Shown here: positions 1-47,159 of the stretch, piece by piece
How positions within the stretch are numbered: the first letter of the stretch is position 1
How the letters are laid out: the number at the start of each line of letters is the position of its first letter
Origin: Dehalococcoidia bacterium
GTDB taxonomy: Bacteria > Chloroflexota > Dehalococcoidia > Dehalococcoidales > JAUVZA01
Assembly (NCBI GenBank): GCA_030602805.1
Contig: JAUVZA010000002.1
Coordinates: forward strand, 1-47,159
DNA: 47,159 nt
Reading direction: 5' to 3'
The notes under the pieces: model-generated
What the model saw: the letters and a program-made list of their open reading frames with translations, nothing else
What the model was told of the DNA's origin: nothing
Databases searched by the model: none
Program-made: the position numbers and the translations under genes

Positions 1-87
1 CCTACTACCTACTTGGACGGTGGTCATCGGGTCTGGCTCTCGTACCTCAATGTCTGCCTCTTCAAATAAGCTCATTGTTGTGGTCAT
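1..87 (-). CDS. hypothetical protein, first 29 codons only (gene runs off the left edge)
   Basis: Minus-strand ATG at 87 is preceded by a GAAAGGAGGTG Shine-Dalgarno. It reads MTTTMSLFEEADIEVREPDPMTTVQVGSR. It is absent from the ORF track because there is no stop inside the window. Confidence 0.35.
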   Translation of the reverse strand, partial: MTTTMSLFEEADIEVREPDPMTTVQVGSR

Positions 88-166
88 CTCTATCACCTCC
101 TTTCTCCTGATTTTTGGGCATAGTTACCCTTTCAAAGTGAGACACTTTACATCACTTTGCGACACT

Positions 167-460
167 TTACATCAGCGACTGCGTGCTACCGTGCCTGGTG
201 TGCTTCTGCTCCGCCTCTATTGCCCCATCGGGGATATCGTTGCGGATTGTTTCAATAGCTCCCTTGATGTAGTCCATCTTGTTGAGCTGGTCAATGAGAC
301 GGTTGAAGCGGTGCTCCATGTACTGGGGGAGGTTTGGTATCTTCTTGGCTACCTCTACTTTGGCTTTGGCTTCAGCAATAAACTGGTCTGCCAAGATAAC
401 CTGGTTCTCCACCTCATCCATAGCCTCACTCACCTTGACCGCACTCCACTTAATAGGCAT
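167..460 (-). CDS. hypothetical helical protein (phage-like module)
   Basis: The ORF track gives 167..508 with a TTG start. I prefer the internal ATG at 460 (MPIKWSAVKV...) because AAGGAGGTG lies about 6 nt upstream. No family recognised. Confidence 0.5.
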   Translation of the reverse strand: MPIKWSAVKVSEAMDEVENQVILADQFIAEAKAKVEVAKKIPNLPQYMEHRFNRLIDQLNKMDYIKGAIETIRNDIPDGAIEAEQKHTRHGSTQSLM

Positions 461-514
461 CTGTTTCACCTCCTTTCTGGGCATGGGTAGCCCTTTCAAT
501 TTTGCCAAAGTTAG

Positions 515-655
515 CTACTTGCCCTGTTTCTTTACTCTAGCTATGGAGAGGTAATCAGGACACTTTGGAGAGCACCGGTAGCTGTGTCCTTTCAGACACT
601 CCATACAGAGCCAGTAGCACTTTCTGGTGTTTTTACCCTTATAGACTATTTCCAT
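515..655 (-). CDS. small Cys-rich (Zn-ribbon-like) protein, 46 aa
   Basis: Below the ORF-track cutoff. ATG at 655 follows an AAGGAG RBS. It reads MEIVYKGKNTRKCYWLCMECLKGHSYRCSPKCPDYLSIARVKKQGK with a TAG stop at 515-517. Confidence 0.45.
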   Translation of the reverse strand: MEIVYKGKNTRKCYWLCMECLKGHSYRCSPKCPDYLSIARVKKQGK

Positions 656-682
656 TTTTCTCCTTCTCTGGCTGAATTTGGC

Positions 683-721
683 AAAAAGAGGGGGTCGGTA
701 TTCTTGGGATTCCCGACCCCC
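683..721 (-). terminator. rho-independent terminator after the 756..965 gene
   Basis: GGGGGTCGG (690-698) pairs with CCGACCCCC (713-721). The A-run at 683-687 on the plus strand is a U-run after the hairpin on the minus strand. Confidence 0.6.
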
Positions 722-755
722 TTCCCACTTGACCTGGTAGGCTATTCACTTTCAT

Positions 756-965
756 TTAGGCTACTGTTGCCAGCTCGAACCTGTTGACTAGACCCACTAT
801 GCTAGACCGGGCAAGGTGATGTATCTCTTCTAGTGAGTCAAGCCACACTCGTTGAGCATTAGCAAGCGTTGGCTCAATGTCGTTTTCCTCAAGCTCCTCC
901 AGTAAGACGGAGGCGATTAGCTCGCAGTCTATCCATTGAGCTAGCTCAACTTTTGCGTTGGACAT
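756..965 (-). CDS. hypothetical acidic protein, 69 aa
   Basis: ORF track entry. A G-rich RBS (AAAGGGGGTAG) lies upstream and a terminator follows it. No family recognised. Confidence 0.5.
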   Translation of the reverse strand: MSNAKVELAQWIDCELIASVLLEELEENDIEPTLANAQRVWLDSLEEIHHLARSSIVGLVNRFELATVA

Positions 966-985
966 ACTACCCCCTTTCTAGCCAC

Positions 986-1060
986 AAAAAGAGGGGTATC
1001 CTTCCCACGCTACGGGGAAGAATACCCCTGAAAAAAGCAAAAAAGCGGGGTTACCCCCGC
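986..1060 (-). terminator. two tandem rho-independent terminators after the clamp-like gene
   Basis: Hairpin 992-1029 (AGGGGTATCCTTCCC / GGGGAAGAATACCCCT) and hairpin 1045-1060 (GCGGGG tta CCCCCGC). Each is preceded by an A-run on the plus strand, which is a U-tract on the minus strand. Confidence 0.65.
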
Positions 1061-1102
1061 TCTCTTGCGTGGCTGTTTGCTTTTGTGTGTCAAGCGTTCT
1101 TA

Positions 1103-2317
1103 TTAGGTAGTAACCGCTTCTTTTTTGCGGTTACGCTTTGTCTTTTTCTCGGATACTGGCTCGGCTTCTGGCTCGGTAGTGGTCGGCTCGGCTTGCTCGG
1201 CTTTAGCTTCCCTATCCTTTTTAGCTTGCTTATTAGCGTAGTCGGTTAGCATTGGCATAACTACCAGTTGATAACCATTGGCACTAAAGAGTGTCGGGCT
1301 GTAGGCATTGGTGAGCTTAAACTCTACCATACCACCGCAAGCCTTAAGAGCTTCGGCAAGATATTTGCCGTCTAGCCTAACCTTGACTTCCCCATCAGTG
1401 TCGGCTACTAGCTCGGCTTGACCCTTATCATCAGGATTAGCCATCACCATTTTACCGTCGCCAATGGTCAAGTCAATCGGATAGTCTTTTGGATTGTCGG
1501 CTATAGCCTTGAGTGAATTGACCGCCTTGATTGCCTCTATCGTGTCAAAGTGGGCTATGGTATTAAAAGAGGTAGGGATTAGCTTGCCATAGTCGGGATA
1601 ATCACCATTGACGCTAATCCACTTATAGCGGATTAGCTCGGTGTCTATAATGAGGCTCATACCATCAAGGCTCTCTCCGCTAGGCTCAAAACTAACCCTA
1701 GCCCGCTTTGCCCGCTTAAGAGCATTAGCTATGCCCTTTAGGTCGTCGGCATTGACTAGGGCTTGCCCCTCTCCGTCATCATAGTCAAGGTCAATTATTG
1801 CTAGCCTAAAACCATCGGCACTAACCAGCGTCAATTTACCCTCTTTCGCTATAAACTTGACACATTGGAGTATAGGTCTAGCGTCGTCTTTAGCGACAAA
1901 GGGTATAACCCTTGATAGTGCGTCGGCTAGCTCACCAGCCCCGACATTGGGCTTGACGGAGTTGCTAGGGCTTATCCTAACATCACAGATGGTCATTGGC
2001 GTTTTATCGCCTATCCAGTCAAAGTCGGCTAAATAACTGGTATTGCTTCCGCAGATAACCTTAAGCCTCTTATGTCCGTTAGCCTGCGACCCGCTAGCAC
2101 TAGCGTCGGGGATAACCTTGACTATATTGCTACCCCCTAAAGCCTTTAGGTATCCGAGTAAGCCTCTACGTTCTAGAGTAATATCCATCAGGATTACTCT
2201 ACTGGCAATTGCCATTAACAGGGCATTTACCAGCATAGCCTTGTGTGCGACAAAGCCCTCGCCTGAACGCTTGCCCACGATATTCAATTGTTCCAAAAAC
2301 AACCCCCTTTTTGGCAT
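1103..2317 (-). CDS. DNA polymerase III beta sliding-clamp-like protein (phage-type DnaN homologue) with a Lys/Glu-rich tail
   Basis: Clamp-like motifs: RPILQCVKF..GKLTLVSADGFRLA, GDYPDYGKLIP, and YQLVVMPML near the C-terminus (E. coli beta ends YVVMPMRL). The N-terminal ~100 aa are unassigned, so the true start may be internal. Confidence 0.6.
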   Translation of the reverse strand: MPKRGLFLEQLNIVGKRSGEGFVAHKAMLVNALLMAIASRVILMDITLERRGLLGYLKALGGSNIVKVIPDASASGSQANGHKRLKVICGSNTSYLADFDWIGDKTPMTICDVRISPSNSVKPNVGAGELADALSRVIPFVAKDDARPILQCVKFIAKEGKLTLVSADGFRLAIIDLDYDDGEGQALVNADDLKGIANALKRAKRARVSFEPSGESLDGMSLIIDTELIRYKWISVNGDYPDYGKLIPTSFNTIAHFDTIEAIKAVNSLKAIADNPKDYPIDLTIGDGKMVMANPDDKGQAELVADTDGEVKVRLDGKYLAEALKACGGMVEFKLTNAYSPTLFSANGYQLVVMPMLTDYANKQAKKDREAKAEQAEPTTTEPEAEPVSEKKTKRNRKKEAVTT

Positions 2318-2437
2318 TGGCTAGAGTGGGCAAAGCTCTAACCTAGCCTAGTAGTAACTTGCCGATTGACCGCAACTCGCTGGCTCAATCGGAAGCTCCA
2401 CTATGTATAATCGTTTTAGGGGGGTAAAATCTCCCCC

Positions 2438-2902
2438 CTAAAGTAGCCTTTTTTGCTGTCGCTTTCGCCAACGACATAGGTAGTTTAGCTCTACTTGAGT
2501 GAGTTTTTGCCCGTTGACTATCTTATGGGCTATCTGGACTAGCCTCATTGGGCAACCTAGCGTAAAGGTTTTAGCGTCTAGCCAAGCGTCAAGGTCAATT
2601 GCCTTGTCATCAGCTATGGTGTCTATTAGCTCGGTAGTGTTACCATCGCTGTCCTCTATATCGGTATTGAGGCTTAATATAGTTAGCTGTCGTTTAAGGT
2701 GTCGCCAATACTTCTGGCACTCATAAGAGCCTATCCGTAGCATAGCTATGTCGGATAATTGCCCGACCCCGTTGTTGTCTAGCCTCAATTGAGCGTCGGC
2801 AAGGCTCAATATAATGGTATGGTTTAGGTCTTCTCTATCCTGCCACTTTGCCTTGTGTTGTAGTTTATCGGCTGTGGTGATATACTTGCCCCAATCTAGC
2901 AT
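2438..2902 (-). CDS. phage-like regulatory protein of unknown family (paralogue of the fragment at 14688..15149)
   Basis: 154-aa ORF. The block DREDLNHTIILSLADA...LSLNTDIEDSDGNTTELIDTIADDKAIDLDAWLD is mirrored in the second copy. The function call is a guess. Confidence 0.55.
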   Translation of the reverse strand: MLDWGKYITTADKLQHKAKWQDREDLNHTIILSLADAQLRLDNNGVGQLSDIAMLRIGSYECQKYWRHLKRQLTILSLNTDIEDSDGNTTELIDTIADDKAIDLDAWLDAKTFTLGCPMRLVQIAHKIVNGQKLTQVELNYLCRWRKRQQKRLL

Positions 2903-2927
2903 TGTGAGCGACGCTCCTTTGTTAGAT

Positions 2928-2985
2928 TTGCCCTAGTCTTATCGTTGTCGGTGGCTAGGGCATTTGTTTGCCCTTGACTGGGCAA
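2928..2985. promoter_or_regulatory. operator-like array of GGGCA/TGCCC half-sites upstream of the 2438..2902 gene
   Basis: Overlapping palindromes AGGGCA-N6-TGCCCT (2957-2974) and TTGCCC-N6-GGGCAA (2968-2985), plus TTGCCC at 2928-2933. Half-site centres are about 11 nt apart. Confidence 0.4.
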
Positions 2986-3165
2986 GTGTCCAGCTTTAGC
3001 TTTGAGCTATATTCAATTGTTAAGGTGCTTTTGTTTTTCCAATTCAATTATGTAACAAAAGAGCTTTTTGTTTAGCTAAATCTATCATCCAACAAAAGGA
3101 ACGATTGTTAAATTTCAGAATGAACCTATATTTTCGTAATATTATTGATAAGGTATTTTTCTGAA

Positions 3166-3201
3166 ACAAAAAAGCCCCCCGACCCGTTGGGATCGGGGGG
3201 C
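3166..3201 (-). terminator. rho-independent terminator with no associated ORF
   Basis: GCCCCCCGA (3174-3182) pairs with TCGGGGGGC (3193-3201). It is preceded on the plus strand by ACAAAAAA, so it is followed by UUUUUUGU on the minus strand. Confidence 0.6.
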
Positions 3202-3425
3202 TTGTAGAGACGGCACAGATTAAGCTATGCTGTGCTACTGAGGTACCTCTGAGCATTCAGGTCTGTGGCTGTTTATCCAGTGGCTTCAGAGAGGCTGAAC
3301 GTCAGTATAAAAGTTCTGTCTATTGTACACGTTGGCCCACCACATTTAACCACCCCACAGAATAATATTTGCAGTTTTCCTGGTTCCTATTATATCAGTT
3401 GAGTTTGGAGCCAAACTTTAATCTA

Positions 3426-3434
3426 TGATATAAT
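3426..3434 (+). promoter_or_regulatory. extended -10 element (TGATATAAT) for smpB
   Basis: TGnTATAAT lies 14 nt upstream of the GTG start at 3448. This implies a very short leader. Confidence 0.4.
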
Positions 3435-3447
3435 TTAAACCAGAGAT

Positions 3448-3912
3448 GTGGCTATAAAGACGGTAGCTACCAATCGCAAAGCCTATCATAATTATCTTAT
3501 ACAGGATAGGGTAGAAGCGGGTATCGTGCTTACCGGCACCGAGATAAAATCAATCCGAGCCGGGAGAGTAAGTTTAAGTGATGCCTATGTTAGACCTGAG
3601 GCTGGGGAATTATGGTTACTAAATGCTCATATTGCCCGCTATGAAGCAGGTAGCTATTTAAGCCATGAACCGACACGACCCCGAAAGCTTCTGCTACATC
3701 GCAAGCAGATTGATAATCTCACCAGCAAAGTGCTGGAAAAGAGCTTGACATTAGTTCCACTAAAATTATATATTAAAGATAGCGTTGTCAAGGTTGAGGT
3801 GGCCTTAGCCAAAGGTAAAAAGTTATATGACAAGCGAGAGTCTATAATTCGCCGTGAGACAGAAAGAGAGATTGGGCGAGCTCTGAAAAGACAAAAGTAT
3901 CAAAGGAGGTAG
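3448..3912 (+). CDS. smpB: SsrA-binding protein SmpB
   Basis: KAYHNYLIQDRVEAGIVLTGTEIKSIRAGRVSLSDAYV and a basic C-terminal tail. It lies immediately upstream of the tmRNA. Confidence 0.97.
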   Translation: MAIKTVATNRKAYHNYLIQDRVEAGIVLTGTEIKSIRAGRVSLSDAYVRPEAGELWLLNAHIARYEAGSYLSHEPTRPRKLLLHRKQIDNLTSKVLEKSLTLVPLKLYIKDSVVKVEVALAKGKKLYDKRESIIRRETEREIGRALKRQKYQRR

Positions 3913-3939
3913 TTTATATTTAAGCTGTCCTTAGTAAGT

Positions 3940-4292
3940 GGGGACGCGCGGGTTCGACAGGGGGAGTAGACTACTGGATTGCAAGCTGAGGTGCCACTAA
4001 CCTCATTAAACAAGTGGCAAAAAAATAACTGGCAAAGAACCAGTTTTCGCTGCCTAATTAAATAGGTAGCACATCCAACCTGACCCCACCTCAACGGGTT
4101 GGGATTGGGTGCCGAAAAGTTGAGGTGCCACTGCTCGGATGCCGATGAGAGCAGTGAAAGAATTATCGGCTGGCTTGGCTAAACTCGGTCAGTAGAGGCT
4201 AGCCAGGTAAGATAAAAGAGCTGACTAAGCTTGTAGTATATTCTGGGGAGCTTCCGCTGGACGGGGAGTTCGATTCTCCCCCGTCTCCACCA
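3940..4292 (+). ncRNA. ssrA: transfer-messenger RNA (tmRNA)
   Basis: 5' GGGGACGCGCGGGTTCGACAGGG pairs with 3' CGTCTCCACCA, including a G3:U pair. T-arm is GGAGTTCGATTCTCC. Length is 353 nt. Candidate tag ORF at 4031-4057 is GGC AAA GAA CCA GTT TTC GCT GCC TAA (GKEPVFAA). Confidence 0.9.
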
Positions 4293-5394
4293 GAGAATCA
4301 GCGGGTTCATGGCTTAAGCCGGAGCCCGTTCCTTTTTGCTTAATCAGCCGCAATGGTGAGTATCGCTCTAAAGCTTCCCGCAATTGAGGCATTGGGAATT
4401 TAATATAACGGTCGTTCTGGCCAGGAATCTTGTCTCTTATCAATCGCATGGCAATGAATTCATCGTTGCTCGCAGTTGCCACTAGAGTTGCGAATGACCG
4501 GCGCAAGTCATGGCCTGTAATCCCACTTATTCCAGCTCTGGCACACAGCCGGGCAACAAGCTGGGCCATGCCGTCTTCACCGAGCGGTTCCCTCTGCCCA
4601 CTACGAATTCTGTTGGCCAAGATTACGTGATCTTCAGGCTTAAGACCACGTGCCAATTCTTTTAGCCTTTCCTCAGTCTCGTGTAAAATGGGCGTCCATT
4701 CGTCGCGCTCCTTACCTCTACACCAAATCACCCCGTTCCTGATGCCAACGACATCACCAGCTAATATACGGCTAACTTCAACCTGCCGCCAGCCGTGCCC
4801 AAGCAGAAGATCCAAGCATACTCTTTCCCTCTTTGAATCTGGCGTATTATCTATCTCACGCACTTCTTCCAAAGAGAGTGTCTTAATCGGCCTTTTAGTT
4901 ACGATAGGCCTGTCAAGAACATCAAGAGGATTACTTGGCCAGCCGAAATTCATGACAGCGTGCTCGTATAGCATATGTAGAAGATCGTGATGGTTACGTT
5001 TATGTCGTCCAGTCTCACCATCGAATTGGTTAAGATAACTCATAATTGATTCGGGCTTTTCAGGTAACCATGTAAATGCTCTCTCGAATTGATTAAGTCT
5101 CTTCTTATAAGTTTTGTATGTATTTCCCTTTACTCGTTTATACGTTTTGAAGGCTAGGAAGCTATCAATCACATCGCGAGTCCGCAGCTGTTTATCGAAT
5201 CCTTTGTTTTTTGCAATTTCAGACAAGAGTAATTCTGGCCGGGGTTGCTTATCTTGTAGGTATTCCTGTGCTACTAACTGATGCTCACCCGTTTCTGCCT
5301 TTATTTTTCCTCCTCCCGGAACCTCAGCCTCTATATAAAGTGGCTTCACCGTCCATCGCACTTTTTCCTCTAATGGTTCCATTTGATCTCCCAT
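4225..5394 (-). CDS. tyrosine-type site-specific integrase (island integrase)
   Basis: Contains GWRQVEV, HDLRRSFAT and DRYIKF (catalytic Tyr). The last ~22 codons (SLVETGENRTPRP...) are encoded antisense to the tmRNA 3' end (4225-4292). Confidence 0.9.
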   Translation of the reverse strand: MGDQMEPLEEKVRWTVKPLYIEAEVPGGGKIKAETGEHQLVAQEYLQDKQPRPELLLSEIAKNKGFDKQLRTRDVIDSFLAFKTYKRVKGNTYKTYKKRLNQFERAFTWLPEKPESIMSYLNQFDGETGRHKRNHHDLLHMLYEHAVMNFGWPSNPLDVLDRPIVTKRPIKTLSLEEVREIDNTPDSKRERVCLDLLLGHGWRQVEVSRILAGDVVGIRNGVIWCRGKERDEWTPILHETEERLKELARGLKPEDHVILANRIRSGQREPLGEDGMAQLVARLCARAGISGITGHDLRRSFATLVATASNDEFIAMRLIRDKIPGQNDRYIKFPMPQLREALERYSPLRLIKQKGTGSGLSHEPADSLVETGENRTPRPAEAPQNILQA

Positions 5395-5437
5395 ATTTTT
5401 ACTCCCTTTGCCTTTATGATAAGAAGAGACCTTTCAT

Positions 5438-5686
5438 TTATTCAGTTTCAGTACCCTTTGATTCTATCTTACCAACTCCCACCTTCCCCTGTCCTTCCTC
5501 ATCGTAAGGACACCCCTCACATGTATCCCTTATACCACAATCAATAAATCCCTCGATTACAGCCGAAAGGTTCCTTTCATCTTCTTTCTTCATCCATCGC
5601 CTAAGACCATCAAGAATGTGTGGATCGATCGTTATGCTAAGCGTTGTGCGGTGCCTTTTCGTTCTTGTTGTCTTGCATAATACCAT
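5438..5686 (-). CDS. ribbon-helix-helix (CopG-like) protein, possible excisionase or regulator
   Basis: TTLSITIDPHILDGLRRW...NLSAVIEGFI fits an RHH fold pattern. It lies directly upstream of the integrase on the same strand. Confidence 0.5.
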   Translation of the reverse strand: MVLCKTTRTKRHRTTLSITIDPHILDGLRRWMKKEDERNLSAVIEGFIDCGIRDTCEGCPYDEEGQGKVGVGKIESKGTETE

Positions 5687-6002
5687 AGCTATATCTAGCC
5701 TCCTCTATAATCCATGAAACAACGTATTATTGTTATTTATAATATATTACCCAATATCTTTTGTCAAGTTTATAACAATACCAAGAGAAAAGTCGAGGTT
5801 TTCAAATAGTTAAAAATGGGGGACTTACTAGAAGAGGTTCAGTCTTTGGGCAAGTCAACAATACTGCCCTTTTGTTGAAACTCCACGCCTATTCAGATAG
5901 GTAAATACCCCGTCAGGATACAGGGGCAGAGCATCCCTAACGGGAAATAATTCTAACCTGGATGTGCCATACAATAATCGTTCCTTTTTTATCTAGATCA
6001 CC

Positions 6003-7385
6003 TTAGCTCAGCAAGCGGATAATCTGACCTACATCGACCACATCCTCCAGTCCCTCTACCATTTGCACTGCCTTGTCCAGCTTTTCCCCAGGAATAACCT
6101 TGGCTGCATAGCTGGCACAGTTCCGAAACTTCATCGTTAGCCCCTTCATGCTCAGCGGGTTCTGTGGACTGCCGAGTGGATGATCAACTCGCTTGGAATA
6201 GGTTTTACCTTTTTTGGTTATTATTTCGGTTATCCCAGGCTCTACTTCTCTACGGGCGAGGGTTTTATCTTCATGCATTTCCACCTTATGAGCCAACTGG
6301 AGAATTTTCTCATTCCTAATGGCCTCATCTGTAAAATGCCCTATCTCTACCTTGCGATAAGCGATGGCATTGGCCAGAGCCCACGGAAGGCTAAACTGGG
6401 ATGCCGTTGAGTTATGGGGTTTTCGCTTTATTTCCTCCGGTACACATAGACATGGATAGGTATGTGGACCGATTTGGGTGACCACCTTCTCCACGTCTTC
6501 GGCTTTGATATCATTTTCCATTACCAAGGCCAGAGCAGCATCAATAAAGGGATGATTTAACCGGCAGCACGGGTAGGGTTTAAAGCTGTCATCTTCAACC
6601 ATGAAATATTTTCCCAGGTCTCCGGTTAGACGTTCAGGAATGTATTCCCCCCGCTGGTAGAGGTTAAATATTCCCCACTCCCCGTCCATAGGCTCATTGC
6701 TTCCGGTGAGCCCCCTTTCCGCCATCAGTGCCGAGACAAGGCCCCCTCTGGCGGCAAAGCCTGAACCCATCGCCTTGGTTGTGTAGCCCTTCAGCACAAG
6801 CTGACACATTGTCCCCGCTGATTGATGATAGGCGATACCCATAGCATTCAGTATCTTGCTCTCTTCCAGACCGAGTATCTTGGCGTTAACAGCTGTGGCG
6901 CCGAAGTAGCCATAAATGGCGGAGAAATCCCAACCGTAACCGCCCATCATGCTCACCGGGCTAGCATGGGACAGGCGGCAACTCAAGTCAATGCCTAAAG
7001 CCACTGCCGGGATAAATTCTCTACCTCCCACCCCTCCTTTGTGCTCAGCGATGGCAAGACCTGCGAACACCACCGGCACCGCCGGGTGGAGACCTGCCAC
7101 GTCATGGGTATCATCAAAATCCAGGGCTCGACCCATACTGCCGTTGACCAAGGCGGCCTGGGGAGCAGGAACACGGTTGCCAAAAGCAACAACAGTGCTC
7201 TCTTCCTTCCCTCCCCACTCAACAACTAGCTCATTCAGTTGCTTCATCCCGAACGCTGAACTTCCGCCTAAAGCACAGGCCAGGGCATCCAAAGTCAGTT
7301 TCTTTGTCATCTCAATTACTGCTGGGCTAAGTGTCCCATAATCAACATTTACAATGTTTTTAGCCAGAATACGTGTAACTTCCAT
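6003..7385 (-). CDS. MmgE/PrpD family protein
   Basis: 460 aa with a typical MmgE/PrpD layout (LDALACALGG, DFDDTH, YHQSAGT, KPYPCCR). AAGGAGAA RBS lies 5 nt upstream. Confidence 0.85.
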   Translation of the reverse strand: MEVTRILAKNIVNVDYGTLSPAVIEMTKKLTLDALACALGGSSAFGMKQLNELVVEWGGKEESTVVAFGNRVPAPQAALVNGSMGRALDFDDTHDVAGLHPAVPVVFAGLAIAEHKGGVGGREFIPAVALGIDLSCRLSHASPVSMMGGYGWDFSAIYGYFGATAVNAKILGLEESKILNAMGIAYHQSAGTMCQLVLKGYTTKAMGSGFAARGGLVSALMAERGLTGSNEPMDGEWGIFNLYQRGEYIPERLTGDLGKYFMVEDDSFKPYPCCRLNHPFIDAALALVMENDIKAEDVEKVVTQIGPHTYPCLCVPEEIKRKPHNSTASQFSLPWALANAIAYRKVEIGHFTDEAIRNEKILQLAHKVEMHEDKTLARREVEPGITEIITKKGKTYSKRVDHPLGSPQNPLSMKGLTMKFRNCASYAAKVIPGEKLDKAVQMVEGLEDVVDVGQIIRLLS

Positions 7386-7400
7386 GTCATTCTCCTTGTT

Positions 7401-8168
7401 TTAGATATAACCAGAAACAGCAGCACTCCATCCTCCATCTATCGGTAGAATTACCCCGGTGATGAAACTGGCCTCATCTGATGTCAGGAAAACAGCTGCA
7501 TTGGCAATATCTTCAGGTGTAGCCATCCTCCCCAAAGGGGCACGCCTTTCAGATTCCTTGACGTTTATTACTCCCTTCTTAATGGAGTCCTTAATCAAAT
7601 CGGTCAGGACACCACCGGGAGCTATACAATTCACGTTAATATTATATTTGCCCCATTCCACGGCTAGGTCCTGGGTCATATTTATCACCGCCGCTTTTGA
7701 TGAGGCGTATGCACTACGCATAGGAACACCCCTCATGCCGGTAACTGAAGCGATATTGATGATTTTCCCCATCCGGTGAGCTATCATCCACTTCCCCACT
7801 TTCCGGCAACAGAGGTAAGTACCACGCAGGTTGATTGACATTATGCAGTCCCACATCTGTAGCGTTTGCTCTACAACAGGGGCAACCTGAAAAATACCAG
7901 CATTGTTGACCAGGATATGTATGCCACCGAGTTCATTGATTACCCTGTCTACCATCCTGTCAACTTGGTCTTCTTCAGACACATCAGCTTCTATGGCGAT
8001 AGCTTTTCGTCCCGTCTTTTTTATTGCCTCAGCTGTTCCTTCGGCAGAGGAGAGGTGGGCGGCATCCACCGCTACATCAGCCCCCTCTGCGGCAAGTGCC
8101 AGAGCTATGGCTCGACCAATGCCTCTTCCCGCTCCAGTAACCAAAGCGATCTTACCACTCAGTTTCAT
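7401..8168 (-). CDS. short-chain dehydrogenase/reductase (FabG-like)
   Basis: Contains TGAGRGIGRA, NNAG and YASSKAA. The ORF track starts at 8210, but MKLSGKIALVTGAG with a GGAGATGGGAGAA RBS fits the start at 8168. Confidence 0.9.
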   Translation of the reverse strand: MKLSGKIALVTGAGRGIGRAIALALAAEGADVAVDAAHLSSAEGTAEAIKKTGRKAIAIEADVSEEDQVDRMVDRVINELGGIHILVNNAGIFQVAPVVEQTLQMWDCIMSINLRGTYLCCRKVGKWMIAHRMGKIINIASVTGMRGVPMRSAYASSKAAVINMTQDLAVEWGKYNINVNCIAPGGVLTDLIKDSIKKGVINVKESERRAPLGRMATPEDIANAAVFLTSDEASFITGVILPIDGGWSAAVSGYI

Positions 8169-8356
8169 TTCTCCCATCTCCAGACTTGCCTTAGCAACCT
8201 CAGCCATCACCTCCTTTTTATTCTCTCCTAATCTCGAATACCAAGCACCGCTCCGTCCCGCTACCCAATCCCGGTGGCAGCCGCCCTCGCTCCCGAGTCA
8301 CGGGTTTCACAGAGATGAATCACGGTATCTCCGAGAAAGACAGCATGCTGACTCTA

Positions 8357-9016
8357 TCAAATACCCAATAACTTCTTGGCAACATCTACCGCAGCACTGG
8401 CATTCTGCCCATAGCCATCGGCCCCTATTTTATCCGCCCAATCCTGAGATACAGGAGCACCACCAACTATCACCTTCACATTTTCCCTTATACCTGCCTC
8501 TTTCAAGTCGTCAATAACTTCTTTTTGGCTTGGCATTGTTGTGGTAAGCAGAGCGGAAAGCAAAATAATATCCGCTTTTAACTCCCTTGCCTTCTCTACA
8601 AAGACGGAAGAGGGAATGTCAACACCTAAAAATTCGATATCAAATCCATTAGCAACAAGGAAGGTAGCTACCAGGTTTATGCCAATGACATGAATATCTC
8701 CTTTCACTGTGCCAGCTATACCTTTGGCCAGGTATTTAGCCTTTCCTCCGGATTTTTTGATAGCTTCTCCCAGGATATCGGTGGCGGCAGTCATCGCGTC
8801 TGCACTCATGACTAACTCGGGTAAGTATATCTCATCTTTTCCGAACATATTTCCTACTATCTGTATTCCCTTGGCAAAGCCCTCGTTGATAGCCAATGCA
8901 GGGTCAATACCCTTCTCCAGAGTCATTTTAGCTAACCGAATTGCCTCGGCCTCATCATAATTGACGATAGATTGTTGCATTTCGACAAAAAGCTCTCTAT
9001 TATCCATTTTTACCAT
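8357..9016 (-). CDS. corrinoid (B12-binding) methyl-carrier protein, MtbC/MttC/MtgC-like
   Basis: An N-terminal helical cap is followed by a Rossmann-like B12 domain with DxHxxG (GDIHVIG). It lies adjacent to the MttB-family gene. Confidence 0.85.
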   Translation of the reverse strand: MVKMDNRELFVEMQQSIVNYDEAEAIRLAKMTLEKGIDPALAINEGFAKGIQIVGNMFGKDEIYLPELVMSADAMTAATDILGEAIKKSGGKAKYLAKGIAGTVKGDIHVIGINLVATFLVANGFDIEFLGVDIPSSVFVEKARELKADIILLSALLTTTMPSQKEVIDDLKEAGIRENVKVIVGGAPVSQDWADKIGADGYGQNASAAVDVAKKLLGI

Positions 9017-9063
9017 CCTTTAATAATCTCTATTATTAGGTTGCTCAAACAAGTGGCCTCTTA

Positions 9064-10566
9064 TCACTCTCCTTTGAGTTTTCGTTTCAAGCTCTCGTCA
9101 TTGTCGGCAGCAGTCACTATTTTTCTTAACTCCTGCTTAACCCTCTCATCCAATGGTGCCGGGTGGTGATTTTTCAGAACCCAGTCGATTGCTTCATGAG
9201 CAACTTCCTCTGCGTTTCGGTACTTTTCTCCAAGGACTTCCGGTTTCTCAAAAAGAATTGATGGTGGCCATAGCTTTGGCAGTTCCTTGGCTGTTCGTTT
9301 CTGTCCGAGGAACATACCTCGGGGGCCTACTTCACGTATCATATCAAGGGCCAGGGTATTATCATTTACTTCAACTCCCCGAACTATAATATCTATTGCC
9401 TGGAATATTTCTATGTCAAAAACAAATCTCCTCATATCTAATACTGTTACCACTTCCATTAACCCAGAGAGCCCAGAACACATGTCTGCCCCAGCCATGA
9501 CAGCTAACAGGTTGACATAGATATTCTCTAGACCTACCTGCCAGCTATTCAGTTTGTAAGCATTTCCTCCACAAGAACTACCGGCCAAAGCAGGTAAGCC
9601 ATTGTAATGGGCAAGCTGGACGACAGCGGCATTAGCAATCTGCGAGAAAGATGAGGCGTAGAAATAGTCCCCAGTGCGTGGGTTGATAACTGCCGTGGGT
9701 ATGACTACATAGTTAGGAGTTCCGGGATAGGCAATCTGGGTTAAAACGCAACCGCTTAGTACTTCTGCCAATCCAACAGCTATGGCACTAGCCTGGTATG
9801 GGGGAGCGGTCAAACCCATGGTGGGCATGGACATAAATCCCACCGGTAGGCCGGCCTCAGCAAAAGCAAGAGCCGCTTCTATCCCGCTTTCATCGTGCGC
9901 CAGAGGTGCAATAGTGCATATCATGCCCGTAAATATCGGCCTTTCCCTGAGTTTATCCCTTCCTCCCGCGATGACTGATGCCATCTCAATAGTGTACTTT
10001 GCCGAGCGTTCGCCGATAACCGATTCTGTCTGGACATGCTTTTCTGTATTGTTAAACAGAGCTTCCATGCCATGGATTGGCGCTGTTATCCCCATGTCTC
10101 CGGCGCTGACTATCTGCCAGACAACGGATACAATAGGGAAATAATCAGCCACCCTGGCTATATTTGCCAGATCCTCTTTAACAGCGCGGCGTTTAACACC
10201 AGTTCTGAAATCAATAACGTAGGACGCTTCACCACCGCAAGCGCAATAGGTTCCATCGTCACTGCCTATTTTGACATCAAGCTCCGGCCTTCTGCCGGCC
10301 AGGGTGTAGCGCCTCGGGGCATTTTTCAAATGCTCCACCATCAAATAGCTGGGAATCTTAACCAGCTTCTTATCAAAATCTACGTTTGCTTTGGCATCAG
10401 CAAAAATTCTTAGCGCCTTCTGTGACGGACAATGCACTCCAACTTCCTCAAGGATGCTAAAGGCCATCTCGTTTATTTTCTTAAGCTCATCATCATCATG
10501 GATGGCAAGCTTAAGTTTTGACTTTATGGGTTGTATGCTGGCTATCCTCTCTACCAGTTCTATCAT
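9064..10566 (-). CDS. trimethylamine methyltransferase (MttB) superfamily protein, non-pyrrolysine type
   Basis: About 500 aa with no internal TAG. The ORF track starts at 10590, but AAGGAGGT lies 7 nt before the ATG at 10566 (MIELVERI...). Confidence 0.85.
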   Translation of the reverse strand: MIELVERIASIQPIKSKLKLAIHDDDELKKINEMAFSILEEVGVHCPSQKALRIFADAKANVDFDKKLVKIPSYLMVEHLKNAPRRYTLAGRRPELDVKIGSDDGTYCACGGEASYVIDFRTGVKRRAVKEDLANIARVADYFPIVSVVWQIVSAGDMGITAPIHGMEALFNNTEKHVQTESVIGERSAKYTIEMASVIAGGRDKLRERPIFTGMICTIAPLAHDESGIEAALAFAEAGLPVGFMSMPTMGLTAPPYQASAIAVGLAEVLSGCVLTQIAYPGTPNYVVIPTAVINPRTGDYFYASSFSQIANAAVVQLAHYNGLPALAGSSCGGNAYKLNSWQVGLENIYVNLLAVMAGADMCSGLSGLMEVVTVLDMRRFVFDIEIFQAIDIIVRGVEVNDNTLALDMIREVGPRGMFLGQKRTAKELPKLWPPSILFEKPEVLGEKYRNAEEVAHEAIDWVLKNHHPAPLDERVKQELRKIVTAADNDESLKRKLKGE

Positions 10567-10622
10567 TTCAGATACCTCCTTTTTATTCATAGGCTGTTTG
10601 ATTTTTCAATTTAGCTTGGATT

Positions 10623-10778
10623 TTAAGTAGTCCCATATTTAGCAATAATTTTCTTGCCTGCCTCAAGGAGTTCCTTGCTTACATCTTCCAAGTCAGCAAA
10701 GAATTTCTTCTGCTCATCGGGTGGCAAGTTGACAGGGCAATTATCTGGGCTATGGGTCATTGTTACGTGGAAAAGCAT
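10623..10778 (-). CDS. small hypothetical protein, 51 aa, first gene of the MttB operon
   Basis: MLFHVTMTHSPDNCPVNLPPDEQKKFF..., with a GGAGGTG RBS 5 nt upstream of the ATG at 10778. Confidence 0.4.
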   Translation of the reverse strand: MLFHVTMTHSPDNCPVNLPPDEQKKFFADLEDVSKELLEAGKKIIAKYGTT

Positions 10779-10913
10779 ACAACACCTCCAATATAAATTA
10801 AAAAAGGGCACCGGCCACCGCTATATTATTTAGCTGTTTTAGCGCCCTTCACACGGTTCATCTTACTAAACCAATACATTTAACTTTAATGATGTTCTAC
10901 ATGTTGGAACTTG

Positions 10914-10942
10914 AGTTTAGTCCTCTGCTGAGGGTTTGTCAA
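10914..10942 (-). promoter_or_regulatory. sigma70-like promoter TTGACA-N17-TAAACT (minus strand)
   Basis: Reverse complement of tgtcaa (10937-10942) and agttta (10914-10919) with a 17-nt spacer. It is part of a ~65-nt block repeated at 22157-22225. Confidence 0.55.
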
Positions 10943-11075
10943 TGCACCAAAAAGGAATGTTTTTTACTGCGGCGGGAACCTAAGAGAGGAAAAAGTCCAA
11001 TCCGTACCCTGCTTTTGACATTATTGGGAAAATCGTATATGGTGCATGAAACACCTATTAGGAAAGGAGGTTTAT

Positions 11076-11219
11076 ATGGTTCAAGCCTATTGTGTAAAAT
11101 GCCGAGCTAAAAAGGAAATGAAGGATGCCAAGGCTATAACCATGAAGAATGGTAAACCAGCGACTCAGGGGACGTGTCCCACGTGTGGCACCAAAATGTT
11201 CAGAATCGGCAAAGGTTAG
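11076..11219 (+). CDS. DUF5679-like small Zn-ribbon protein, 47 aa
   Basis: Below the ORF-track cutoff. GGAAAGGAGG RBS. Reads MVQAYCVKCRAKKEMKDAKAITMKNGKPATQGTCPTCGTKMFRIGKG. Confidence 0.7.
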   Translation: MVQAYCVKCRAKKEMKDAKAITMKNGKPATQGTCPTCGTKMFRIGKG

Positions 11220-11252
11220 GTCTATTCCGACATAGCATAACAGAACTCAAAA

Positions 11253-11296
11253 GGGCTGGATATTCCCTATATCGGGATGTCCGGCCCTTTTATTTT
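11253..11296 (+). terminator. rho-independent terminator
   Basis: GGGCTGGATATTCCC pairs with GGGATGTCCGGCCC, followed by TTTTATTTT. Confidence 0.6.
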
Positions 11297-11415
11297 GCGA
11301 ATCACACATTCTAAGCTTTTGTTACCCCTACATTGGCTTTGCGTGAGTATTGACATCAAGGGTGGGAATAGTTTATCGTACATACCAAATCATATGAAAA
11401 AGGGAGGTAAACCCA

Positions 11416-11556
11416 ATGCAAGCCTATTGTATGAAATGCCGAACCAAGAAAGAGATGAAGGATCCAAAGGCTATAACGATGAAAAATGGGAGACCTGCAA
11501 CTCAGGGGACATGTCCTACATGTGGGACAAAGATGTTTAGAATAGGAAAGGCATAA
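11416..11556 (+). CDS. DUF5679-like small Zn-ribbon protein, 46 aa (tandem paralogue)
   Basis: AGGGAGG RBS. Reads MQAYCMKCRTKKEMKDPKAITMKNGRPATQGTCPTCGTKMFRIGKA. Confidence 0.7.
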   Translation: MQAYCMKCRTKKEMKDPKAITMKNGRPATQGTCPTCGTKMFRIGKA

Positions 11557-11582
11557 CCCTGTTAATAATATGGGATTCCACC

Positions 11583-11625
11583 TGGGCTGGACATCCCGTC
11601 GGTATACATGTCCAGCCCATTTTTC
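11583..11625 (+). terminator. rho-independent terminator
   Basis: TGGGCTGGACAT (11583-11594) pairs with ATGTCCAGCCCA (11608-11619), followed by TTTTT. Confidence 0.7.
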
Positions 11626-11960
11626 GTGTGTTGCACAATTCAAGCAAATGTGACCTTATCGGCACATTATGGACAAGTGTTTAATCTGGATTATGGATAA
11701 AGCCCAAGCGCAACCTACCAAGTGGTCTCCAGGATTCCAGAGAGCATGGAGCAGCTATAGTTCACATTTCATGAAAGGGCAGCGCTGAGTCAGATTCTCA
11801 GACAGGCTTACAACTATTTCTTCGTTCTAGCTTGGACTCAGTTGCTATACCCCACATCTCGTAAGAAGACCGAGTAAGGAGAAACTACTCGTGCCTATGG
11901 CGATGGCTGGTGGTAATATCCTTGTTTCTTACTACCTTAGGCCAAGCTTGTCTGGTACTA

Positions 11961-12068
11961 GGCAGGCTTCTTAAGGCCATGATTGAAAGCCTGGATGAGT
12001 TTTACTCAGCCAACCTGGGCGAGGAGGTAACCAGAGGGATGAAACACGAATACCCAAAGAAGCATTAG
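11961..12068 (+). pseudogene. serine recombinase catalytic-domain remnant
   Basis: In-frame GRLLKAMIESLDEFYSANLGEEVTRGMKH... resembles the end of the resolvase/large-serine-recombinase N-terminal domain. There is no start and no remainder of the gene. Confidence 0.45.
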
Positions 12069-12163
12069 ATTTTGGGGAGGTGATACCTATACGTAAAATG
12101 TTTTCACTGTGAAGACTCAAGCAACAAGGAATTTATAAAATTAAGAAAAGGAAGGTAGGTAAA

Positions 12164-13288
12164 ATGAGCTTAGGTAAAACCCTTATGATGTTTGGCGTCG
12201 GTGACCTTGGGGGATGGGTTTTGGAGTTCCTTGCCCGCCGGGAAGGCCTTGGCACAATAATTGTATGTGACAGCAGGGAAGATTGGGGGGGCATGAAGAC
12301 AAATTGTGCTGCCACCGGAGCCGGTCAGGAAGGCTATTCCAAGAGAATGATATTTGAAAAGTGTGATGCGAATGATATAGATGGAACTGCCGAACTGATC
12401 AAAAGGCATAGTCCTGATTTGATATATAGCGGTCTGACATTGTTAGGGTGGTCAGCAAGGAGAATTATACCAAAAGCAGTCGGTACAGAGAAGTATGAAA
12501 AAGCCCATGTTGTTGTATTACCTATACAAACACTACTGCTGTCCAAACTAATGAAAGCTCTCAAGAAATCGGGCGTCACCGCTCCTGTAGTGAACAATGC
12601 TTACCCAGACGGTGTGAACCCGGTGTTATGGAAGGCTGGCTTCCCTGTGCTTATGGGAGCAGGCAATCTTGATAATATTGTGGGTGAGATACGGAGGAAG
12701 ATAAGCGCTGCCGAGAATGTGCCAATATGCGAGGTTACGGTGTATTTAATCGCTGAACATGCTATCAATGTTATGGGCACAAGGACGGGCATACCATATT
12801 TCTTTAAGGTTCTGGTCGGCGACAGGAATATCACTAGTAAGGTTGATGTTGACTCATTGATATCAGATAGGCTACTGGCATCACCTGTTGGTCAGCAGAC
12901 TTGGCTAAATCATCCAGCGATAGCTGCTTCAGCTGTGAGGAATATAATGGCTATCATAAACGATACCAATGAGTTTGCCCACGCACCTGGCCCGAACGGA
13001 TTGCCAGGGGGTTATCCAGTCCGTATTAGTGCTAAAGGTGTTGACATAGTCTTGCCTGAAGAGGTTTCTATGGAGGAGGCGATAAAAATTAATACTGGCG
13101 GTTTGAAGCGGGAGGGAGTGGAGGAGATAAAGGACGACGGAACAGTTGTTCTGACCGACGAAGCATACAAAATTTGCCAGAAACTCTATGGGATTACCCT
13201 AAGGGAGTACCGGTTTGCAGATTTGGAAAACCTAGCTAGGGAAATGCTTTCAGCTCTCGAAAAAGCTATTGAAAAATATAAGGTATAA
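12164..13288 (+). CDS. NAD(P)-binding Rossmann-type oxidoreductase, saccharopine-dehydrogenase-like (tentative)
   Basis: 374-aa ORF with N-terminal GVGDLGG and a GGAAGGTAGG RBS. The family call is weak. Confidence 0.5.
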   Translation: MSLGKTLMMFGVGDLGGWVLEFLARREGLGTIIVCDSREDWGGMKTNCAATGAGQEGYSKRMIFEKCDANDIDGTAELIKRHSPDLIYSGLTLLGWSARRIIPKAVGTEKYEKAHVVVLPIQTLLLSKLMKALKKSGVTAPVVNNAYPDGVNPVLWKAGFPVLMGAGNLDNIVGEIRRKISAAENVPICEVTVYLIAEHAINVMGTRTGIPYFFKVLVGDRNITSKVDVDSLISDRLLASPVGQQTWLNHPAIAASAVRNIMAIINDTNEFAHAPGPNGLPGGYPVRISAKGVDIVLPEEVSMEEAIKINTGGLKREGVEEIKDDGTVVLTDEAYKICQKLYGITLREYRFADLENLAREMLSALEKAIEKYKV

Positions 13289-13293
13289 GGAAG

Positions 13294-13488
13294 ATGATAC
13301 TTATGGAAGTGGTATCCTTTGTGGGGGCATGCCACTTATATGTTTTGCAGGGAATAACCCAAGGTGAAGTAAGCCCAGGTGAGGTTGCGAAAGGTTCTAT
13401 TCCATATTTCCTGCTGTTAGGAGTGGCACTGGTTTTGGTGGTAATATTTCCTCAGTTAACTACGTGGTTACCTGCTCATATGCACTAA
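13294..13488 (+). pseudogene. C-terminal fragment of a TRAP transporter large permease (DctM-like)
   Basis: ...VLQGITQGEVSPGEVAKGSIPYFLLLGVALVLVVIFPQLTTWLP matches the typical DctM C-terminus. Only ~60 aa are present. Confidence 0.5.
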
Positions 13489-13570
13489 CAATCTAATCAA
13501 AAAGGAGGTTGAAATAGTAGAAATCAGTGAAAGAGCTCAGAGGATTCATAAAGAAGCAATAGTAGTAGAT

Positions 13571-14536
13571 ATGCTAGAAGCCTTGATGCCAGCAAAAGAC
13601 GTAGGATATTTTAAAAAAGCGGCAGATGGTGGTGTTACAGCGATACATGCCACTTTACCATGGGTTACGGATGACCTTCCTGCTGCAATTAATAAGATAG
13701 CGCAATTTATGAAACTTGTAGAAAACACGGAAAATACGGAAATGGTCTCTACCGCAGCTGATATTGAAAAGGTGAAAAGGGAGGGAAAACTGGCAATAAT
13801 ACCGGGAATGCAAGACAGCATACCCTTTGAGAGGGACTTGGATCTGGTAAGAATTTTTCATAAGCTGGGCATCAGAGTAATGATGCCTGCTTATTCTAGG
13901 CAAAATTACCTCGGTGCAGGATGTGTTGAAGAGATAGACTATGGGCTAACAGCACAGGGTAAAAAAGCCGTAAAGGAATGGAACAAGTTAGGTATACTGG
14001 CAGATGTCTCTCACTGTGGCAATCAAACAGCGATTGATACAGCTGAGTGTTCAGAAGTCCCCATAGCAATCACGCATGCTACACCCTCAACCCTTGTCGA
14101 GATGAACAGAGCAAAAAGTGACGCTGCGATAAAGGCTGTGGCAGCAAAAGGTGGAGTCATAGGTCAGGTTGTCATGAGTGCTTTCTGCGAGAGAAGAGAT
14201 AAGATGGGGACGTGGCCGACTTTAGTCGACTTCGTCGACGTCATAGACTATCTAGTGAACTTGGTGGGGATTGACCACGTTGGTCTTGGCCTTGACCTGG
14301 TTCCGTTCTGGACGGCAAAGGAGTGGGACGCACCGGAGCATATGGATGTTGCAGCCGGCCTTGTGTATCCTCACAAGGAACCACCCTTTGAAAGGGTGTA
14401 TGTTCAAGGATTTAATGGTATCCAAGACACAATAAAAATCACTGAAGAGTTAGTGACACGTGGCTATTCCGATGACGACATAAAGAAGATACTGGGGGGT
14501 AACTGGCTGAGGTTGCTAAAGCAAGTCTGGAAATAG
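13571..14536 (+). CDS. membrane dipeptidase (peptidase M19) family protein, non-canonical N-terminus
   Basis: M19-like over its full length (HCGNQTAIDTAE, ITHATPS, GLGLD). The homologous region (ISERAQRIHKEAIVVDMLEAL) extends upstream of the first ATG. An AAAGGAGG RBS at 13501 has no ATG/GTG/TTG after it. Confidence 0.75.
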   Translation: MLEALMPAKDVGYFKKAADGGVTAIHATLPWVTDDLPAAINKIAQFMKLVENTENTEMVSTAADIEKVKREGKLAIIPGMQDSIPFERDLDLVRIFHKLGIRVMMPAYSRQNYLGAGCVEEIDYGLTAQGKKAVKEWNKLGILADVSHCGNQTAIDTAECSEVPIAITHATPSTLVEMNRAKSDAAIKAVAAKGGVIGQVVMSAFCERRDKMGTWPTLVDFVDVIDYLVNLVGIDHVGLGLDLVPFWTAKEWDAPEHMDVAAGLVYPHKEPPFERVYVQGFNGIQDTIKITEELVTRGYSDDDIKKILGGNWLRLLKQVWK

Positions 14537-14541
14537 GGAAA

Positions 14542-14706
14542 ATGAAACTGGGTGGTAAGGTCGCTATGGTTACTGGAGCGGGAAGAGGCATTGGTCGAGC
14601 CATAGCTCTGGCACTTGCTGCAGAAGGGGTCGATTTGGCAGTGAATGCCGCTCATCTCTCCCCTATGACCGACTGGAGCAACCCTGGCGAGACTGGGCAA
14701 AGATAG
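14542..14706 (+). pseudogene. truncated SDR (N-terminal 40 aa copy of the 7401..8168 gene)
   Basis: MKLGGKVAMVTGAGRGIGRAIALALAAEGVDLAVNAAHLS, then unrelated sequence and a stop. About 87 percent nucleotide identity to the reverse complement of 8050-8206. Confidence 0.8.
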
Positions 14707-15149
14707 CCAGGAACTTTAGCCTTCAGCTTGATGACCAGTGCGATAGGGAAGACCTTATCCAGAATATCATCGTGAGATTAGCTGAGGTTGCTGAGGAATA
14801 CCGCCGGCAGGGGAAACCTTTGACCAAAGGGGGATGTATAAGGGTAGCCCAGTATACCCGTCTCCGTTTCTACCACCAGAAAAAGAGATGGAAAAGGGTG
14901 TTTTCGGTAAGCCTGGATAGCACTATTCAGGACGAGGACGGCTACGAGACGGAGATAGCACAGACACTTCTCGACGAGAAGGGAATAGACCTAGACCGTT
15001 GGCTTGACTTCAAAAACTACTACCAGAGCCGAAAGCCAAGAGAAAGGCGAGCTATCCGCTAGCTGATAACCGAGAATTGCCTCAAGCTATCAGGCTACGA
15101 CTGGGAACTGATTAAACGGTTTAGAGAAGCATATCAACTTCAGGCGTAA
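14688..15149 (+). pseudogene. degraded paralogue of the 2438..2902 regulator
   Basis: Homology starts at RDWAKIARNF (versus MLDWGKYITT) with no start codon at the equivalent position. An in-frame TAG at 15060 interrupts homology that continues to 15149. The ORF track reports only 14772..15062. Confidence 0.55.
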
Positions 15150-15187
15150 AAAGCTGATACTGGAAGGGTAACTATGCCCAAAATTAA

Positions 15188-15225
15188 GGGACTGGGGGTC
15201 TTGTGACCTCCAGTCCCCCTTTTTT
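15188..15225 (+). terminator. rho-independent terminator
   Basis: GGGACTGGGGGTC ttgt GACCTCCAGTCCC, followed by CCTTTTTT. Confidence 0.7.
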
Positions 15226-15408
15226 ATGCATCTTCAAGCGAGCACGGGCTTAGCCCCCTTAAACAGAAATACTATTCAAAACTCTGAGAAGGGGCTTTAT
15301 TTTTGACTACATGGACTCCCAGTCGTCTTTTTGCCGACTGCTGTGCTATATCCCCTCATAATGGCATTGTAAGTACACTTCTCATCCCGCTAGAAGTGGC
15401 AATCCCTA

Positions 15409-15449
15409 AAACTAACAGGGTTGAGGATTTCCCTCAACCCTGTTAGTTT
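15409..15449. repeat. perfect 18-bp inverted repeat (hairpin)
   Basis: AAACTAACAGGGTTGAGG attt(c) CCTCAACCCTGTTAGTTT. Confidence 0.8.
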
Positions 15450-15575
15450 ATCCTCAGTCACACTTAATAAGCTTTTGTGAGCTAGGTTAAACAATCTTGG
15501 TAAAATGGTTCCTTTATTGCCACTCGGTTCTACGCCTAGCCTTCAGGCGAGAAATCTTCCGGACCTTTTTATAAT

Positions 15576-15622
15576 GGCTGTTAACCGCTAGGTTGTAGGT
15601 TCGAGTCCTACCCGGGGAGCCA
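15576..15622 (+). pseudogene. tRNA-Asn(GTT) 3' fragment (anticodon loop to CCA), not a functional tRNA
   Basis: GGCTGTTAACCGCTAGGTTGTAGGTTCGAGTCCTACCCGGGGAGCCA. The upstream sequence lacks a D-arm and a 5' acceptor strand. Confidence 0.75.
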
Positions 15623-15660
15623 ACTCTCTCCCCTATACTGAAATACTGCTTGAATCGTGC

Positions 15661-16518
15661 ATGCAATTCCTATATCATACCTGTATCATGAGTAGTGAAG
15701 CAGGTGGCAGCCAACCAAACGCCTTTCCGAGTGTTCAGGAATTGTGCTTGAATGTCCCATTATTCGAATCTTTTCATATTGTTGATTCTGCAGCTGAAGA
15801 ATTTTATGACTTGGTTAAATTCAATGGACACATAGATTGTCATTGTCTAGAGTGTGGGCAACCAAGCATTTTTCATATTGTAGAGTTAAATGATTGGCCA
15901 TGGGGGCGCGGCGACCACCGACCACTGACACGTATTAATTATCTATTCGAATTTGCTTTCAATTGTTCTCGTAATGAGAGCCACAAGTTGATATTTTATT
16001 TTCGCCTTCATAATAGAAACTTCATGAAGATTGGCCAGTATCCAACAATTGCTGACCTATCTACTATAGAAGTACAGAAGTATAGAAAAGTATTAGGCGA
16101 GGAACTATATAAGGAATTTACACGTGCAATTGGTTTAGTCTCTCATGGGGTTGGGATTGGCGCTTTTGTGTATTTAAGAAGGATTTTTGAACATCTCATA
16201 GAAGAAGCACACCAGAAAAATGCCACTGCCGAAGGTTGGGATGAGGATACGTATAAGAAATCTCGAATGGACGATAAGATAGAGCTGCTGAAGGCTTCGC
16301 TTCCAGACTTCCTAGTTCGCAATAGGAAACTCTATTCAATCCTCAGCAAAGGCATACATGAGCTAGACGAGTCGATTTGTTTATCCGCCTTCCCTGTGAC
16401 AAGAGCAGGTATCGAAATGATTCTTGATGAGAGATTGAGAGAGATTGAGAAAGAGCAAAAGACTCAAGCTGTGGCAAAAGATATTGGCGAACTACACGAT
16501 AAGCTTAAGCCAACATGA
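15661..16518 (+). CDS. hypothetical protein with a possible N-terminal Cys/His cluster (CHCLECG)
   Basis: 285-aa ORF in AT-rich, island-like sequence. No family recognised with confidence. Confidence 0.55.
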   Translation: MQFLYHTCIMSSEAGGSQPNAFPSVQELCLNVPLFESFHIVDSAAEEFYDLVKFNGHIDCHCLECGQPSIFHIVELNDWPWGRGDHRPLTRINYLFEFAFNCSRNESHKLIFYFRLHNRNFMKIGQYPTIADLSTIEVQKYRKVLGEELYKEFTRAIGLVSHGVGIGAFVYLRRIFEHLIEEAHQKNATAEGWDEDTYKKSRMDDKIELLKASLPDFLVRNRKLYSILSKGIHELDESICLSAFPVTRAGIEMILDERLREIEKEQKTQAVAKDIGELHDKLKPT

Positions 16519-16810
16519 TGTCCGCCCTGGTGGGCGCGGGTATCTGCTTGAGGAAACGCCTCGCCAGGTAGGAGTAAAGCCTTATTGTCTTCTCCGCCTT
16601 GCGTTCTGCTTTCAGCTTGGTGATCCAGGGCTCGAGATTCTCAACTGGGAGCTTGTGGGCAACACTGATGGAGACGCCTTCTGCCTTCGCCAATCGCGAG
16701 ATGAGGGAGGCCACCAGAGCCCGAGTGTCTGGTTGCAGGCGGCATAGCTGGTCAACGGAGTGTTGGAGCCTGCTGTTGGCTGACTGAATTGCCTTCATTG
16801 CCTTAACCAT
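16505..16810 (-). pseudogene. N-terminal (core-binding/SAM-like domain) fragment of a tyrosine recombinase
   Basis: WITKLKAERKAEKTIRLYSYLARRFL is typical of the integrase N-domain. There is no catalytic domain, and the fragment overlaps the 3' end of the neighbouring gene. Confidence 0.5.
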
Positions 16811-16876
16811 AGTACTATTATGGCGTGAAATGGGTGATTTGTAAGCGGTGGGACTTAGAGTTAGGAGGAAAACATC

Positions 16877-17455
16877 ATGGCACTAATACCAGCTTTTGAG
16901 ATAGGTGTGTGGAATGCTTGGATTCTCATGTTGTATATTCCCTTGCACCCTCTTATTATGATGCCAATTGATAAATTGGTGGGCACCGGGGATATATTTA
17001 AAAAAATGGAAACTCCTAGTTTTACCAAGACTGAGAATATTACAAATATTTTAAGCAATTTTGTTGTATTGTTTGGACTCTTTATATACTCAATATTTTT
17101 GCCGTTACAATTAGGAACGATATGGTTTTATGTAGGGCTCGTTCTATGTGTATTAGGGGTGGTTACCTGGACGTTAGCTATAGCGAATATTGTCAATATC
17201 CCATTCGGTGAGCCGTGGAAGAAGGGGCTCTATCGATATTCAAGACATCCCATGACTCTCGCTTGTTATTTGATATTTATAGGTACAGGTATAGCTTCAG
17301 CCTCATGGATATTCTTATTGTTTTCAATCGTATATATAATTTTAGGAGCTATTCCCACAATTGCAGAAGAACGTTTCTGCCTTGATAAGTATGGTGATAC
17401 ATACCGTGAATACATAAATAGAACACCACGATGGATAGGGATACCCAAATCTTAA
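16877..17455 (+). CDS. isoprenylcysteine carboxyl methyltransferase (ICMT)/PEMT-family membrane methyltransferase, copy 1
   Basis: Multi-TM protein with YRYSRHPM...AEERFCLDKYGDTYREYINRTPRW. AGGAGG RBS. Confidence 0.8.
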   Translation: MALIPAFEIGVWNAWILMLYIPLHPLIMMPIDKLVGTGDIFKKMETPSFTKTENITNILSNFVVLFGLFIYSIFLPLQLGTIWFYVGLVLCVLGVVTWTLAIANIVNIPFGEPWKKGLYRYSRHPMTLACYLIFIGTGIASASWIFLLFSIVYIILGAIPTIAEERFCLDKYGDTYREYINRTPRWIGIPKS

Positions 17456-17480
17456 TTGACCAACAAAGGAGGTATTATCC

Positions 17481-17762
17481 ATGGCAAACTGTCTTAATCC
17501 TAAATCCCTTATTTGTCTTGACCGGAAATCCATAATCGATGCGGGCGGCTATCATCTATTTGGGTCCAGAATTTTTTCCGTTCTTGGTCTTGTGTTCGCT
17601 GTATTGGGGATTATTAGCGATGCTGCGAATGCTACTCTCGGCTTGGAGCCAATATCTTGGTTCCTGCTGGCAATTGGTGTTTCTGTAGTCGGCATAGCAC
17701 CTTGTATCGGCTGGGCGGTGGCTGTGTATCTCAAATCCATGGAAGCCAAGAAAGAGCAATAG
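17481..17762 (+). CDS. small 2-TM membrane protein, copy 1 (unknown family)
   Basis: AAGGAGG RBS. Reads MANCLNPKSLICLDRKSIIDAGGYHL... followed by two hydrophobic helices. It is 25 nt downstream of the ICMT gene. Confidence 0.65.
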   Translation: MANCLNPKSLICLDRKSIIDAGGYHLFGSRIFSVLGLVFAVLGIISDAANATLGLEPISWFLLAIGVSVVGIAPCIGWAVAVYLKSMEAKKEQ

Positions 17763-17882
17763 AATCCAGGTGAAGTAGTAGCTGCCTGAATTGCTTGCGT
17801 TGCCTTAACCATAGTATTATTATGGCGCAAAGAGGGGGATTTTTAAGCGCCTTTGGTGAAAATATGTTACAGGAGGTAAGCA

Positions 17883-18626
17883 GTGGAAGAGCAAACAGGA
17901 CAGCAGAAATTCGCAGTTCTAATAGATGGAGATAACGCCCAGGCATCCCTCCTCCCTCAGATCCTTGCTGAAGTTAGTAAGTTTGGTCTGATTACAATCA
18001 AGCGCATATATGGTGACTGGACTACTACTAACATGAACCAGTGGAGGGAGTCACTTCACAAGAACGCGATTCAACCTGAGCAACAGTTCAGGTATACCAT
18101 TGGAAAAAACGCAACCGATAGCGCCATGATAATAGATGCTATGGACTTATTGCATAGTAATAACGTCGAAGGCTTCTGTATCGTCTCCAGCGATAGTGAT
18201 TATACTCGCCTGGCAACTAGGATTCGAGAGGAAGGGCTCTTCGTCATAGGTGTGGGCGAGACTAGAACCCCAGAAGCTTTCAGGAATGCCTGTAACCAGT
18301 TCATATACTGTGAGAACCTTACCGAAGCCAAAGCACCGGCGAAAAAGACCAAGAAAACGAAGGGGACTCCCGATATGCCGGATCCTCTGCCCATTCTTAT
18401 AAAGGGATTTGAGATGGCCGCTAAAGAGGATGAATGGGCTTATTTGGCAGCGATTGGCAATAGCCTTCACCAGCTTGATCCAGCATTCGACCCTCGGACT
18501 TATGGTCATCAAAAACTACAGTCGCTACTTAAGGGATACCCAGAGACATTTGTGCTCAAACAGGATAGATCAAAGAAGCCACCGGTGGTTAATGTGGCAT
18601 TAACCCCTCAGTACAACAGAGGATAA
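17883..18626 (+). CDS. NYN (LabA-like) ribonuclease domain protein with a C-terminal OST-HTH/LOTUS domain
   Basis: FAVLIDGDNA...IYGDW...GKNATDSAMIIDAMD...IVSSDSDYTRLATRIRE. C-terminal WAYLAAIGNSLHQLDPAFDPRTYGHQKL. Confidence 0.85.
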   Translation: MEEQTGQQKFAVLIDGDNAQASLLPQILAEVSKFGLITIKRIYGDWTTTNMNQWRESLHKNAIQPEQQFRYTIGKNATDSAMIIDAMDLLHSNNVEGFCIVSSDSDYTRLATRIREEGLFVIGVGETRTPEAFRNACNQFIYCENLTEAKAPAKKTKKTKGTPDMPDPLPILIKGFEMAAKEDEWAYLAAIGNSLHQLDPAFDPRTYGHQKLQSLLKGYPETFVLKQDRSKKPPVVNVALTPQYNRG

Positions 18627-18666
18627 TTCACGCTCGTATGTTTACGCATACTGGCTAGCGTCGCAC

Positions 18667-18706
18667 AACCGCTAGGTTGTAGGTTCGAGTCCTACCCGGG
18701 GAGCCA
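18667..18706 (+). pseudogene. tRNA-Asn 3' fragment, second copy
   Basis: AACCGCTAGGTTGTAGGTTCGAGTCCTACCCGGGGAGCCA is identical to 15583-15622. Confidence 0.75.
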
Positions 18707-18799
18707 ATTTAATCTCTGGAGTGATACAATTAATATACATAATATGGCATTGGACCAGTTAGTACTATAAATTGTAGCCCACTATAAGAACCATGTCAT

Positions 18800-21709
18800 T
18801 TACGACTCTAGACCATACCTCTTTGCTCTCGTGATAAACGCTTCCTCTCCTCCCTCCATAATCTCGATAACGGCGCGAACAATAGCCTCCTTATCGATAC
18901 ATCCACGTTCTCTAAGTATACCCCTACTGTCGCTCAGTGCATCAAGGACTATCACCTGCTCAGCATCACCCGAGACAACGATATTTGGGTTATGGGTTGC
19001 CACGATGATTTGCCGCTTTTCTTTAAGATTTTTTAGGATGTCAACCAGCATTTTCCCGACTAGACGGTTGTCGAGATTATCTTCAGGCTGATCAATAATA
19101 AGAGGAATGTCTTCCACTAAGACAATAAGGGGGAGCATTGCGCTTGACCTTTGACCCGGTGATAATCCTTCAACAGCACGCCCATTGAGTAGAATACCCT
19201 CATCATCATCCCATTCCGTCTCTGCCATGTGCAGTATTTTCCCTAACTTCACCTTGTCTATAATTGGAACATCTGCATCAGAATCATGAGCAAATGGAAA
19301 TGTCGTCGAGGTGATTCCCTCTGCCATGCCTTCATCTACACCCATTTCTTGCCCATTAATGGTAAAACTCGACACCAATTTCGTGTGTTCTTTAGCTAGT
19401 AATGCTTCGGCCATTTCTATTGGACTACAGCTCAGGCTGAAACGCTCAGGCCAGAGGTTTGCCCGCCAGTGTCCGTGTAAATCTCCACTAAATATCCCGC
19501 TACTGTACAAATGGGCAATAAATTTTTCTCGATCTTGTCCTTGTCGGAATCGAAGCGAAATCTCCATTTCAGGTGTACTAAACTTATTAAGCTCGCTTTC
19601 AATTTCTTCTTTTCGCTTTAATCTTCTTTCGCTAATTTCACCCTGGATATCCTGGAGCGTATGAGCTATACCTTTCCATTCCGCTAATAGCGCCTCGAAT
19701 TCACTCCATGCTTCTATATACTCCCGCCTAAGGCCAGTTGCTTGCCTAAGTCTCTCGTCTGCTAGTCTACGTAATTCAGCTGCCGTCTGTTTCGTAGCCT
19801 CTTCACCGATTCTATCTCTAAGATCCTTTTCCTTTCCTTGCAGTTCCTCGTTTACTGTTCTAATCTCGCTCTGCAATTCCCCAGATATTGTCCTCAACAT
19901 CTGCATACCTGCTTCAAAGTGTTTAGTGGCTTCAGATATTTTCCCTTTAAGTTGATCGCGCCTAGGAGATTTATCCCACCAGTCATTAAGTACATCTTTT
20001 AATTCCTTACTTAATTCATCTATTCCAGGAATTATATCAATTTCCACTCTCTCTGATAATTTATTTAGCCAATCTTGAAGATCACCATCTATTTTCTTTA
20101 GTATTGACTCTTTTGCTTTTGCTATATCAATATCCCTGAATAAATCCTTTATCTCGACTGTATTGAGTTTATCAAAGTCAGATTGGTACTCTTTATACCT
20201 TTTGATTTCGCCCCCATTTCTTCCCATAACTGTTTCTAGTTTCGTGACTGCAGCAGCTATTTCTGCCCTTTTCCCTCTAATCATTAGTCTAACTTCGTCA
20301 CGTTTCTCGCTTGCTTGCTGAAATTCTGGGATTAATCTGTCAAGAAGCTCCCTCTGCCGACCTGCCTCCCTCCCTAGCGTCTCGATTTCACTCCACCCGA
20401 ATAACCTAACAGGATAGTTAGTCTCAATATTATGAATCTCTCGCACGTTTCCGTTTGCATCATAGACCCGCGTTGTACAGTCCTGCTTATTATCAAAGAT
20501 GCTCTCGAGTATATGATGCTCACCGTCCTCAGCTACATATACGAGTCGCATTACACAATCTGTTAAAGTAGCTCGCTGTAAACTCCGTGCTTTAGCGGCT
20601 AATTCTGCACCTGCCTTTTCCATTTCATTCAGATGTTTATTCTGGTCGAACATATATCGAAGTGATTCAATGATTGTGGATTTACCTGATCCCCGTGGCC
20701 CTATCATACATGTTAGATTATCGGAGAAGGCTACTCCGATATTCTCAAAAAAGCCGCTCTCACTTCCAGCAACAATTTCCATACCCAGAATTCGTGGGCA
20801 TGGCTTGGCGGGGACATCACTCGGAAACCTAATCCGTGTCTCTGCAAATCTCAGCGCTTGAACAAGATCTTCGAAACATACTGATGCCATCTTGATATAA
20901 GTTACTCTCTCCTGCGAATCAAGATCTTCTATACAATGGGCATCACCTTTCAGCAAAACGGCTATGCTCGTCTTCCGTCCGGTTATTTCGCTAACCCAAC
21001 AGTAATGCTCCTTATCGCTGCTCTTAGCCACTTCTATACCATCGAATCCTGCCGATAGTATCCAATCCTTGAATAATTCTGAAATACGCTTTTCTTCACC
21101 CGTCGATAGTTCTCCATTCGGTGCACAGAAAGTAATCCCGTCTCTTCCTAATTGTCTAAAAGTTCTTCGAGCTCCTCTGTCCGTGTCTATATGTGCCGCT
21201 ATGCATATCCCTCCACAATTGTGAATAACATCAACGAAGTCCTTAATTTGCCCAATTTCCTTTATCTCTTCATTACCTACCCGAGACTTCTCTTCGGGAA
21301 TGTACTGCGGTAGTATCCGGCAAATCCGTTCATGTGGTAACTTTTCCGGAAAGATTCCTAATATGTGAATACGAAAAGCATTAAGTGGGGGAGATGGTCG
21401 AATGTTTATTTCCATTCCAGGTAAAACGCATATACTGCTAGAAGTTAAAGTGTCTGATGCGCGACAAGCTAACCCGCATTTCATATGATCCGTTATCGCT
21501 ACCATATCTAGGTTGCTTTTAACAAGCTCAGCAAGGTATTCTTGTTCACTCTTAGCGTGCATTCCCTTACAATCAGTACCGCTTGCTGCGAAGGTCCTGC
21601 CATAGTCTGGACTGTCTGGGGAATGAGAATGAAGTACTACCTTACGAAAAAGCCCTACATCTTGCCTGTGCTCTTCTAATCGCCTTAATAATTCTGTATA
21701 ACCCGCCAT
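18800..21709 (-). CDS. PHP-domain phosphoesterase fused to an SMC/Rad50-like coiled-coil ABC ATPase (969 aa)
   Basis: PHP motifs: H27-x-H29, D74-H75, E100, H173, D256-x-H258. Walker A is GPRGSGKST (337-345). A charged heptad-rich region spans ~455-715. Then LSPGQR (849-854), Walker B LIIDQPED (869-876) and ATHNPN (~904-909). GGAGGGAAGA RBS. Confidence 0.8.
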   Translation of the reverse strand: MAGYTELLRRLEEHRQDVGLFRKVVLHSHSPDSPDYGRTFAASGTDCKGMHAKSEQEYLAELVKSNLDMVAITDHMKCGLACRASDTLTSSSICVLPGMEINIRPSPPLNAFRIHILGIFPEKLPHERICRILPQYIPEEKSRVGNEEIKEIGQIKDFVDVIHNCGGICIAAHIDTDRGARRTFRQLGRDGITFCAPNGELSTGEEKRISELFKDWILSAGFDGIEVAKSSDKEHYCWVSEITGRKTSIAVLLKGDAHCIEDLDSQERVTYIKMASVCFEDLVQALRFAETRIRFPSDVPAKPCPRILGMEIVAGSESGFFENIGVAFSDNLTCMIGPRGSGKSTIIESLRYMFDQNKHLNEMEKAGAELAAKARSLQRATLTDCVMRLVYVAEDGEHHILESIFDNKQDCTTRVYDANGNVREIHNIETNYPVRLFGWSEIETLGREAGRQRELLDRLIPEFQQASEKRDEVRLMIRGKRAEIAAAVTKLETVMGRNGGEIKRYKEYQSDFDKLNTVEIKDLFRDIDIAKAKESILKKIDGDLQDWLNKLSERVEIDIIPGIDELSKELKDVLNDWWDKSPRRDQLKGKISEATKHFEAGMQMLRTISGELQSEIRTVNEELQGKEKDLRDRIGEEATKQTAAELRRLADERLRQATGLRREYIEAWSEFEALLAEWKGIAHTLQDIQGEISERRLKRKEEIESELNKFSTPEMEISLRFRQGQDREKFIAHLYSSGIFSGDLHGHWRANLWPERFSLSCSPIEMAEALLAKEHTKLVSSFTINGQEMGVDEGMAEGITSTTFPFAHDSDADVPIIDKVKLGKILHMAETEWDDDEGILLNGRAVEGLSPGQRSSAMLPLIVLVEDIPLIIDQPEDNLDNRLVGKMLVDILKNLKEKRQIIVATHNPNIVVSGDAEQVIVLDALSDSRGILRERGCIDKEAIVRAVIEIMEGGEEAFITRAKRYGLES

Positions 21710-21867
21710 TCTTCCCTCCTATTTGGGTCTGCATACTTGCTATGTTTTAGAAAGCACCAACCCATATTCGCTATATACGAGAATTAGGGTATAATTTTCG
21801 CATACAGTATCGTTAATACTTACTCCGGGAGATAGGTGCCAAGCGTATTTATATATGCTCGCTCCAC

Positions 21868-21979
21868 AAGCCCCACGACGCGAAACGGGGCTTGCCTGAC
21901 TTTTAATAAGTGTCATACGCCTCGCGACCCAACCTTCAAGTACTTCACTATCGGGCGGGGCGCCACATCAAGAATCTGG
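21868..21979 (+). repeat. ~110-nt repeat family 2, copy 1
   Basis: AAGCCCCACGACGCGAAACGGGGC...GTGTCATACGCCTCGCGACCCA...GGGCGGGGCGCCAC...AGAATCT. Related copies lie at 36439-36497 and 38092-38201. Confidence 0.75.
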
Positions 21980-21993
21980 CGTCTTTATCTGTC

Positions 21994-22119
21994 CTATCTC
22001 TTTGGAGGGTTGTTTCCTCTGTCCCCACCTGATGGGTTGCCGGTTCTACTCGGCCAATTACCACCGCTTTTTCCTCCTCCTTTACCACTGCCTTTGCCTC
22101 CACTACTGCCTTTACCCAT
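21994..22119 (-). CDS. Gly-rich micro-protein, 41 aa (tentative)
   Basis: AAAGGAGGTAACGAT ATG. Reads MGKGSSGGKGSGKGGGKSGGNWPSRTGNPSGGDRGNNPPKR. Below the ORF-track cutoff. Confidence 0.4.
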   Translation of the reverse strand: MGKGSSGGKGSGKGGGKSGGNWPSRTGNPSGGDRGNNPPKR

Positions 22120-22173
22120 ATCGTTACCTCCTTTCAATAGCTTATTTCACATCATTATGCATGTTGGAGCTTG

Positions 22174-22202
22174 AGTCTAGTCCTATAGTGGGAGTTTGTC
22201 AA
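22174..22202 (-). promoter_or_regulatory. sigma70-like promoter TTGACA-N17-TAGACT (minus strand)
   Basis: Reverse complement of tgtcaa (22197-22202) and agtcta (22174-22179). Second copy of the conserved promoter/leader block seen at 10897-10965. Confidence 0.55.
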
Positions 22203-22273
22203 TGTGCAAAAAGAAACGTTTATACTACTTTAACAATTGAATAAATAATAGCCAGTTAGGCAAGGTAATATGA

Positions 22274-22864
22274 TTAACGTTCTAGGTCAACCAATCTGAA
22301 GTGAGACCTAAACTCTTCCACCATTTGTCGTATACGGCGTCTTCCTAAAGAAGTTTTATTTAGTTGGTTCAGTTCTTTTTCCCTATCGTTAACTTCCTCG
22401 CGCATACCCTCGAACATTTCGAAGTAGACTAACTTGGGGTCTTTACCCTTTGTCTGCCGCTGTTGACCGTCTCTATGCTCTTGCAACCTAACAGCTAGGT
22501 CCTTAGTTTGACCTGGATAGAATGTCGCATCAGAGAGTTTTAAGATATATACGTATCGTCGAAGGCGTTCTATGGTCTTATGGGATGCAACAGACCGTTT
22601 CTCCCACTCAATACCCGGCCAAGGGTTTACCTTACCACTCTCAATTAATTCTATAGCCAAGCAGTTATTACACATTAAAGGATGTTTATCATCTATATCA
22701 TCGGATAAATCCCAAATAATGAATTCAGCATTGCCATAGAACCAGTGACAAGAACTACATTCATCAAGCTCAAAAGCATCCCAGTCTTGCCAATGCTCTC
22801 GACATAGGGGTAAGTCATAAGTCGCGTTATTTTTACATCCCCATCTAGCACATGGTTGCCTCAT
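22274..22864 (-). CDS. GIY-YIG nuclease domain protein with an N-terminal Cys-rich (Zn-finger-like) region
   Basis: C-terminal YVYILKLSDATFYPGQTKDLAVRLQEH is a GIY-YIG signature. The N-terminus has CARWGC...CREH and CSSC...CNNC. Confidence 0.7.
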   Translation of the reverse strand: MRQPCARWGCKNNATYDLPLCREHWQDWDAFELDECSSCHWFYGNAEFIIWDLSDDIDDKHPLMCNNCLAIELIESGKVNPWPGIEWEKRSVASHKTIERLRRYVYILKLSDATFYPGQTKDLAVRLQEHRDGQQRQTKGKDPKLVYFEMFEGMREEVNDREKELNQLNKTSLGRRRIRQMVEEFRSHFRLVDLER

Positions 22865-23047
22865 TTACATACTCCGCTGATAAAGTGTAGCCATTATATC
22901 ATGTCTTAATGAAGGCAAAAAAGGAACCTTTTTAGTTAAAAGGAAAGTGCAAAGGACCTTGAGAAAGTTCTACCTATTGACCTGCACAGTCTACCGCATA
23001 GGTCCCAAACCAACAAGCAGTAAATATGATTGGCAACGATAACTTGC

Positions 23048-23935
23048 TTATTCCCGTTCCCCGAAAATACGGTCCAGCCAACCCGGCTCGAACCTGATAG
23101 GCTCATTAGGTGTATCATCACTGGGTTTCCCCAGCTCCTCAACCCCATAACCAGCTCTACGCCAGTGGCCAACGAGAACTTCGTCCTCCGTTTCATCGCC
23201 TACTCGAGGCTCTTCTGTACCATCAGGAAGCAGTTGATAGTCCTTATCGAGAAACGCCAGGAACGCTTCCTTATCTACCCTGAAGCGCTTGACTTTAGCT
23301 ACTTGCTCGCTAGCGCTGTCACTGTTGCTAACAGCTGCTTCACTATTGGCATCAAGCAAGCTACGACGGCTAGCTCCAGGTCCACCATCAGTGCCTGCTT
23401 GTGCAGCCTGTTCGCTAGCGCTACCATCTGCTTCTTGAGCTGCTTCGAGCGCTTCAGGCCTGCTTTGAGCAGCTAGCTCTGCTACTATAGCCGCTTTGTC
23501 CCTAGCACAGTCTTCACAGTTTTCCGCTTGGTCCCAGAGCGAACGGAGTTGGTGGTGAAGCTGTCCTTCCTGCCACTTGGTGAGCTCTTGATGAGCAGCT
23601 TGAGCAGCGCTTTCCGCTTTTGCCCTAGCTTCTGTCTCTTCTTGCAAGCGCTCGAGCATACTCTCCCTTAAATCATCGAACCTGCCATTAGCGGTATGAA
23701 GTTGTCCTTGTAGCTCCCGGGCATGGCTCTCCGAGTCCTCCAAGCGCCGCTCTAAGCGCTCTATAGAGCGCTTAACGTCATTTGATATCTCCGCTAGCGC
23801 TTCCTCCGGTGGGTTTCCATTATCCTGGTCTCTTACGATCGGGTGAGCTAACATCTTATGTCCGGCTAACCCAGCCCCGTTCTTTAGCTTCTTTCCACAG
23901 GTACCGCAAATATATCCTTCTTTCATGTCTGTCAT
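23048..23935 (-). CDS. C2H2 zinc-finger / coiled-coil / acidic protein, unknown function
   Basis: CGTCGKKLKNGAGLAGHKMLAH at the N-terminus, a coiled-coil ~50-130, then an Ala/Glu/Ser-rich low-complexity region. AAGGAGGG RBS. Confidence 0.6.
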   Translation of the reverse strand: MTDMKEGYICGTCGKKLKNGAGLAGHKMLAHPIVRDQDNGNPPEEALAEISNDVKRSIERLERRLEDSESHARELQGQLHTANGRFDDLRESMLERLQEETEARAKAESAAQAAHQELTKWQEGQLHHQLRSLWDQAENCEDCARDKAAIVAELAAQSRPEALEAAQEADGSASEQAAQAGTDGGPGASRRSLLDANSEAAVSNSDSASEQVAKVKRFRVDKEAFLAFLDKDYQLLPDGTEEPRVGDETEDEVLVGHWRRAGYGVEELGKPSDDTPNEPIRFEPGWLDRIFGERE

Positions 23936-24351
23936 ACCAATTTCCCTCCTTTGTGTATATGTATTTCCTCCCCTTTATTAGGAGAAATTGCCTATCTGCC
24001 CAGTCATGCGTTATCAACAATTAGGTAGAATTGTTGAGGCATATTCCCCTATGGCTGGTGGAGGAGACCGTACAAATATTAATCCTTGCTTTCTACTCAT
24101 TGCCGGCCTTACCCTCTTTGTTCGTTAACTGGAGGACAACTTCTCGCAGCTTGTCGGGGCGATGACCATTACCTCCAAGGGTCAGATTAAGCTGCTGTGC
24201 TAACTGTCCCAGGACAACAAGGTGGTCCAATAGATGTGGCAATAGTTGTGTGGGATCATCTTCGAGATATAGTTTAGAAGCATTAGGGTAACCGATAGCA
24301 AAAAGCTTGTTCAGGTAGCTGAGGTTACGTTCTAGCGAACTATCTGTGCAT

Positions 24352-24385
24352 GGCGGGGGGGTTCGACCCTCCCCCGTCTCCACCA
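24352..24385 (+). repeat. displaced copy of the ssrA 3' end (island att core)
   Basis: GGCGGGGGGGTTCGACCCTCCCCCGTCTCCACCA. The last 17 nt (24369-24385) are identical to tmRNA 4276-4292. Confidence 0.85.
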
Positions 24386-24728
24386 AACCCACCATTTCTC
24401 GCCCTGATTGCTTCGGGGCGTTTTCTTTTTGATCTTCGGGGCCGGGCTCACCTGACTCCTCGGGATTAAACACTATTACCTTGGAATCCGGTTTTTGTCT
24501 CAGTGACTCAAATAAACTGTAGAATGCAGGCTTTGGAAGCCACCCTACTATGCTGCGGCTAGCTATGAGGTCAATATAGACTGCATCAAGCATCCGAGTT
24601 AGAAGTCTGTGTTTTTCCTCTTTTCGCCTACCGGACAGTTTGCCCCGGAGCGCGAGCCTCTTTTTTCGCCCAAACTGGAAGCGATTCAATACCGTGCTTC
24701 GTTCTTCCTTTCCAAGTAAAGGCCTCAC
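24386..24728 (-). pseudogene. C-terminal remnant of a large serine recombinase
   Basis: ...RLLTRMLDAVYIDLIASRSIVGWLPKPAFYSLFESL resembles the C-terminal end of large serine recombinases. No catalytic domain is present. The track ORF 24093..24728 simply reads on through the ssrA copy. Confidence 0.45.
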
Positions 24729-24812
24729 ATCTAGGGTATCTAGCTGAATAAGGTCACCTGCTGGATAACCTGGTAATCCTTAGGCTTTCTAGGCGATAAG
24801 GGTCACATCTTC

Positions 24813-24841
24813 TTGACATTTGCCAATTGGCAAACTATTAT
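24813..24841 (+). promoter_or_regulatory. promoter TTGACA-N17-TATTAT with a 16-bp palindrome in the spacer
   Basis: TTGACA at 24813-24818 and TATTAT at 24836-24841. The spacer contains the perfect palindrome TTTGCCAATTGGCAAA (24819-24834). Confidence 0.55.
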
Positions 24842-24905
24842 TTAACTAGGGATGTAATAACAGGAAAAATCTGTAAGCTGGGAATAGGCAAGTTCTAAGA
24901 GGGGT

Positions 24906-25145
24906 GTGGTGAGCAGGTTAAGGGGATTAATTATCTTCATTGGCAGCGTGGTGCTTATGATGCTGGGTTTCGGGATGTACCGCGCCCCTCACATTGACTG
25001 GGAGGGTTTCCTTGAGGCGTGGTCTTTGGTGTTCAGTGACATAGCCAGGTTAATAGATGACCCTTTTGCCGTGTTAGGGATTGTAGTGGTGGTAATCGGG
25101 TTCCTGGTGGCGGTTAGTGGGCTGCGCCGCGCTGTGCGAGGATAA
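24906..25145 (+). CDS. small 2-TM membrane protein
   Basis: 79-aa ORF with a GTG start and two hydrophobic helices. It lies 32 nt upstream of the kinase in a different frame. Confidence 0.45.
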   Translation: MVSRLRGLIIFIGSVVLMMLGFGMYRAPHIDWEGFLEAWSLVFSDIARLIDDPFAVLGIVVVVIGFLVAVSGLRRAVRG

Positions 25146-25177
25146 GCTAGGGATAACCGGGCGCAAAAAGTAGGCAA

Positions 25178-25873
25178 ATGATGGCACAGAATACGAAAGG
25201 AATGGAATTTATCTCGGCTACCACACACGAGCTTAAGACCTCTCTCACTGCTATTATTGCTTCAGCCGAGCTCCTCAGTGATGAACTTCAGCTAGACAAG
25301 AAAAGCGTGTCGGGGAGGCTCATTCAAAGCATCATCCGAAATGCCCATAGCATAGATGAAAGGCTGTCTCGCTTTCCAGAGATGGCAAAATTGCTAGCCG
25401 GGGATTTGCGATTACAACTAGAGCCTGTTGAAATTGGGCAGGTTATCCACAATGTGGCGACACGGTTTTACCCCAGAATCCGAAGCAGAAGCCAATCCCT
25501 CACTGTGGAATTACCCAATTCTCTGCCCTTGGTCAAGGCGGATAGGCAATATCTAGAGGAGATTCTGCTAGCTCTGGTAGCCAATGCCAGCAAGTGCACC
25601 CCAGAAAGAGGCAAAATAAAGGTAGGTGCCCGGCAGGATGGCGAGAGCTTAGTGGTTCAGGTAAGTGACACCGGGGTGGGCATCCCGACTGAGGAGCAAG
25701 AACGAATCTTTCAGCCCTATTACCAGATTAAGCAAGACGGGGAAGGAAAGAAAACCGGTAGCGGGCTTGGGTTAGCTATCACTAAATCCCTTGTTGAGCT
25801 ACACGGAGGCAAGATATGGGTGGAGAGCGAACCGGGGAAAGGTAGCACCTTTGCCTTCTCCCTGCCCTTGTAG
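25178..25873 (+). CDS. histidine kinase core (HisKA + HATPase_c) without a sensor domain
   Basis: H-box [13 protein letters not shown]-box [11 protein letters not shown]1 DTGVGIP, G2 GSGLGLAI. The protein starts directly at the DHp domain. Confidence 0.85.
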
Positions 25874-26038
25874 TAGTCAGTAGCCAGTAGCCAGTAGATA
25901 CTGAATTCAGGAGAAATGAAAACGTAAAAATAAAAATGCAAACCAAAAATCAAAAATGTAGAGGGTTGGCGCAAGGGAAGGGAAGGATAATTTTGCATTT
26001 TACTCTGTAGTTTTTATCTTTTATCTTTGAGTTTTAAT

Positions 26039-26737
26039 ATGAAAGTAGTGGTAATTGATGACTCTCCAGAGATTATAGAGGTTGTCTCTCTGTGCTTCCA
26101 GCTCCGCTGGAGCGGCACTACCTTGGTCTCAGCCAGCAAGGGTGCCAAAGGGCTAGAGCTTATCGAAGCCAAAAATCCTGATGTGGTTATCTTAGATATA
26201 GGGCTGCCCGATATGGATGGCTTCCAGGTTCTTCGTGAGATACGGCTCTTCTCTCAAGTGCCAGTGATAATGCTAACAGTAAGGGGCGAGGATACCGATA
26301 TAGCCAGATGTCTTGAGATGGGGGCAGATGATTATATGGTAAAGCCCTTCAGCCATATTGAACTAATAGCCCGAGTGCAGGCGGTGCTGCGCCGTGTCCG
26401 GGGGTTATCTGTTACCACTGAGGAACGTCCCTTTGTCAGCGGTAAACTATCGGTCGACTTCGCCAGCAATGAGGTAATGGTAAATGGGAAGTCAGTGAAG
26501 CTTAGCGCCACTGAATCCAAGCTGCTCCACCATCTAATTAGAAATGAGGGCAGGCTGCTCTCCCACGAGAACCTGTTAACCAAGGTATGGGGGGGAACAT
26601 ACCGAGATGCCAGAGACCTGCTAAGGGTACATATTCAGCACTTAAGACAGAAGCTAGGGGATAGTGCTGAATCGCCCAATATTATCGTCACCGAGCACGG
26701 GATGGGCTATAAGTTTGCCAGGCCGGCAAATTCTTAG
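26039..26737 (+). CDS. OmpR-family response regulator
   Basis: Receiver domain (VVVIDD, DIGLPDMDG, KPF) plus a winged-helix output domain (LSATESKLLHHL...GMGYKF). The track starts at TTG 26027; ATG 26039 gives MKVVVIDD. Confidence 0.9.
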   Translation: MKVVVIDDSPEIIEVVSLCFQLRWSGTTLVSASKGAKGLELIEAKNPDVVILDIGLPDMDGFQVLREIRLFSQVPVIMLTVRGEDTDIARCLEMGADDYMVKPFSHIELIARVQAVLRRVRGLSVTTEERPFVSGKLSVDFASNEVMVNGKSVKLSATESKLLHHLIRNEGRLLSHENLLTKVWGGTYRDARDLLRVHIQHLRQKLGDSAESPNIIVTEHGMGYKFARPANS

Positions 26738-26771
26738 ATTTTCGTTTACTAAACCCACCTTAGGGTAGATT

Positions 26772-26950
26772 GAAGAGGTGCTAACACCTCTTGAAAACCT
26801 GTGCTTTCCTCTCTTTTGAAGGAGAAAAATACTATAAGGAGGGTCAAAGAGAGGTCAACAGAGTCGCCTCTAGCGAGTGGTGCCTCTCTTAAAAATAATT
26901 GCCTCCTCTCCTTTCTTTCCTTTGAAGGGGGGATTAGGGGGTGAGGTAGC
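26772..26950 (+). repeat. G-rich hairpin-cluster repeat (family 1), degenerate copy A
   Basis: AAGAGGTGctaaCACCTCTT, AAGAGAGG...CCTCTCTT, and the tail GGGGGGATTAGGGGGTGAGGTAGC. Confidence 0.65.
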
Positions 26951-26954
26951 ACAC

Positions 26955-27012
26955 CAGAGACCTGGGTCTAATCAGGATGGCGTTCTAACCAACTGAGCTG
27001 ATAGCTGGGACC
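26955..27012 (-). pseudogene. tRNA-Ile(GAT)-like 5' fragment (acceptor 5' strand to variable loop), not foldable
   Basis: The minus strand reads GCTATCAGCTCAGTTGGTTAGAACGCCATCCTGATTAGACCCAGGTC. The D-arm and CTGAT anticodon-loop context are tRNA-like, but the anticodon stem is broken and the T-arm and 3' end are absent. Confidence 0.5.
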
Positions 27013-27026
27013 AGCTTTAATACCTC

Positions 27027-27221
27027 CTATTTCTCTGGGAATTTTTCTGAAGCAAGCTTACCCCCAATTGCCCAGTTGTGCTTGGGGTTATCTTTAATAA
27101 TTATTTGCACTACTTCTTTAGGAACACCGATTTTCTCAAATGAAGAGGTGATGCCTTCAGCAAGCTGCTTCTTCTGTTCAATGGTGCGCCCTTCCCACAT
27201 CTCCACGAAAACTACTGGCAT
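27027..27221 (-). CDS. 4-oxalocrotonate tautomerase family protein
   Basis: MPVVFVEMWEGRTIEQKKQLAEGIT... has Pro at position 2. AAGGAGGG RBS lies 6 nt before this ATG. The track start at 27248 is probably too far upstream. Confidence 0.8.
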   Translation of the reverse strand: MPVVFVEMWEGRTIEQKKQLAEGITSSFEKIGVPKEVVQIIIKDNPKHNWAIGGKLASEKFPEK

Positions 27222-27244
27222 AATACCCTCCTTATTTTGATTAC

Positions 27245-27784
27245 TCAAATAACACTGGTACGCGAAAAGAATAGATTAGCTATTAGTCCGGCTATTGGCG
27301 GAAAGAAAAAGGTACATGCCAGACGAATTAGGGTGAATTTCCACCCTATTATCCCTATCTCCAGTGGTAACCGGGCAACAGCCCATAATGACCATGCAGT
27401 TATGAAGGCTACCATGGTACCAACACTGGCTCCCACCCGCAGGAGTCCGGCGGCAATGGGCAAACAAACATAGGGACCACCTGGCATAAGACCACCGATT
27501 CCCGCACCAATCAAGATGCCTCGGAAACCAGATCCGGCACCTACCCACTGGGATATCATTTCAGTGGGAATAAGATGCTGAACCATACCAGCTATTATAA
27601 ATGCAAAAATTAGTAGGGGGATAATCTGTAATAGTAGATTCCCGGCTGATTTTAACCCTAGAATATGTTCCCCGCCTCCTTTTTGATAACCAATAAAGAG
27701 AAGGACAATGGCAATTACGCCCATTATTATTGTCGGAATAAGCATTTGTCGGAACCCCCTGTTTTTACTCATACCATTTTTCAT
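27245..27784 (-). CDS. permease, UPF0718/ArsP-like family (tentative)
   Basis: 179-aa polytopic membrane protein with GLMPGGPYVCLPIAAGLL. Confidence 0.65.
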   Translation of the reverse strand: MKNGMSKNRGFRQMLIPTIIMGVIAIVLLFIGYQKGGGEHILGLKSAGNLLLQIIPLLIFAFIIAGMVQHLIPTEMISQWVGAGSGFRGILIGAGIGGLMPGGPYVCLPIAAGLLRVGASVGTMVAFITAWSLWAVARLPLEIGIIGWKFTLIRLACTFFFPPIAGLIANLFFSRTSVI

Positions 27785-27867
27785 CGTTGACTAACTCATC
27801 ATAGTTATTGAGCGATGAGACTGTCAACATAGCTATAAAAAGATTATTTAGCAACCTATCCCCCTGA

Positions 27868-28091
27868 CCCCCTTCCCTTAATAAGGGAAGGGGGAGTATC
27901 GGTGAGAGAGGGGCTAAGCCTCTCTCTAAAACAGCTTCCCCATCGCCTTCAAAACAGCAGGTATTAGAAGAGAGTTAAAGAGAGGCGAAGCCTCTCTTAT
28001 AATATTCTTCCCCCTCCCTTGGTAAGGGAGGGGGATAAAGGGGGTGGGTTACCAAATAAATATTAAGGGGGTGAGGTTAATAAATTATCTC
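27868..28091 (+). repeat. G-rich hairpin-cluster repeat (family 1), copy B
   Basis: Four hairpins at 27868-27894, 27904-27926, 27978-27998 (AAGAGAGGCgaaGCCTCTCTT) and 28010-28034 (CCCCCTCCCTTggtAAGGGAGGGGG). Tail is ATAAAGGGGGTGGGTT...AAGGGGGTGAGGTTAATAAATTATCTC. Confidence 0.8.
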
Positions 28092-28099
28092 ATAATAAA

Positions 28100-28663
28100 C
28101 TAATCACCCTTTCTTACTAGTAGGCATATATTTCTAGAAAAGAACTTGAGCGGGAAGTGGTAGGCGCTTTCGGGGAAGGATTTTAAGACTTCAAAGCCAG
28201 CCTGCTTTACCAGCCTCTCCAGCTCAGCGTAGGAGAACAGGTAGTAGTAGCGATACAGGGTCTTACCCCTCATTCGCCACGGCACAGCTACCTCTCGACG
28301 GCTGAACCAGAACCGGGGTTGCCAGTGGTTCCACACCGTGATGAAGGCTTCACCACCTGGCTTCAATACTCGCCTCAACTCGTTTAATGCCGCTCGCTTC
28401 TTCTCCTCACCTTTTATATGGTGGTAGGTAGCTACTGAGATTGCCCAGTCAAAGGTTTCGTCAGGATAGGGAAGAGAGCTGACATCAGCCAGCGATATGT
28501 CCACAGTAAAACTGAATTTTTTGGAGTATTTTCGGGCTAATTTTAGCATTTCAGTAGAAAAGTCCACACCATATAAATCAAAGGAGTGGATAAAAGGCAG
28601 GAAGTCTGGGCCATGGGCACAGCCAAGATTAAGTAGCTTGCCCTTCTGCCACCGTTGTGCCAC
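28100..28663 (-). CDS. class I SAM-dependent methyltransferase
   Basis: LLNLGCAHGPDF (motif I) and LKPGGEAFITVW. GTG start in the track. A conserved-looking N-terminal extension without a start codon continues upstream (see findings). Confidence 0.8.
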   Translation of the reverse strand: MAQRWQKGKLLNLGCAHGPDFLPFIHSFDLYGVDFSTEMLKLARKYSKKFSFTVDISLADVSSLPYPDETFDWAISVATYHHIKGEEKKRAALNELRRVLKPGGEAFITVWNHWQPRFWFSRREVAVPWRMRGKTLYRYYYLFSYAELERLVKQAGFEVLKSFPESAYHFPLKFFSRNICLLVRKGD

Positions 28664-28759
28664 TGCCTCCAGCTCATTGCGGAATATAGACCAGTGCCTG
28701 AAGCTATACCAACCTGGGGCTATTTGATTAAATATATTTATTGCTATCGCTTCTTCCCC

Positions 28760-30181
28760 CTATGTCTTGGTGAAACCCTTTCTTTCCATTTTACCCCATG
28801 CCGTCTTGCCGCTAAAATAATCCCAGAATGCTTTCACCCGCCACCATACGGTTAGTTGGCGGTATCCGAAATTCTCCAAAAAGGCAGCAGCAACCAATCT
28901 CGTAATGTCCGAGGTCTTCGGGTATCTTCTATAGAAAAGCTCTTCCAATACCACCGCCCCTGTCGAGAGGATGACTCCTATCAGGATTGCCACCGTTAAG
29001 AAAAGGGCAAAGAATGGGAAATCCACTATACCTAATGCATAGCTTATAGGCACGATGATATACCCTGACAGCTCTACCACCGGTGCCAACATCTCAAAGA
29101 ACACGAAATAGGGAAAGGCAACCATTCCAATTGTTCCATATCTCGGGTTTAGCATCATCCTGCGGTGAATACGGAGGGAGTCGATAAGCCCTCGCTGCCA
29201 GCGGTTCCTTTGCCGTCCCAGGGTCCTGAGCGATTCGGGCACCTCGGTCCAGCATACCGGATCAGCCAGAAAGCGTATTTCATATTCCCGCCTTTGTTCT
29301 CGCAGATAGCGGTGCATCCGCACCACCAATTCCATATCTTCGGCAAGTGAGCCTCGTCGGTAACCGCCAACAGCGATGACCACATCTTTTCGGAAAATAC
29401 CAAAAGCCCCTGATATGATAAGCAAGGAGTTCAGAGCACTCCAGCCGCACCGTCCAAAGAGAAAAGCTCGCAGGTATTCGACGGCTTGTATCACAGGTAG
29501 CCAGGCACGAGACAACCCTACATGCACCACGCGACCGCCTTCGATAGTGCAGCCATTGGCAATTCGTACGATGCCGCCCACGGCTACGGTCTTTTCAGGC
29601 CTCTCCAGGAAAGGCTTAGTTACGCGCAAGAGAGCGCCGCCCTCTATCAGCGAATCAGCATCGATGATGCATATTAATGGATATCTTGAAACATTTATTC
29701 CGGCATTTTGGGCGTCAGCCTTGCCCCCATTTACCTTGTCCACAGCAACCAGGTTAGGATAATCTGGCGAACGATAAACGCCCAGTATCTGCTGGCAGGG
29801 CACCCTTTCTTCAATATCTGACGGTATCGGGGGCAGGTTAAAGGAGGTCTTAAGCTTTCCCAAGGTGTTGTCCGTTGAACCATCGTTGACCACGATAACC
29901 TCAAACTCAGGGTATTCCAGCATCAGTAGGGATTTCACACTCTCGTCTATGGTGAACTCTTCATTGTAGGCAGGCGCAATTATGGAGACAGGTATCGTCA
30001 GCGGAGATTGTATTACTCGTCGCCACTGCTCGTGCTCGATGCGTCTTCGGTACCGGAGTACTGAGAAATATGAGATAGCCAACAAGATGAAATAATTGCT
30101 GTTGATGGCGATGAAGTAGATGAGAATGGCTATATTGAAGCCCAAGATTATGCTAGCCAGAACGCCGCCGCTTTGCACCAA
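28760..30181 (-). CDS. processive family-2 glycosyltransferase (PgaC/IcaA/cellulose-synthase-like)
   Basis: VSIIAPAYNEE, VVNDGSTD, IIDADS, AEDMEL and QRNRWQRG (QxxRW), with flanking TM helices. Confidence 0.9.
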   Translation of the reverse strand: MVQSGGVLASIILGFNIAILIYFIAINSNYFILLAISYFSVLRYRRRIEHEQWRRVIQSPLTIPVSIIAPAYNEEFTIDESVKSLLMLEYPEFEVIVVNDGSTDNTLGKLKTSFNLPPIPSDIEERVPCQQILGVYRSPDYPNLVAVDKVNGGKADAQNAGINVSRYPLICIIDADSLIEGGALLRVTKPFLERPEKTVAVGGIVRIANGCTIEGGRVVHVGLSRAWLPVIQAVEYLRAFLFGRCGWSALNSLLIISGAFGIFRKDVVIAVGGYRRGSLAEDMELVVRMHRYLREQRREYEIRFLADPVCWTEVPESLRTLGRQRNRWQRGLIDSLRIHRRMMLNPRYGTIGMVAFPYFVFFEMLAPVVELSGYIIVPISYALGIVDFPFFALFLTVAILIGVILSTGAVVLEELFYRRYPKTSDITRLVAAAFLENFGYRQLTVWWRVKAFWDYFSGKTAWGKMERKGFTKT

Positions 30182-30184
30182 TGT

Positions 30185-31225
30185 TTACACTCCCAAAGCT
30201 CTTTCTGCCAATACTTGTGCCGCTGTGGCACGTGGTGCCTCTTCTTCTGAAGCCGAGGTCTCATGCAGAGCCTCTATGCCTTCTTCACCAAGTCGATACA
30301 GAGCATCGGCGGCGTTGTGCCTAACCCACCAGTTCTCATCTGAGAGTGCCCGCTTGAGCTTATCCACGGCCTGCTTGTCTCCTAGTGCTCCAAGGGCTTT
30401 AGCTGTCTGAGCCCTAGCCTCCCAACTCTCATCGTCAAGCGAAATAATCAGGCTTTCCACGGCTGATACGTCTCCTATCTGACCTAGTGCTTTCACCGCT
30501 GATATTCGAGTTTCTTTATCGGGGTCTCTCAGCAACAAGAAAAGTGATTCCAGAGCCTCAGTAATTTGCAAAAGTCCGCAAATCTGCACGTATAAAAGAC
30601 GGGCATTGATATTTGTGGTTGCTTCGAGTCTGGAAATGATCTCAGGGGTAACTTTGGGCCCCATGCCTATGAGCACCTCGACGATGCGGCTACCCGTCCA
30701 GAGGTCTCCCTCTTCTATTATCCCTAGAAGCAACCGGAGTCCTCTAGGTTCATTCAGTTGTCCCAGCGCCCTCACTGCCGCCAGTCTAACATCTTCGACA
30801 GGGTCTCCTACAGCATCGATAAGGGCGGTAACCGCCATTTGACTCTGCATAGTTCCTAGATTGATGGCAGCTTCGAGCCTTCGCCACCATCTCCTTGAAA
30901 GCAAAGCACTCATCTCGCTTTTCACATAGCCAATTTTCTCAAAGGCAGTGGTCATATTGCATCTGTCCTGTCCCTTCAACTGAGCTGCTAGTTGCAGAAG
31001 CAACTCTTTAATAAACTTTCTATCACCGGGGAAGAGACGGCGTTCCAGTGGCTCTGTCGCTATGGGGTCATTGAGGAGATTAAGCGCATGAGGCTCGAAG
31101 CGGCGCTTTCGTCTTTCAGCGTAACGCTCAAGCAAGTTGACTACCCAGCGACGCAAGACCAGGTAAGGAACGATGGCTAGAATAAGTAACTGTAGAAATA
31201 TGATTGTGTAGATAGTTTCTAACAT
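30185..31225 (-). CDS. membrane-anchored HEAT-repeat protein
   Basis: N-terminal TM helix, then repeated DxxxxVRxxAxxALGxxG units (VEDVRLAAVRALGQL, ETRISAVKALGQIGD, WEARAQTAKALGALGD, WWVRHNAADALYRLG). Confidence 0.8.
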   Translation of the reverse strand: MLETIYTIIFLQLLILAIVPYLVLRRWVVNLLERYAERRKRRFEPHALNLLNDPIATEPLERRLFPGDRKFIKELLLQLAAQLKGQDRCNMTTAFEKIGYVKSEMSALLSRRWWRRLEAAINLGTMQSQMAVTALIDAVGDPVEDVRLAAVRALGQLNEPRGLRLLLGIIEEGDLWTGSRIVEVLIGMGPKVTPEIISRLEATTNINARLLYVQICGLLQITEALESLFLLLRDPDKETRISAVKALGQIGDVSAVESLIISLDDESWEARAQTAKALGALGDKQAVDKLKRALSDENWWVRHNAADALYRLGEEGIEALHETSASEEEAPRATAAQVLAERALGV

Positions 31226-31261
31226 TGTCTAACCAAGCGATAGGAGAATTTGGGATTAGCT

Positions 31262-31651
31262 CTAGGAACGAGAGGTAAGAACATGGTTCACCCGGGCGTT
31301 TAATTCGGCAAAACTAAAAGGTTTGGTGATGTAGTCTTCGGCACCGACTTCGAGCCCAAACACAACATCCTTCTCCTGCACCTTCGAAGTAAGCATTATC
31401 ACCGGGATATTTTTTGTCTCTTCTTGCGACTTGAGCTTCCGCAGAACCTGAAACCCATTCATGACCGGCATCATGATATCGAGCAGGACAAGGTCAGGTT
31501 TCTCCCTCGTGGCAATTTCCAGAGCCTCTCCACCATTCACAGCGAAAATGACCTCATGGCCCACACTTCTTAGTCTGAAGTCAAGCAGTTTGATGCTGAG
31601 GGGATCGTCGTCTGCTACCAATATTCGTGCCAAATGTCCTCCTTTTCTCAA
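31262..31651 (-). CDS. single-domain (CheY-like) response regulator
   Basis: ILVADDD, LLDIMMPVMNG and KPF. The AAGGAGG inside the first codons suggests the real start is the TTG at 31633. Confidence 0.85.
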   Translation of the reverse strand: MRKGGHLARILVADDDPLSIKLLDFRLRSVGHEVIFAVNGGEALEIATREKPDLVLLDIMMPVMNGFQVLRKLKSQEETKNIPVIMLTSKVQEKDVVFGLEVGAEDYITKPFSFAELNARVNHVLTSRS

Positions 31652-31818
31652 AAATAGTTTACCACCTTAAGAAAATCTTGTCTAGATTCTCGTGACATTT
31701 GTCAATTTTATGCCCTAAAGCGTACTTCTGCTCACCATGATGAGACAGAACCGGATTTTTAATAGCGCCATAAGCTGAAATCTGCTAAACTGTTTTTGAC
31801 CCTTAAGGGAAGTATACT

Positions 31819-33213
31819 ATGAGAAAATTCACCAGGACAATATCCGGGGTTACCCCGGTGGCAGTTATGACTGAGCCTATGAAATGCCCAGGGCAATGTA
31901 TATATTGTCCTACTTACTCGGCAACGCCCCAGAGCTATACCCCAGAGTCACCAGCAGTATTGCGAGCTAGAAAATGCGACTATGATGCCAAGAAACAGGT
32001 TGAACTCAGGCTAAAAATTCTATCTGAAATGGGGCACCCCACAGATAAGGTTGAACTGATAGTAATGGGTGGCACTTTTTTAGCATATCCCCAAGACTAT
32101 CAATATCAGTTTATTAAGGACTGCTTTGATGCCCTAAACGGTGAGGAGTCAACTACCCTGGAGGAGGCAAAGCGACTTAATGAAACAACTAACCATCGCT
32201 GCACCGGGTTGTGCATAGAGACCAGACCTGATTGGTGTGGACAAGAGGAGATAGACCGAATGCTTGAATTTGGCACCACCAGGGTAGAACTTGGGGTTCA
32301 AACCTTAGATGATGAAATCTACCGACTGGTAAGAAGAGGGCATAAGGTAGAAGATGTAGTTAAAGCCACCACATTGCTCAAGGAGCACGGCTTCAAGGTG
32401 CACTACCACTGGATGCCGGGATTGCCTGGTTCAAGTCCCAAAGAAGACCTAGAGCTATCGGCAAGGCTATTTAGTGATGACAGCTTTAAACCAGATGGCT
32501 TGAAGCTATATCCCACTATGGTAGTGGAGGGCACTGAGCTGGAGAAGTGGTATCAGGATGGGTGCTACCAACCATACGATGATGATACTATGATTAACCT
32601 GATTTGCCAGATTAAGTCCATTGTGCCCAAGTATGTCAGAATCTCACGGGTGCTGCGTGATATCCCGGCAAAATTTATCGTGGGTGGCTTGAAGGATTCG
32701 CTACGGGATGTAACTAAACAGCGAATGAAGCAGCAAGCCATTGAATGTAAGTGCATCCGCTGCCGAGAGTATGGCCACCGGGCACGAGATGGCTGGGAAA
32801 TCGGCGAACCCCGAATAGTAAGAATGGATTATGAAGCTTCAGGCGGTAAGGAAATTTTCTTGTCATTTGAGGATGAAAATGAAACGCTATTTGGCTTGTT
32901 GCGGATGAGGATTCAATCTAAACCCATAGCTAGACTAGGGTCAGAGATTAGAGGAAATTTAGCCCTAATAAGGGAACTACATATATATGGTCCTGAGGTT
33001 TCTCTAAAGCACCGGAACCCCACCGCAGCTCAGCATAAGGGTTTGGGTAAGGCACTACTAAGGGAAGCTGAGCGAATTGCTGGTGAGGAGTTCCAGGCGC
33101 AGGGGATGGTAGTTTTGAGTGGAACTGGAGCCAAGGAGTACTACCGTGAGTTTGGCTACAGCTCACAGGGAGACTATATGGTTAAGAATCTGTCTCAATC
33201 TGCTCAAGCCTGA
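31819..33213 (+). CDS. elp3: Elp3-like radical SAM / GNAT acetyltransferase (tRNA wobble-uridine modification)
   Basis: CPGQCIYCP Cys cluster and a radical-SAM core. The C-terminal GNAT has HKGLGKALLREAE. Length and order match bacterial/archaeal Elp3. Confidence 0.88.
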   Translation: MRKFTRTISGVTPVAVMTEPMKCPGQCIYCPTYSATPQSYTPESPAVLRARKCDYDAKKQVELRLKILSEMGHPTDKVELIVMGGTFLAYPQDYQYQFIKDCFDALNGEESTTLEEAKRLNETTNHRCTGLCIETRPDWCGQEEIDRMLEFGTTRVELGVQTLDDEIYRLVRRGHKVEDVVKATTLLKEHGFKVHYHWMPGLPGSSPKEDLELSARLFSDDSFKPDGLKLYPTMVVEGTELEKWYQDGCYQPYDDDTMINLICQIKSIVPKYVRISRVLRDIPAKFIVGGLKDSLRDVTKQRMKQQAIECKCIRCREYGHRARDGWEIGEPRIVRMDYEASGGKEIFLSFEDENETLFGLLRMRIQSKPIARLGSEIRGNLALIRELHIYGPEVSLKHRNPTAAQHKGLGKALLREAERIAGEEFQAQGMVVLSGTGAKEYYREFGYSSQGDYMVKNLSQSAQA

Positions 33214-33526
33214 CATCACTAATGCCAAAGTGGTGGGCTATCTCATGCTGCACCACCCTCTGTATCTCGGCGGTAATCTCGGCATCATATCTACATTTAG
33301 CCTCAATCGGCTTCTGGAATATAGTTATTTTATCCGGTGGCACCAGCCCGTAGTGTCGGCTTCGCTTGGTTTGGGGCACACCCTCATAAAGACCCAGTAG
33401 AGTTTCGCTCCGCCTCAGTCCCGCCTTACGCAATTGCCCAGAAGTCGGCCAATCCTCAACCACCACATCAATGTTTTCCAGCTTGGTGCGAAACTCCTCG
33501 GGTAGACTATCAACCGCCCTTGCCAC
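33182..33526 (-). CDS. small zincin metallopeptidase-like protein (DUF1025/Zincin_1-like)
   Basis: HEIAHHFG motif in a ~114-aa protein. Its 3' end overlaps the elp3 3' end by 32 nt in convergent orientation. Confidence 0.7.
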   Translation of the reverse strand: MARAVDSLPEEFRTKLENIDVVVEDWPTSGQLRKAGLRRSETLLGLYEGVPQTKRSRHYGLVPPDKITIFQKPIEAKCRYDAEITAEIQRVVQHEIAHHFGISDVRLEQIETDS

Positions 33527-33569
33527 CAGCCACTCAAATCTTTCCTATCCATAGCCTCTCTCAAGGGGT

Positions 33570-33608
33570 AAAGGGGAAGGGGCTGGCTACGCCAGCCCCT
33601 TCCCCTTT
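33570..33608. repeat. perfect 18-bp G-rich hairpin (family 1-like single unit)
   Basis: AAAGGGGAAGGGGCTGGC tac GCCAGCCCCTTCCCCTTT. Confidence 0.8.
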
Positions 33609-33750
33609 GTTCCTGTCCTCATTTATCTTAGGGTGTCCCGTATAACTCTTGAGCGCCAGCTATATCGCCAATCTCCAGAGAGCACTTCTTGGTTTCGCCT
33701 TTGCTTAAGTAGCCATACTTAGTTTACCCGATGACGGCTGGGATGTAAAT

Positions 33751-34560
33751 ATGCTAGAGGAAACTTGTTGGAAGGCAGGAAAAGAAGCTGCTCAGGGACT
33801 CTTCCTATCAGCCCTGGAGCAACGAGACCAAGGGGTGGCGGCTTTAGCTGAGGGGGATAGTAAAGGCAGTTATCCCCTGGATAGAGCCACGGGGCTGTCT
33901 GGAGTTGGGTGCAGAAGAGCAGGAAGCTGTGTTTGAGGATAGCGAGGTGTTTGAAGGCGAGGGCGAGGAGAAAGAGATTGTAGTCACCGAGATGGATGCC
34001 ACCGAGATGGATGCCACCATACTCCACTCTCAGGAAAAGGGGCAGAAGAAGCTTACCGTAAAGGTGGGTGTTATGTACTCCGGTAAGGAGCTGGAAAGCG
34101 AGACCGCCAAATACAAACGGTATCGGCTTAGGGAGAAGACCCTCTATGGCGGGATTGAGGACCCCGAGGAATTCGGTGAGAAGCTCTACTTCAAGGGCGA
34201 GGAGAAGCTTTCCCTATTCAAAGCTAGAAACCTGCTAGTGCTTGGGGATGGCGACCCCTGGATAAAGAACATAGCTGAGGGTTCCTACTTTATGGCTACC
34301 TACCCGCCTAAGGCGGGCGGCTCCTGATGGTCAAAATTCACCAGACCTTCAGCGACCAACCAAAGCTGGTATCGGAGTTGATAGATTACCTCTACAGCGG
34401 CCAAGATGAAAAGATGCTGACCACAGTAAAGCTAGCTCGTCTGTTATGTGAGGATAAGGATAAGAGGCAAAAGATTGCTGACCTGGTCACTGACTTTTCC
34501 TGTATCGGGATTAAAAACCACTTTACGAAAGTCAGTGTAACTGATGGCAAGATCCGCTAA
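33751..34560 (+). mobile_element. decayed ISLre2/UPF0236-like transposase (three frame-shifted pieces, 3' truncated)
   Basis: ORFs 33751..33936, 33905..34327 and 34327..34560 in different frames. DATILHSQEKGQKK..VKVGVMYSG...LVLGDGDPWI resembles UPF0236 transposases. A 15-bp tandem duplication (ACCGAGATGGATGCC x2) sits at about 33986-34017. Confidence 0.55.
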
Positions 34561-34743
34561 TAAGTCGCCAATTGTAGTCTCTTCTCCTACCTCCTTCTTA
34601 CTCTCCAATAATACCTCGGTTGTTTATCATAGGCAGGTTAATAGTATCACCGCCATTTTAGTTAGCCTAAGCCACCCTGTCAATGGAGTAGACAGCAATA
34701 CCGGGCAACAATCAGCCAGATTGTCATCCTTTCAGCACTAGGC

Positions 34744-35262
34744 TCAACCCAATGCTTGGAGGAACTCCTGTGAAGTAACTACGCTCGCCTGTCTTGGGAA
34801 CACCTTTCCCATAAGCACCTGTTGAACCTCATCATCTTGGTCGGCACAACAGTCAGAGAGCACTATTAATTGGTAATCTATGTCAGCAGCCCACCGTACA
34901 GTTGAGAGCACACAACCGCTTGTCGAAATTCCCATCAGAACCAACGTCTCGATTCCTTGTTTTCTAAGTATTTCATCCAAATTTGTAGTTGAGAATGGCC
35001 CAACACGACTCTTAGTAACCACTATCTCTCCAGATTGAGGAGTTACCGCAGGATGGATTTCGGTCTTCGGTGTCCTCTCTCCACGGCGTACTTCCACGTA
35101 TATGACGGGAACACCCTTGCGGCGAGCTTTTGCCAAAACCGTATTCGCCTTTGCCAAGAGTTCGTCTCGGAAAACATCTAAGAAATAACTCAGTTGCCGG
35201 TTCTGGTAATCCATAATCAGAATTACTGTCTTATTTCGGTCAAATGACAACTGCTCAGTCAT
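34744..35262 (-). CDS. isochorismatase-family cysteine hydrolase
   Basis: VILIMDYQN, VKxR...K and GISTSGCVLST (catalytic Cys). Confidence 0.85.
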   Translation of the reverse strand: MTEQLSFDRNKTVILIMDYQNRQLSYFLDVFRDELLAKANTVLAKARRKGVPVIYVEVRRGERTPKTEIHPAVTPQSGEIVVTKSRVGPFSTTNLDEILRKQGIETLVLMGISTSGCVLSTVRWAADIDYQLIVLSDCCADQDDEVQQVLMGKVFPRQASVVTSQEFLQALG

Positions 35263-35325
35263 GTCTTCAGACCTCCTTATATATCATAATGACTGTGGCA
35301 CCTGCACCTTGCTGCTCTTTATACT

Positions 35326-36303
35326 CTATAAGGAGTGATTTATTCCCAGTAGCTTGCACAACTGGGCAGGTGTATATTTACCAGGTGGCTCACGGTTAGC
35401 TGCCATCTCCTGAGAGATACGCAGCAGCATTTCATTGATTGGTGCCTGTCTCCCTAGTTTCTTGGCTAATCGTACTACCTCCCCGTTGAGAAACTCAGTC
35501 TCGACAGCACCTTGATTACGGGCTAGGCTCTGCCATGTCGAACCTTGTGCCTCAGTATCAAGCTTACCACGTAGTGGTGCAGTGATCTCTGGCCACTCCT
35601 GTGCCAGCTCTTCTGCTGATACCCAGCGAATGCCCGCCTGAGTCAAAATATTTCGGAACTCTTGTTGTGCAGCGCGGGTAATCGAATCGATGTCGTCTCC
35701 CCTGGCATTGGTAATAGCACCAATGGCGTTAGCCAAATTACCCATTAATTTGCCCCATTTGTAGGGCATGACATCTGGAGTTGTCTTCACTAAGAATCTG
35801 GCCGTGCGTAGCTGCGTTGCCACTAGCTCAGCCAGTTCATCAGTTCCCTCAGGGTAACACCCAATGACGAAGCAACCTGGTGGGTCGCGGCGAGCGATCA
35901 CCTCACCGTCAGTAAGGTAGACCGCGCCTACTCGTACCATTACACCATACACTTTTGAAAAGTATTGAGCTGCAATCTCCTCATTCCGTACCCCGTTCTG
36001 AAAGCAAAAGATAGGAATATCCTCAGTTATCGCCCGCAGATCACGGAGAGCTCCTTCGGTGTCCTGTCCTTTCATGCAAAGGAAAACTACATCATCCGCC
36101 TTATAGTCAATCTGGTCAGGTTCAGTGACAGCTGGTATCCGTAAACTGTAGGTGCTGTTAGGCGTAACAAGGTGGAGACCACGCTTTTTAATGGCGTTTA
36201 CATGACCGGGGCGACTGATTAAGAGTACATTATGTCCAGTCCGTGATAAATGGCCTCCCACCACACATCCAATTCCCCCCGCTCCATAGATGATCAGACG
36301 CAT
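35326..36303 (-). CDS. 2-dehydropantoate 2-reductase (PanE/ApbA) family oxidoreductase
   Basis: MRLIIYGAGGIGCVVGGHL Rossmann N-terminus and a KWGKLMGN-type C-domain. Confidence 0.8.
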   Translation of the reverse strand: MRLIIYGAGGIGCVVGGHLSRTGHNVLLISRPGHVNAIKKRGLHLVTPNSTYSLRIPAVTEPDQIDYKADDVVFLCMKGQDTEGALRDLRAITEDIPIFCFQNGVRNEEIAAQYFSKVYGVMVRVGAVYLTDGEVIARRDPPGCFVIGCYPEGTDELAELVATQLRTARFLVKTTPDVMPYKWGKLMGNLANAIGAITNARGDDIDSITRAAQQEFRNILTQAGIRWVSAEELAQEWPEITAPLRGKLDTEAQGSTWQSLARNQGAVETEFLNGEVVRLAKKLGRQAPINEMLLRISQEMAANREPPGKYTPAQLCKLLGINHSL

Positions 36304-36438
36304 GACTTTCTCCTATTCTGGGAGTACGTATTTGCACAAATTATCATAATTATACAATAAGGTCACAAATCGTCAGAATATTCAATAAAGGAACGATTTT
36401 AGACACGCAGAAGCGCCCTGATCCCGGCCCTGCCCCAC

Positions 36439-36497
36439 GAGCCCCACGCCGCGAAACGGGGCCTGCCGGGACTCAAATGAGTGCCATACGCCTAAGC
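36439..36497 (+). repeat. repeat family 2, partial copy 2
   Basis: AGCCCCACGCCGCGAAACGGGGCCTGCC...GAGTGCCATACGCCTAAGCGA. Confidence 0.65.
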
Positions 36498-36550
36498 GAT
36501 TGGACAGCCGACTCGAGTTCTTCGTTGCCCCTGCCGTTCAGTCTACCTGC

Positions 36551-36579
36551 TTGCATCTCCTGCCTGCATGTAATATTAT
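36551..36579 (+). promoter_or_regulatory. promoter TTGCAT-N17-TATTAT upstream of ICMT cassette copy 2
   Basis: TTGCAT at 36551-36556 and TATTAT at 36574-36579. The -10 element and the following ~35 nt are conserved with 16814-16860 and 17813-17860. Confidence 0.5.
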
Positions 36580-36631
36580 GGCGTGAAGGGGGGTTGTAAG
36601 CGGTTGAACCCAGGGCAAGGAGGAACATATC

Positions 36632-37201
36632 GTGTCGGCTATACCAGCATTTGAGATTGGTGTCTGGAACGTCTGGATTTTCGTGATTTGGCTACTAATA
36701 CCTTTTTTCTTGGGACCTTTAGGTATAATTCCTAAGGGTCGAGAGGAGGGGAGCGATTTTACCGCTGAGTTCAATAAGATGCAGAAGATTGCAATCCTTT
36801 CTCTCCATGTGATCTTTCCCCTCCTGATTATATATTCCATTTTCGTACCGTTAAGATTGGGTACAGTGTGGTTTTATGCAGGCCTTCCTATTTATTTATT
36901 AGGTTTAACCACGTATATAATGGTTTTTGTGGGTTTTGCCACTACGCCACCTGACGAGCTCGTTACCAAGGGAATATATCGCTATTCAAGAAATCCAATG
37001 CAACTCTCCATATTTATACTCCTCGTAGGGGTGGGCATAGCTACATCTTCCTGGGTTTTCTTGTTGCTTTCCGCAGCATATATGACTATACCGCTCCTTT
37101 GGTTAAATGCCGAAGAACAACACTGCCTCAAATTCTACGGCGATGCCTATCGTGAATACACGAATAAAACGCCAAGGTGGATAGGGATACCAAAATCTTA
37201 A
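36632..37201 (+). CDS. ICMT/PEMT-family membrane methyltransferase, copy 2
   Basis: Paralogue of 16877..17455 (MSAIPAFEIGVWNVW..., YRYSRNPM, AEEQHCLKFYGDAYREYTNKTPRW). GTG start after AAGGAGG. Confidence 0.8.
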   Translation: MSAIPAFEIGVWNVWIFVIWLLIPFFLGPLGIIPKGREEGSDFTAEFNKMQKIAILSLHVIFPLLIIYSIFVPLRLGTVWFYAGLPIYLLGLTTYIMVFVGFATTPPDELVTKGIYRYSRNPMQLSIFILLVGVGIATSSWVFLLLSAAYMTIPLLWLNAEEQHCLKFYGDAYREYTNKTPRWIGIPKS

Positions 37202-37225
37202 ATTCAAAGGAAGGAGGTATATATT

Positions 37226-37507
37226 ATGGCGAGCTGTCTTAATCCTAAGTCCCCCATTTGTCTTGACCCAAAATCCATAATCGATGCGGGTGGCTATCAT
37301 CTATTGGGGTCTAGAATTTTTTCCGTTCTGGGTCTTATATTCGCTATATTAGGGGTTATTAGTGATGCCATGAACGCGACTCTAGGCTTGGAACCAATAT
37401 CTTGGTTCCTGCTGGCAATTGGTGTTTCTGTAGTCAGCATAGCACCTTGTGTTGGCTGGGCGGTGGCTGTATATCTCAGGTCTATAGAGGCTAAGAAGGA
37501 GCAATAG
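37226..37507 (+). CDS. small 2-TM membrane protein, copy 2
   Basis: About 85 percent aa identity to 17481..17762 (MASCLNPKSPICLDPKSIIDAGGYHL...). Confidence 0.65.
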   Translation: MASCLNPKSPICLDPKSIIDAGGYHLLGSRIFSVLGLIFAILGVISDAMNATLGLEPISWFLLAIGVSVVSIAPCVGWAVAVYLRSIEAKKEQ

Positions 37508-37733
37508 AATCTAGGTGAAGTAGTAGCTACCTGAATTGCCTTATAAAACTTCTTACTATCCTCAAACCTCACCGACCTTGTGTATCGCTCTACTTGGCCA
37601 GTGATTCCCACCCACCCAGGTCTTTGATGTATGGTTGTGCTAAGTATTATTTTAATAGATTTAAACGAAGTATTGACAGTAGGCCCTATTGGGATTAGTA
37701 TAACCAATAAATTAGATTATAGAGGTGATTAAC

Positions 37734-37985
37734 ATGGCAGAAATTCCAGACGACGTGAAGCGACATCTATTCGAGAGAAACCCAATGTTATGTTTGTGGA
37801 TGAACGGCATCTTAACCTACTTGGGCGTTGCGTTTATGGTGATTGGCATTGTTAGCGATGCCATGAATAAGGTGCTAGGTTTGGAGCCCACTAATTGGTT
37901 CATCATGGCGGTCGGATTTTGGATGCTAGGCATCTTTGCATGGTTCAGGGGATACTACTCAGCAAAGGAAAAGCTAGATTGGTGA
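37734..37985 (+). CDS. small 2-TM membrane protein, distant third paralogue
   Basis: AGAGGTGA RBS before ATG 37734. It shares GIVSDAMNKVLGLEPTNWFIMAVG with the other two (GIISDAANATLGLEPISWFLLAIG) but lacks the Cys-containing N-terminus. Confidence 0.55.
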   Translation: MAEIPDDVKRHLFERNPMLCLWMNGILTYLGVAFMVIGIVSDAMNKVLGLEPTNWFIMAVGFWMLGIFAWFRGYYSAKEKLDW

Positions 37986-38091
37986 GCCATAAACCAAGAT
38001 TCTAAGGCTGTTAGATTCTCACTTGACACTGCTGGCTCCTCACAATGAATTATACCATCAGGTAAGGTATAAAGTAATACCCTATGTCCAT

Positions 38092-38201
38092 AAGCCCCAC
38101 GCCGCGAAACGGGTCACACTAGGGCTCAGACGAGTGCCATACGCCTCACGACCCAGCCTTTGCGCACTTCCCTATTGGGCGGGGCGCCACGTTGAGAATC
38201 T
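38092..38201 (+). repeat. repeat family 2, copy 3
   Basis: AAGCCCCACGCCGCGAAACGGG...GAGTGCCATACGCCTCACGACCCAGCCTT...GGGCGGGGCGCCACGTTGAGAATCT. Confidence 0.75.
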
Positions 38202-38582
38202 TGACTTATACCAAGAGGAAATTATTATTTACCCTACCTGCTCAATTAAAGTAGGACCTCGTGACATCACCTTATTTTGGGGTTGGATCAAGGAGCATAC
38301 CTTGGGCTATCTTTTGTCCGTAACTGCAATTCTCAGAGAGGGGACAAGCTAAACATCTTGGCTTCCTACAGAAACTATAAGAATAGAGGTTGCTGATCTT
38401 AACTCACCTTGGCCTTACGAATTAATAAATACAGAAGAGGGTATTTCAGTAAGAGCTAGAAGGGTGAGTTAAACTGTAAAGCATCAATGCCCAAAAAGAT
38501 AAGCCTGATTGACCTGCCACTAAATCAGAAATAATACGATGTTCTATTCAAAAAGGAGGCCTATTGCCTCCCTTTACTACCT

Positions 38583-38657
38583 TGGTAGCGGGGGCTGGAT
38601 TCGAACCAGCGACCTTTGGGTTATGAGCCCAACGAGCTTCCACTGCTCTACCCCGCG
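38583..38657 (-). tRNA. initiator tRNA-Met (CAT)
   Basis: The minus strand reads CGCGGGGTAGAGCAGTGGAAGCTCGTTGGGCTCATAACCCAAAGGTCGCTGGTTCGAATCCAGCCCCCGCTACCA. It has a C1 x U72 mismatch, three G-C pairs closing the anticodon stem, and an encoded CCA. Confidence 0.9.
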
Positions 38658-38714
38658 CTATTGCATTTTAGTATAACCACTGGCAGGATAAAGTGTCAAG
38701 AGTGTGTACTCGCT

Positions 38715-40055
38715 TCAACCTTCTTCCCCTTTTTCCTTCCCCTGCCGCCAGGCTTTGAGCCGAGCTATAACCTGTTTCTCGTATCCCTGGTCAGTCGGAG
38801 TGTAGTAGCGTTTGCCCTGAAGGGAGGCAGGAAGGTTTTGTTGTTCAACGAAGTGCCCGGGGTAGTCATGAGCATATTTATATCCTTTGCCATAGCCTAT
38901 GTCTTTCATTAGCTGTGTCACCGGATTGCGCAAATGTAGAGGCACTGACTCGCTGGAGCCGTATTTAATCTCCTTCTGAACCCGGGAGTATGCCTGATAC
39001 AAGGAGTTGCTCTTAGGGGCTGTAGCCAGGTAGACGGCTGCCTCAGCCAGAGCCAGGTTGCCCTCAGGCATGCCGATGAAGTGAACCGCCTGCTGAGCTG
39101 CCATAGCTACTACCAGTGCCTGAGGGTCAGCCATACCGACATCCTCTGAGGCGAAGCGAACTAAACGGCGGGCAATGTAAAGCGGGTCTTCTCCTGCCTC
39201 TAGCATCCTTACCAGCCAGTAGAGGGAGGCATCCGGGTCTGAGCCTCGCAGCGATTTGTGAAGGGCTGAGATGATGTCATAGTGTTGCTCTCCCGCTTTG
39301 TCATAACGCAAAGCCCGGTGCTGGACAGCATCTTCAATAGTGGGCAGTGAGATATGGCGCTTTCCATCCGCATCAGGAGAGGTAGCCAAGGTTGCCATCT
39401 CCAGGGCGTTGAGGGCAATTCGGGCATCTTTATTTGACATAGTGATAAGATGGAGCATGGCATCATTATCCAGCTCCACATTCAATGCGCCCAGACCCTC
39501 CAGTCTATCTCTTAATGCTCTGATGATAATAATGCGAATCTCCTCCTCGGTAAGGGGATTCAGGGTTAAAACCTGGCACCGGGAGAGGAGAGGAGAGATA
39601 ACCTCAAAGGAAGGATTTTCCGTAGTAGCGCCAATGAGGGTAATCGTGCCATCCTCAACGAAGGGTAGAACTGCATCCTGCTGAGCTTTATTAAAGCGAT
39701 GAATCTCGTCTATGAACAGGATGGTTTTCTGCTGGTAGAGTTTACGGCGTTCCCTAGCCTCTTCAATTATCCGCCGAAGGTCAGCCACGCCAGCGCTGAC
39801 AGCACTCACCGGGCTGAAGTGTGAATCAGTGGCATTGGCGATAATATAAGCCAATGTAGTTTTACCACTGCCGGGTGGACCCCACAGGATGATTGACGGC
39901 AGTTGCCCAGCTTCAATAACCTTCCTCAGCACACGTCCCCCGCTTATCAGGTGCTCCTGCCCGACAAAGTCATTGAAGGTGGCCGGTCTCATCCGGGCTG
40001 CCAGCGGCGCCTCCTCTTTTATCTGTTCCTCAAGTTTATGCTCAAACATATCCAT
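38715..40055 (-). CDS. rarA: replication-associated recombination protein A (AAA+ ATPase RarA/MgsA)
   Basis: GPPGSGKTTLA, FIDEIHRFNKAQQDAVLP and the MgsA C-terminal domain (HYDIISALHKSLRGSDPDASLYW). Confidence 0.95.
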   Translation of the reverse strand: MDMFEHKLEEQIKEEAPLAARMRPATFNDFVGQEHLISGGRVLRKVIEAGQLPSIILWGPPGSGKTTLAYIIANATDSHFSPVSAVSAGVADLRRIIEEARERRKLYQQKTILFIDEIHRFNKAQQDAVLPFVEDGTITLIGATTENPSFEVISPLLSRCQVLTLNPLTEEEIRIIIIRALRDRLEGLGALNVELDNDAMLHLITMSNKDARIALNALEMATLATSPDADGKRHISLPTIEDAVQHRALRYDKAGEQHYDIISALHKSLRGSDPDASLYWLVRMLEAGEDPLYIARRLVRFASEDVGMADPQALVVAMAAQQAVHFIGMPEGNLALAEAAVYLATAPKSNSLYQAYSRVQKEIKYGSSESVPLHLRNPVTQLMKDIGYGKGYKYAHDYPGHFVEQQNLPASLQGKRYYTPTDQGYEKQVIARLKAWRQGKEKGEEG

Positions 40056-40172
40056 AATGCACCTGCTTCAAGGTTAGATTAAGCTCTTTTATTATAGTTT
40101 ATTAACCTCACATTTTAAATTATTTCAAGGGGAAAACTGTGAAGTAGAAAACCCTCAAAGTGAGGCGACCGT

Positions 40173-40853
40173 TTATATCTTTTCTCTGTATTTTTTAACC
40201 AAATCCGGGGCATATGGTGCTCTTCTCCCACTGCACACTTCCCGCGGGCATAACTGGCAGCTTTTAAACTCAATCTGAGTCGGGAAAAATATTCCAGACA
40301 CAGATTTTAGCGGTATCATTAAGAAACTCTCGGTTAGCTTCACTCCAATTAAATCTTCAACTTTACCAAAGATGGAAAACAGCTCTTTTTGCTGCGTTAT
40401 TGGCCAATCCTTCAAAGCCCCCGGATTCATTCTTGATACCTGCCCAAGTGCATAATTTCTTGTCAAGCAATCTTGAAGATAGCTGATAGATGACCGTAAG
40501 ACCATGTCCTTAATCACATCCAGAAGATAAGATTTCATAAAATCATCGGGGATAGCTATTTCATCTATTTCTCTGCCACACGTCGCAACGTAAGGGAAAA
40601 CTCTTCCCACTTTATCCAGATTAACTCTGAGAACACGGCTGGTAAACCTTATACCATCAATATATAGTGAGTCTTCATTTTTATTATCAACATAGGAAAC
40701 TTCGTAGACAGCTTTAGGTCTTACTACGAGATGAACCGCCTCAATTAACTCTTGAACCTTTCTTTCCACATCTTCGTTTACTTTGCGCAGGTGCAACTTT
40801 CTTAATACTTCTTCTGGTTCCAACCTAACTGGAATGCTATTTAATACTTCCAT
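40173..40853 (-). CDS. methionine-synthase activation-domain-like protein (Met_synt_B12-like, standalone)
   Basis: RMNPGALKDWPITQQKELFSIFG...IGVKLTESFLMIPLKSVSGIFF matches the SPGYGDW...Q...PxKS pattern of this domain. C-terminal CQLCPREVC. Confidence 0.55.
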   Translation of the reverse strand: MEVLNSIPVRLEPEEVLRKLHLRKVNEDVERKVQELIEAVHLVVRPKAVYEVSYVDNKNEDSLYIDGIRFTSRVLRVNLDKVGRVFPYVATCGREIDEIAIPDDFMKSYLLDVIKDMVLRSSISYLQDCLTRNYALGQVSRMNPGALKDWPITQQKELFSIFGKVEDLIGVKLTESFLMIPLKSVSGIFFPTQIEFKSCQLCPREVCSGRRAPYAPDLVKKYREKI

Positions 40854-40887
40854 TAATGACCCCTTTTAATTATTTACTTTCCCATGC

Positions 40888-41051
40888 CGGCAGTTGCCCA
40901 GCTTCAATAACCTTCCGCAGCACACGTCCCCCCGCTTATCAGGTGCTCCTGCCCGACAAAGTCATTAAAGGTAGCCGGTCTCATCCGGGCTGCCAGTGGC
41001 ACCTCCCCTTTTATCTGCTCCCTAGATTTATGCTCAAACATATCCATAATG
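40888..41051 (-). pseudogene. duplicated 5' fragment of rarA (first ~55 codons, frameshifted)
   Basis: About 163 nt with roughly 90 percent identity to 39897-40059, including the start codon. There is a 1-nt insertion (C6 versus C5) at about 40927. Confidence 0.85.
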
Positions 41052-41057
41052 TACCTT

Positions 41058-41150
41058 CTTTATTATCTACCTCATCCCCTGTGTCCCCCTCTCCTTCAAA
41101 GGAGAGGGGGAGGTTATGGGAGAGGGGCTTTGCCCCTCTTAAACTCCCCT
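41058..41150 (-). repeat. G-rich hairpin-cluster repeat (family 1), copy D, inverted orientation
   Basis: The reverse complement gives AAGAGGGGCaaaGCCCCTCT, CCCCCTCTCCTTtgaAGGAGAGGGGG and the tail ACACAGGGGATGAGGTAGATAATAA. Confidence 0.7.
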
Positions 41151-41177
41151 TTAAGGATACAAGCGAGAGAAATTAGG

Positions 41178-41624
41178 TTATTCCTTAAATAATACTCCTC
41201 CTAAAGCTTGATGTAGTGTAGATAAGTATTCTTCAACCCCGCCTTCCTTACTCTTAAATTCAGCATATAATCTTTTAAAGACAATTTCGCTTTTAATATT
41301 TCTTGGGTTAATTACCTTTCCCGCTTTTTTCTCTTTGTCTAAGGCTTCAAAGAATTCTTGATTATAATGGGCGAAATAATTTCTAATAGTATTCAACCTG
41401 TTTAAATCCTGCAGTTTTTGGCTGTCAATATCCTTAAATATCTTTTCTAAGATTCTTCTTTTTAAACCAAAACTAAAATATTCGTCATACAATACTTCAA
41501 AGTAAAAGTCCATTGTTACCTTCTTGAAATAGCGCTGACAGATTATCGCATTTATTAAGGTCTCAATATTAATAAAGCTTTCTATTACATCTGCCCGATA
41601 TTTTGATATCTTATCTTTATCCAT
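41178..41624 (-). CDS. small HEPN-like protein (Rx4H motif), unknown family
   Basis: 148 aa, all-helical character. It has LNTIRNYFAHY (R-x4-H) in the C-terminal half. AT-rich relative to its neighbours. Confidence 0.45.
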   Translation of the reverse strand: MDKDKISKYRADVIESFINIETLINAIICQRYFKKVTMDFYFEVLYDEYFSFGLKRRILEKIFKDIDSQKLQDLNRLNTIRNYFAHYNQEFFEALDKEKKAGKVINPRNIKSEIVFKRLYAEFKSKEGGVEEYLSTLHQALGGVLFKE

Positions 41625-41668
41625 ATGCTCTCCTCACCTCAAAGCGGTAGAGCTTTATCGACTCATAA

Positions 41669-42253
41669 CTAACCTATGATGATGTCATCCAGGGGTCGCT
41701 TGGGCACATGGTGCACATCATCACTATCACGCCAGTAATTGAAATCTCCGTCAGGCCCGATAGTCTCAAGTACCACCTTCTCTTTAGGCTTACCCAGAGC
41801 CAATACCAAGAGAATCTCATAGCGTGGCAGTATGCCGAGAGCTTTACTGAGCTCATCTCTTTTTACGCTGCCAAGCATACAGCCACCCAAACCCCTTTCT
41901 CTGGCACCGAGAAGAATACTTTGAGCCGCTATGCCGTGGTCACAGCCAAAAGACTGCCTTATCTCTGTATCCCCCAGTATAATGATATAGGCTGACGGCC
42001 GCTCTCCTTCAGACGGACCAGGCCAATCTTTAAGAGCACCAGCCCAGCCAAGGCACTGAAATATCAACGCATTCTTTTGAGGGTTACAGGAAAGGATGTA
42101 TTTCAGTGGTTGCCTGTTGGCAGCAGATGCAGAGAGCCTCGCCAGGTCAACAAGCGCTCTTAGTGTCTCAAGTTCTATGGCAACTTCTTGATAAAATCGC
42201 CGGCAGGACCTGTTCGCAATCACCAAATCTCTTATCATCTGAATCACCTCCAT
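41669..42253 (-). CDS. nitroreductase family protein
   Basis: RSCRRF, SASAANRQP and a typical ~190-aa length. Confidence 0.85.
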   Translation of the reverse strand: MEVIQMIRDLVIANRSCRRFYQEVAIELETLRALVDLARLSASAANRQPLKYILSCNPQKNALIFQCLGWAGALKDWPGPSEGERPSAYIIILGDTEIRQSFGCDHGIAAQSILLGARERGLGGCMLGSVKRDELSKALGILPRYEILLVLALGKPKEKVVLETIGPDGDFNYWRDSDDVHHVPKRPLDDIIIG

Positions 42254-42254
42254 G

Positions 42255-43568
42255 TCATTTATATCTTTTTACCTCAAAGCGGTAGAGCTTTATGGGCTCG
42301 TCGGGGGCTATTCCTGCCTTCTGGCGGCAGATATCAATCTGATGGTCCACGGTATCTACTCCTTCAAGGTCAGGGAGCAGCAAGCCCCGCCTGAACCCTG
42401 CCTCCACTATAACCCCATATTTTTTAGGGTCTAGCTGGCCTTGGCTATCTATAGGCTCAGGAGTAGTTAGAACATCCACGCTATAGCTAAGGTCGTTAAA
42501 CTCACTGGGGGCAATGGGTGAGAAACGGGGGTCTCTGGTGGCTGAACTGATTGCATTGTTGATAATCTCTTCGGCTACATTCTTTTTAGTGGGTTCAAAG
42601 GTGCCGATGCAGCCCCGTAGTCCCCCAAACTTATGAATAGAGACAAAGACCCCGGCCTTCTTCTTCATCTCGGGGGTAAGCTCCTCTGGCTTGGGGGGCT
42701 TACCCTCCTTAACATGGGTCTCGACCGTTTCCTTGGCTAATCTCACCAGAGGGGACATCTCAATTCCCTTTATTATTATCCCGGCATAGCCGACCACGCT
42801 TGAGTAATCGCCGGTGGTATCACCGCTGGTTTGGTATCTAACCAGTTTTGCCCCCGTTGCCCCTAACTCCTTAGCTGCCGAGATAAGGCTGACCACTGGG
42901 GCATAGCCACACATTGATATGTTTAATTCATCAACCCTTTTTAACAGCTCATCCTCATTTAAATCCAGTATGGCTTCTATAGCCTTATTGTCCTTCCTCT
43001 GGGCAGACTCCTGTGGCTCATAGTGGGTCATATCACTTGAGGCTATGATTACCACCTCTTTACTTAAGTCCTTAATGGCTTTGGCAAGCTCCTTGCCGAC
43101 TTCCTTATAGGTGGCACCGCTAGAGTAGGTGAGCATGATGGGCACGAGCCTAATATCCTTTTTGAAATACTGTAAAAATGGGAGTTGAACCTCAATAGAG
43201 TGTTCGTATTGATGCGCCACATAGTCCTCTTCCAAGTGACTGGATGTGGCTAAAATCTGCTTGCCCAGTTCGGAGTCAATCTCTACCTCACCTAAGGGTG
43301 TCTTCCATGCGCCTTGGGTCATGATACTGAGAGGTCTCCCCCTCCCGGTGTGGTTGGGACCTATGATGATAAAGGTATCCTTAAATTTGATTTTGGATAT
43401 AACAGCACCAGCCACCGGTCCCGAGTAGATATAGCCAGCGTGAGGTGAAACTAGACCGATTACCTCCTCCTTCACTGCCTTCTCATCAACCATCCCCTCA
43501 ATCATCGCCTTTAATTGTGAAGGCGACCCTGGGTAAAATTGCCCTGATACCACTGGATTCCTAATCAT
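42255..43568 (-). CDS. AmmeMemoRadiSam system fusion: MEMO1-like (protein B) + AMMECR1 (protein A)
   Basis: N-terminal [10 protein letters not shown]...[10 protein letters not shown] (Memo). C-terminal [21 protein letters not shown] (AMMECR1). The ATG at 43568 overlaps the upstream stop (ATGATTAG). Confidence 0.9.
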
Positions 43569-44604
43569 GATGACCCCCCTTTGACCCCAGTGTCCTAAAA
43601 TTGAGTTCCGCACCGCAGAACTTACACCTTGAATCTTCCAGACCCACTACCTTAGTTTGATAGCCAAACCTTTCTACGATAAGCTTGCCGCAGGAGTAGC
43701 AGGTAGTGTTTTCGCTCTTATGTCCAGGAACATTGCCCGCATAGATAAACTTAAGACCAGCTTTTTGTCCAATATCATAGGCATGCTCCAGGGTAGATAT
43801 AGGGGTTGGGGGTAAGTGCCTCATATGATGGTGGGGATAGAACCGGGTTACATGCCAGGGTGTTAGCTCACCCAGCTCATCTCGTATCCAGTTAGCAATG
43901 CCCTCAAGTTGCTGCTCATCATCATTCATGGTGGGTATGATGTTGGTAATAACCTCAACATGCATATTCCACTTAGCTTTAGCCCGCTTAGCAACCTCAA
44001 GTATGCCTCGCCAGTGGGTTACCTTTGCCAGCTCACGGTAAAAGGAGTCAGAGAAGCCCTTAATATCGACACGCCAGGCATCTAAATAGGGTCCGATAGT
44101 ATCCAATGCCTCAGGGGTCAGGTAGCCATTGGTCACATAGACAGTATACAGGTTGTTCTCCTTAGCCAGCTTGGCTGAGTCAAGGGTATATTCAAACCAG
44201 ATGCTGGGCTCATTGTATGTCCAGGCAATGCCCCGGCACTGGTGGCGTTTAGCCAGTTCTATAGCTGCTCGAGGTTGAACCTTTTGAGAATCACGCCACG
44301 GTTCACCAGTCTCCGGGCAAGAAATTTGCCAGTTCTGGCAGTCCTGGCAGTGAAAGTTGCAGCCCCAGCCGCCTAACGAGAAAGCTAAAGTATCGGGGAA
44401 GAAATGGAATAGGGGCTTCTTTTCAATAGGGTCAGCGGCTACCGATGATGCCTGAGCATAGTTCATGTTATACAGAACACCGTTTCTGTTCTGATACATT
44501 CGGCAAACACCGAATTTATCCGGACTTATACTGCAGCGCCACTGGCATGTATTGCACCTTACCCTGGAGCCAGGAAGCTTTTCGTAGAGCGTTGCCTCGT
44601 GCAT
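43561..44604 (-). CDS. amrS: AmmeMemoRadiSam system radical SAM enzyme
   Basis: [11 protein letters not shown] (CxxxCxxC) and an N-terminal Cys cluster CNTCQWRC...C. It is translationally coupled to the Memo/AMMECR1 gene. Confidence 0.9.
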
Positions 44605-44723
44605 TGCTATTACCCCTTGCTAATTATACCACTCAACTATCGTCAATTATAGCCCAGGGATTTATATTCGGTGTCACCCTCACCCCTTTTAGTTTTTATT
44701 TGGTAACCCCATCCCCTTTAAGA

Positions 44724-44897
44724 CCCCCTTAATTGCTGCTCCAGAGTAGAGAAGGGGGAGGCATAGGTTTAGAGTGACTTCGCTTGCCAGCAGTATTTGG
44801 AGGAGAGTAAAAGAGAGGCCTCGCCTCTCTTACATAACCAATTCCCCCTCCCTTATGAAGGGAGGGGGATATAGGGGGCGGGTTGATAAATAATCTC
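44724..44897 (+). repeat. G-rich hairpin-cluster repeat (family 1), copy E
   Basis: AAGAGAGGCctcGCCTCTCTT (44811-44831), CCCCCTCCCTTatgAAGGGAGGGGG (44844-44868), and the tail ATATAGGGGGCGGGTTGATAAATAATCTC. Collinear with copy B. Confidence 0.8.
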
Positions 44898-44950
44898 AGT
44901 AAGACATTGAAAGGGACTTTCCCGCTGACCCAGTCGGATACATCTCCGTC

Positions 44951-45640
44951 ATGTGCAACCTCATTGAGAGGGAATGTCATCTGACGGGCCAGTTCCATCG
45001 TCTGGCTGGACTGGTCAAAGGCTACATAGAGGCAGTGCTTTTTGGCCTGCCCGTGGACATGGAGGAGGACTACGTTCTGGTTCGTCTTAACAAACCCGAC
45101 GCTAAGGCAGCTATATTTGAGGTGTTTGTGGAGGCCATTAGAGAGCGTAGTGTGCAGTCTCAGGTAGTCAGGGCAACTGGCGAGGTCATGCATTTCAGCG
45201 GCACATCTGGATACGAGTGGAGCCGGTCAGTCTATCCCGGGCTGAAGACCGTGTTCAACCTCGTCGCCTGCGATAATGAATTTGAGACCGAATTTGCCTC
45301 CTTTCTAGACAAAGCTTCAGATGTTGCTGCCTACGCGAAGAACAACCTCTACACCCATTTCAGCTTGGACTACCAGAATTCCGAAGGTGCTATCAGGTAT
45401 TACTATCCTGACTTTATTGTCCGCTTAGTGACAGGTGAGAAGTGGTTGATTGAGACGAAGGGAGTCGAAGATGTTGAAGTAGCGTGCAAGGACGCCCGCG
45501 CCATGCAGTGGTGCCGGGATGCGTCGGCTATAGCCGGGGCTGCATGGCAGTATGTGAAAGTTCCCTATGACCTCTTTCAAGCCTCAACTGCGGTGACCTT
45601 TTCTGAACTTATTGCTGAGATAGCAGTCAAAGGGGCTTGA
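44951..45640 (+). pseudogene. C-terminal fragment of a type III restriction (Res)-like helicase-nuclease
   Basis: NEFETEFASFLD...YYYPDFIVRL...WLIETKG is the PD-(D/E)xK endonuclease tail of Res-type enzymes. No helicase domain is present. The upstream part is replaced by repeat copy E. Confidence 0.6.
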
Positions 45641-45919
45641 AAACCCGCAACCTGCATCATACTATCCGCAGACACCTTATCCCGAGTCAAGGAGGCTTTT
45701 AATCCGATGACTTGAACATAGTGTCGCCAATCTTTGACATTCTCTTGCTAAATGCCAGTTCAATGAGCCGAGCTGGTAGGCGAAGCGTCACTTCAAGATA
45801 AAAGATTTAAGATTTTATCTTGAATCTCGGTGAGGTTAGTAAGCGTTCCAATCAGGGGCTATTGACTTGTGTGGTAAAATAGTATAAGGGGTGAGTTTAG
45901 GGGAACTGAGAAATATACC

Positions 45920-46540
45920 TTGGATATAGGTTGTATTGTTCTTGCTGGTGGCAAGGGCTTGCGCTTGGGGCACGAGAAGGCGTTAGAAACTGTTGGCAAT
46001 AAAAGTTTGATACAATGGGTAGTATTTTCTCTTAGCTTTTTAAATAGCGACATTATTATAGTTACTGCTGCAAAGCAATTTCCCCCCCAGTTTATTGGCT
46101 ACCCAAAGTTGAAGATGGTAACTGATACTTACCCCGGTAAAGGCCCCTTGGGTGGTATCTATACCGGTTTAGCCGCATCGGATTCATTCTATAACCTTGT
46201 CGTTGCTTGTGATATGCCCTTTTTGAACCAAGACTTGCTGGACTATATGATACAAATTTCGACTGGCTTTGACCTGGTGCTTCCCCGATTGGGGAATATG
46301 ATTGAGCCACTTCACGCTGTTTATTCAAAGACCTGCTTAGCTCCTATTGAATGTCTGCTTAAGCAGGGTAATCTGAAAATACACGAACTTCTTACTTTGG
46401 TTAGGGTAAGGTATGTAGAAGCTGCGGAGATTAATAGGTTTGACCCTAAGCACTTGAGCTTTTTCAATGTTAACACTGAAGCTGATTTGGAGACGGCAAG
46501 AGAAATAGCCAGAGGAGATATGAGCAATGATAAGTGTTGA
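45920..46540 (+). CDS. mobA: molybdenum cofactor guanylyltransferase
   Basis: CIVLAGGKGLRLG...K, DxPF (ACDMPF). TTG start. It overlaps moeA by 14 nt. Confidence 0.8.
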   Translation: MDIGCIVLAGGKGLRLGHEKALETVGNKSLIQWVVFSLSFLNSDIIIVTAAKQFPPQFIGYPKLKMVTDTYPGKGPLGGIYTGLAASDSFYNLVVACDMPFLNQDLLDYMIQISTGFDLVLPRLGNMIEPLHAVYSKTCLAPIECLLKQGNLKIHELLTLVRVRYVEAAEINRFDPKHLSFFNVNTEADLETAREIARGDMSNDKC

Positions 46541-47159
46541 GCAGGCTCTGGAGAAAATTCTGGCTTATGTAGATATTCTGGAAGAGGAAGAGAGACCTAT
46601 TCTAGATTGTCTGGGGCAAGTTCTGGCTGAGGATATATCTTCTAGTATTGATGTTCCCCCACTGGATAATGCGGCTATGGATGGCTATGCGGTTCAGTCC
46701 AGAGATACTCGTAATGCTAGTAGGGAGTCTCCTCGATTTCTGTCTGTTATCGGTATGGTCGCTGCTGGCTCCATTTCTGAATGTGAATTAAAGTCAGGCA
46801 CAGCTATTCGTATTATGACTGGGGCACCGATACCCAAGGGCGCCGATAGTGTAGTGAGATTCGAAGATACAGACGAGCTTTTGCGAAGGGAGTCTTCTAT
46901 TGGCCAGCAGCTCCCCACCGAAATAGGTATTTTATGCGAAGCCGAGGCCGGTTTGAATATTCGGCGGGCAGGTGAAGATATTACGAAAGGGTCAATAGTA
47001 TTAAGCAAAGGGGTAGTAATCAGACCCTCAGAAGTTGGTGTTTTGGCTTCGTTAGGACATAGTAAGGTGATGGTTATCCGCCGCCCTGTGATGGCCATTC
47101 TAGCCACCGGGGATGAGCTGGTAGATATTAATCAACCTCTGCCTCTAGGCAAGATATAT
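46527..47159 (+). CDS. moeA: molybdopterin molybdenumtransferase MoeA, N-terminal part (runs off the right edge)
   Basis: Hand translation gives MISVEQALEKILAYV...PPLDNAAMDGYAV...IRIMTGAPIPKGADSVVRFEDT...VAILATGDELVD. It is not in the ORF track because there is no stop in the window. Confidence 0.85.
   Translation, partial: MISVEQALEKILAYVDILEEEERPILDCLGQVLAEDISSSIDVPPLDNAAMDGYAVQSRDTRNASRESPRFLSVIGMVAAGSISECELKSGTAIRIMTGAPIPKGADSVVRFEDTDELLRRESSIGQQLPTEIGILCEAEAGLNIRRAGEDITKGSIVLSKGVVIRPSEVGVLASLGHSKVMVIRRPVMAILATGDELVDINQPLPLGKIY

Follow-up and report, generated by a model that had tools for sequence, protein, structure and literature searches.

The analysed stretch of DNA (the window: 47,159 nt of contig JAUVZA010000002.1 of a Dehalococcoidia bacterium) carries both copies that this genome holds of a unit of two genes, one for a predicted membrane methyltransferase and one for a small membrane protein, and each copy lies inside a decayed mobile island (Table 1). 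The gene pair is best read as cargo of decayed integrative elements, belonging to a Dehalococcoidales family that targets tRNA-Asn, and the repeats around the first copy would mark module boundaries; we put the probability of this reading at about 0.55.

Table 1 Features of the two units and their surroundings, in window coordinates
Feature	Position	Strand	Description
Left tRNA-Asn 3'-end copy	15583..15623	+	41 nt, from just after the anticodon to CCA+1; att-type boundary of the islet
Tyrosine integrase 5' remnant	16409..16810	-	ORF open over 16505-16810 (101 codons), with homology running on beyond a TAA as far as 16409
Left direct repeat (DR-L)	16779..16847	.	Integrase codons 1-11 including the start codon, and P (core 16816-16846)
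Enzyme gene, copy 1	16877..17455	+	192 aa; predicted PEMT/ICMT-superfamily membrane methyltransferase 1
sm1	17481..17762	+	93 aa; two hydrophobic spans; N-terminal CLNPKS..CL..GGYHL motif
Copy 1 tail	17763..17797	.	35 nt; last ~17 nt are GCTGCCTGAATTGCTTG, the distal end of the integrase-start element
Right direct repeat (DR-R)	17781..17849	.	10-codon integrase start scrap and P (17818-17848)
NYN + OST-HTH/LOTUS gene	17883..18626	+	Pfam NYN 1.5e-35, OST-HTH 8.5e-14; second P-headed module of the islet
Right tRNA-Asn 3'-end copy	18667..18707	+	41 nt; 100% identical to the left copy
Decayed integrase remnant, copy 2	36473..36556	-	MQAGRLNGRGNEELESAVQSLRRMALI followed by a stop; 27 codons, beside the P of copy 2
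Third P copy ('leader' of copy 2)	36574..36601	-	Spacer 3 nt shorter; not called promoter-like by the scan
Enzyme gene, copy 2	36632..37201	+	189 aa; predicted PEMT/ICMT-superfamily methyltransferase 2, other paralogue group
sm2	37226..37507	+	93-aa small membrane protein, 87% identical to sm1
Copy 2 tail	37508..37542	.	Ends in a 17-nt integrase-start scrap, GCTACCTGAATTGCCTT (37526-37542), where similarity to copy 1 stops
Third small-protein paralogue, diverged	37725..37985	+	86 aa; TTGACA-17-TAGTAT site upstream

The open reading frames and the gaps between enzyme and small gene (25 nt in copy 1 and 24 nt in copy 2) agreed with the preliminary description, made from the letters of the sequence, which had reported the unit twice. 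BLASTN aligned 17222–17794 with 36968–37539 (79% over 577 nt) and 16812–16930 with 36570–36685 (75%), and the similarity of the two copies extended over ~985 of 1002 nt, almost exactly one repeat period. The copies had been called clearly related at both nucleotide and protein level; this held for the nucleotide sequence and for the small proteins (87% identity), but the enzymes share only 46%. Synonymous divergence was saturated between enzyme 1 and enzyme 2 (dS 1.6) and lower between sm1 and sm2 (dS 0.41, dN 0.067, dN/dS 0.17), indicating that the copies are mosaics with a history more complex than a single duplication. The small reading frame is evidently kept as a protein, as judged from this dN/dS ratio and from a family of 102 clusters.

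Comparison of the flanks of copy 1 revealed direct repeats of 69 nt with 84% identity (BLASTN and repeat search), which confirmed the repeats proposed earlier and extended them beyond the ~47 nt first given. The start scrap in DR-R, MVKATQAIQA, has nine residues identical to the start (MVKATQAIQ) of P0001, an integrase relative. Alignment bore out the leader and the 35-nt tail said to be common to both copies, and uncovered a ~17-nt 'core' that DR-L, DR-R and the right end of copy 2 have in common. The boundaries of similarity between the copies fell inside the repeated element, in keeping with the proposal that they coincide with the recombinase-start repeats. Copy 2 does keep a recombinase-start scrap at its right end, but only ~17 nt of it; beyond 37542 no similarity to the recombinase start was found (2008/3000 and 2986/3000 random genomic windows scored equally). 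An unanchored local alignment of the left flank of copy 2 was marginal (136 and 208 of 3000), and its register differs from that of the anchored alignment. The hairpin in the tails was weak and no better than in shuffles (z −1.26 and −0.71), and neither leader nor tail was found at the nucleotide level beside the pair in other genomes.

The minus-strand tyrosine-recombinase stump claimed to the left of copy 1 proved to be a genuine N-terminus: the frame 16505–16810 exhibited 56–76% identity to P0001–P0004, with 75% to P0001 (343 aa, PF00589 and PF02899), of which residues 1–135 were matched with one TAA inside, residue 135 falling at 16409. Precomputed Pfam annotation assigns PF00589 and PF02899 to three of these four proteins, and P0001–P0003 have the ordinary PF02899/PF13495 and PF00589 domains. 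The remainder of the gene is replaced by a convergent reading frame, orf285 (15661–16518); at its full length of 343 aa the remnant would end ~160 nt from the left tRNA-Asn repeat. A tblastn search found no C-terminal integrase half, int(C), in the window or in the rest of the genome. The remnant beside copy 2 matched integrase N-termini (P0003, E=0.001; an integrase of the genome referred to below as G130, E=0.006; blastp-short, 7 subjects), and in an anchored DNA alignment to the start part of the direct repeat 160 and 302 of 20000 random genomic segments scored equally. Neither the stump nor the integrase alignment matched anything when used as query against the genome-contig collection, and a search of metagenome contigs for the integrase returned 2 distant loci only. 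Where relatives of the integrase are linked to tRNA-Met, the att fragment is located upstream of the promoter, and the integrase family is therefore heterogeneous. No intact element of this build was seen; the integrases adjacent to P, both in the window and in G130, are all stumps.

The 'leader' and the 'recombinase start' of the preliminary description together form one conserved element of ~60–70 nt, here called P: a promoter-like site (CTTACA-17-CATAAT) directed towards the integrase and, after it, the first integrase codons. The promoter-like sites run from 16845 to 16817 and from 17846 to 17819 on the minus strand, one per repeat and 6 nt upstream of the integrase ATG, and were the only ones detected between 16600 and 18000; they are consensus matches only, two being found against 3.0 expected in shuffles. 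P probably acts as a promoter. The pattern of P matched DR-L with 0 mismatches and DR-R with 1, and exact matches were found in 2 other records by the genome-contig search. When ≤3 mismatches were allowed, P occurred at 18 sites in 12 of the 363 genomes of the order, and the reversed pattern at none. Sixteen P loci were compared outside the window: P is followed by integrase homology at 4 (L049, L054, L056, L061), a diverging NYN-LOTUS gene is present at 6, and tRNA-Asn sequence lies 44–57 nt beyond P at 4. The neighbours of P are thus integrase genes, whole or reduced to stumps, or else tRNA-Asn on one side and a NYN-LOTUS gene on the other, and P also stands upstream of FAD amine-oxidase and Zn-ADH genes; the integrase start ATGCAAG follows it in most copies, even where no integrase remains. 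The supposed leader of a cassette mRNA is the integrase-proximal, promoter-like half of P, which heads NYN-LOTUS, FAD amine-oxidase and Zn-ADH genes as well. In the covariation test suggested for this leader, RNAalifold predicted 0 conserved pairs over 17 copies in either orientation; a structured RNA leader was ruled out on this ground, and the Rfam matches in the window were tmRNA and tRNA only.

The distribution of P also allows it to be regarded as a portable promoter or operator for cargo, NYN-LOTUS first, rather than as a feature of the integrase. Its copies would then have been spread by homologous recombination or gene conversion and would serve as short homology arms for gene swaps, with no site-specific recombinase involved. 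P precedes NYN-LOTUS in 7 genomes, lies 30–100 nt upstream of every cargo start and carries TATTAT in its plus-strand form; its spacer variants were independent of cargo type in the alignment, an ordinary core gene occupies the other side at L046 and L057 (prephenate dehydrogenase, RF-1), and the cassette is divergent in a mosaic fashion, a sign that copies have recombined with each other. However, it is the integrase strand that carries the better promoter match, with −35 and −10 boxes at 17 nt and the ATG 6 nt downstream, the persistence of ATGCAAG without an integrase and the abutment of P on tRNA-Asn att sequences do not fit a cargo promoter, and 31–69 nt at 84–91% identity is short for RecA-dependent exchange. 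We consider this explanation improbable.

Copy 1 lies in a 3.1-kb islet with the order integrase stump, P, methyltransferase and small gene, P, NYN-LOTUS, tRNA-Asn fragment. The left border and the 3' end of the real tRNA-Asn(GTT) gene of this genome (C54:10868–10942) share 40 nt without a difference. The NYN-LOTUS gene of the window is 75–84% identical to P-following NYN-LOTUS genes of 6 other genomes, and a tRNA-Asn fragment comes after the NYN gene in 7/7 NYN modules. The islet itself lies inside an ssrA island (tmRNA 3940–4292, integrase 4225–5391, tmRNA-end repeat 24351–24385). At the boundary between the methyltransferase and NYN units no tRNA-Asn (att) sequence was found, only the 69-nt P/integrase-start repeat; the 17-nt core exhibited no likeness by eye to the tRNA-Asn att, and BLAST of the tRNA-Asn fragment returned its own copies only. 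The D4 repeat (36432–36493 and elsewhere), a candidate for an island end, was rejected as a hairpin-type intergenic repeat that occurs after many genes.

In the probable source run, independent contigs covering 15594–17678 (DR-L) and 17661–18696 (DR-R) bridged both repeats with 0 mismatches, so that the structure was not created by the assembly of this contig. A more general artefact of assembly or binning, in which the repeats and the second copy would be chimeric joins of strain variants, could be suspected in a metagenome-assembled genome (MAG) of 104 contigs with 4.4% contamination, and the Logan contigs of the source run do break at 17661–17678, where copies 1 and 2 share words. Yet variants of copy 2 lie on separate contigs, the copies differ by 21% and are separated by 20 kb on a single contig, and an equivalent layout exists in the closed genome CP070842.1, which makes such an artefact extremely unlikely. 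No excision joint, circle or empty site was seen in this comparison of contigs, not reads. A single skip joint from 15620 to 17816 in run X2, whose short side counts 34 letters, is compatible with a relative carrying tRNA-Asn-P-NYN; orf285, the enzyme and NYN were represented in runs X2, X4 and X5 by short, diverged fragments only.

The integrase-adjacent geometry of framed units was confirmed outside this genome: the layout recurs at two loci of the closed genome of Dehalococcoidales bin10 (CP070842.1; G130) with unrelated cargo. One locus consists of an att fragment, CN-hydrolase, P, FAD amine oxidase, P and an integrase remnant, and the other of an att fragment, 4 genes, a truncated P, a paralogous FAD oxidase, P and an integrase scrap. 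Their junctions between cargo and repeat lie at different positions, 62 nt after the stop with 5 stump codons in one case and at a P truncated inside the −10 box in the other, which argues against one fixed crossover point. In L042, tRNA-Asn is followed by 53 nt, P, NYN-LOTUS and a 40-nt tRNA-Asn repeat, and it is att that separates the units there. Border repeats of the tRNA-Asn 3' end were also found at L042, at L053 and at both G130 loci.

The gene pair is widespread in Dehalococcoidia. Elsewhere the small gene has a core context at the 29 loci compared, all from other genomes: it adjoins ftsK and/or uvrB at 17 and has a PEMT-like gene directly upstream at 5; neither an integrase nor P was nearby at any of the 29, and the idea that the pair is mobile in general was not upheld by this search. 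The ftsK–uvrB interval of the present genome contains no such pair.

On profile matches the enzyme is a predicted SAM-dependent membrane methyltransferase of the PEMT/ICMT superfamily. Enzymes 1 and 2 scored 34.9 and 48.6 bits, respectively, against Pfam PEMT (PF04191, cut-off 25), and the profile of the enzyme family matched PDB 4a2n (E=3.8e-14) in an alignment that includes the C-terminal RHPMY...EE...FG..Y..Y block. Enzyme 1 has 5565 homologues at E≤1e-10, and the best 120 of the 5565 are 72–85% identical. The likeness to this Methanosarcina ICMT (PF04191, PF04140) comprises a polytopic build of ~190 aa and a C-terminal SAM-binding block. The window enzymes differ from named ICMT/PEMT enzymes in falling far below every NCBIfam equivalog cut-off: NF040696 (protein-S-isoprenylcysteine O-methyltransferase) gave 44.6 and 39.7 bits against 160, LmtA 30.6 against 325 and MddA 29.9 against 270. 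For PF04140 (ICMT), enzyme 2 reached 17.7 bits against a cut-off of 24 and enzyme 1 had no match. A protein atlas search returned unnamed Chloroflexota clusters only. The small protein sm1 matched nothing in Pfam or NCBIfam. Its CLNPKS..CL N-terminus, described earlier as conserved, is kept in 27/35 aligned relatives, a 93-aa subfamily, but is absent from the wider family (from 7/9 members compared). That this N-terminus might be a modification substrate is left as speculation, since the motif is confined to the 93-aa subfamily and a PEMT-like gene lies directly upstream at only 5 of the 29 loci. The protein ends in EAKKEQ, without a C-terminal CaaX-like cysteine; to our knowledge, CaaX prenylation is absent from Bacteria. 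Adjacency in a minority of genomes only suggests a functional link between enzyme and small protein, and a complex prediction for the two returned a score of 0.00, an uninformative result that speaks neither for nor against binding.

Under the favoured reading, the pair would have been captured from a chromosomal locus, the one between uvrB and ftsK in relatives. P is seated in these elements at a divergent junction, with the integrase (or the tRNA-Asn attachment site) on one side and the first cargo gene on the other. The islet contains two P-headed modules head to tail beside the integrase stump, P-methyltransferase-small gene and P-NYN/LOTUS-att, so that the 69-nt direct repeat would be the boundary between them. 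This boundary would have arisen by recombination in or beside the integrase 5' end: either two related elements accreted in tandem and the inner integrase body was then lost, or a P-carrying circle was inserted. Copy 2 would be another element built alike but further decayed, with the order integrase remnant, P, enzyme, small gene, tail and 17-nt scrap. For Dehalococcoides, the available part of PMC3146451 describes tandem islands at ssrA, accretion, and 'cis-mobilizable' islands that lack an integrase. It counts against this reading that accretion plus deletion needs at least two events, and that accretion alone leaves the 17-nt scrap ending shared by both ICMT copies unexplained, unless their common ancestor had the scrap.

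The shared ending can also be read as the trace of a site-specific cassette system with its attachment core inside the first ~11 integrase codons, GCT(G/A)(A/C)CTGAATTGC(C/T)T, a possibility that we entertain tentatively. A circle of core, integrase start, P and cargo would recombine with the core of a resident integrase gene, so that the cassette would separate the old P from the integrase body while the integrase would regain a P and start codons from the cassette; an integron-like array akin to the SSV type would result, every cassette bearing a copy of the integrase 5' end. The three sites share the ~17-nt core only, with unrelated sequence on one or both sides (integrase body/core/start-P in DR-L, tail/core/start-P in DR-R, and tail/core/unrelated sequence at the right end of copy 2), and the extent of copy similarity, one repeat period, suits such a unit; however, the shared junction of both ICMT copies may be plain inheritance, and at the two homologous G130 loci the unlike junctions look like deletions. 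Core-like sequence flanks copy 2 on both sides (CTACCTG-CTTGC and CTACCTGAATTGC), although the local similarity of one flank to the other was not significant (3218/20000 random segments scored equally). Short integrase-start stumps are common beside P (4, 4, 5, 10, 24, 27, 27, 135 and 172 codons), and those at L046 and L057, of different families, end at the same ATGCAAGCGCCCAT before different core genes; yet the lengths are uneven, and erosion of a dead integrase up to a selected promoter would give short stumps as well. In L051, the ATG after P reads into tRNA-Asn (WLPELDSN..) in the same frame as in L023, which belongs to another genome and where the att fragment (WLPDKDSN..) is read in frame into the integrase body. 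In addition, the core showed no dyad symmetry by eye and does not resemble the tRNA-Asn att that bounds the islet, no matching C-terminal integrase half lies at the other border, and the contigs contained neither a circle nor an empty-site joint. An arrangement of the SSV type, in which the integrase ORF contains attP, does exist in archaea, according to the available part of PMC7253208.

A more specific proposal of this kind, which seems to us rather unlikely, is a bacterial counterpart of the archaeal 'suicidal' integrases, in which a core in the first integrase codons would take up small circles and a promoter-plus-start stump would be left as the cassette boundary. The circles would comprise the core, the integrase start, the promoter and one or two cargo genes, each insertion would supply a new 5' end from which the integrase is rebuilt, and a sister version relying on the tRNA-Asn core would be seen in the NYN-LOTUS/tRNA-Asn mini-units. 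In the portion of PMC7253208 available to us, the suicidal type is to date confined to archaea, and the model has tandem integration rebuilding an intact gene, such tandems not having been observed for suicidal integrases.

At the loci compared, units of one or two genes and of unrelated function (membrane methyltransferase and small membrane protein, NYN-LOTUS, FAD amine oxidase, CN-hydrolase, Zn-ADH) fill corresponding positions between integrase 5'-end copies. Uncultured marine-sediment Dehalococcoidales have streamlined genomes, and their gene flow is thought to proceed largely via islands at tRNA and tmRNA genes. The 31-nt core of P together with ATGCAAG provides a searchable marker for the small cargo modules of their integrative elements. 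If the repeats are true recombination sites, they would represent a new construction of cassette arrays and, for bacteria, the first case in which an integrase gene contains the attachment site; a counterpart of suicidal integrases would amount to an integron-like platform for gene capture whose repeated site is the integrase's own 5' end. If they are merely relics of accretion and deletion, the locus is an ordinary, tidy case of island decay.

Integrons combine a tyrosine recombinase, IntI, which carries an IntI-specific insertion near the catalytic domain, with arrays of several promoterless cassettes that depend on a common Pc and end in attC sites, imperfect inverted repeats at the cassette 3' end that fold as single strands. 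The present units resemble them in being added by the 5' end of a tyrosine recombinase gene, in pointing away from the recombinase, and in offering unrelated cargo in equivalent slots of different genomes. In contrast to integrons, each unit here has its own promoter-like P instead of one Pc, the arrays comprise at most two units (window and G130 loci) and end in a tRNA-Asn att fragment, and the integrase relatives have the ordinary PF02899 and PF00589 build. No attC-like fold of the tails was detected as single-stranded DNA on both strands (z −1.26, −1.07, −0.71 and +0.13 against shuffles), nor was a terminator-like or inverted-repeat site reported in them; with no such fold and no array longer than two units, nothing peculiar to integrons emerged behind the loosely integron-like geometry proposed at the outset.

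SSV-type integrases share with this locus N-terminal stumps with a promoter at unit borders and, if the candidate core in the first codons is genuine, a core inside the integrase gene. Here, however, the candidate core lies at codons ~6–11 and not mid-gene, no C-terminal stump is present at the opposite border, and stump lengths vary. For islands that accrete at one att site, PMC3146451 cites the ICESt1/CIME concept (its reference 54). The marks of accreted elements, border repeats of the target RNA-gene 3' end and an integrase relic next to the border, were both found here. Compared with the ssrA islands of Dehalococcoides, as far as the available part of PMC3146451 describes them, the boundary of the methyltransferase unit is an integrase promoter with first codons rather than an att repeat, the units are one or two genes long, and the integrase is of the tyrosine type, in contrast to DsiB, the serine recombinase described there. 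The two systems are alike in stacking at the 3' ends of RNA genes with end repeats as boundaries (here the tmRNA end at 24351–24385 and the tRNA-Asn end at 15583 and 18667), in having some units without an integrase (here the tRNA-Asn-P-NYN-att unit of L042), and in the decay of their integrases.

The positions and spacings of the ORFs (see the table) confirmed that a PEMT/ICMT-like enzyme gene followed by a gene for a 93-aa small membrane protein occurs twice in the window, as proposed in the preliminary description. BLASTN matched 17222–17794 to 36968–37539 at 79% over 577 nt, and 16812–16930 to 36570–36685 at 75%. The two enzymes share 46% protein identity, with a saturated dS of 1.6 (4.8 in the middle third), whereas the small genes are 87% identical (dS 0.41, dN 0.067, dN/dS 0.17) and the 35-nt tail differs at three positions; therefore, the 3' part of the unit has a much more recent common ancestor than the 5' part. 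Enzyme 1 has 5565 homologues (E ≤ 1e-10), the best 120 of which, at 72–85% identity, bear Ste14/ICMT-family source names and are mostly from Dehalococcoidia; enzyme 2 is a different paralogue, and copies 1 and 2 are mosaics.

Coordinates of features in the window and in related loci or contigs
Feature	Sequence	Position	Detail
tmRNA gene	window	3940-4292	start of larger island
Tyrosine integrase	window	4225-5391	minus strand
Inverted repeat	window	8046-8206, 14504-14664	161 nt, 88%
tRNA-Asn 3'-end repeats	window	15583-15623, 18667-18707	41 nt, perfect
orf285	window	15661-16518	285 aa
Integrase stump ORF	window	16505-16810	minus strand
Direct repeats framing copy 1	window	16779-16847, 17781-17849	69 nt, 84% identity
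PEMT/ICMT-like enzyme 1 ORF	window	16877-17455	
Small-protein ORF, copy 1	window	17481-17762	93 codons, 25 nt past enzyme 1
NYN-LOTUS gene	window	17883-18626	
NYN-LOTUS module	window	17883-18707	
NYN-LOTUS module	L042	2681-3738	
NYN-LOTUS modules	L046, L050, L053, L055, L057		
PHP-SMC-like ATPase	window	18800-21709	969 aa
AGCCCC-N12-GGGGCT repeat	window	21861-21977, 36432-36493, 38085-38201	
AGCCCC-N12-GGGGCT repeat	contig C54	8733-9914	
AGCCCC-N12-GGGGCT repeat	contigs C57, C95		
tmRNA-end copy	window	24351-24385	35 nt, 86%
PEMT/ICMT-like enzyme 2 ORF	window	36632-37201	
Small-protein ORF, copy 2	window	37226-37507	93 codons, 24 nt past enzyme 2
Third small-protein paralogue	window	37725-37985	diverged
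Direct repeats	window	39894-40068, 40885-41060	48 and 132 nt (96% and 91%), spaced 991 nt

The enzyme exceeds the Pfam PEMT cut-off and can be aligned with 4a2n, an archaeal ICMT structure (E=3.8e-14), C-terminal cofactor block included, and scores far under all NCBIfam equivalog cut-offs; it is predicted to be a SAM-dependent membrane methyltransferase. The small protein contains two hydrophobic spans, has 102 related clusters but matched no family, and an N-terminal CLNPKS..CL..GGYHL motif is common to the 93-aa subfamily (27 of 35 aligned rows). The sole hint of a possible functional link between the two is their adjacency in a minority of genomes.

Copy 1 is indeed flanked by imperfect direct repeats, and these are real DNA, because independent Logan contigs from the probable source run (15594–17678 and 17661–18696) bridge both without mismatch. 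The minus-strand tyrosine-recombinase stump likewise proved genuine: its ORF shares 56–76% identity with four protein N-termini (P0001–P0004), three of these proteins containing PF00589 and PF02899 (P0001, 343 aa; P0002, 241 aa; P0003, 355 aa). Homology runs past a TAA down to 16409, equivalent to residue 135 of P0001, and the right repeat's scrap of 10 codons (MVKATQAIQA...) is identical to the P0001 start over nine residues. Convergent orf285, which lies partly antisense to the integrase remnant, seems to have taken the place of the integrase body beyond the stump. Neither Pfam nor NCBIfam matched orf285, which contains a Cys/His-rich stretch; near-identical pieces were found in other marine-sediment runs.

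On the integrase strand, the leader shared by the copies reads CTTACA-17 nt-CATAAT and ends 6 nt ahead of the integrase ATG. A promoter scan of 16600–18000 revealed exactly two promoter-like sites, both on the minus strand and one within each repeat; these are consensus matches whose number is not above chance (3.0 expected from shuffles), and the case for a promoter therefore rests on placement, not on count. Leader and recombinase start thus form one element, here called P. A 31-nt P pattern derived from three copies was matched exactly by two further genome records, those of Dehalococcoidales bin10 (G130, CP070842.1) and JBARQF010000224.1; allowing up to three mismatches, 12 of the order's 363 genomes contained 18 sites in total, and the reversed pattern gave none in the same genomes. 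In most P copies ATGCAAG lies ~20 nt past the -10 box, and in several relatives it is the integrase start codon. The covariation test suggested earlier for the leader was negative: across 17 aligned P copies, neither strand showed a shared RNA fold, which makes P an element at the DNA level. Directly beside P in copy 2, the minus strand reads MQAGRLNGRGNEELESAVQSLRRMALI*, which matches integrase N-termini (P0003, E=0.001; G130 integrase, E=0.006; among seven subjects). Anchored alignment of DNA from the left flank of copy 2 with the start part of the repeat gave scores that only 160 and 302 of 20000 random genomic segments matched or exceeded.

Outside the window, 16 loci with P were surveyed with Pfam annotation. 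Integrase homology followed P at four (a full 310-aa integrase at L056, remnants at L049, L054 and L061), and short scraps, read by eye, at L047, L058 and L062. At six (L046, L050, L051, L053, L055, L057) a NYN + OST-HTH/LOTUS gene, 75–84% identical to that of the window, diverges from P, and at four (L050 to L053) tRNA-Asn sequence lies 44–57 nt beyond P. Considering the NYN-LOTUS modules of seven genomes, each headed by P, a full tRNA-Asn gene stands 44–57 nt across P in at least four, and tRNA-Asn 3'-half-like sequence occurs within 7–45 nt after NYN in all seven, the window's included. The clearest case, L042 (the same place as L051), comprises tRNA-Asn, 53 nt, P, NYN-LOTUS, 7 nt and a 40-nt tRNA-Asn 3'-end repeat; a comparable spacer, a diverged P and a further gene come next. 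Such units may be widespread integrase-less mini-islands of roughly 0.9 kb; alternatively, an RNase-like protein may be functionally paired with tRNA-half-like sequence in them. Integrase relatives without P also adjoin RNA-gene fragments: at L023 a tRNA-Asn fragment lies 50 nt ahead of a 276-aa integrase, and the relatives at L024–L029 are associated with tRNA-like or tRNA-Met sequences.

In the window, the tRNA-Asn 3'-end repeats border a 3.1-kb islet containing the methyltransferase unit, integrase stump, orf285 and NYN-LOTUS; the real tRNA-Asn gene sits on contig C54. In integrase orientation the order is att fragment, NYN-LOTUS (reverse), P, small gene and enzyme (reverse), P, integrase remnant. 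The same order occurs twice in the closed genome of G130: locus 1 has an att fragment, CN-hydrolase, P1, FAD amine oxidase, P2 (P1/P2 being a 57-nt repeat, 91% identity) and a 222-aa integrase remnant, and locus 2 an att fragment, four small genes, a P truncated inside the -10 box, a paralogous FAD oxidase, P and an integrase scrap. In G130, a fifth P stands at the head of a Zn-ADH gene and an integrase scrap of 24 codons. Copy 2 of the window fits the build of these loci. In the second G130 locus (L043, 5046–6173), serine recombinase pieces (Pfam Recombinase, Zn_ribbon_recom) follow the integrase scrap after P; a second recombinase type therefore landed in the same slot.

The islet is nested within a larger island that begins at the tmRNA gene, whose 3' end is overlapped by a tyrosine integrase. 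Together with a tmRNA-end copy 20 kb downstream, these delimit an ssrA island of ~20 kb, with MttB/corrinoid genes, the islet and a PHP-SMC defence-like gene as cargo. In the last, beside the islet, only SMC_N/AAA domains were detected here. Such stacked ssrA islands, some integrase-less, have been described in Dehalococcoides (PMC3146451). The 161-nt inverted repeat consists of a short-chain dehydrogenase gene start and a truncated second copy, and encloses 6.3 kb with an MttB-like methyltransferase and a corrinoid protein. A Met_synt_B12-like gene and the RarA gene lie near the 48- and 132-nt direct repeats. The hairpin AGCCCC-N12-GGGGCT characterizes an intergenic repeat specific to this genome, which follows many genes, occurs on both sides of the copy 2 region and looks REP-like or terminator-like; longer copies (e.g. 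21909–21977, 38133–38201) have ~60 conserved nt after the hairpin.

Of the order's 363 genomes, 47 had the small-protein family. Among 29 small-gene loci fetched from other genomes, ftsK and/or uvrB lay within 1.5 kb at 17, and a PEMT-like gene directly upstream at five and within 650–680 nt at two more. The recombinase association raised in the preliminary description did not extend to these loci, none of the 29 having an integrase homologue or P near the small gene. Among reference genomes, G132 harbours the closest relative; there, the enzyme and a 93-aa-type protein are present and the 35-nt tail is absent. The pair is not mobile in general. In the window's genome the ftsK–uvrB interval is occupied by other genes, and island DNA has therefore acquired the pair from a chromosomal locus. 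Homologues of the small protein in two Bathyarchaeia MAGs (44–50% identity over ~60 residues) have no PEMT-like neighbour.

We favour, at a probability of roughly 55% for all steps jointly, an origin of both copies as P-headed modules of decayed tRNA-Asn integrative elements. P would be the integrase-proximal promoter and start region of this element family, with cargo genes directly on its other side; two P-headed modules would stand in tandem in the window, the inner integrase having been lost save 10 codons, and copy 2 would be another decayed element. Three points count against this reading: no intact element of this build was seen, the contigs showed no mobility joint, and the 17-nt end common to copies 1 and 2 requires an ancestor already carrying it. 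The main rival, which we consider less likely, is a real site-specific system with its core inside the first codons of the integrase: only ~17 nt, GCT(G/A)(A/C)CTGAATTGC(C/T)T, are common to three junctions and the copies match across almost exactly one repeat period, but the cargo-to-repeat junction is not the same in the two G130 loci. Integrase-start stumps are often short (lengths read by eye), which would suit such a core, yet would also be expected from a dead integrase eroding down to a selected promoter.

At L051 (~1532–1660, integrase orientation), an SD-ATG after P reads MIRKGNT-WLPELDSNQQPSG into tRNA-Asn sequence, and in another genome (L023, 1459–1560) the tRNA-Asn fragment runs in the same frame (WLPDKDSNLEPSG) straight into the integrase body. 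This gives a weak hint that the att core may be translated within the integrase in one lineage, as in archaeal SSV-type enzymes. An attachment site inside the integrase ORF is a feature of those enzymes that is stated to be so far archaea-only (PMC7253208); a site-specific system with its core in the integrase gene of this bacterium would therefore be notable, if true.

Follow-up and report, generated by a model that had tools for sequence, protein, structure and literature searches.

A divergent TrlF/Ppl-family protein joining a PHP phosphoesterase to an SMC/Rad50-type ATPase, encoded in an ssrA island of a Dehalococcoidia bacterium

The gene considered here codes for a 969-aa protein that combines a PHP phosphoesterase and an SMC/Rad50-type coiled-coil ABC ATPase in one chain and is a divergent member of the already catalogued TrlF/Ppl family. 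Because it belongs to a catalogued family, its placement does not amount to a new kind of system. The fusion of the two activities had been proposed from the DNA alone (hereafter, the original prediction), and profile searches, residue conservation, an AlphaFold2 model and Foldseek comparisons all agree with it. The reading that we prefer, with moderate confidence, is that of a stand-alone TrlF/Ppl-family nuclease-ATPase carried as island cargo, which would serve as a nucleotide-gated one-gene defence nuclease. Throughout the text, the window denotes the whole stretch of 47,159 nucleotides that was analysed; its relevant features are collected in Table 1.

The open reading frame spans 2910 nt, starts with ATG and is preceded by in-frame stops just upstream of the start and by a Shine-Dalgarno sequence 5 nt away, in agreement with the single ORF with a good ribosome-binding site that had been described. 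Its orientation on the minus strand had gone unmentioned. The frame is not a chance one, since it has hundreds of homologues, including 450 at E<=1e-5 and 574 representatives of 50%-identity clusters at E<=1e-30. A scripted motif search located HSH at residue 27, DH at 74, DAH at 256, GPRGSGKS at 337, LSPGQ at 849, LIIDQP at 870 and ATHN at 904, and thus recovered every motif of the original prediction at its predicted residue, among them the Walker A motif and the longer forms LSPGQR, LIIDQPEDNLD and ATHNPN.

Table 1. Features of the 969-aa gene and of its island, in window coordinates
Feature	Coordinates	Strand	Basis or remark
tmRNA gene ssrA	3940..4292	(+)	last 35 nt (4258-4292) form the island-proximal att copy; repeat family D14
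Tyrosine integrase of the island	4225..5394	(-)	Phage_integrase, E 2.6e-12
Second copy of the tRNA fragment, 41 nt, 100% identical	15583..15623	(+)	repeat family D11
tRNA 3'-end fragment (T-arm, acceptor 3' strand, CCA)	18667..18707	(+)	repeat family D11
969-aa ORF, divergent TrlF/Ppl member	18800..21709	(-)	ORF and motifs, NF045780, hhalign, AF2
ABC head C-terminal lobe, aa 717-966	18812..19561	(-)	conservation, scripted motifs, 1e69 alignment
Long helical insert, aa 463-708	19586..20323	(-)	AF2 helices, heptad periodicity, Cys positions, Foldseek
ABC head N-terminal lobe, aa ~305-460	20330..20797	(-)	Pfam, PDB alignment, conservation, Foldseek
PHP phosphoesterase domain, aa ~20-300	20810..21652	(-)	conservation, Foldseek, 7ug9 alignment, weak Pfam PHP
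Shine-Dalgarno AGGAGG	21715..21720	(-)	5 nt before ATG, read from sequence
GIY-YIG domain protein, 196 aa	22274..22864	(-)	GIY-YIG, E 1.1e-6
Displaced ssrA 3'-end copy	24351..24385	(+)	30/35 identical, last 16 nt identical

The N-terminal domain belongs to the PHP superfamily, as indicated by nine conserved metal-ligand positions, a Foldseek match to the PHP barrel of RNase AM and a phmmer alignment to the RNase AM structure 7ug9. The ligand positions are H27, H29, D35, H75, E100, H115, H173, D256 and H258; among 84 homologues, D35, D256 and H258 are conserved at >=90% and the other six are invariant, so that the metal-binding pattern noticed originally is indeed complete, although the Pfam PHP model (PF02811) alone gave a weak match below its cut-off (E 0.044; 14.6 bits vs 26.4). 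In Foldseek, the best match of the domain was 7ug9 (E 1e-6, TM 0.57), with a second RNase AM structure, 9etk, also matched (E 1e-5); in the phmmer comparison 7ug9 aligned motif by motif, including PHP motifs II-IV. RNase AM (YciV/TrpH) differs from the 969-aa protein in being a stand-alone exoribonuclease without an ATPase, and the two share 20% identity. Since this best structural match is an exoribonuclease, the substrate of the 969-aa protein need not be DNA. A metallophosphatase (calcineurin-like, Mre11) domain was not found by either Pfam or Foldseek, the nuclease domain being of the PHP type.

The remainder of the protein is formed by two lobes of an ABC head with a long helical insert between them. 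The N-terminal lobe carries the Walker A motif (G337-T345, with K343) and an invariant Q378 as the Q-loop candidate, and the C-terminal lobe carries the signature LSPGQR (849-854), the Walker B motif LIID873, Q874, E876, D877, D880 and H906. The Pfam SMC_N model was matched with 53.6 bits (cut-off 40), and AAA_23 was also matched. The AlphaFold2 model, a single chain with pLDDT 85.1 and pTM 0.72, matched in Foldseek the heads of SMC, MukB, Rad50, RecF, RecN, JetC and LmuB (E 6e-10 to 1e-6), and the predicted structure is that of an SMC/Rad50/RecN-type head with long helices. With its Walker A, Q-loop, signature, Walker B and H-loop elements and a predicted coiled coil between the lobes, the protein is an ABC ATPase of the SMC/Rad50 type. 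However, the catalytic glutamate was not found directly after the Walker B aspartate, where the 969-aa protein has Q874. This glutamine is invariant in the 84 homologues, and D873-Q874 align to the D-E pair of T. maritima SMC (1e69), which places Q874 at the catalytic Glu position of SMC/Rad50. The resulting DQPED motif is common to the 969-aa protein, Ppl and E. coli plasmid TrlF. LmuB of Lamassu, JetC of Wadjet, RecN and RecF resemble the protein in having an ABC head with a short coiled coil; all four carry the canonical Walker B Asp-Glu, and the effector nuclease of Lamassu and Wadjet is a separate subunit.

The helical insert is probably a coiled-coil arm, judging from the model. AlphaFold2 places helices at residues 463-499, 501-515, 518-555, 582-634 and 638-708, and a 3.5-residue hydrophobic periodicity exceeds that of shuffled sequences in three of the four long helices (p 0.05, 0.009 and 0.024), the first long helix not rising above shuffles (p 0.30); the charged heptad-like stretch described from the translation is therefore upheld by the long helices and their periodicity. 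In Foldseek, the insert aligned to SMC heads including a coiled coil, e.g., 5xei. At its apex (aa 556-581), W577 is invariant and W578 is conserved at >=90% in the 84 homologues. A CxxC zinc hook was sought at the apex and is absent, because residues 412-760 contain no cysteine. The original prediction had likened the protein to Mre11-Rad50/SbcCD. This holds for the coupling of a nuclease to a coiled-coil ABC ATPase and for the head fold, which matches Rad50 structures, but not for the missing zinc hook, the short arms (about 95-125 residues each) or the glutamine in place of the catalytic glutamate; moreover, the nuclease is a PHP rather than a calcineurin-like domain, both activities reside in one chain, and the gene is accessory rather than core.

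The family assignment relies on profile comparisons. The NCBIfam model NF045780 (TrlF family AAA-like ATPase) matched the 969-aa protein in one stretch, residues 21-966 against model positions 5-944 of 944, with 370.5 bits against a cut-off of 350; the margin is narrow, since Ppl together with plasmid and archaeal TrlFs reach 477-635 bits (477 for Ppl itself), and the closest homologues of the protein score 374-390 bits. Relatives in metagenome-assembled genomes (MAGs) already bear the TrlF family name, and orphan status of the protein was rejected on these two grounds. The Ppl equivalog model NF042955 gave 183.4 bits in three stretches, far from its cut-off of 1000, which authentic Ppl exceeds with 1330 bits. 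On the other hand, hhalign against a Ppl/TrlF alignment returned a probability of 100% (E 1e-102) over 852 columns. This span takes in the long helical insert, and Ppl members therefore carry the insert as well, which answers a doubt expressed in the original prediction. The PADLOC Ppl model also matched (E 9.7e-34 in raw hmmscan), as did the PADLOC LmuB model. In a neighbor-joining tree, the protein falls into a separate deep clade of ~970-aa proteins apart from Ppl, to which its local segments are only 23-35% identical. Thus, the link to Ppl suggested in the original prediction stands at the superfamily level and fails for Ppl in the strict sense. Like Ppl (NF042955, PADLOC PDLC02208; attributed to Gao et al. 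in 10.1101/2022.08.27.505566), the protein shows full-length profile homology and the order PHP, ABC N-lobe, long helical insert, ABC C-lobe, and both are single genes on mobile DNA; unlike it, the protein has 969 rather than 891 residues. When the PDB was searched by sequence for an experimental structure of Ppl or TrlF, only SMC and ABC heads came up, no Ppl structure is among the 50 Foldseek matches listed, and a search of BFVD viral folds returned only generic Rad50/SMC-like phage proteins.

Relatives of the protein comprise at least 586 matches across very diverse phyla, Asgard archaea included, and 1140 plasmid records, of which 824 are conjugative; no close relative was found among species representatives. 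The homologues come mostly from environmental MAGs, not from enterobacterial plasmids. At least four architectural groups can be distinguished within the TrlF/Ppl family: the ~970-aa solo genes, which include the gene studied here; a group of ~1100 aa; a group of ~880-900 aa, many members of which have a TrlG-like partner gene, with DNA methylase and ResIII helicase genes frequent on the flanks; and PHP-less ATPases of ~640 aa, paired with kinase-like and receiver genes. The PHP-less homologues were also considered as a split system with a separate PHP gene, which was rejected, as hmmsearch of all neighbouring ORFs with a PHP profile gave only frameshifted pieces of the same gene. Hosts of the ~970-aa clade belong to Planctomycetota, Solirubrobacterales, Thermodesulfobacteriota, Chloroflexota and Asgard archaea. 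Among ten sampled loci of this clade, six lie beside restriction-modification, toxin-antitoxin, integrase or recombinase genes and four have neutral or housekeeping surroundings. Neither 17 genome loci of the ~970-aa group nor ten annotated contexts revealed a recurrent neighbour; the clade is a single-gene one with no conserved partner.

Within the window, the gene lies inside an island inserted in ssrA, since the ssrA 3' end recurs as a displaced copy that marks the far end of ~20 kb of DNA and is followed by a terminator-like hairpin at 24400-24420. The gene of the tyrosine integrase and the ssrA 3' end share 68 nt. A tRNA fragment that looks like an att remnant lies 93 nt beyond the stop codon of the 969-aa gene. 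Just before its second copy stands GGCTGTTAA, similar to the anticodon loop (CT-GTT-AA) expected for Asn, and the fragments may derive from tRNA-Asn; this assignment stays a reading of the sequence, since neither Rfam nor ARAGORN matched the two fragments and the loci retrieved contained no tRNA-Asn for comparison. The immediate neighbours of the gene are the tRNA fragment, a 41-aa Gly-rich ORF and the GIY-YIG ORF. The last of these has no PADLOC match, no gene called in the sampled homologue loci is assigned to its family, and it is context only, not a conserved partner. The rest of the island is metabolic (MttB, a corrinoid protein, PrpD, SDR and an M19 dipeptidase). PADLOC and NCBIfam detected no defence family among the neighbouring ORFs of the window, where a 295-aa ORF gave noise-level matches to BrxC and LmuB only. 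Hence, the repeats and the domain match confirm that the gene occupies an ssrA island, with a tRNA fragment alongside and a GIY-YIG gene close by. The classic defence-island context claimed for it is not seen in this window, whose island has no other known defence gene; it is the loci of homologues elsewhere that speak for a defence role. A 117-nt repeat upstream of the gene was rejected as a candidate structured RNA, with no Rfam match above chance and a folding energy equal to that of shuffled sequences (z = -0.02).

The island with its integrase, the scattered phyla and the plasmid relatives indicate an accessory, mobile character of the gene and support the preferred reading, that of a one-gene defence nuclease carried as cargo of the integrase-bearing island. 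In the manner of Rad50/SMC, the ABC heads of two chains would engage with nucleotide bound between them, and this engagement would hold or release the PHP nuclease. Because the catalytic glutamate is naturally a glutamine, the nucleotide is probably in the main a regulatory ligand rather than a fuel. The mechanism had been called uncharacterised in the original prediction, which is now out of date: according to a 2026 review, E. coli Ppl acts on ssDNA as a 3'-5' exonuclease, is inhibited by NTP, senses 3'-OH ends and is triggered by nucleotide depletion together with free 3'-OH ends (PMC12904381). Ppl protects against phages, and a phage counter-gene is known (PMC11482910). If the 969-aa enzyme behaves like its E. 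coli homologue Ppl, it would be off while NTP is bound; nucleotide depletion during infection, together with exposed DNA ends, would then allow it to degrade invading DNA exonucleolytically, so that the enzyme would act as an anti-phage or anti-mobile-element defence. The low identity to Ppl, the far-missed equivalog cut-off and the narrowly passed TrlF cut-off speak against the defence-nuclease reading, as do the absence of defence-model matches among the neighbouring ORFs, the metabolic cargo of the island, the four neutral or housekeeping homologue loci (in one of which the homologue is directly upstream of AddB/AddA-like genes) and the exoribonuclease as best structural match of the PHP domain. 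It is possible, though rather doubtful, that the ~970-aa clade has a function of its own, as an "EQ-locked" non-hydrolysing nucleotide sensor with a Trp-Trp apex and a trigger or substrate unlike those of Ppl; contacts between arms or with DNA would then be made by this apex in place of a zinc hook, and the substrate could be RNA, as for RNase AM.

Other explanations assign the protein to a different beneficiary or a different substrate. It may serve the mobile element rather than the host, through a part in inter-element competition or maintenance, by destroying plasmids that enter the cell or rival elements, or by stabilising the island. Wadjet and Lamassu, which are likewise SMC-like, target plasmids and foreign DNA, and Foldseek matched their JetC and LmuB; the high frequency of the family on conjugative plasmids, the integrase island in the window and homologues that adjoin a serine recombinase plus Prim-Pol/helicase module or an integrase point the same way. 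Nevertheless, many homologues are chromosomal with no mobile element visible nearby, and Ppl, the sole tested relative, protects against phages. We regard this explanation as unlikely; it overlaps the main one more than it excludes it. Smaller still is the chance of an RNA-directed enzyme, in which the PHP domain would be an RNase AM-like 5'-3' exoribonuclease and the ATPase would tether or gate it on RNA, e.g., phage transcripts or tRNA-like RNAs. RNase AM is what the PHP domain matches best in both structure and sequence, and Bas63 gp130, the phage counter to Ppl, resembles the RNA-binding Ro60 (PMC11482910), but the similarity of the PHP domain to RNase AM is at 20% identity only, the SMC/Rad50/RecF/RecN-type heads matched are DNA-binding ATPases, and Ppl is reported as an ssDNA exonuclease (PMC12904381).

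Two further roles outside defence are less probable again. A growth-arrest module of the TRL type, exerting stress- or temperature-dependent growth control like Photorhabdus trlR-trlF-trlG, is suggested by the full-length match above cut-off to the family model named after the Photorhabdus locus (PMC7554251). In that temperature restriction locus, however, all mutations mapped to trlG and none to trlF (PMC7554251). The window, unlike the Photorhabdus locus, has no TrlG-like (SLFN_AlbA_2 and HATPase_c_4) partner, as tblastn of nine TrlG-like proteins against it gave a best E of 0.89, and no small regulator gene of the TrlR type lies directly upstream of the ORF; the TrlG-linked proteins form a different clade, of ~880-900 aa, and we consider a TRL role very improbable. 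Least credible of all is a housekeeping enzyme for double-strand breaks or hairpins, a fused functional analogue of SbcCD/Mre11-Rad50. The nuclease combined with a coiled-coil ABC ATPase, the structural matches to Rad50 and RecN and a homologue directly upstream of AddB/AddA-like genes are in its favour; the island location, the frequent restriction-modification or toxin-antitoxin neighbours of homologues, the lack of a zinc hook and the glutamine at the catalytic position are not. Indeed, instead of the housekeeping repair gene in a syntenic core position that the original prediction had named as contrary evidence, we found a patchy distribution with no conserved synteny in the sampled loci, where a fixed position in most genomes of a lineage was not seen.

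Taken as a divergent TrlF/Ppl member, an unannotated environmental gene is now placed in a family that is far broader than the enterobacterial plasmid genes on which activity was tested. The whole family has the invariant glutamine at the catalytic-Glu position, in keeping with reports that Ppl is regulated by the binding of nucleotide. Should phage defence extend to the ~970-aa clade, single-gene PHP-SMC nucleases would constitute an immune module widely distributed in both bacteria and archaea.

The predicted ORF exists on the minus strand and has 969 codons, with an ATG start preceded at 5 nt by AGGAGG and in-frame stops close beyond, as read from the sequence. The motifs listed in the original prediction were located by script at the claimed residues, namely HSH27-29, DH74-75, DAH256-258, GPRGSGKS337, LSPGQ849, LIIDQP870 and ATHN904. 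A word-indexed search returned 450 homologs at E<=1e-5, the top one being 58% identical and the lengths staying at about 950-990 aa throughout, and an exhaustive search returned 574 representatives of 50%-identity clusters at E<=1e-30. The 969-aa gene is real and conserved.

Its product almost certainly belongs to the TrlF/Ppl superfamily. The sole NCBIfam model matched above its cut-off is NF045780 'TrlF family AAA-like ATPase' (full-length, 370.5 bits, curated cut-off 350); Spaf_1101 (241 bits, cut-off 475) and 'anti-phage protein Ppl' (183 bits, cut-off 1000) fall below theirs. Among the PADLOC models, Ppl ranks top (E 9.7e-34), followed by the generic ABC-type defense ATPases mad3, AriA, PtuA, LmuB and GajA. 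The annotated Ppl of an E. coli plasmid (891 aa, locus L001) passes both the Ppl model (1330 bits) and the TrlF model (477 bits), which makes Ppl a subfamily within the TrlF umbrella. BLASTP aligns the window protein with Ppl in a C-terminal segment of 140 residues (35% identity) and an N-terminal one of 395 (23%). A profile-profile comparison of 84 homologs of the window protein with 25 Ppl/TrlF-type proteins (probability 100%, E 1e-102) covers 852 columns, reaching from the PHP domain through the helical insert to the C-terminal end. The original lead to Ppl holds as full-length profile homology, with the Ppl cut-off missed; Ppl members do carry the long insert whose presence had been in question, in a somewhat shorter form. 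In a neighbor-joining tree, which carries no support values, the window protein falls within a ~970-aa clade whose sister is a ~1100-aa clade, both well apart from the branch with Ppl, plasmid and archaeal TrlFs, TrlG-linked proteins and a PHP-less group.

The predicted PHP N-terminus is borne out by the conservation of its metal site and by fold, the Pfam PHP match being weak (E 0.044). Among the 84 homologs, H27, H29, H75, E100, H115 and H173 are invariant and D35, D256 and H258 are conserved in at least 90%, which makes up a full nine-ligand PHP metal site. A Foldseek search of the PDB matched this domain to RNase AM (7ug9, E 1e-6, TM 0.57, 20% identity; also 9etk), and phmmer aligned PHP motifs II-IV with 7ug9.

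The ABC/SMC-type ATPase is likewise confirmed. Pfam SMC_N, AAA_15, AAA_21 and AAA_23 each exceed their cut-offs, the head matches those of SMC, MukB, condensin, RecF, JetC, Rad50, RecN and LmuB in the PDB (Foldseek, E 6e-10 to 1e-6), and the ATPase positions G337, G342, K343, S344, Q378, S850-R854, D873, Q874, E876, D877, D880 and H906 are invariant in the 84-homolog alignment. An AlphaFold2 model was built on this alignment (pLDDT 85.1, pTM 0.72; segments in the table). The arms would pack antiparallel, and the PHP domain would sit on the head. Heptad-type periodicity exceeds that of shuffles in three of the four long helices. The protein has no zinc hook, since cysteines are absent between residues 412 and 760; its apex carries a Trp-Trp pair, with W577 invariant and W578 conserved in at least 90% of the homologs. 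The Walker B Asp is followed by an invariant Gln (Q874), which aligns with the catalytic Glu in the SMC protein of T. maritima, and the DQPED motif recurs in Ppl and in the plasmid-borne TrlF of E. coli. In SMC, Rad50 and ABC proteins, an engineered Glu-to-Gln change stops hydrolysis and still permits ATP-dependent head engagement. By analogy, nucleotide is probably mainly a ligand in the window protein.

Relatives annotated as TrlF family or ppl were found in 1140 plasmid records, 824 of them conjugative, where they adjoin, for example, a helicase and an N6-methylase, or a restriction endonuclease with DUF1156, DUF262 and DUF499 proteins. A scan of species-representative genomes gave at least 586 matches in very diverse phyla including Asgard archaea, with a top identity of 42% among the matches listed. 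The expected defense context of homologs was seen in part: among ten annotated loci sampled for the ~970-aa clade, six adjoin defense or mobility genes (SNF2-PLD, Eco57I, MNT/HEPN, Fic and BrnTA; Prim-Pol, helicase, AAA_24 and a serine recombinase; type I restriction-modification genes and a Toprim protein; VapBC; an integrase; HigBA-like genes and MmeI), whereas four are neutral. At one of the latter (L004, 911-10353), a 54%-identity homolog is followed immediately downstream, in the same orientation, by AddB-like (PDDEXK_1) and AddA-like (UvrD helicase) genes. Neighbor clustering over 80 fetched loci revealed no recurrent neighbor of the ~970-aa group. Taken together, these contexts are those of an accessory gene that moves horizontally and, in this clade, acts alone.

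Other groups have partners. In the ~880-900-aa group, a TrlG-type gene (SLFN_AlbA_2 plus HATPase_c_4, ~400 aa) is located directly downstream of trlF at 11 loci (L039, L041, L042, L044, L047, L052, L056, L065 and others); since an N6_N4 DNA methylase is often found upstream and a ResIII helicase-type protein of ~930-1035 aa downstream, the TrlF-TrlG pair seems to form part of an operon resembling type III restriction-modification. The ~630-660-aa branch (L069, L072, L074, L075, L078-L080, L083, L084, L087, L089-L093, L096, L097) lacks the PHP domain, with no separate PHP gene found nearby; a HATPase_c (kinase-like) gene and then a receiver-domain gene invariably follow downstream, and serine recombinases or phage-like replication genes are often near. 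At several genomic loci (L019, L034, L040, L048, L036, L086), frameshifts divide the gene into a PHP part and an ATPase part, which could reflect decay or assembly error, many of these copies being from long-read MAGs.

Features of the window and of the 969-aa protein
Feature	Position	Strand	Remark
ssrA (tmRNA gene)	3940-4292	+
Tyrosine integrase gene of the island	4225-5394	-	Opposite strand to ssrA
Repeat of the last 35 nt of ssrA	24351-24385		30/35 matches, 3' end identical; terminator-like hairpin next
Island, extent	about 4258-24385
tRNA 3'-end repeat, 41 nt	15583-15623 and 18667-18707	+	Perfect, direct; bracket a 3-kb module
969-aa gene	18800-21709	-
41-codon ORF	21994-22119	-	Strong RBS
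~60-117-nt repeat	21861-21977		Just upstream of the 969-aa gene; copies at 36432-36493, 38085-38201 (69-83% identity)
PEMT-like gene 3' end and downstream ORF	17359-17765		Duplicated at 37105-37510 (75-87% identity); region 16779-17849 vs 36570-37542
69-nt element	16779-16847		Repeated at 17781-17849; partial copies at 36570-36592, 37526-37542
Direct-repeat pair	39894-40068/40885-41060		91-96% identity
Direct-repeat pair	11056-11212/11393-11549		77% identity
Mixed alpha/beta domain	residues 20-300		AlphaFold2; ABC N-lobe follows
Helices before apex	residues 463-499, 501-515, 518-555		AlphaFold2
Apex	residues 556-581		AlphaFold2, lower confidence
Helices after apex	residues 582-634, 638-708		AlphaFold2
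ABC C-lobe	residues 717-966		AlphaFold2

The claimed mobile island is supported by the integrase and the ssrA 3'-end repeats. A repeated ssrA end of this kind is typically left by an island that carries its own 3' end for the gene and pushes the earlier one aside, and the 969-aa gene lies inside the island. The 68-nt overlap of the integrase ORF with the tmRNA 3' end places the att core inside the int reading frame. The claimed tRNA fragment corresponds to a 41-nt tRNA 3'-end copy, with 93 nt between it and the stop codon that ends the 969-aa gene; no full tRNA ending in this sequence occurs within the window. The bracketed 3-kb module encodes a 285-aa ORF of unknown function, a PEMT-like methyltransferase and an NYN plus OST-HTH/LOTUS protein, and resembles a small element or att remnant nested in the ssrA island, making the island a mosaic. 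The claimed GIY-YIG neighbor is also present, separated from the 969-aa gene by a 41-codon ORF for a Gly/Lys/Ser-rich peptide (MGKGSSGGKGSGKGGGKSGGNWPSRTGNPSGGDRGNNPPKR). The remaining island genes encode MttB-like, corrinoid, PrpD, SDR and M19 dipeptidase proteins and unknowns. The 'classic defense island' label is not supported in the window: the neighboring ORFs have no PADLOC match at a meaningful level, and several cargo genes are of metabolic type (MttB-like, PrpD, SDR).

Other repeats were noted in the window. The ~60-117-nt element has the core CCACAAGCCCCACGCCGCGAAACGGGGC...GAGTGCCATACGCCT, with no Rfam match and folding no better than shuffles on the one strand tested. The two further direct-repeat pairs are unrelated to the 969-aa gene.

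Ppl is a single-gene anti-phage system (10.1101/2022.08.27.505566), counteracted by gp130 of phage Bas63 (PMC11482910). According to a 2026 review, E. coli Ppl is an ssDNA 3'-5' exonuclease inhibited by NTPs bound at both the PHP and NTPase domains and activated by phage-induced nucleotide depletion plus 3'-OH ends from homing endonucleases (PMC12904381). This literature, combined with the anatomy of the window protein, yields our best explanation, in which a dimerizing SMC-like head would hold the PHP nuclease, nucleotide would gate it, and the nuclease would process ends in defense; as a whole, this statement is probably correct. Service of the gene to the mobile element itself, favored by its location in an integrase-bearing island and disfavored by the anti-phage activity of Ppl, is unlikely. 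Action on an RNA substrate, weighed between the RNase AM fold match and the ssDNA activity of E. coli Ppl, is less likely still.

The Photorhabdus trlR-trlF-trlG operon leads to growth arrest at 36 deg C, with all TRL mutations in trlG and zero in trlF (PMC7554251). TRL-type growth control by the window protein, a TrlF family member with no TrlG-like gene in the window, has a slight chance of being correct. A housekeeping repair role, with Rad50 and RecN among the head matches and an accessory, mobile pattern among relatives, is the least probable of these readings. The architecture, the family and the defense role of one member are already known, and automatic annotation already assigns relatives from the ~970-aa clade to the TrlF family. 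The new elements are modest, namely a divergent ~970-aa clade with a function predicted from homology, the conservation of the catalytic-position Gln and the Trp-Trp apex, and the division of the family into groups with differing partners.
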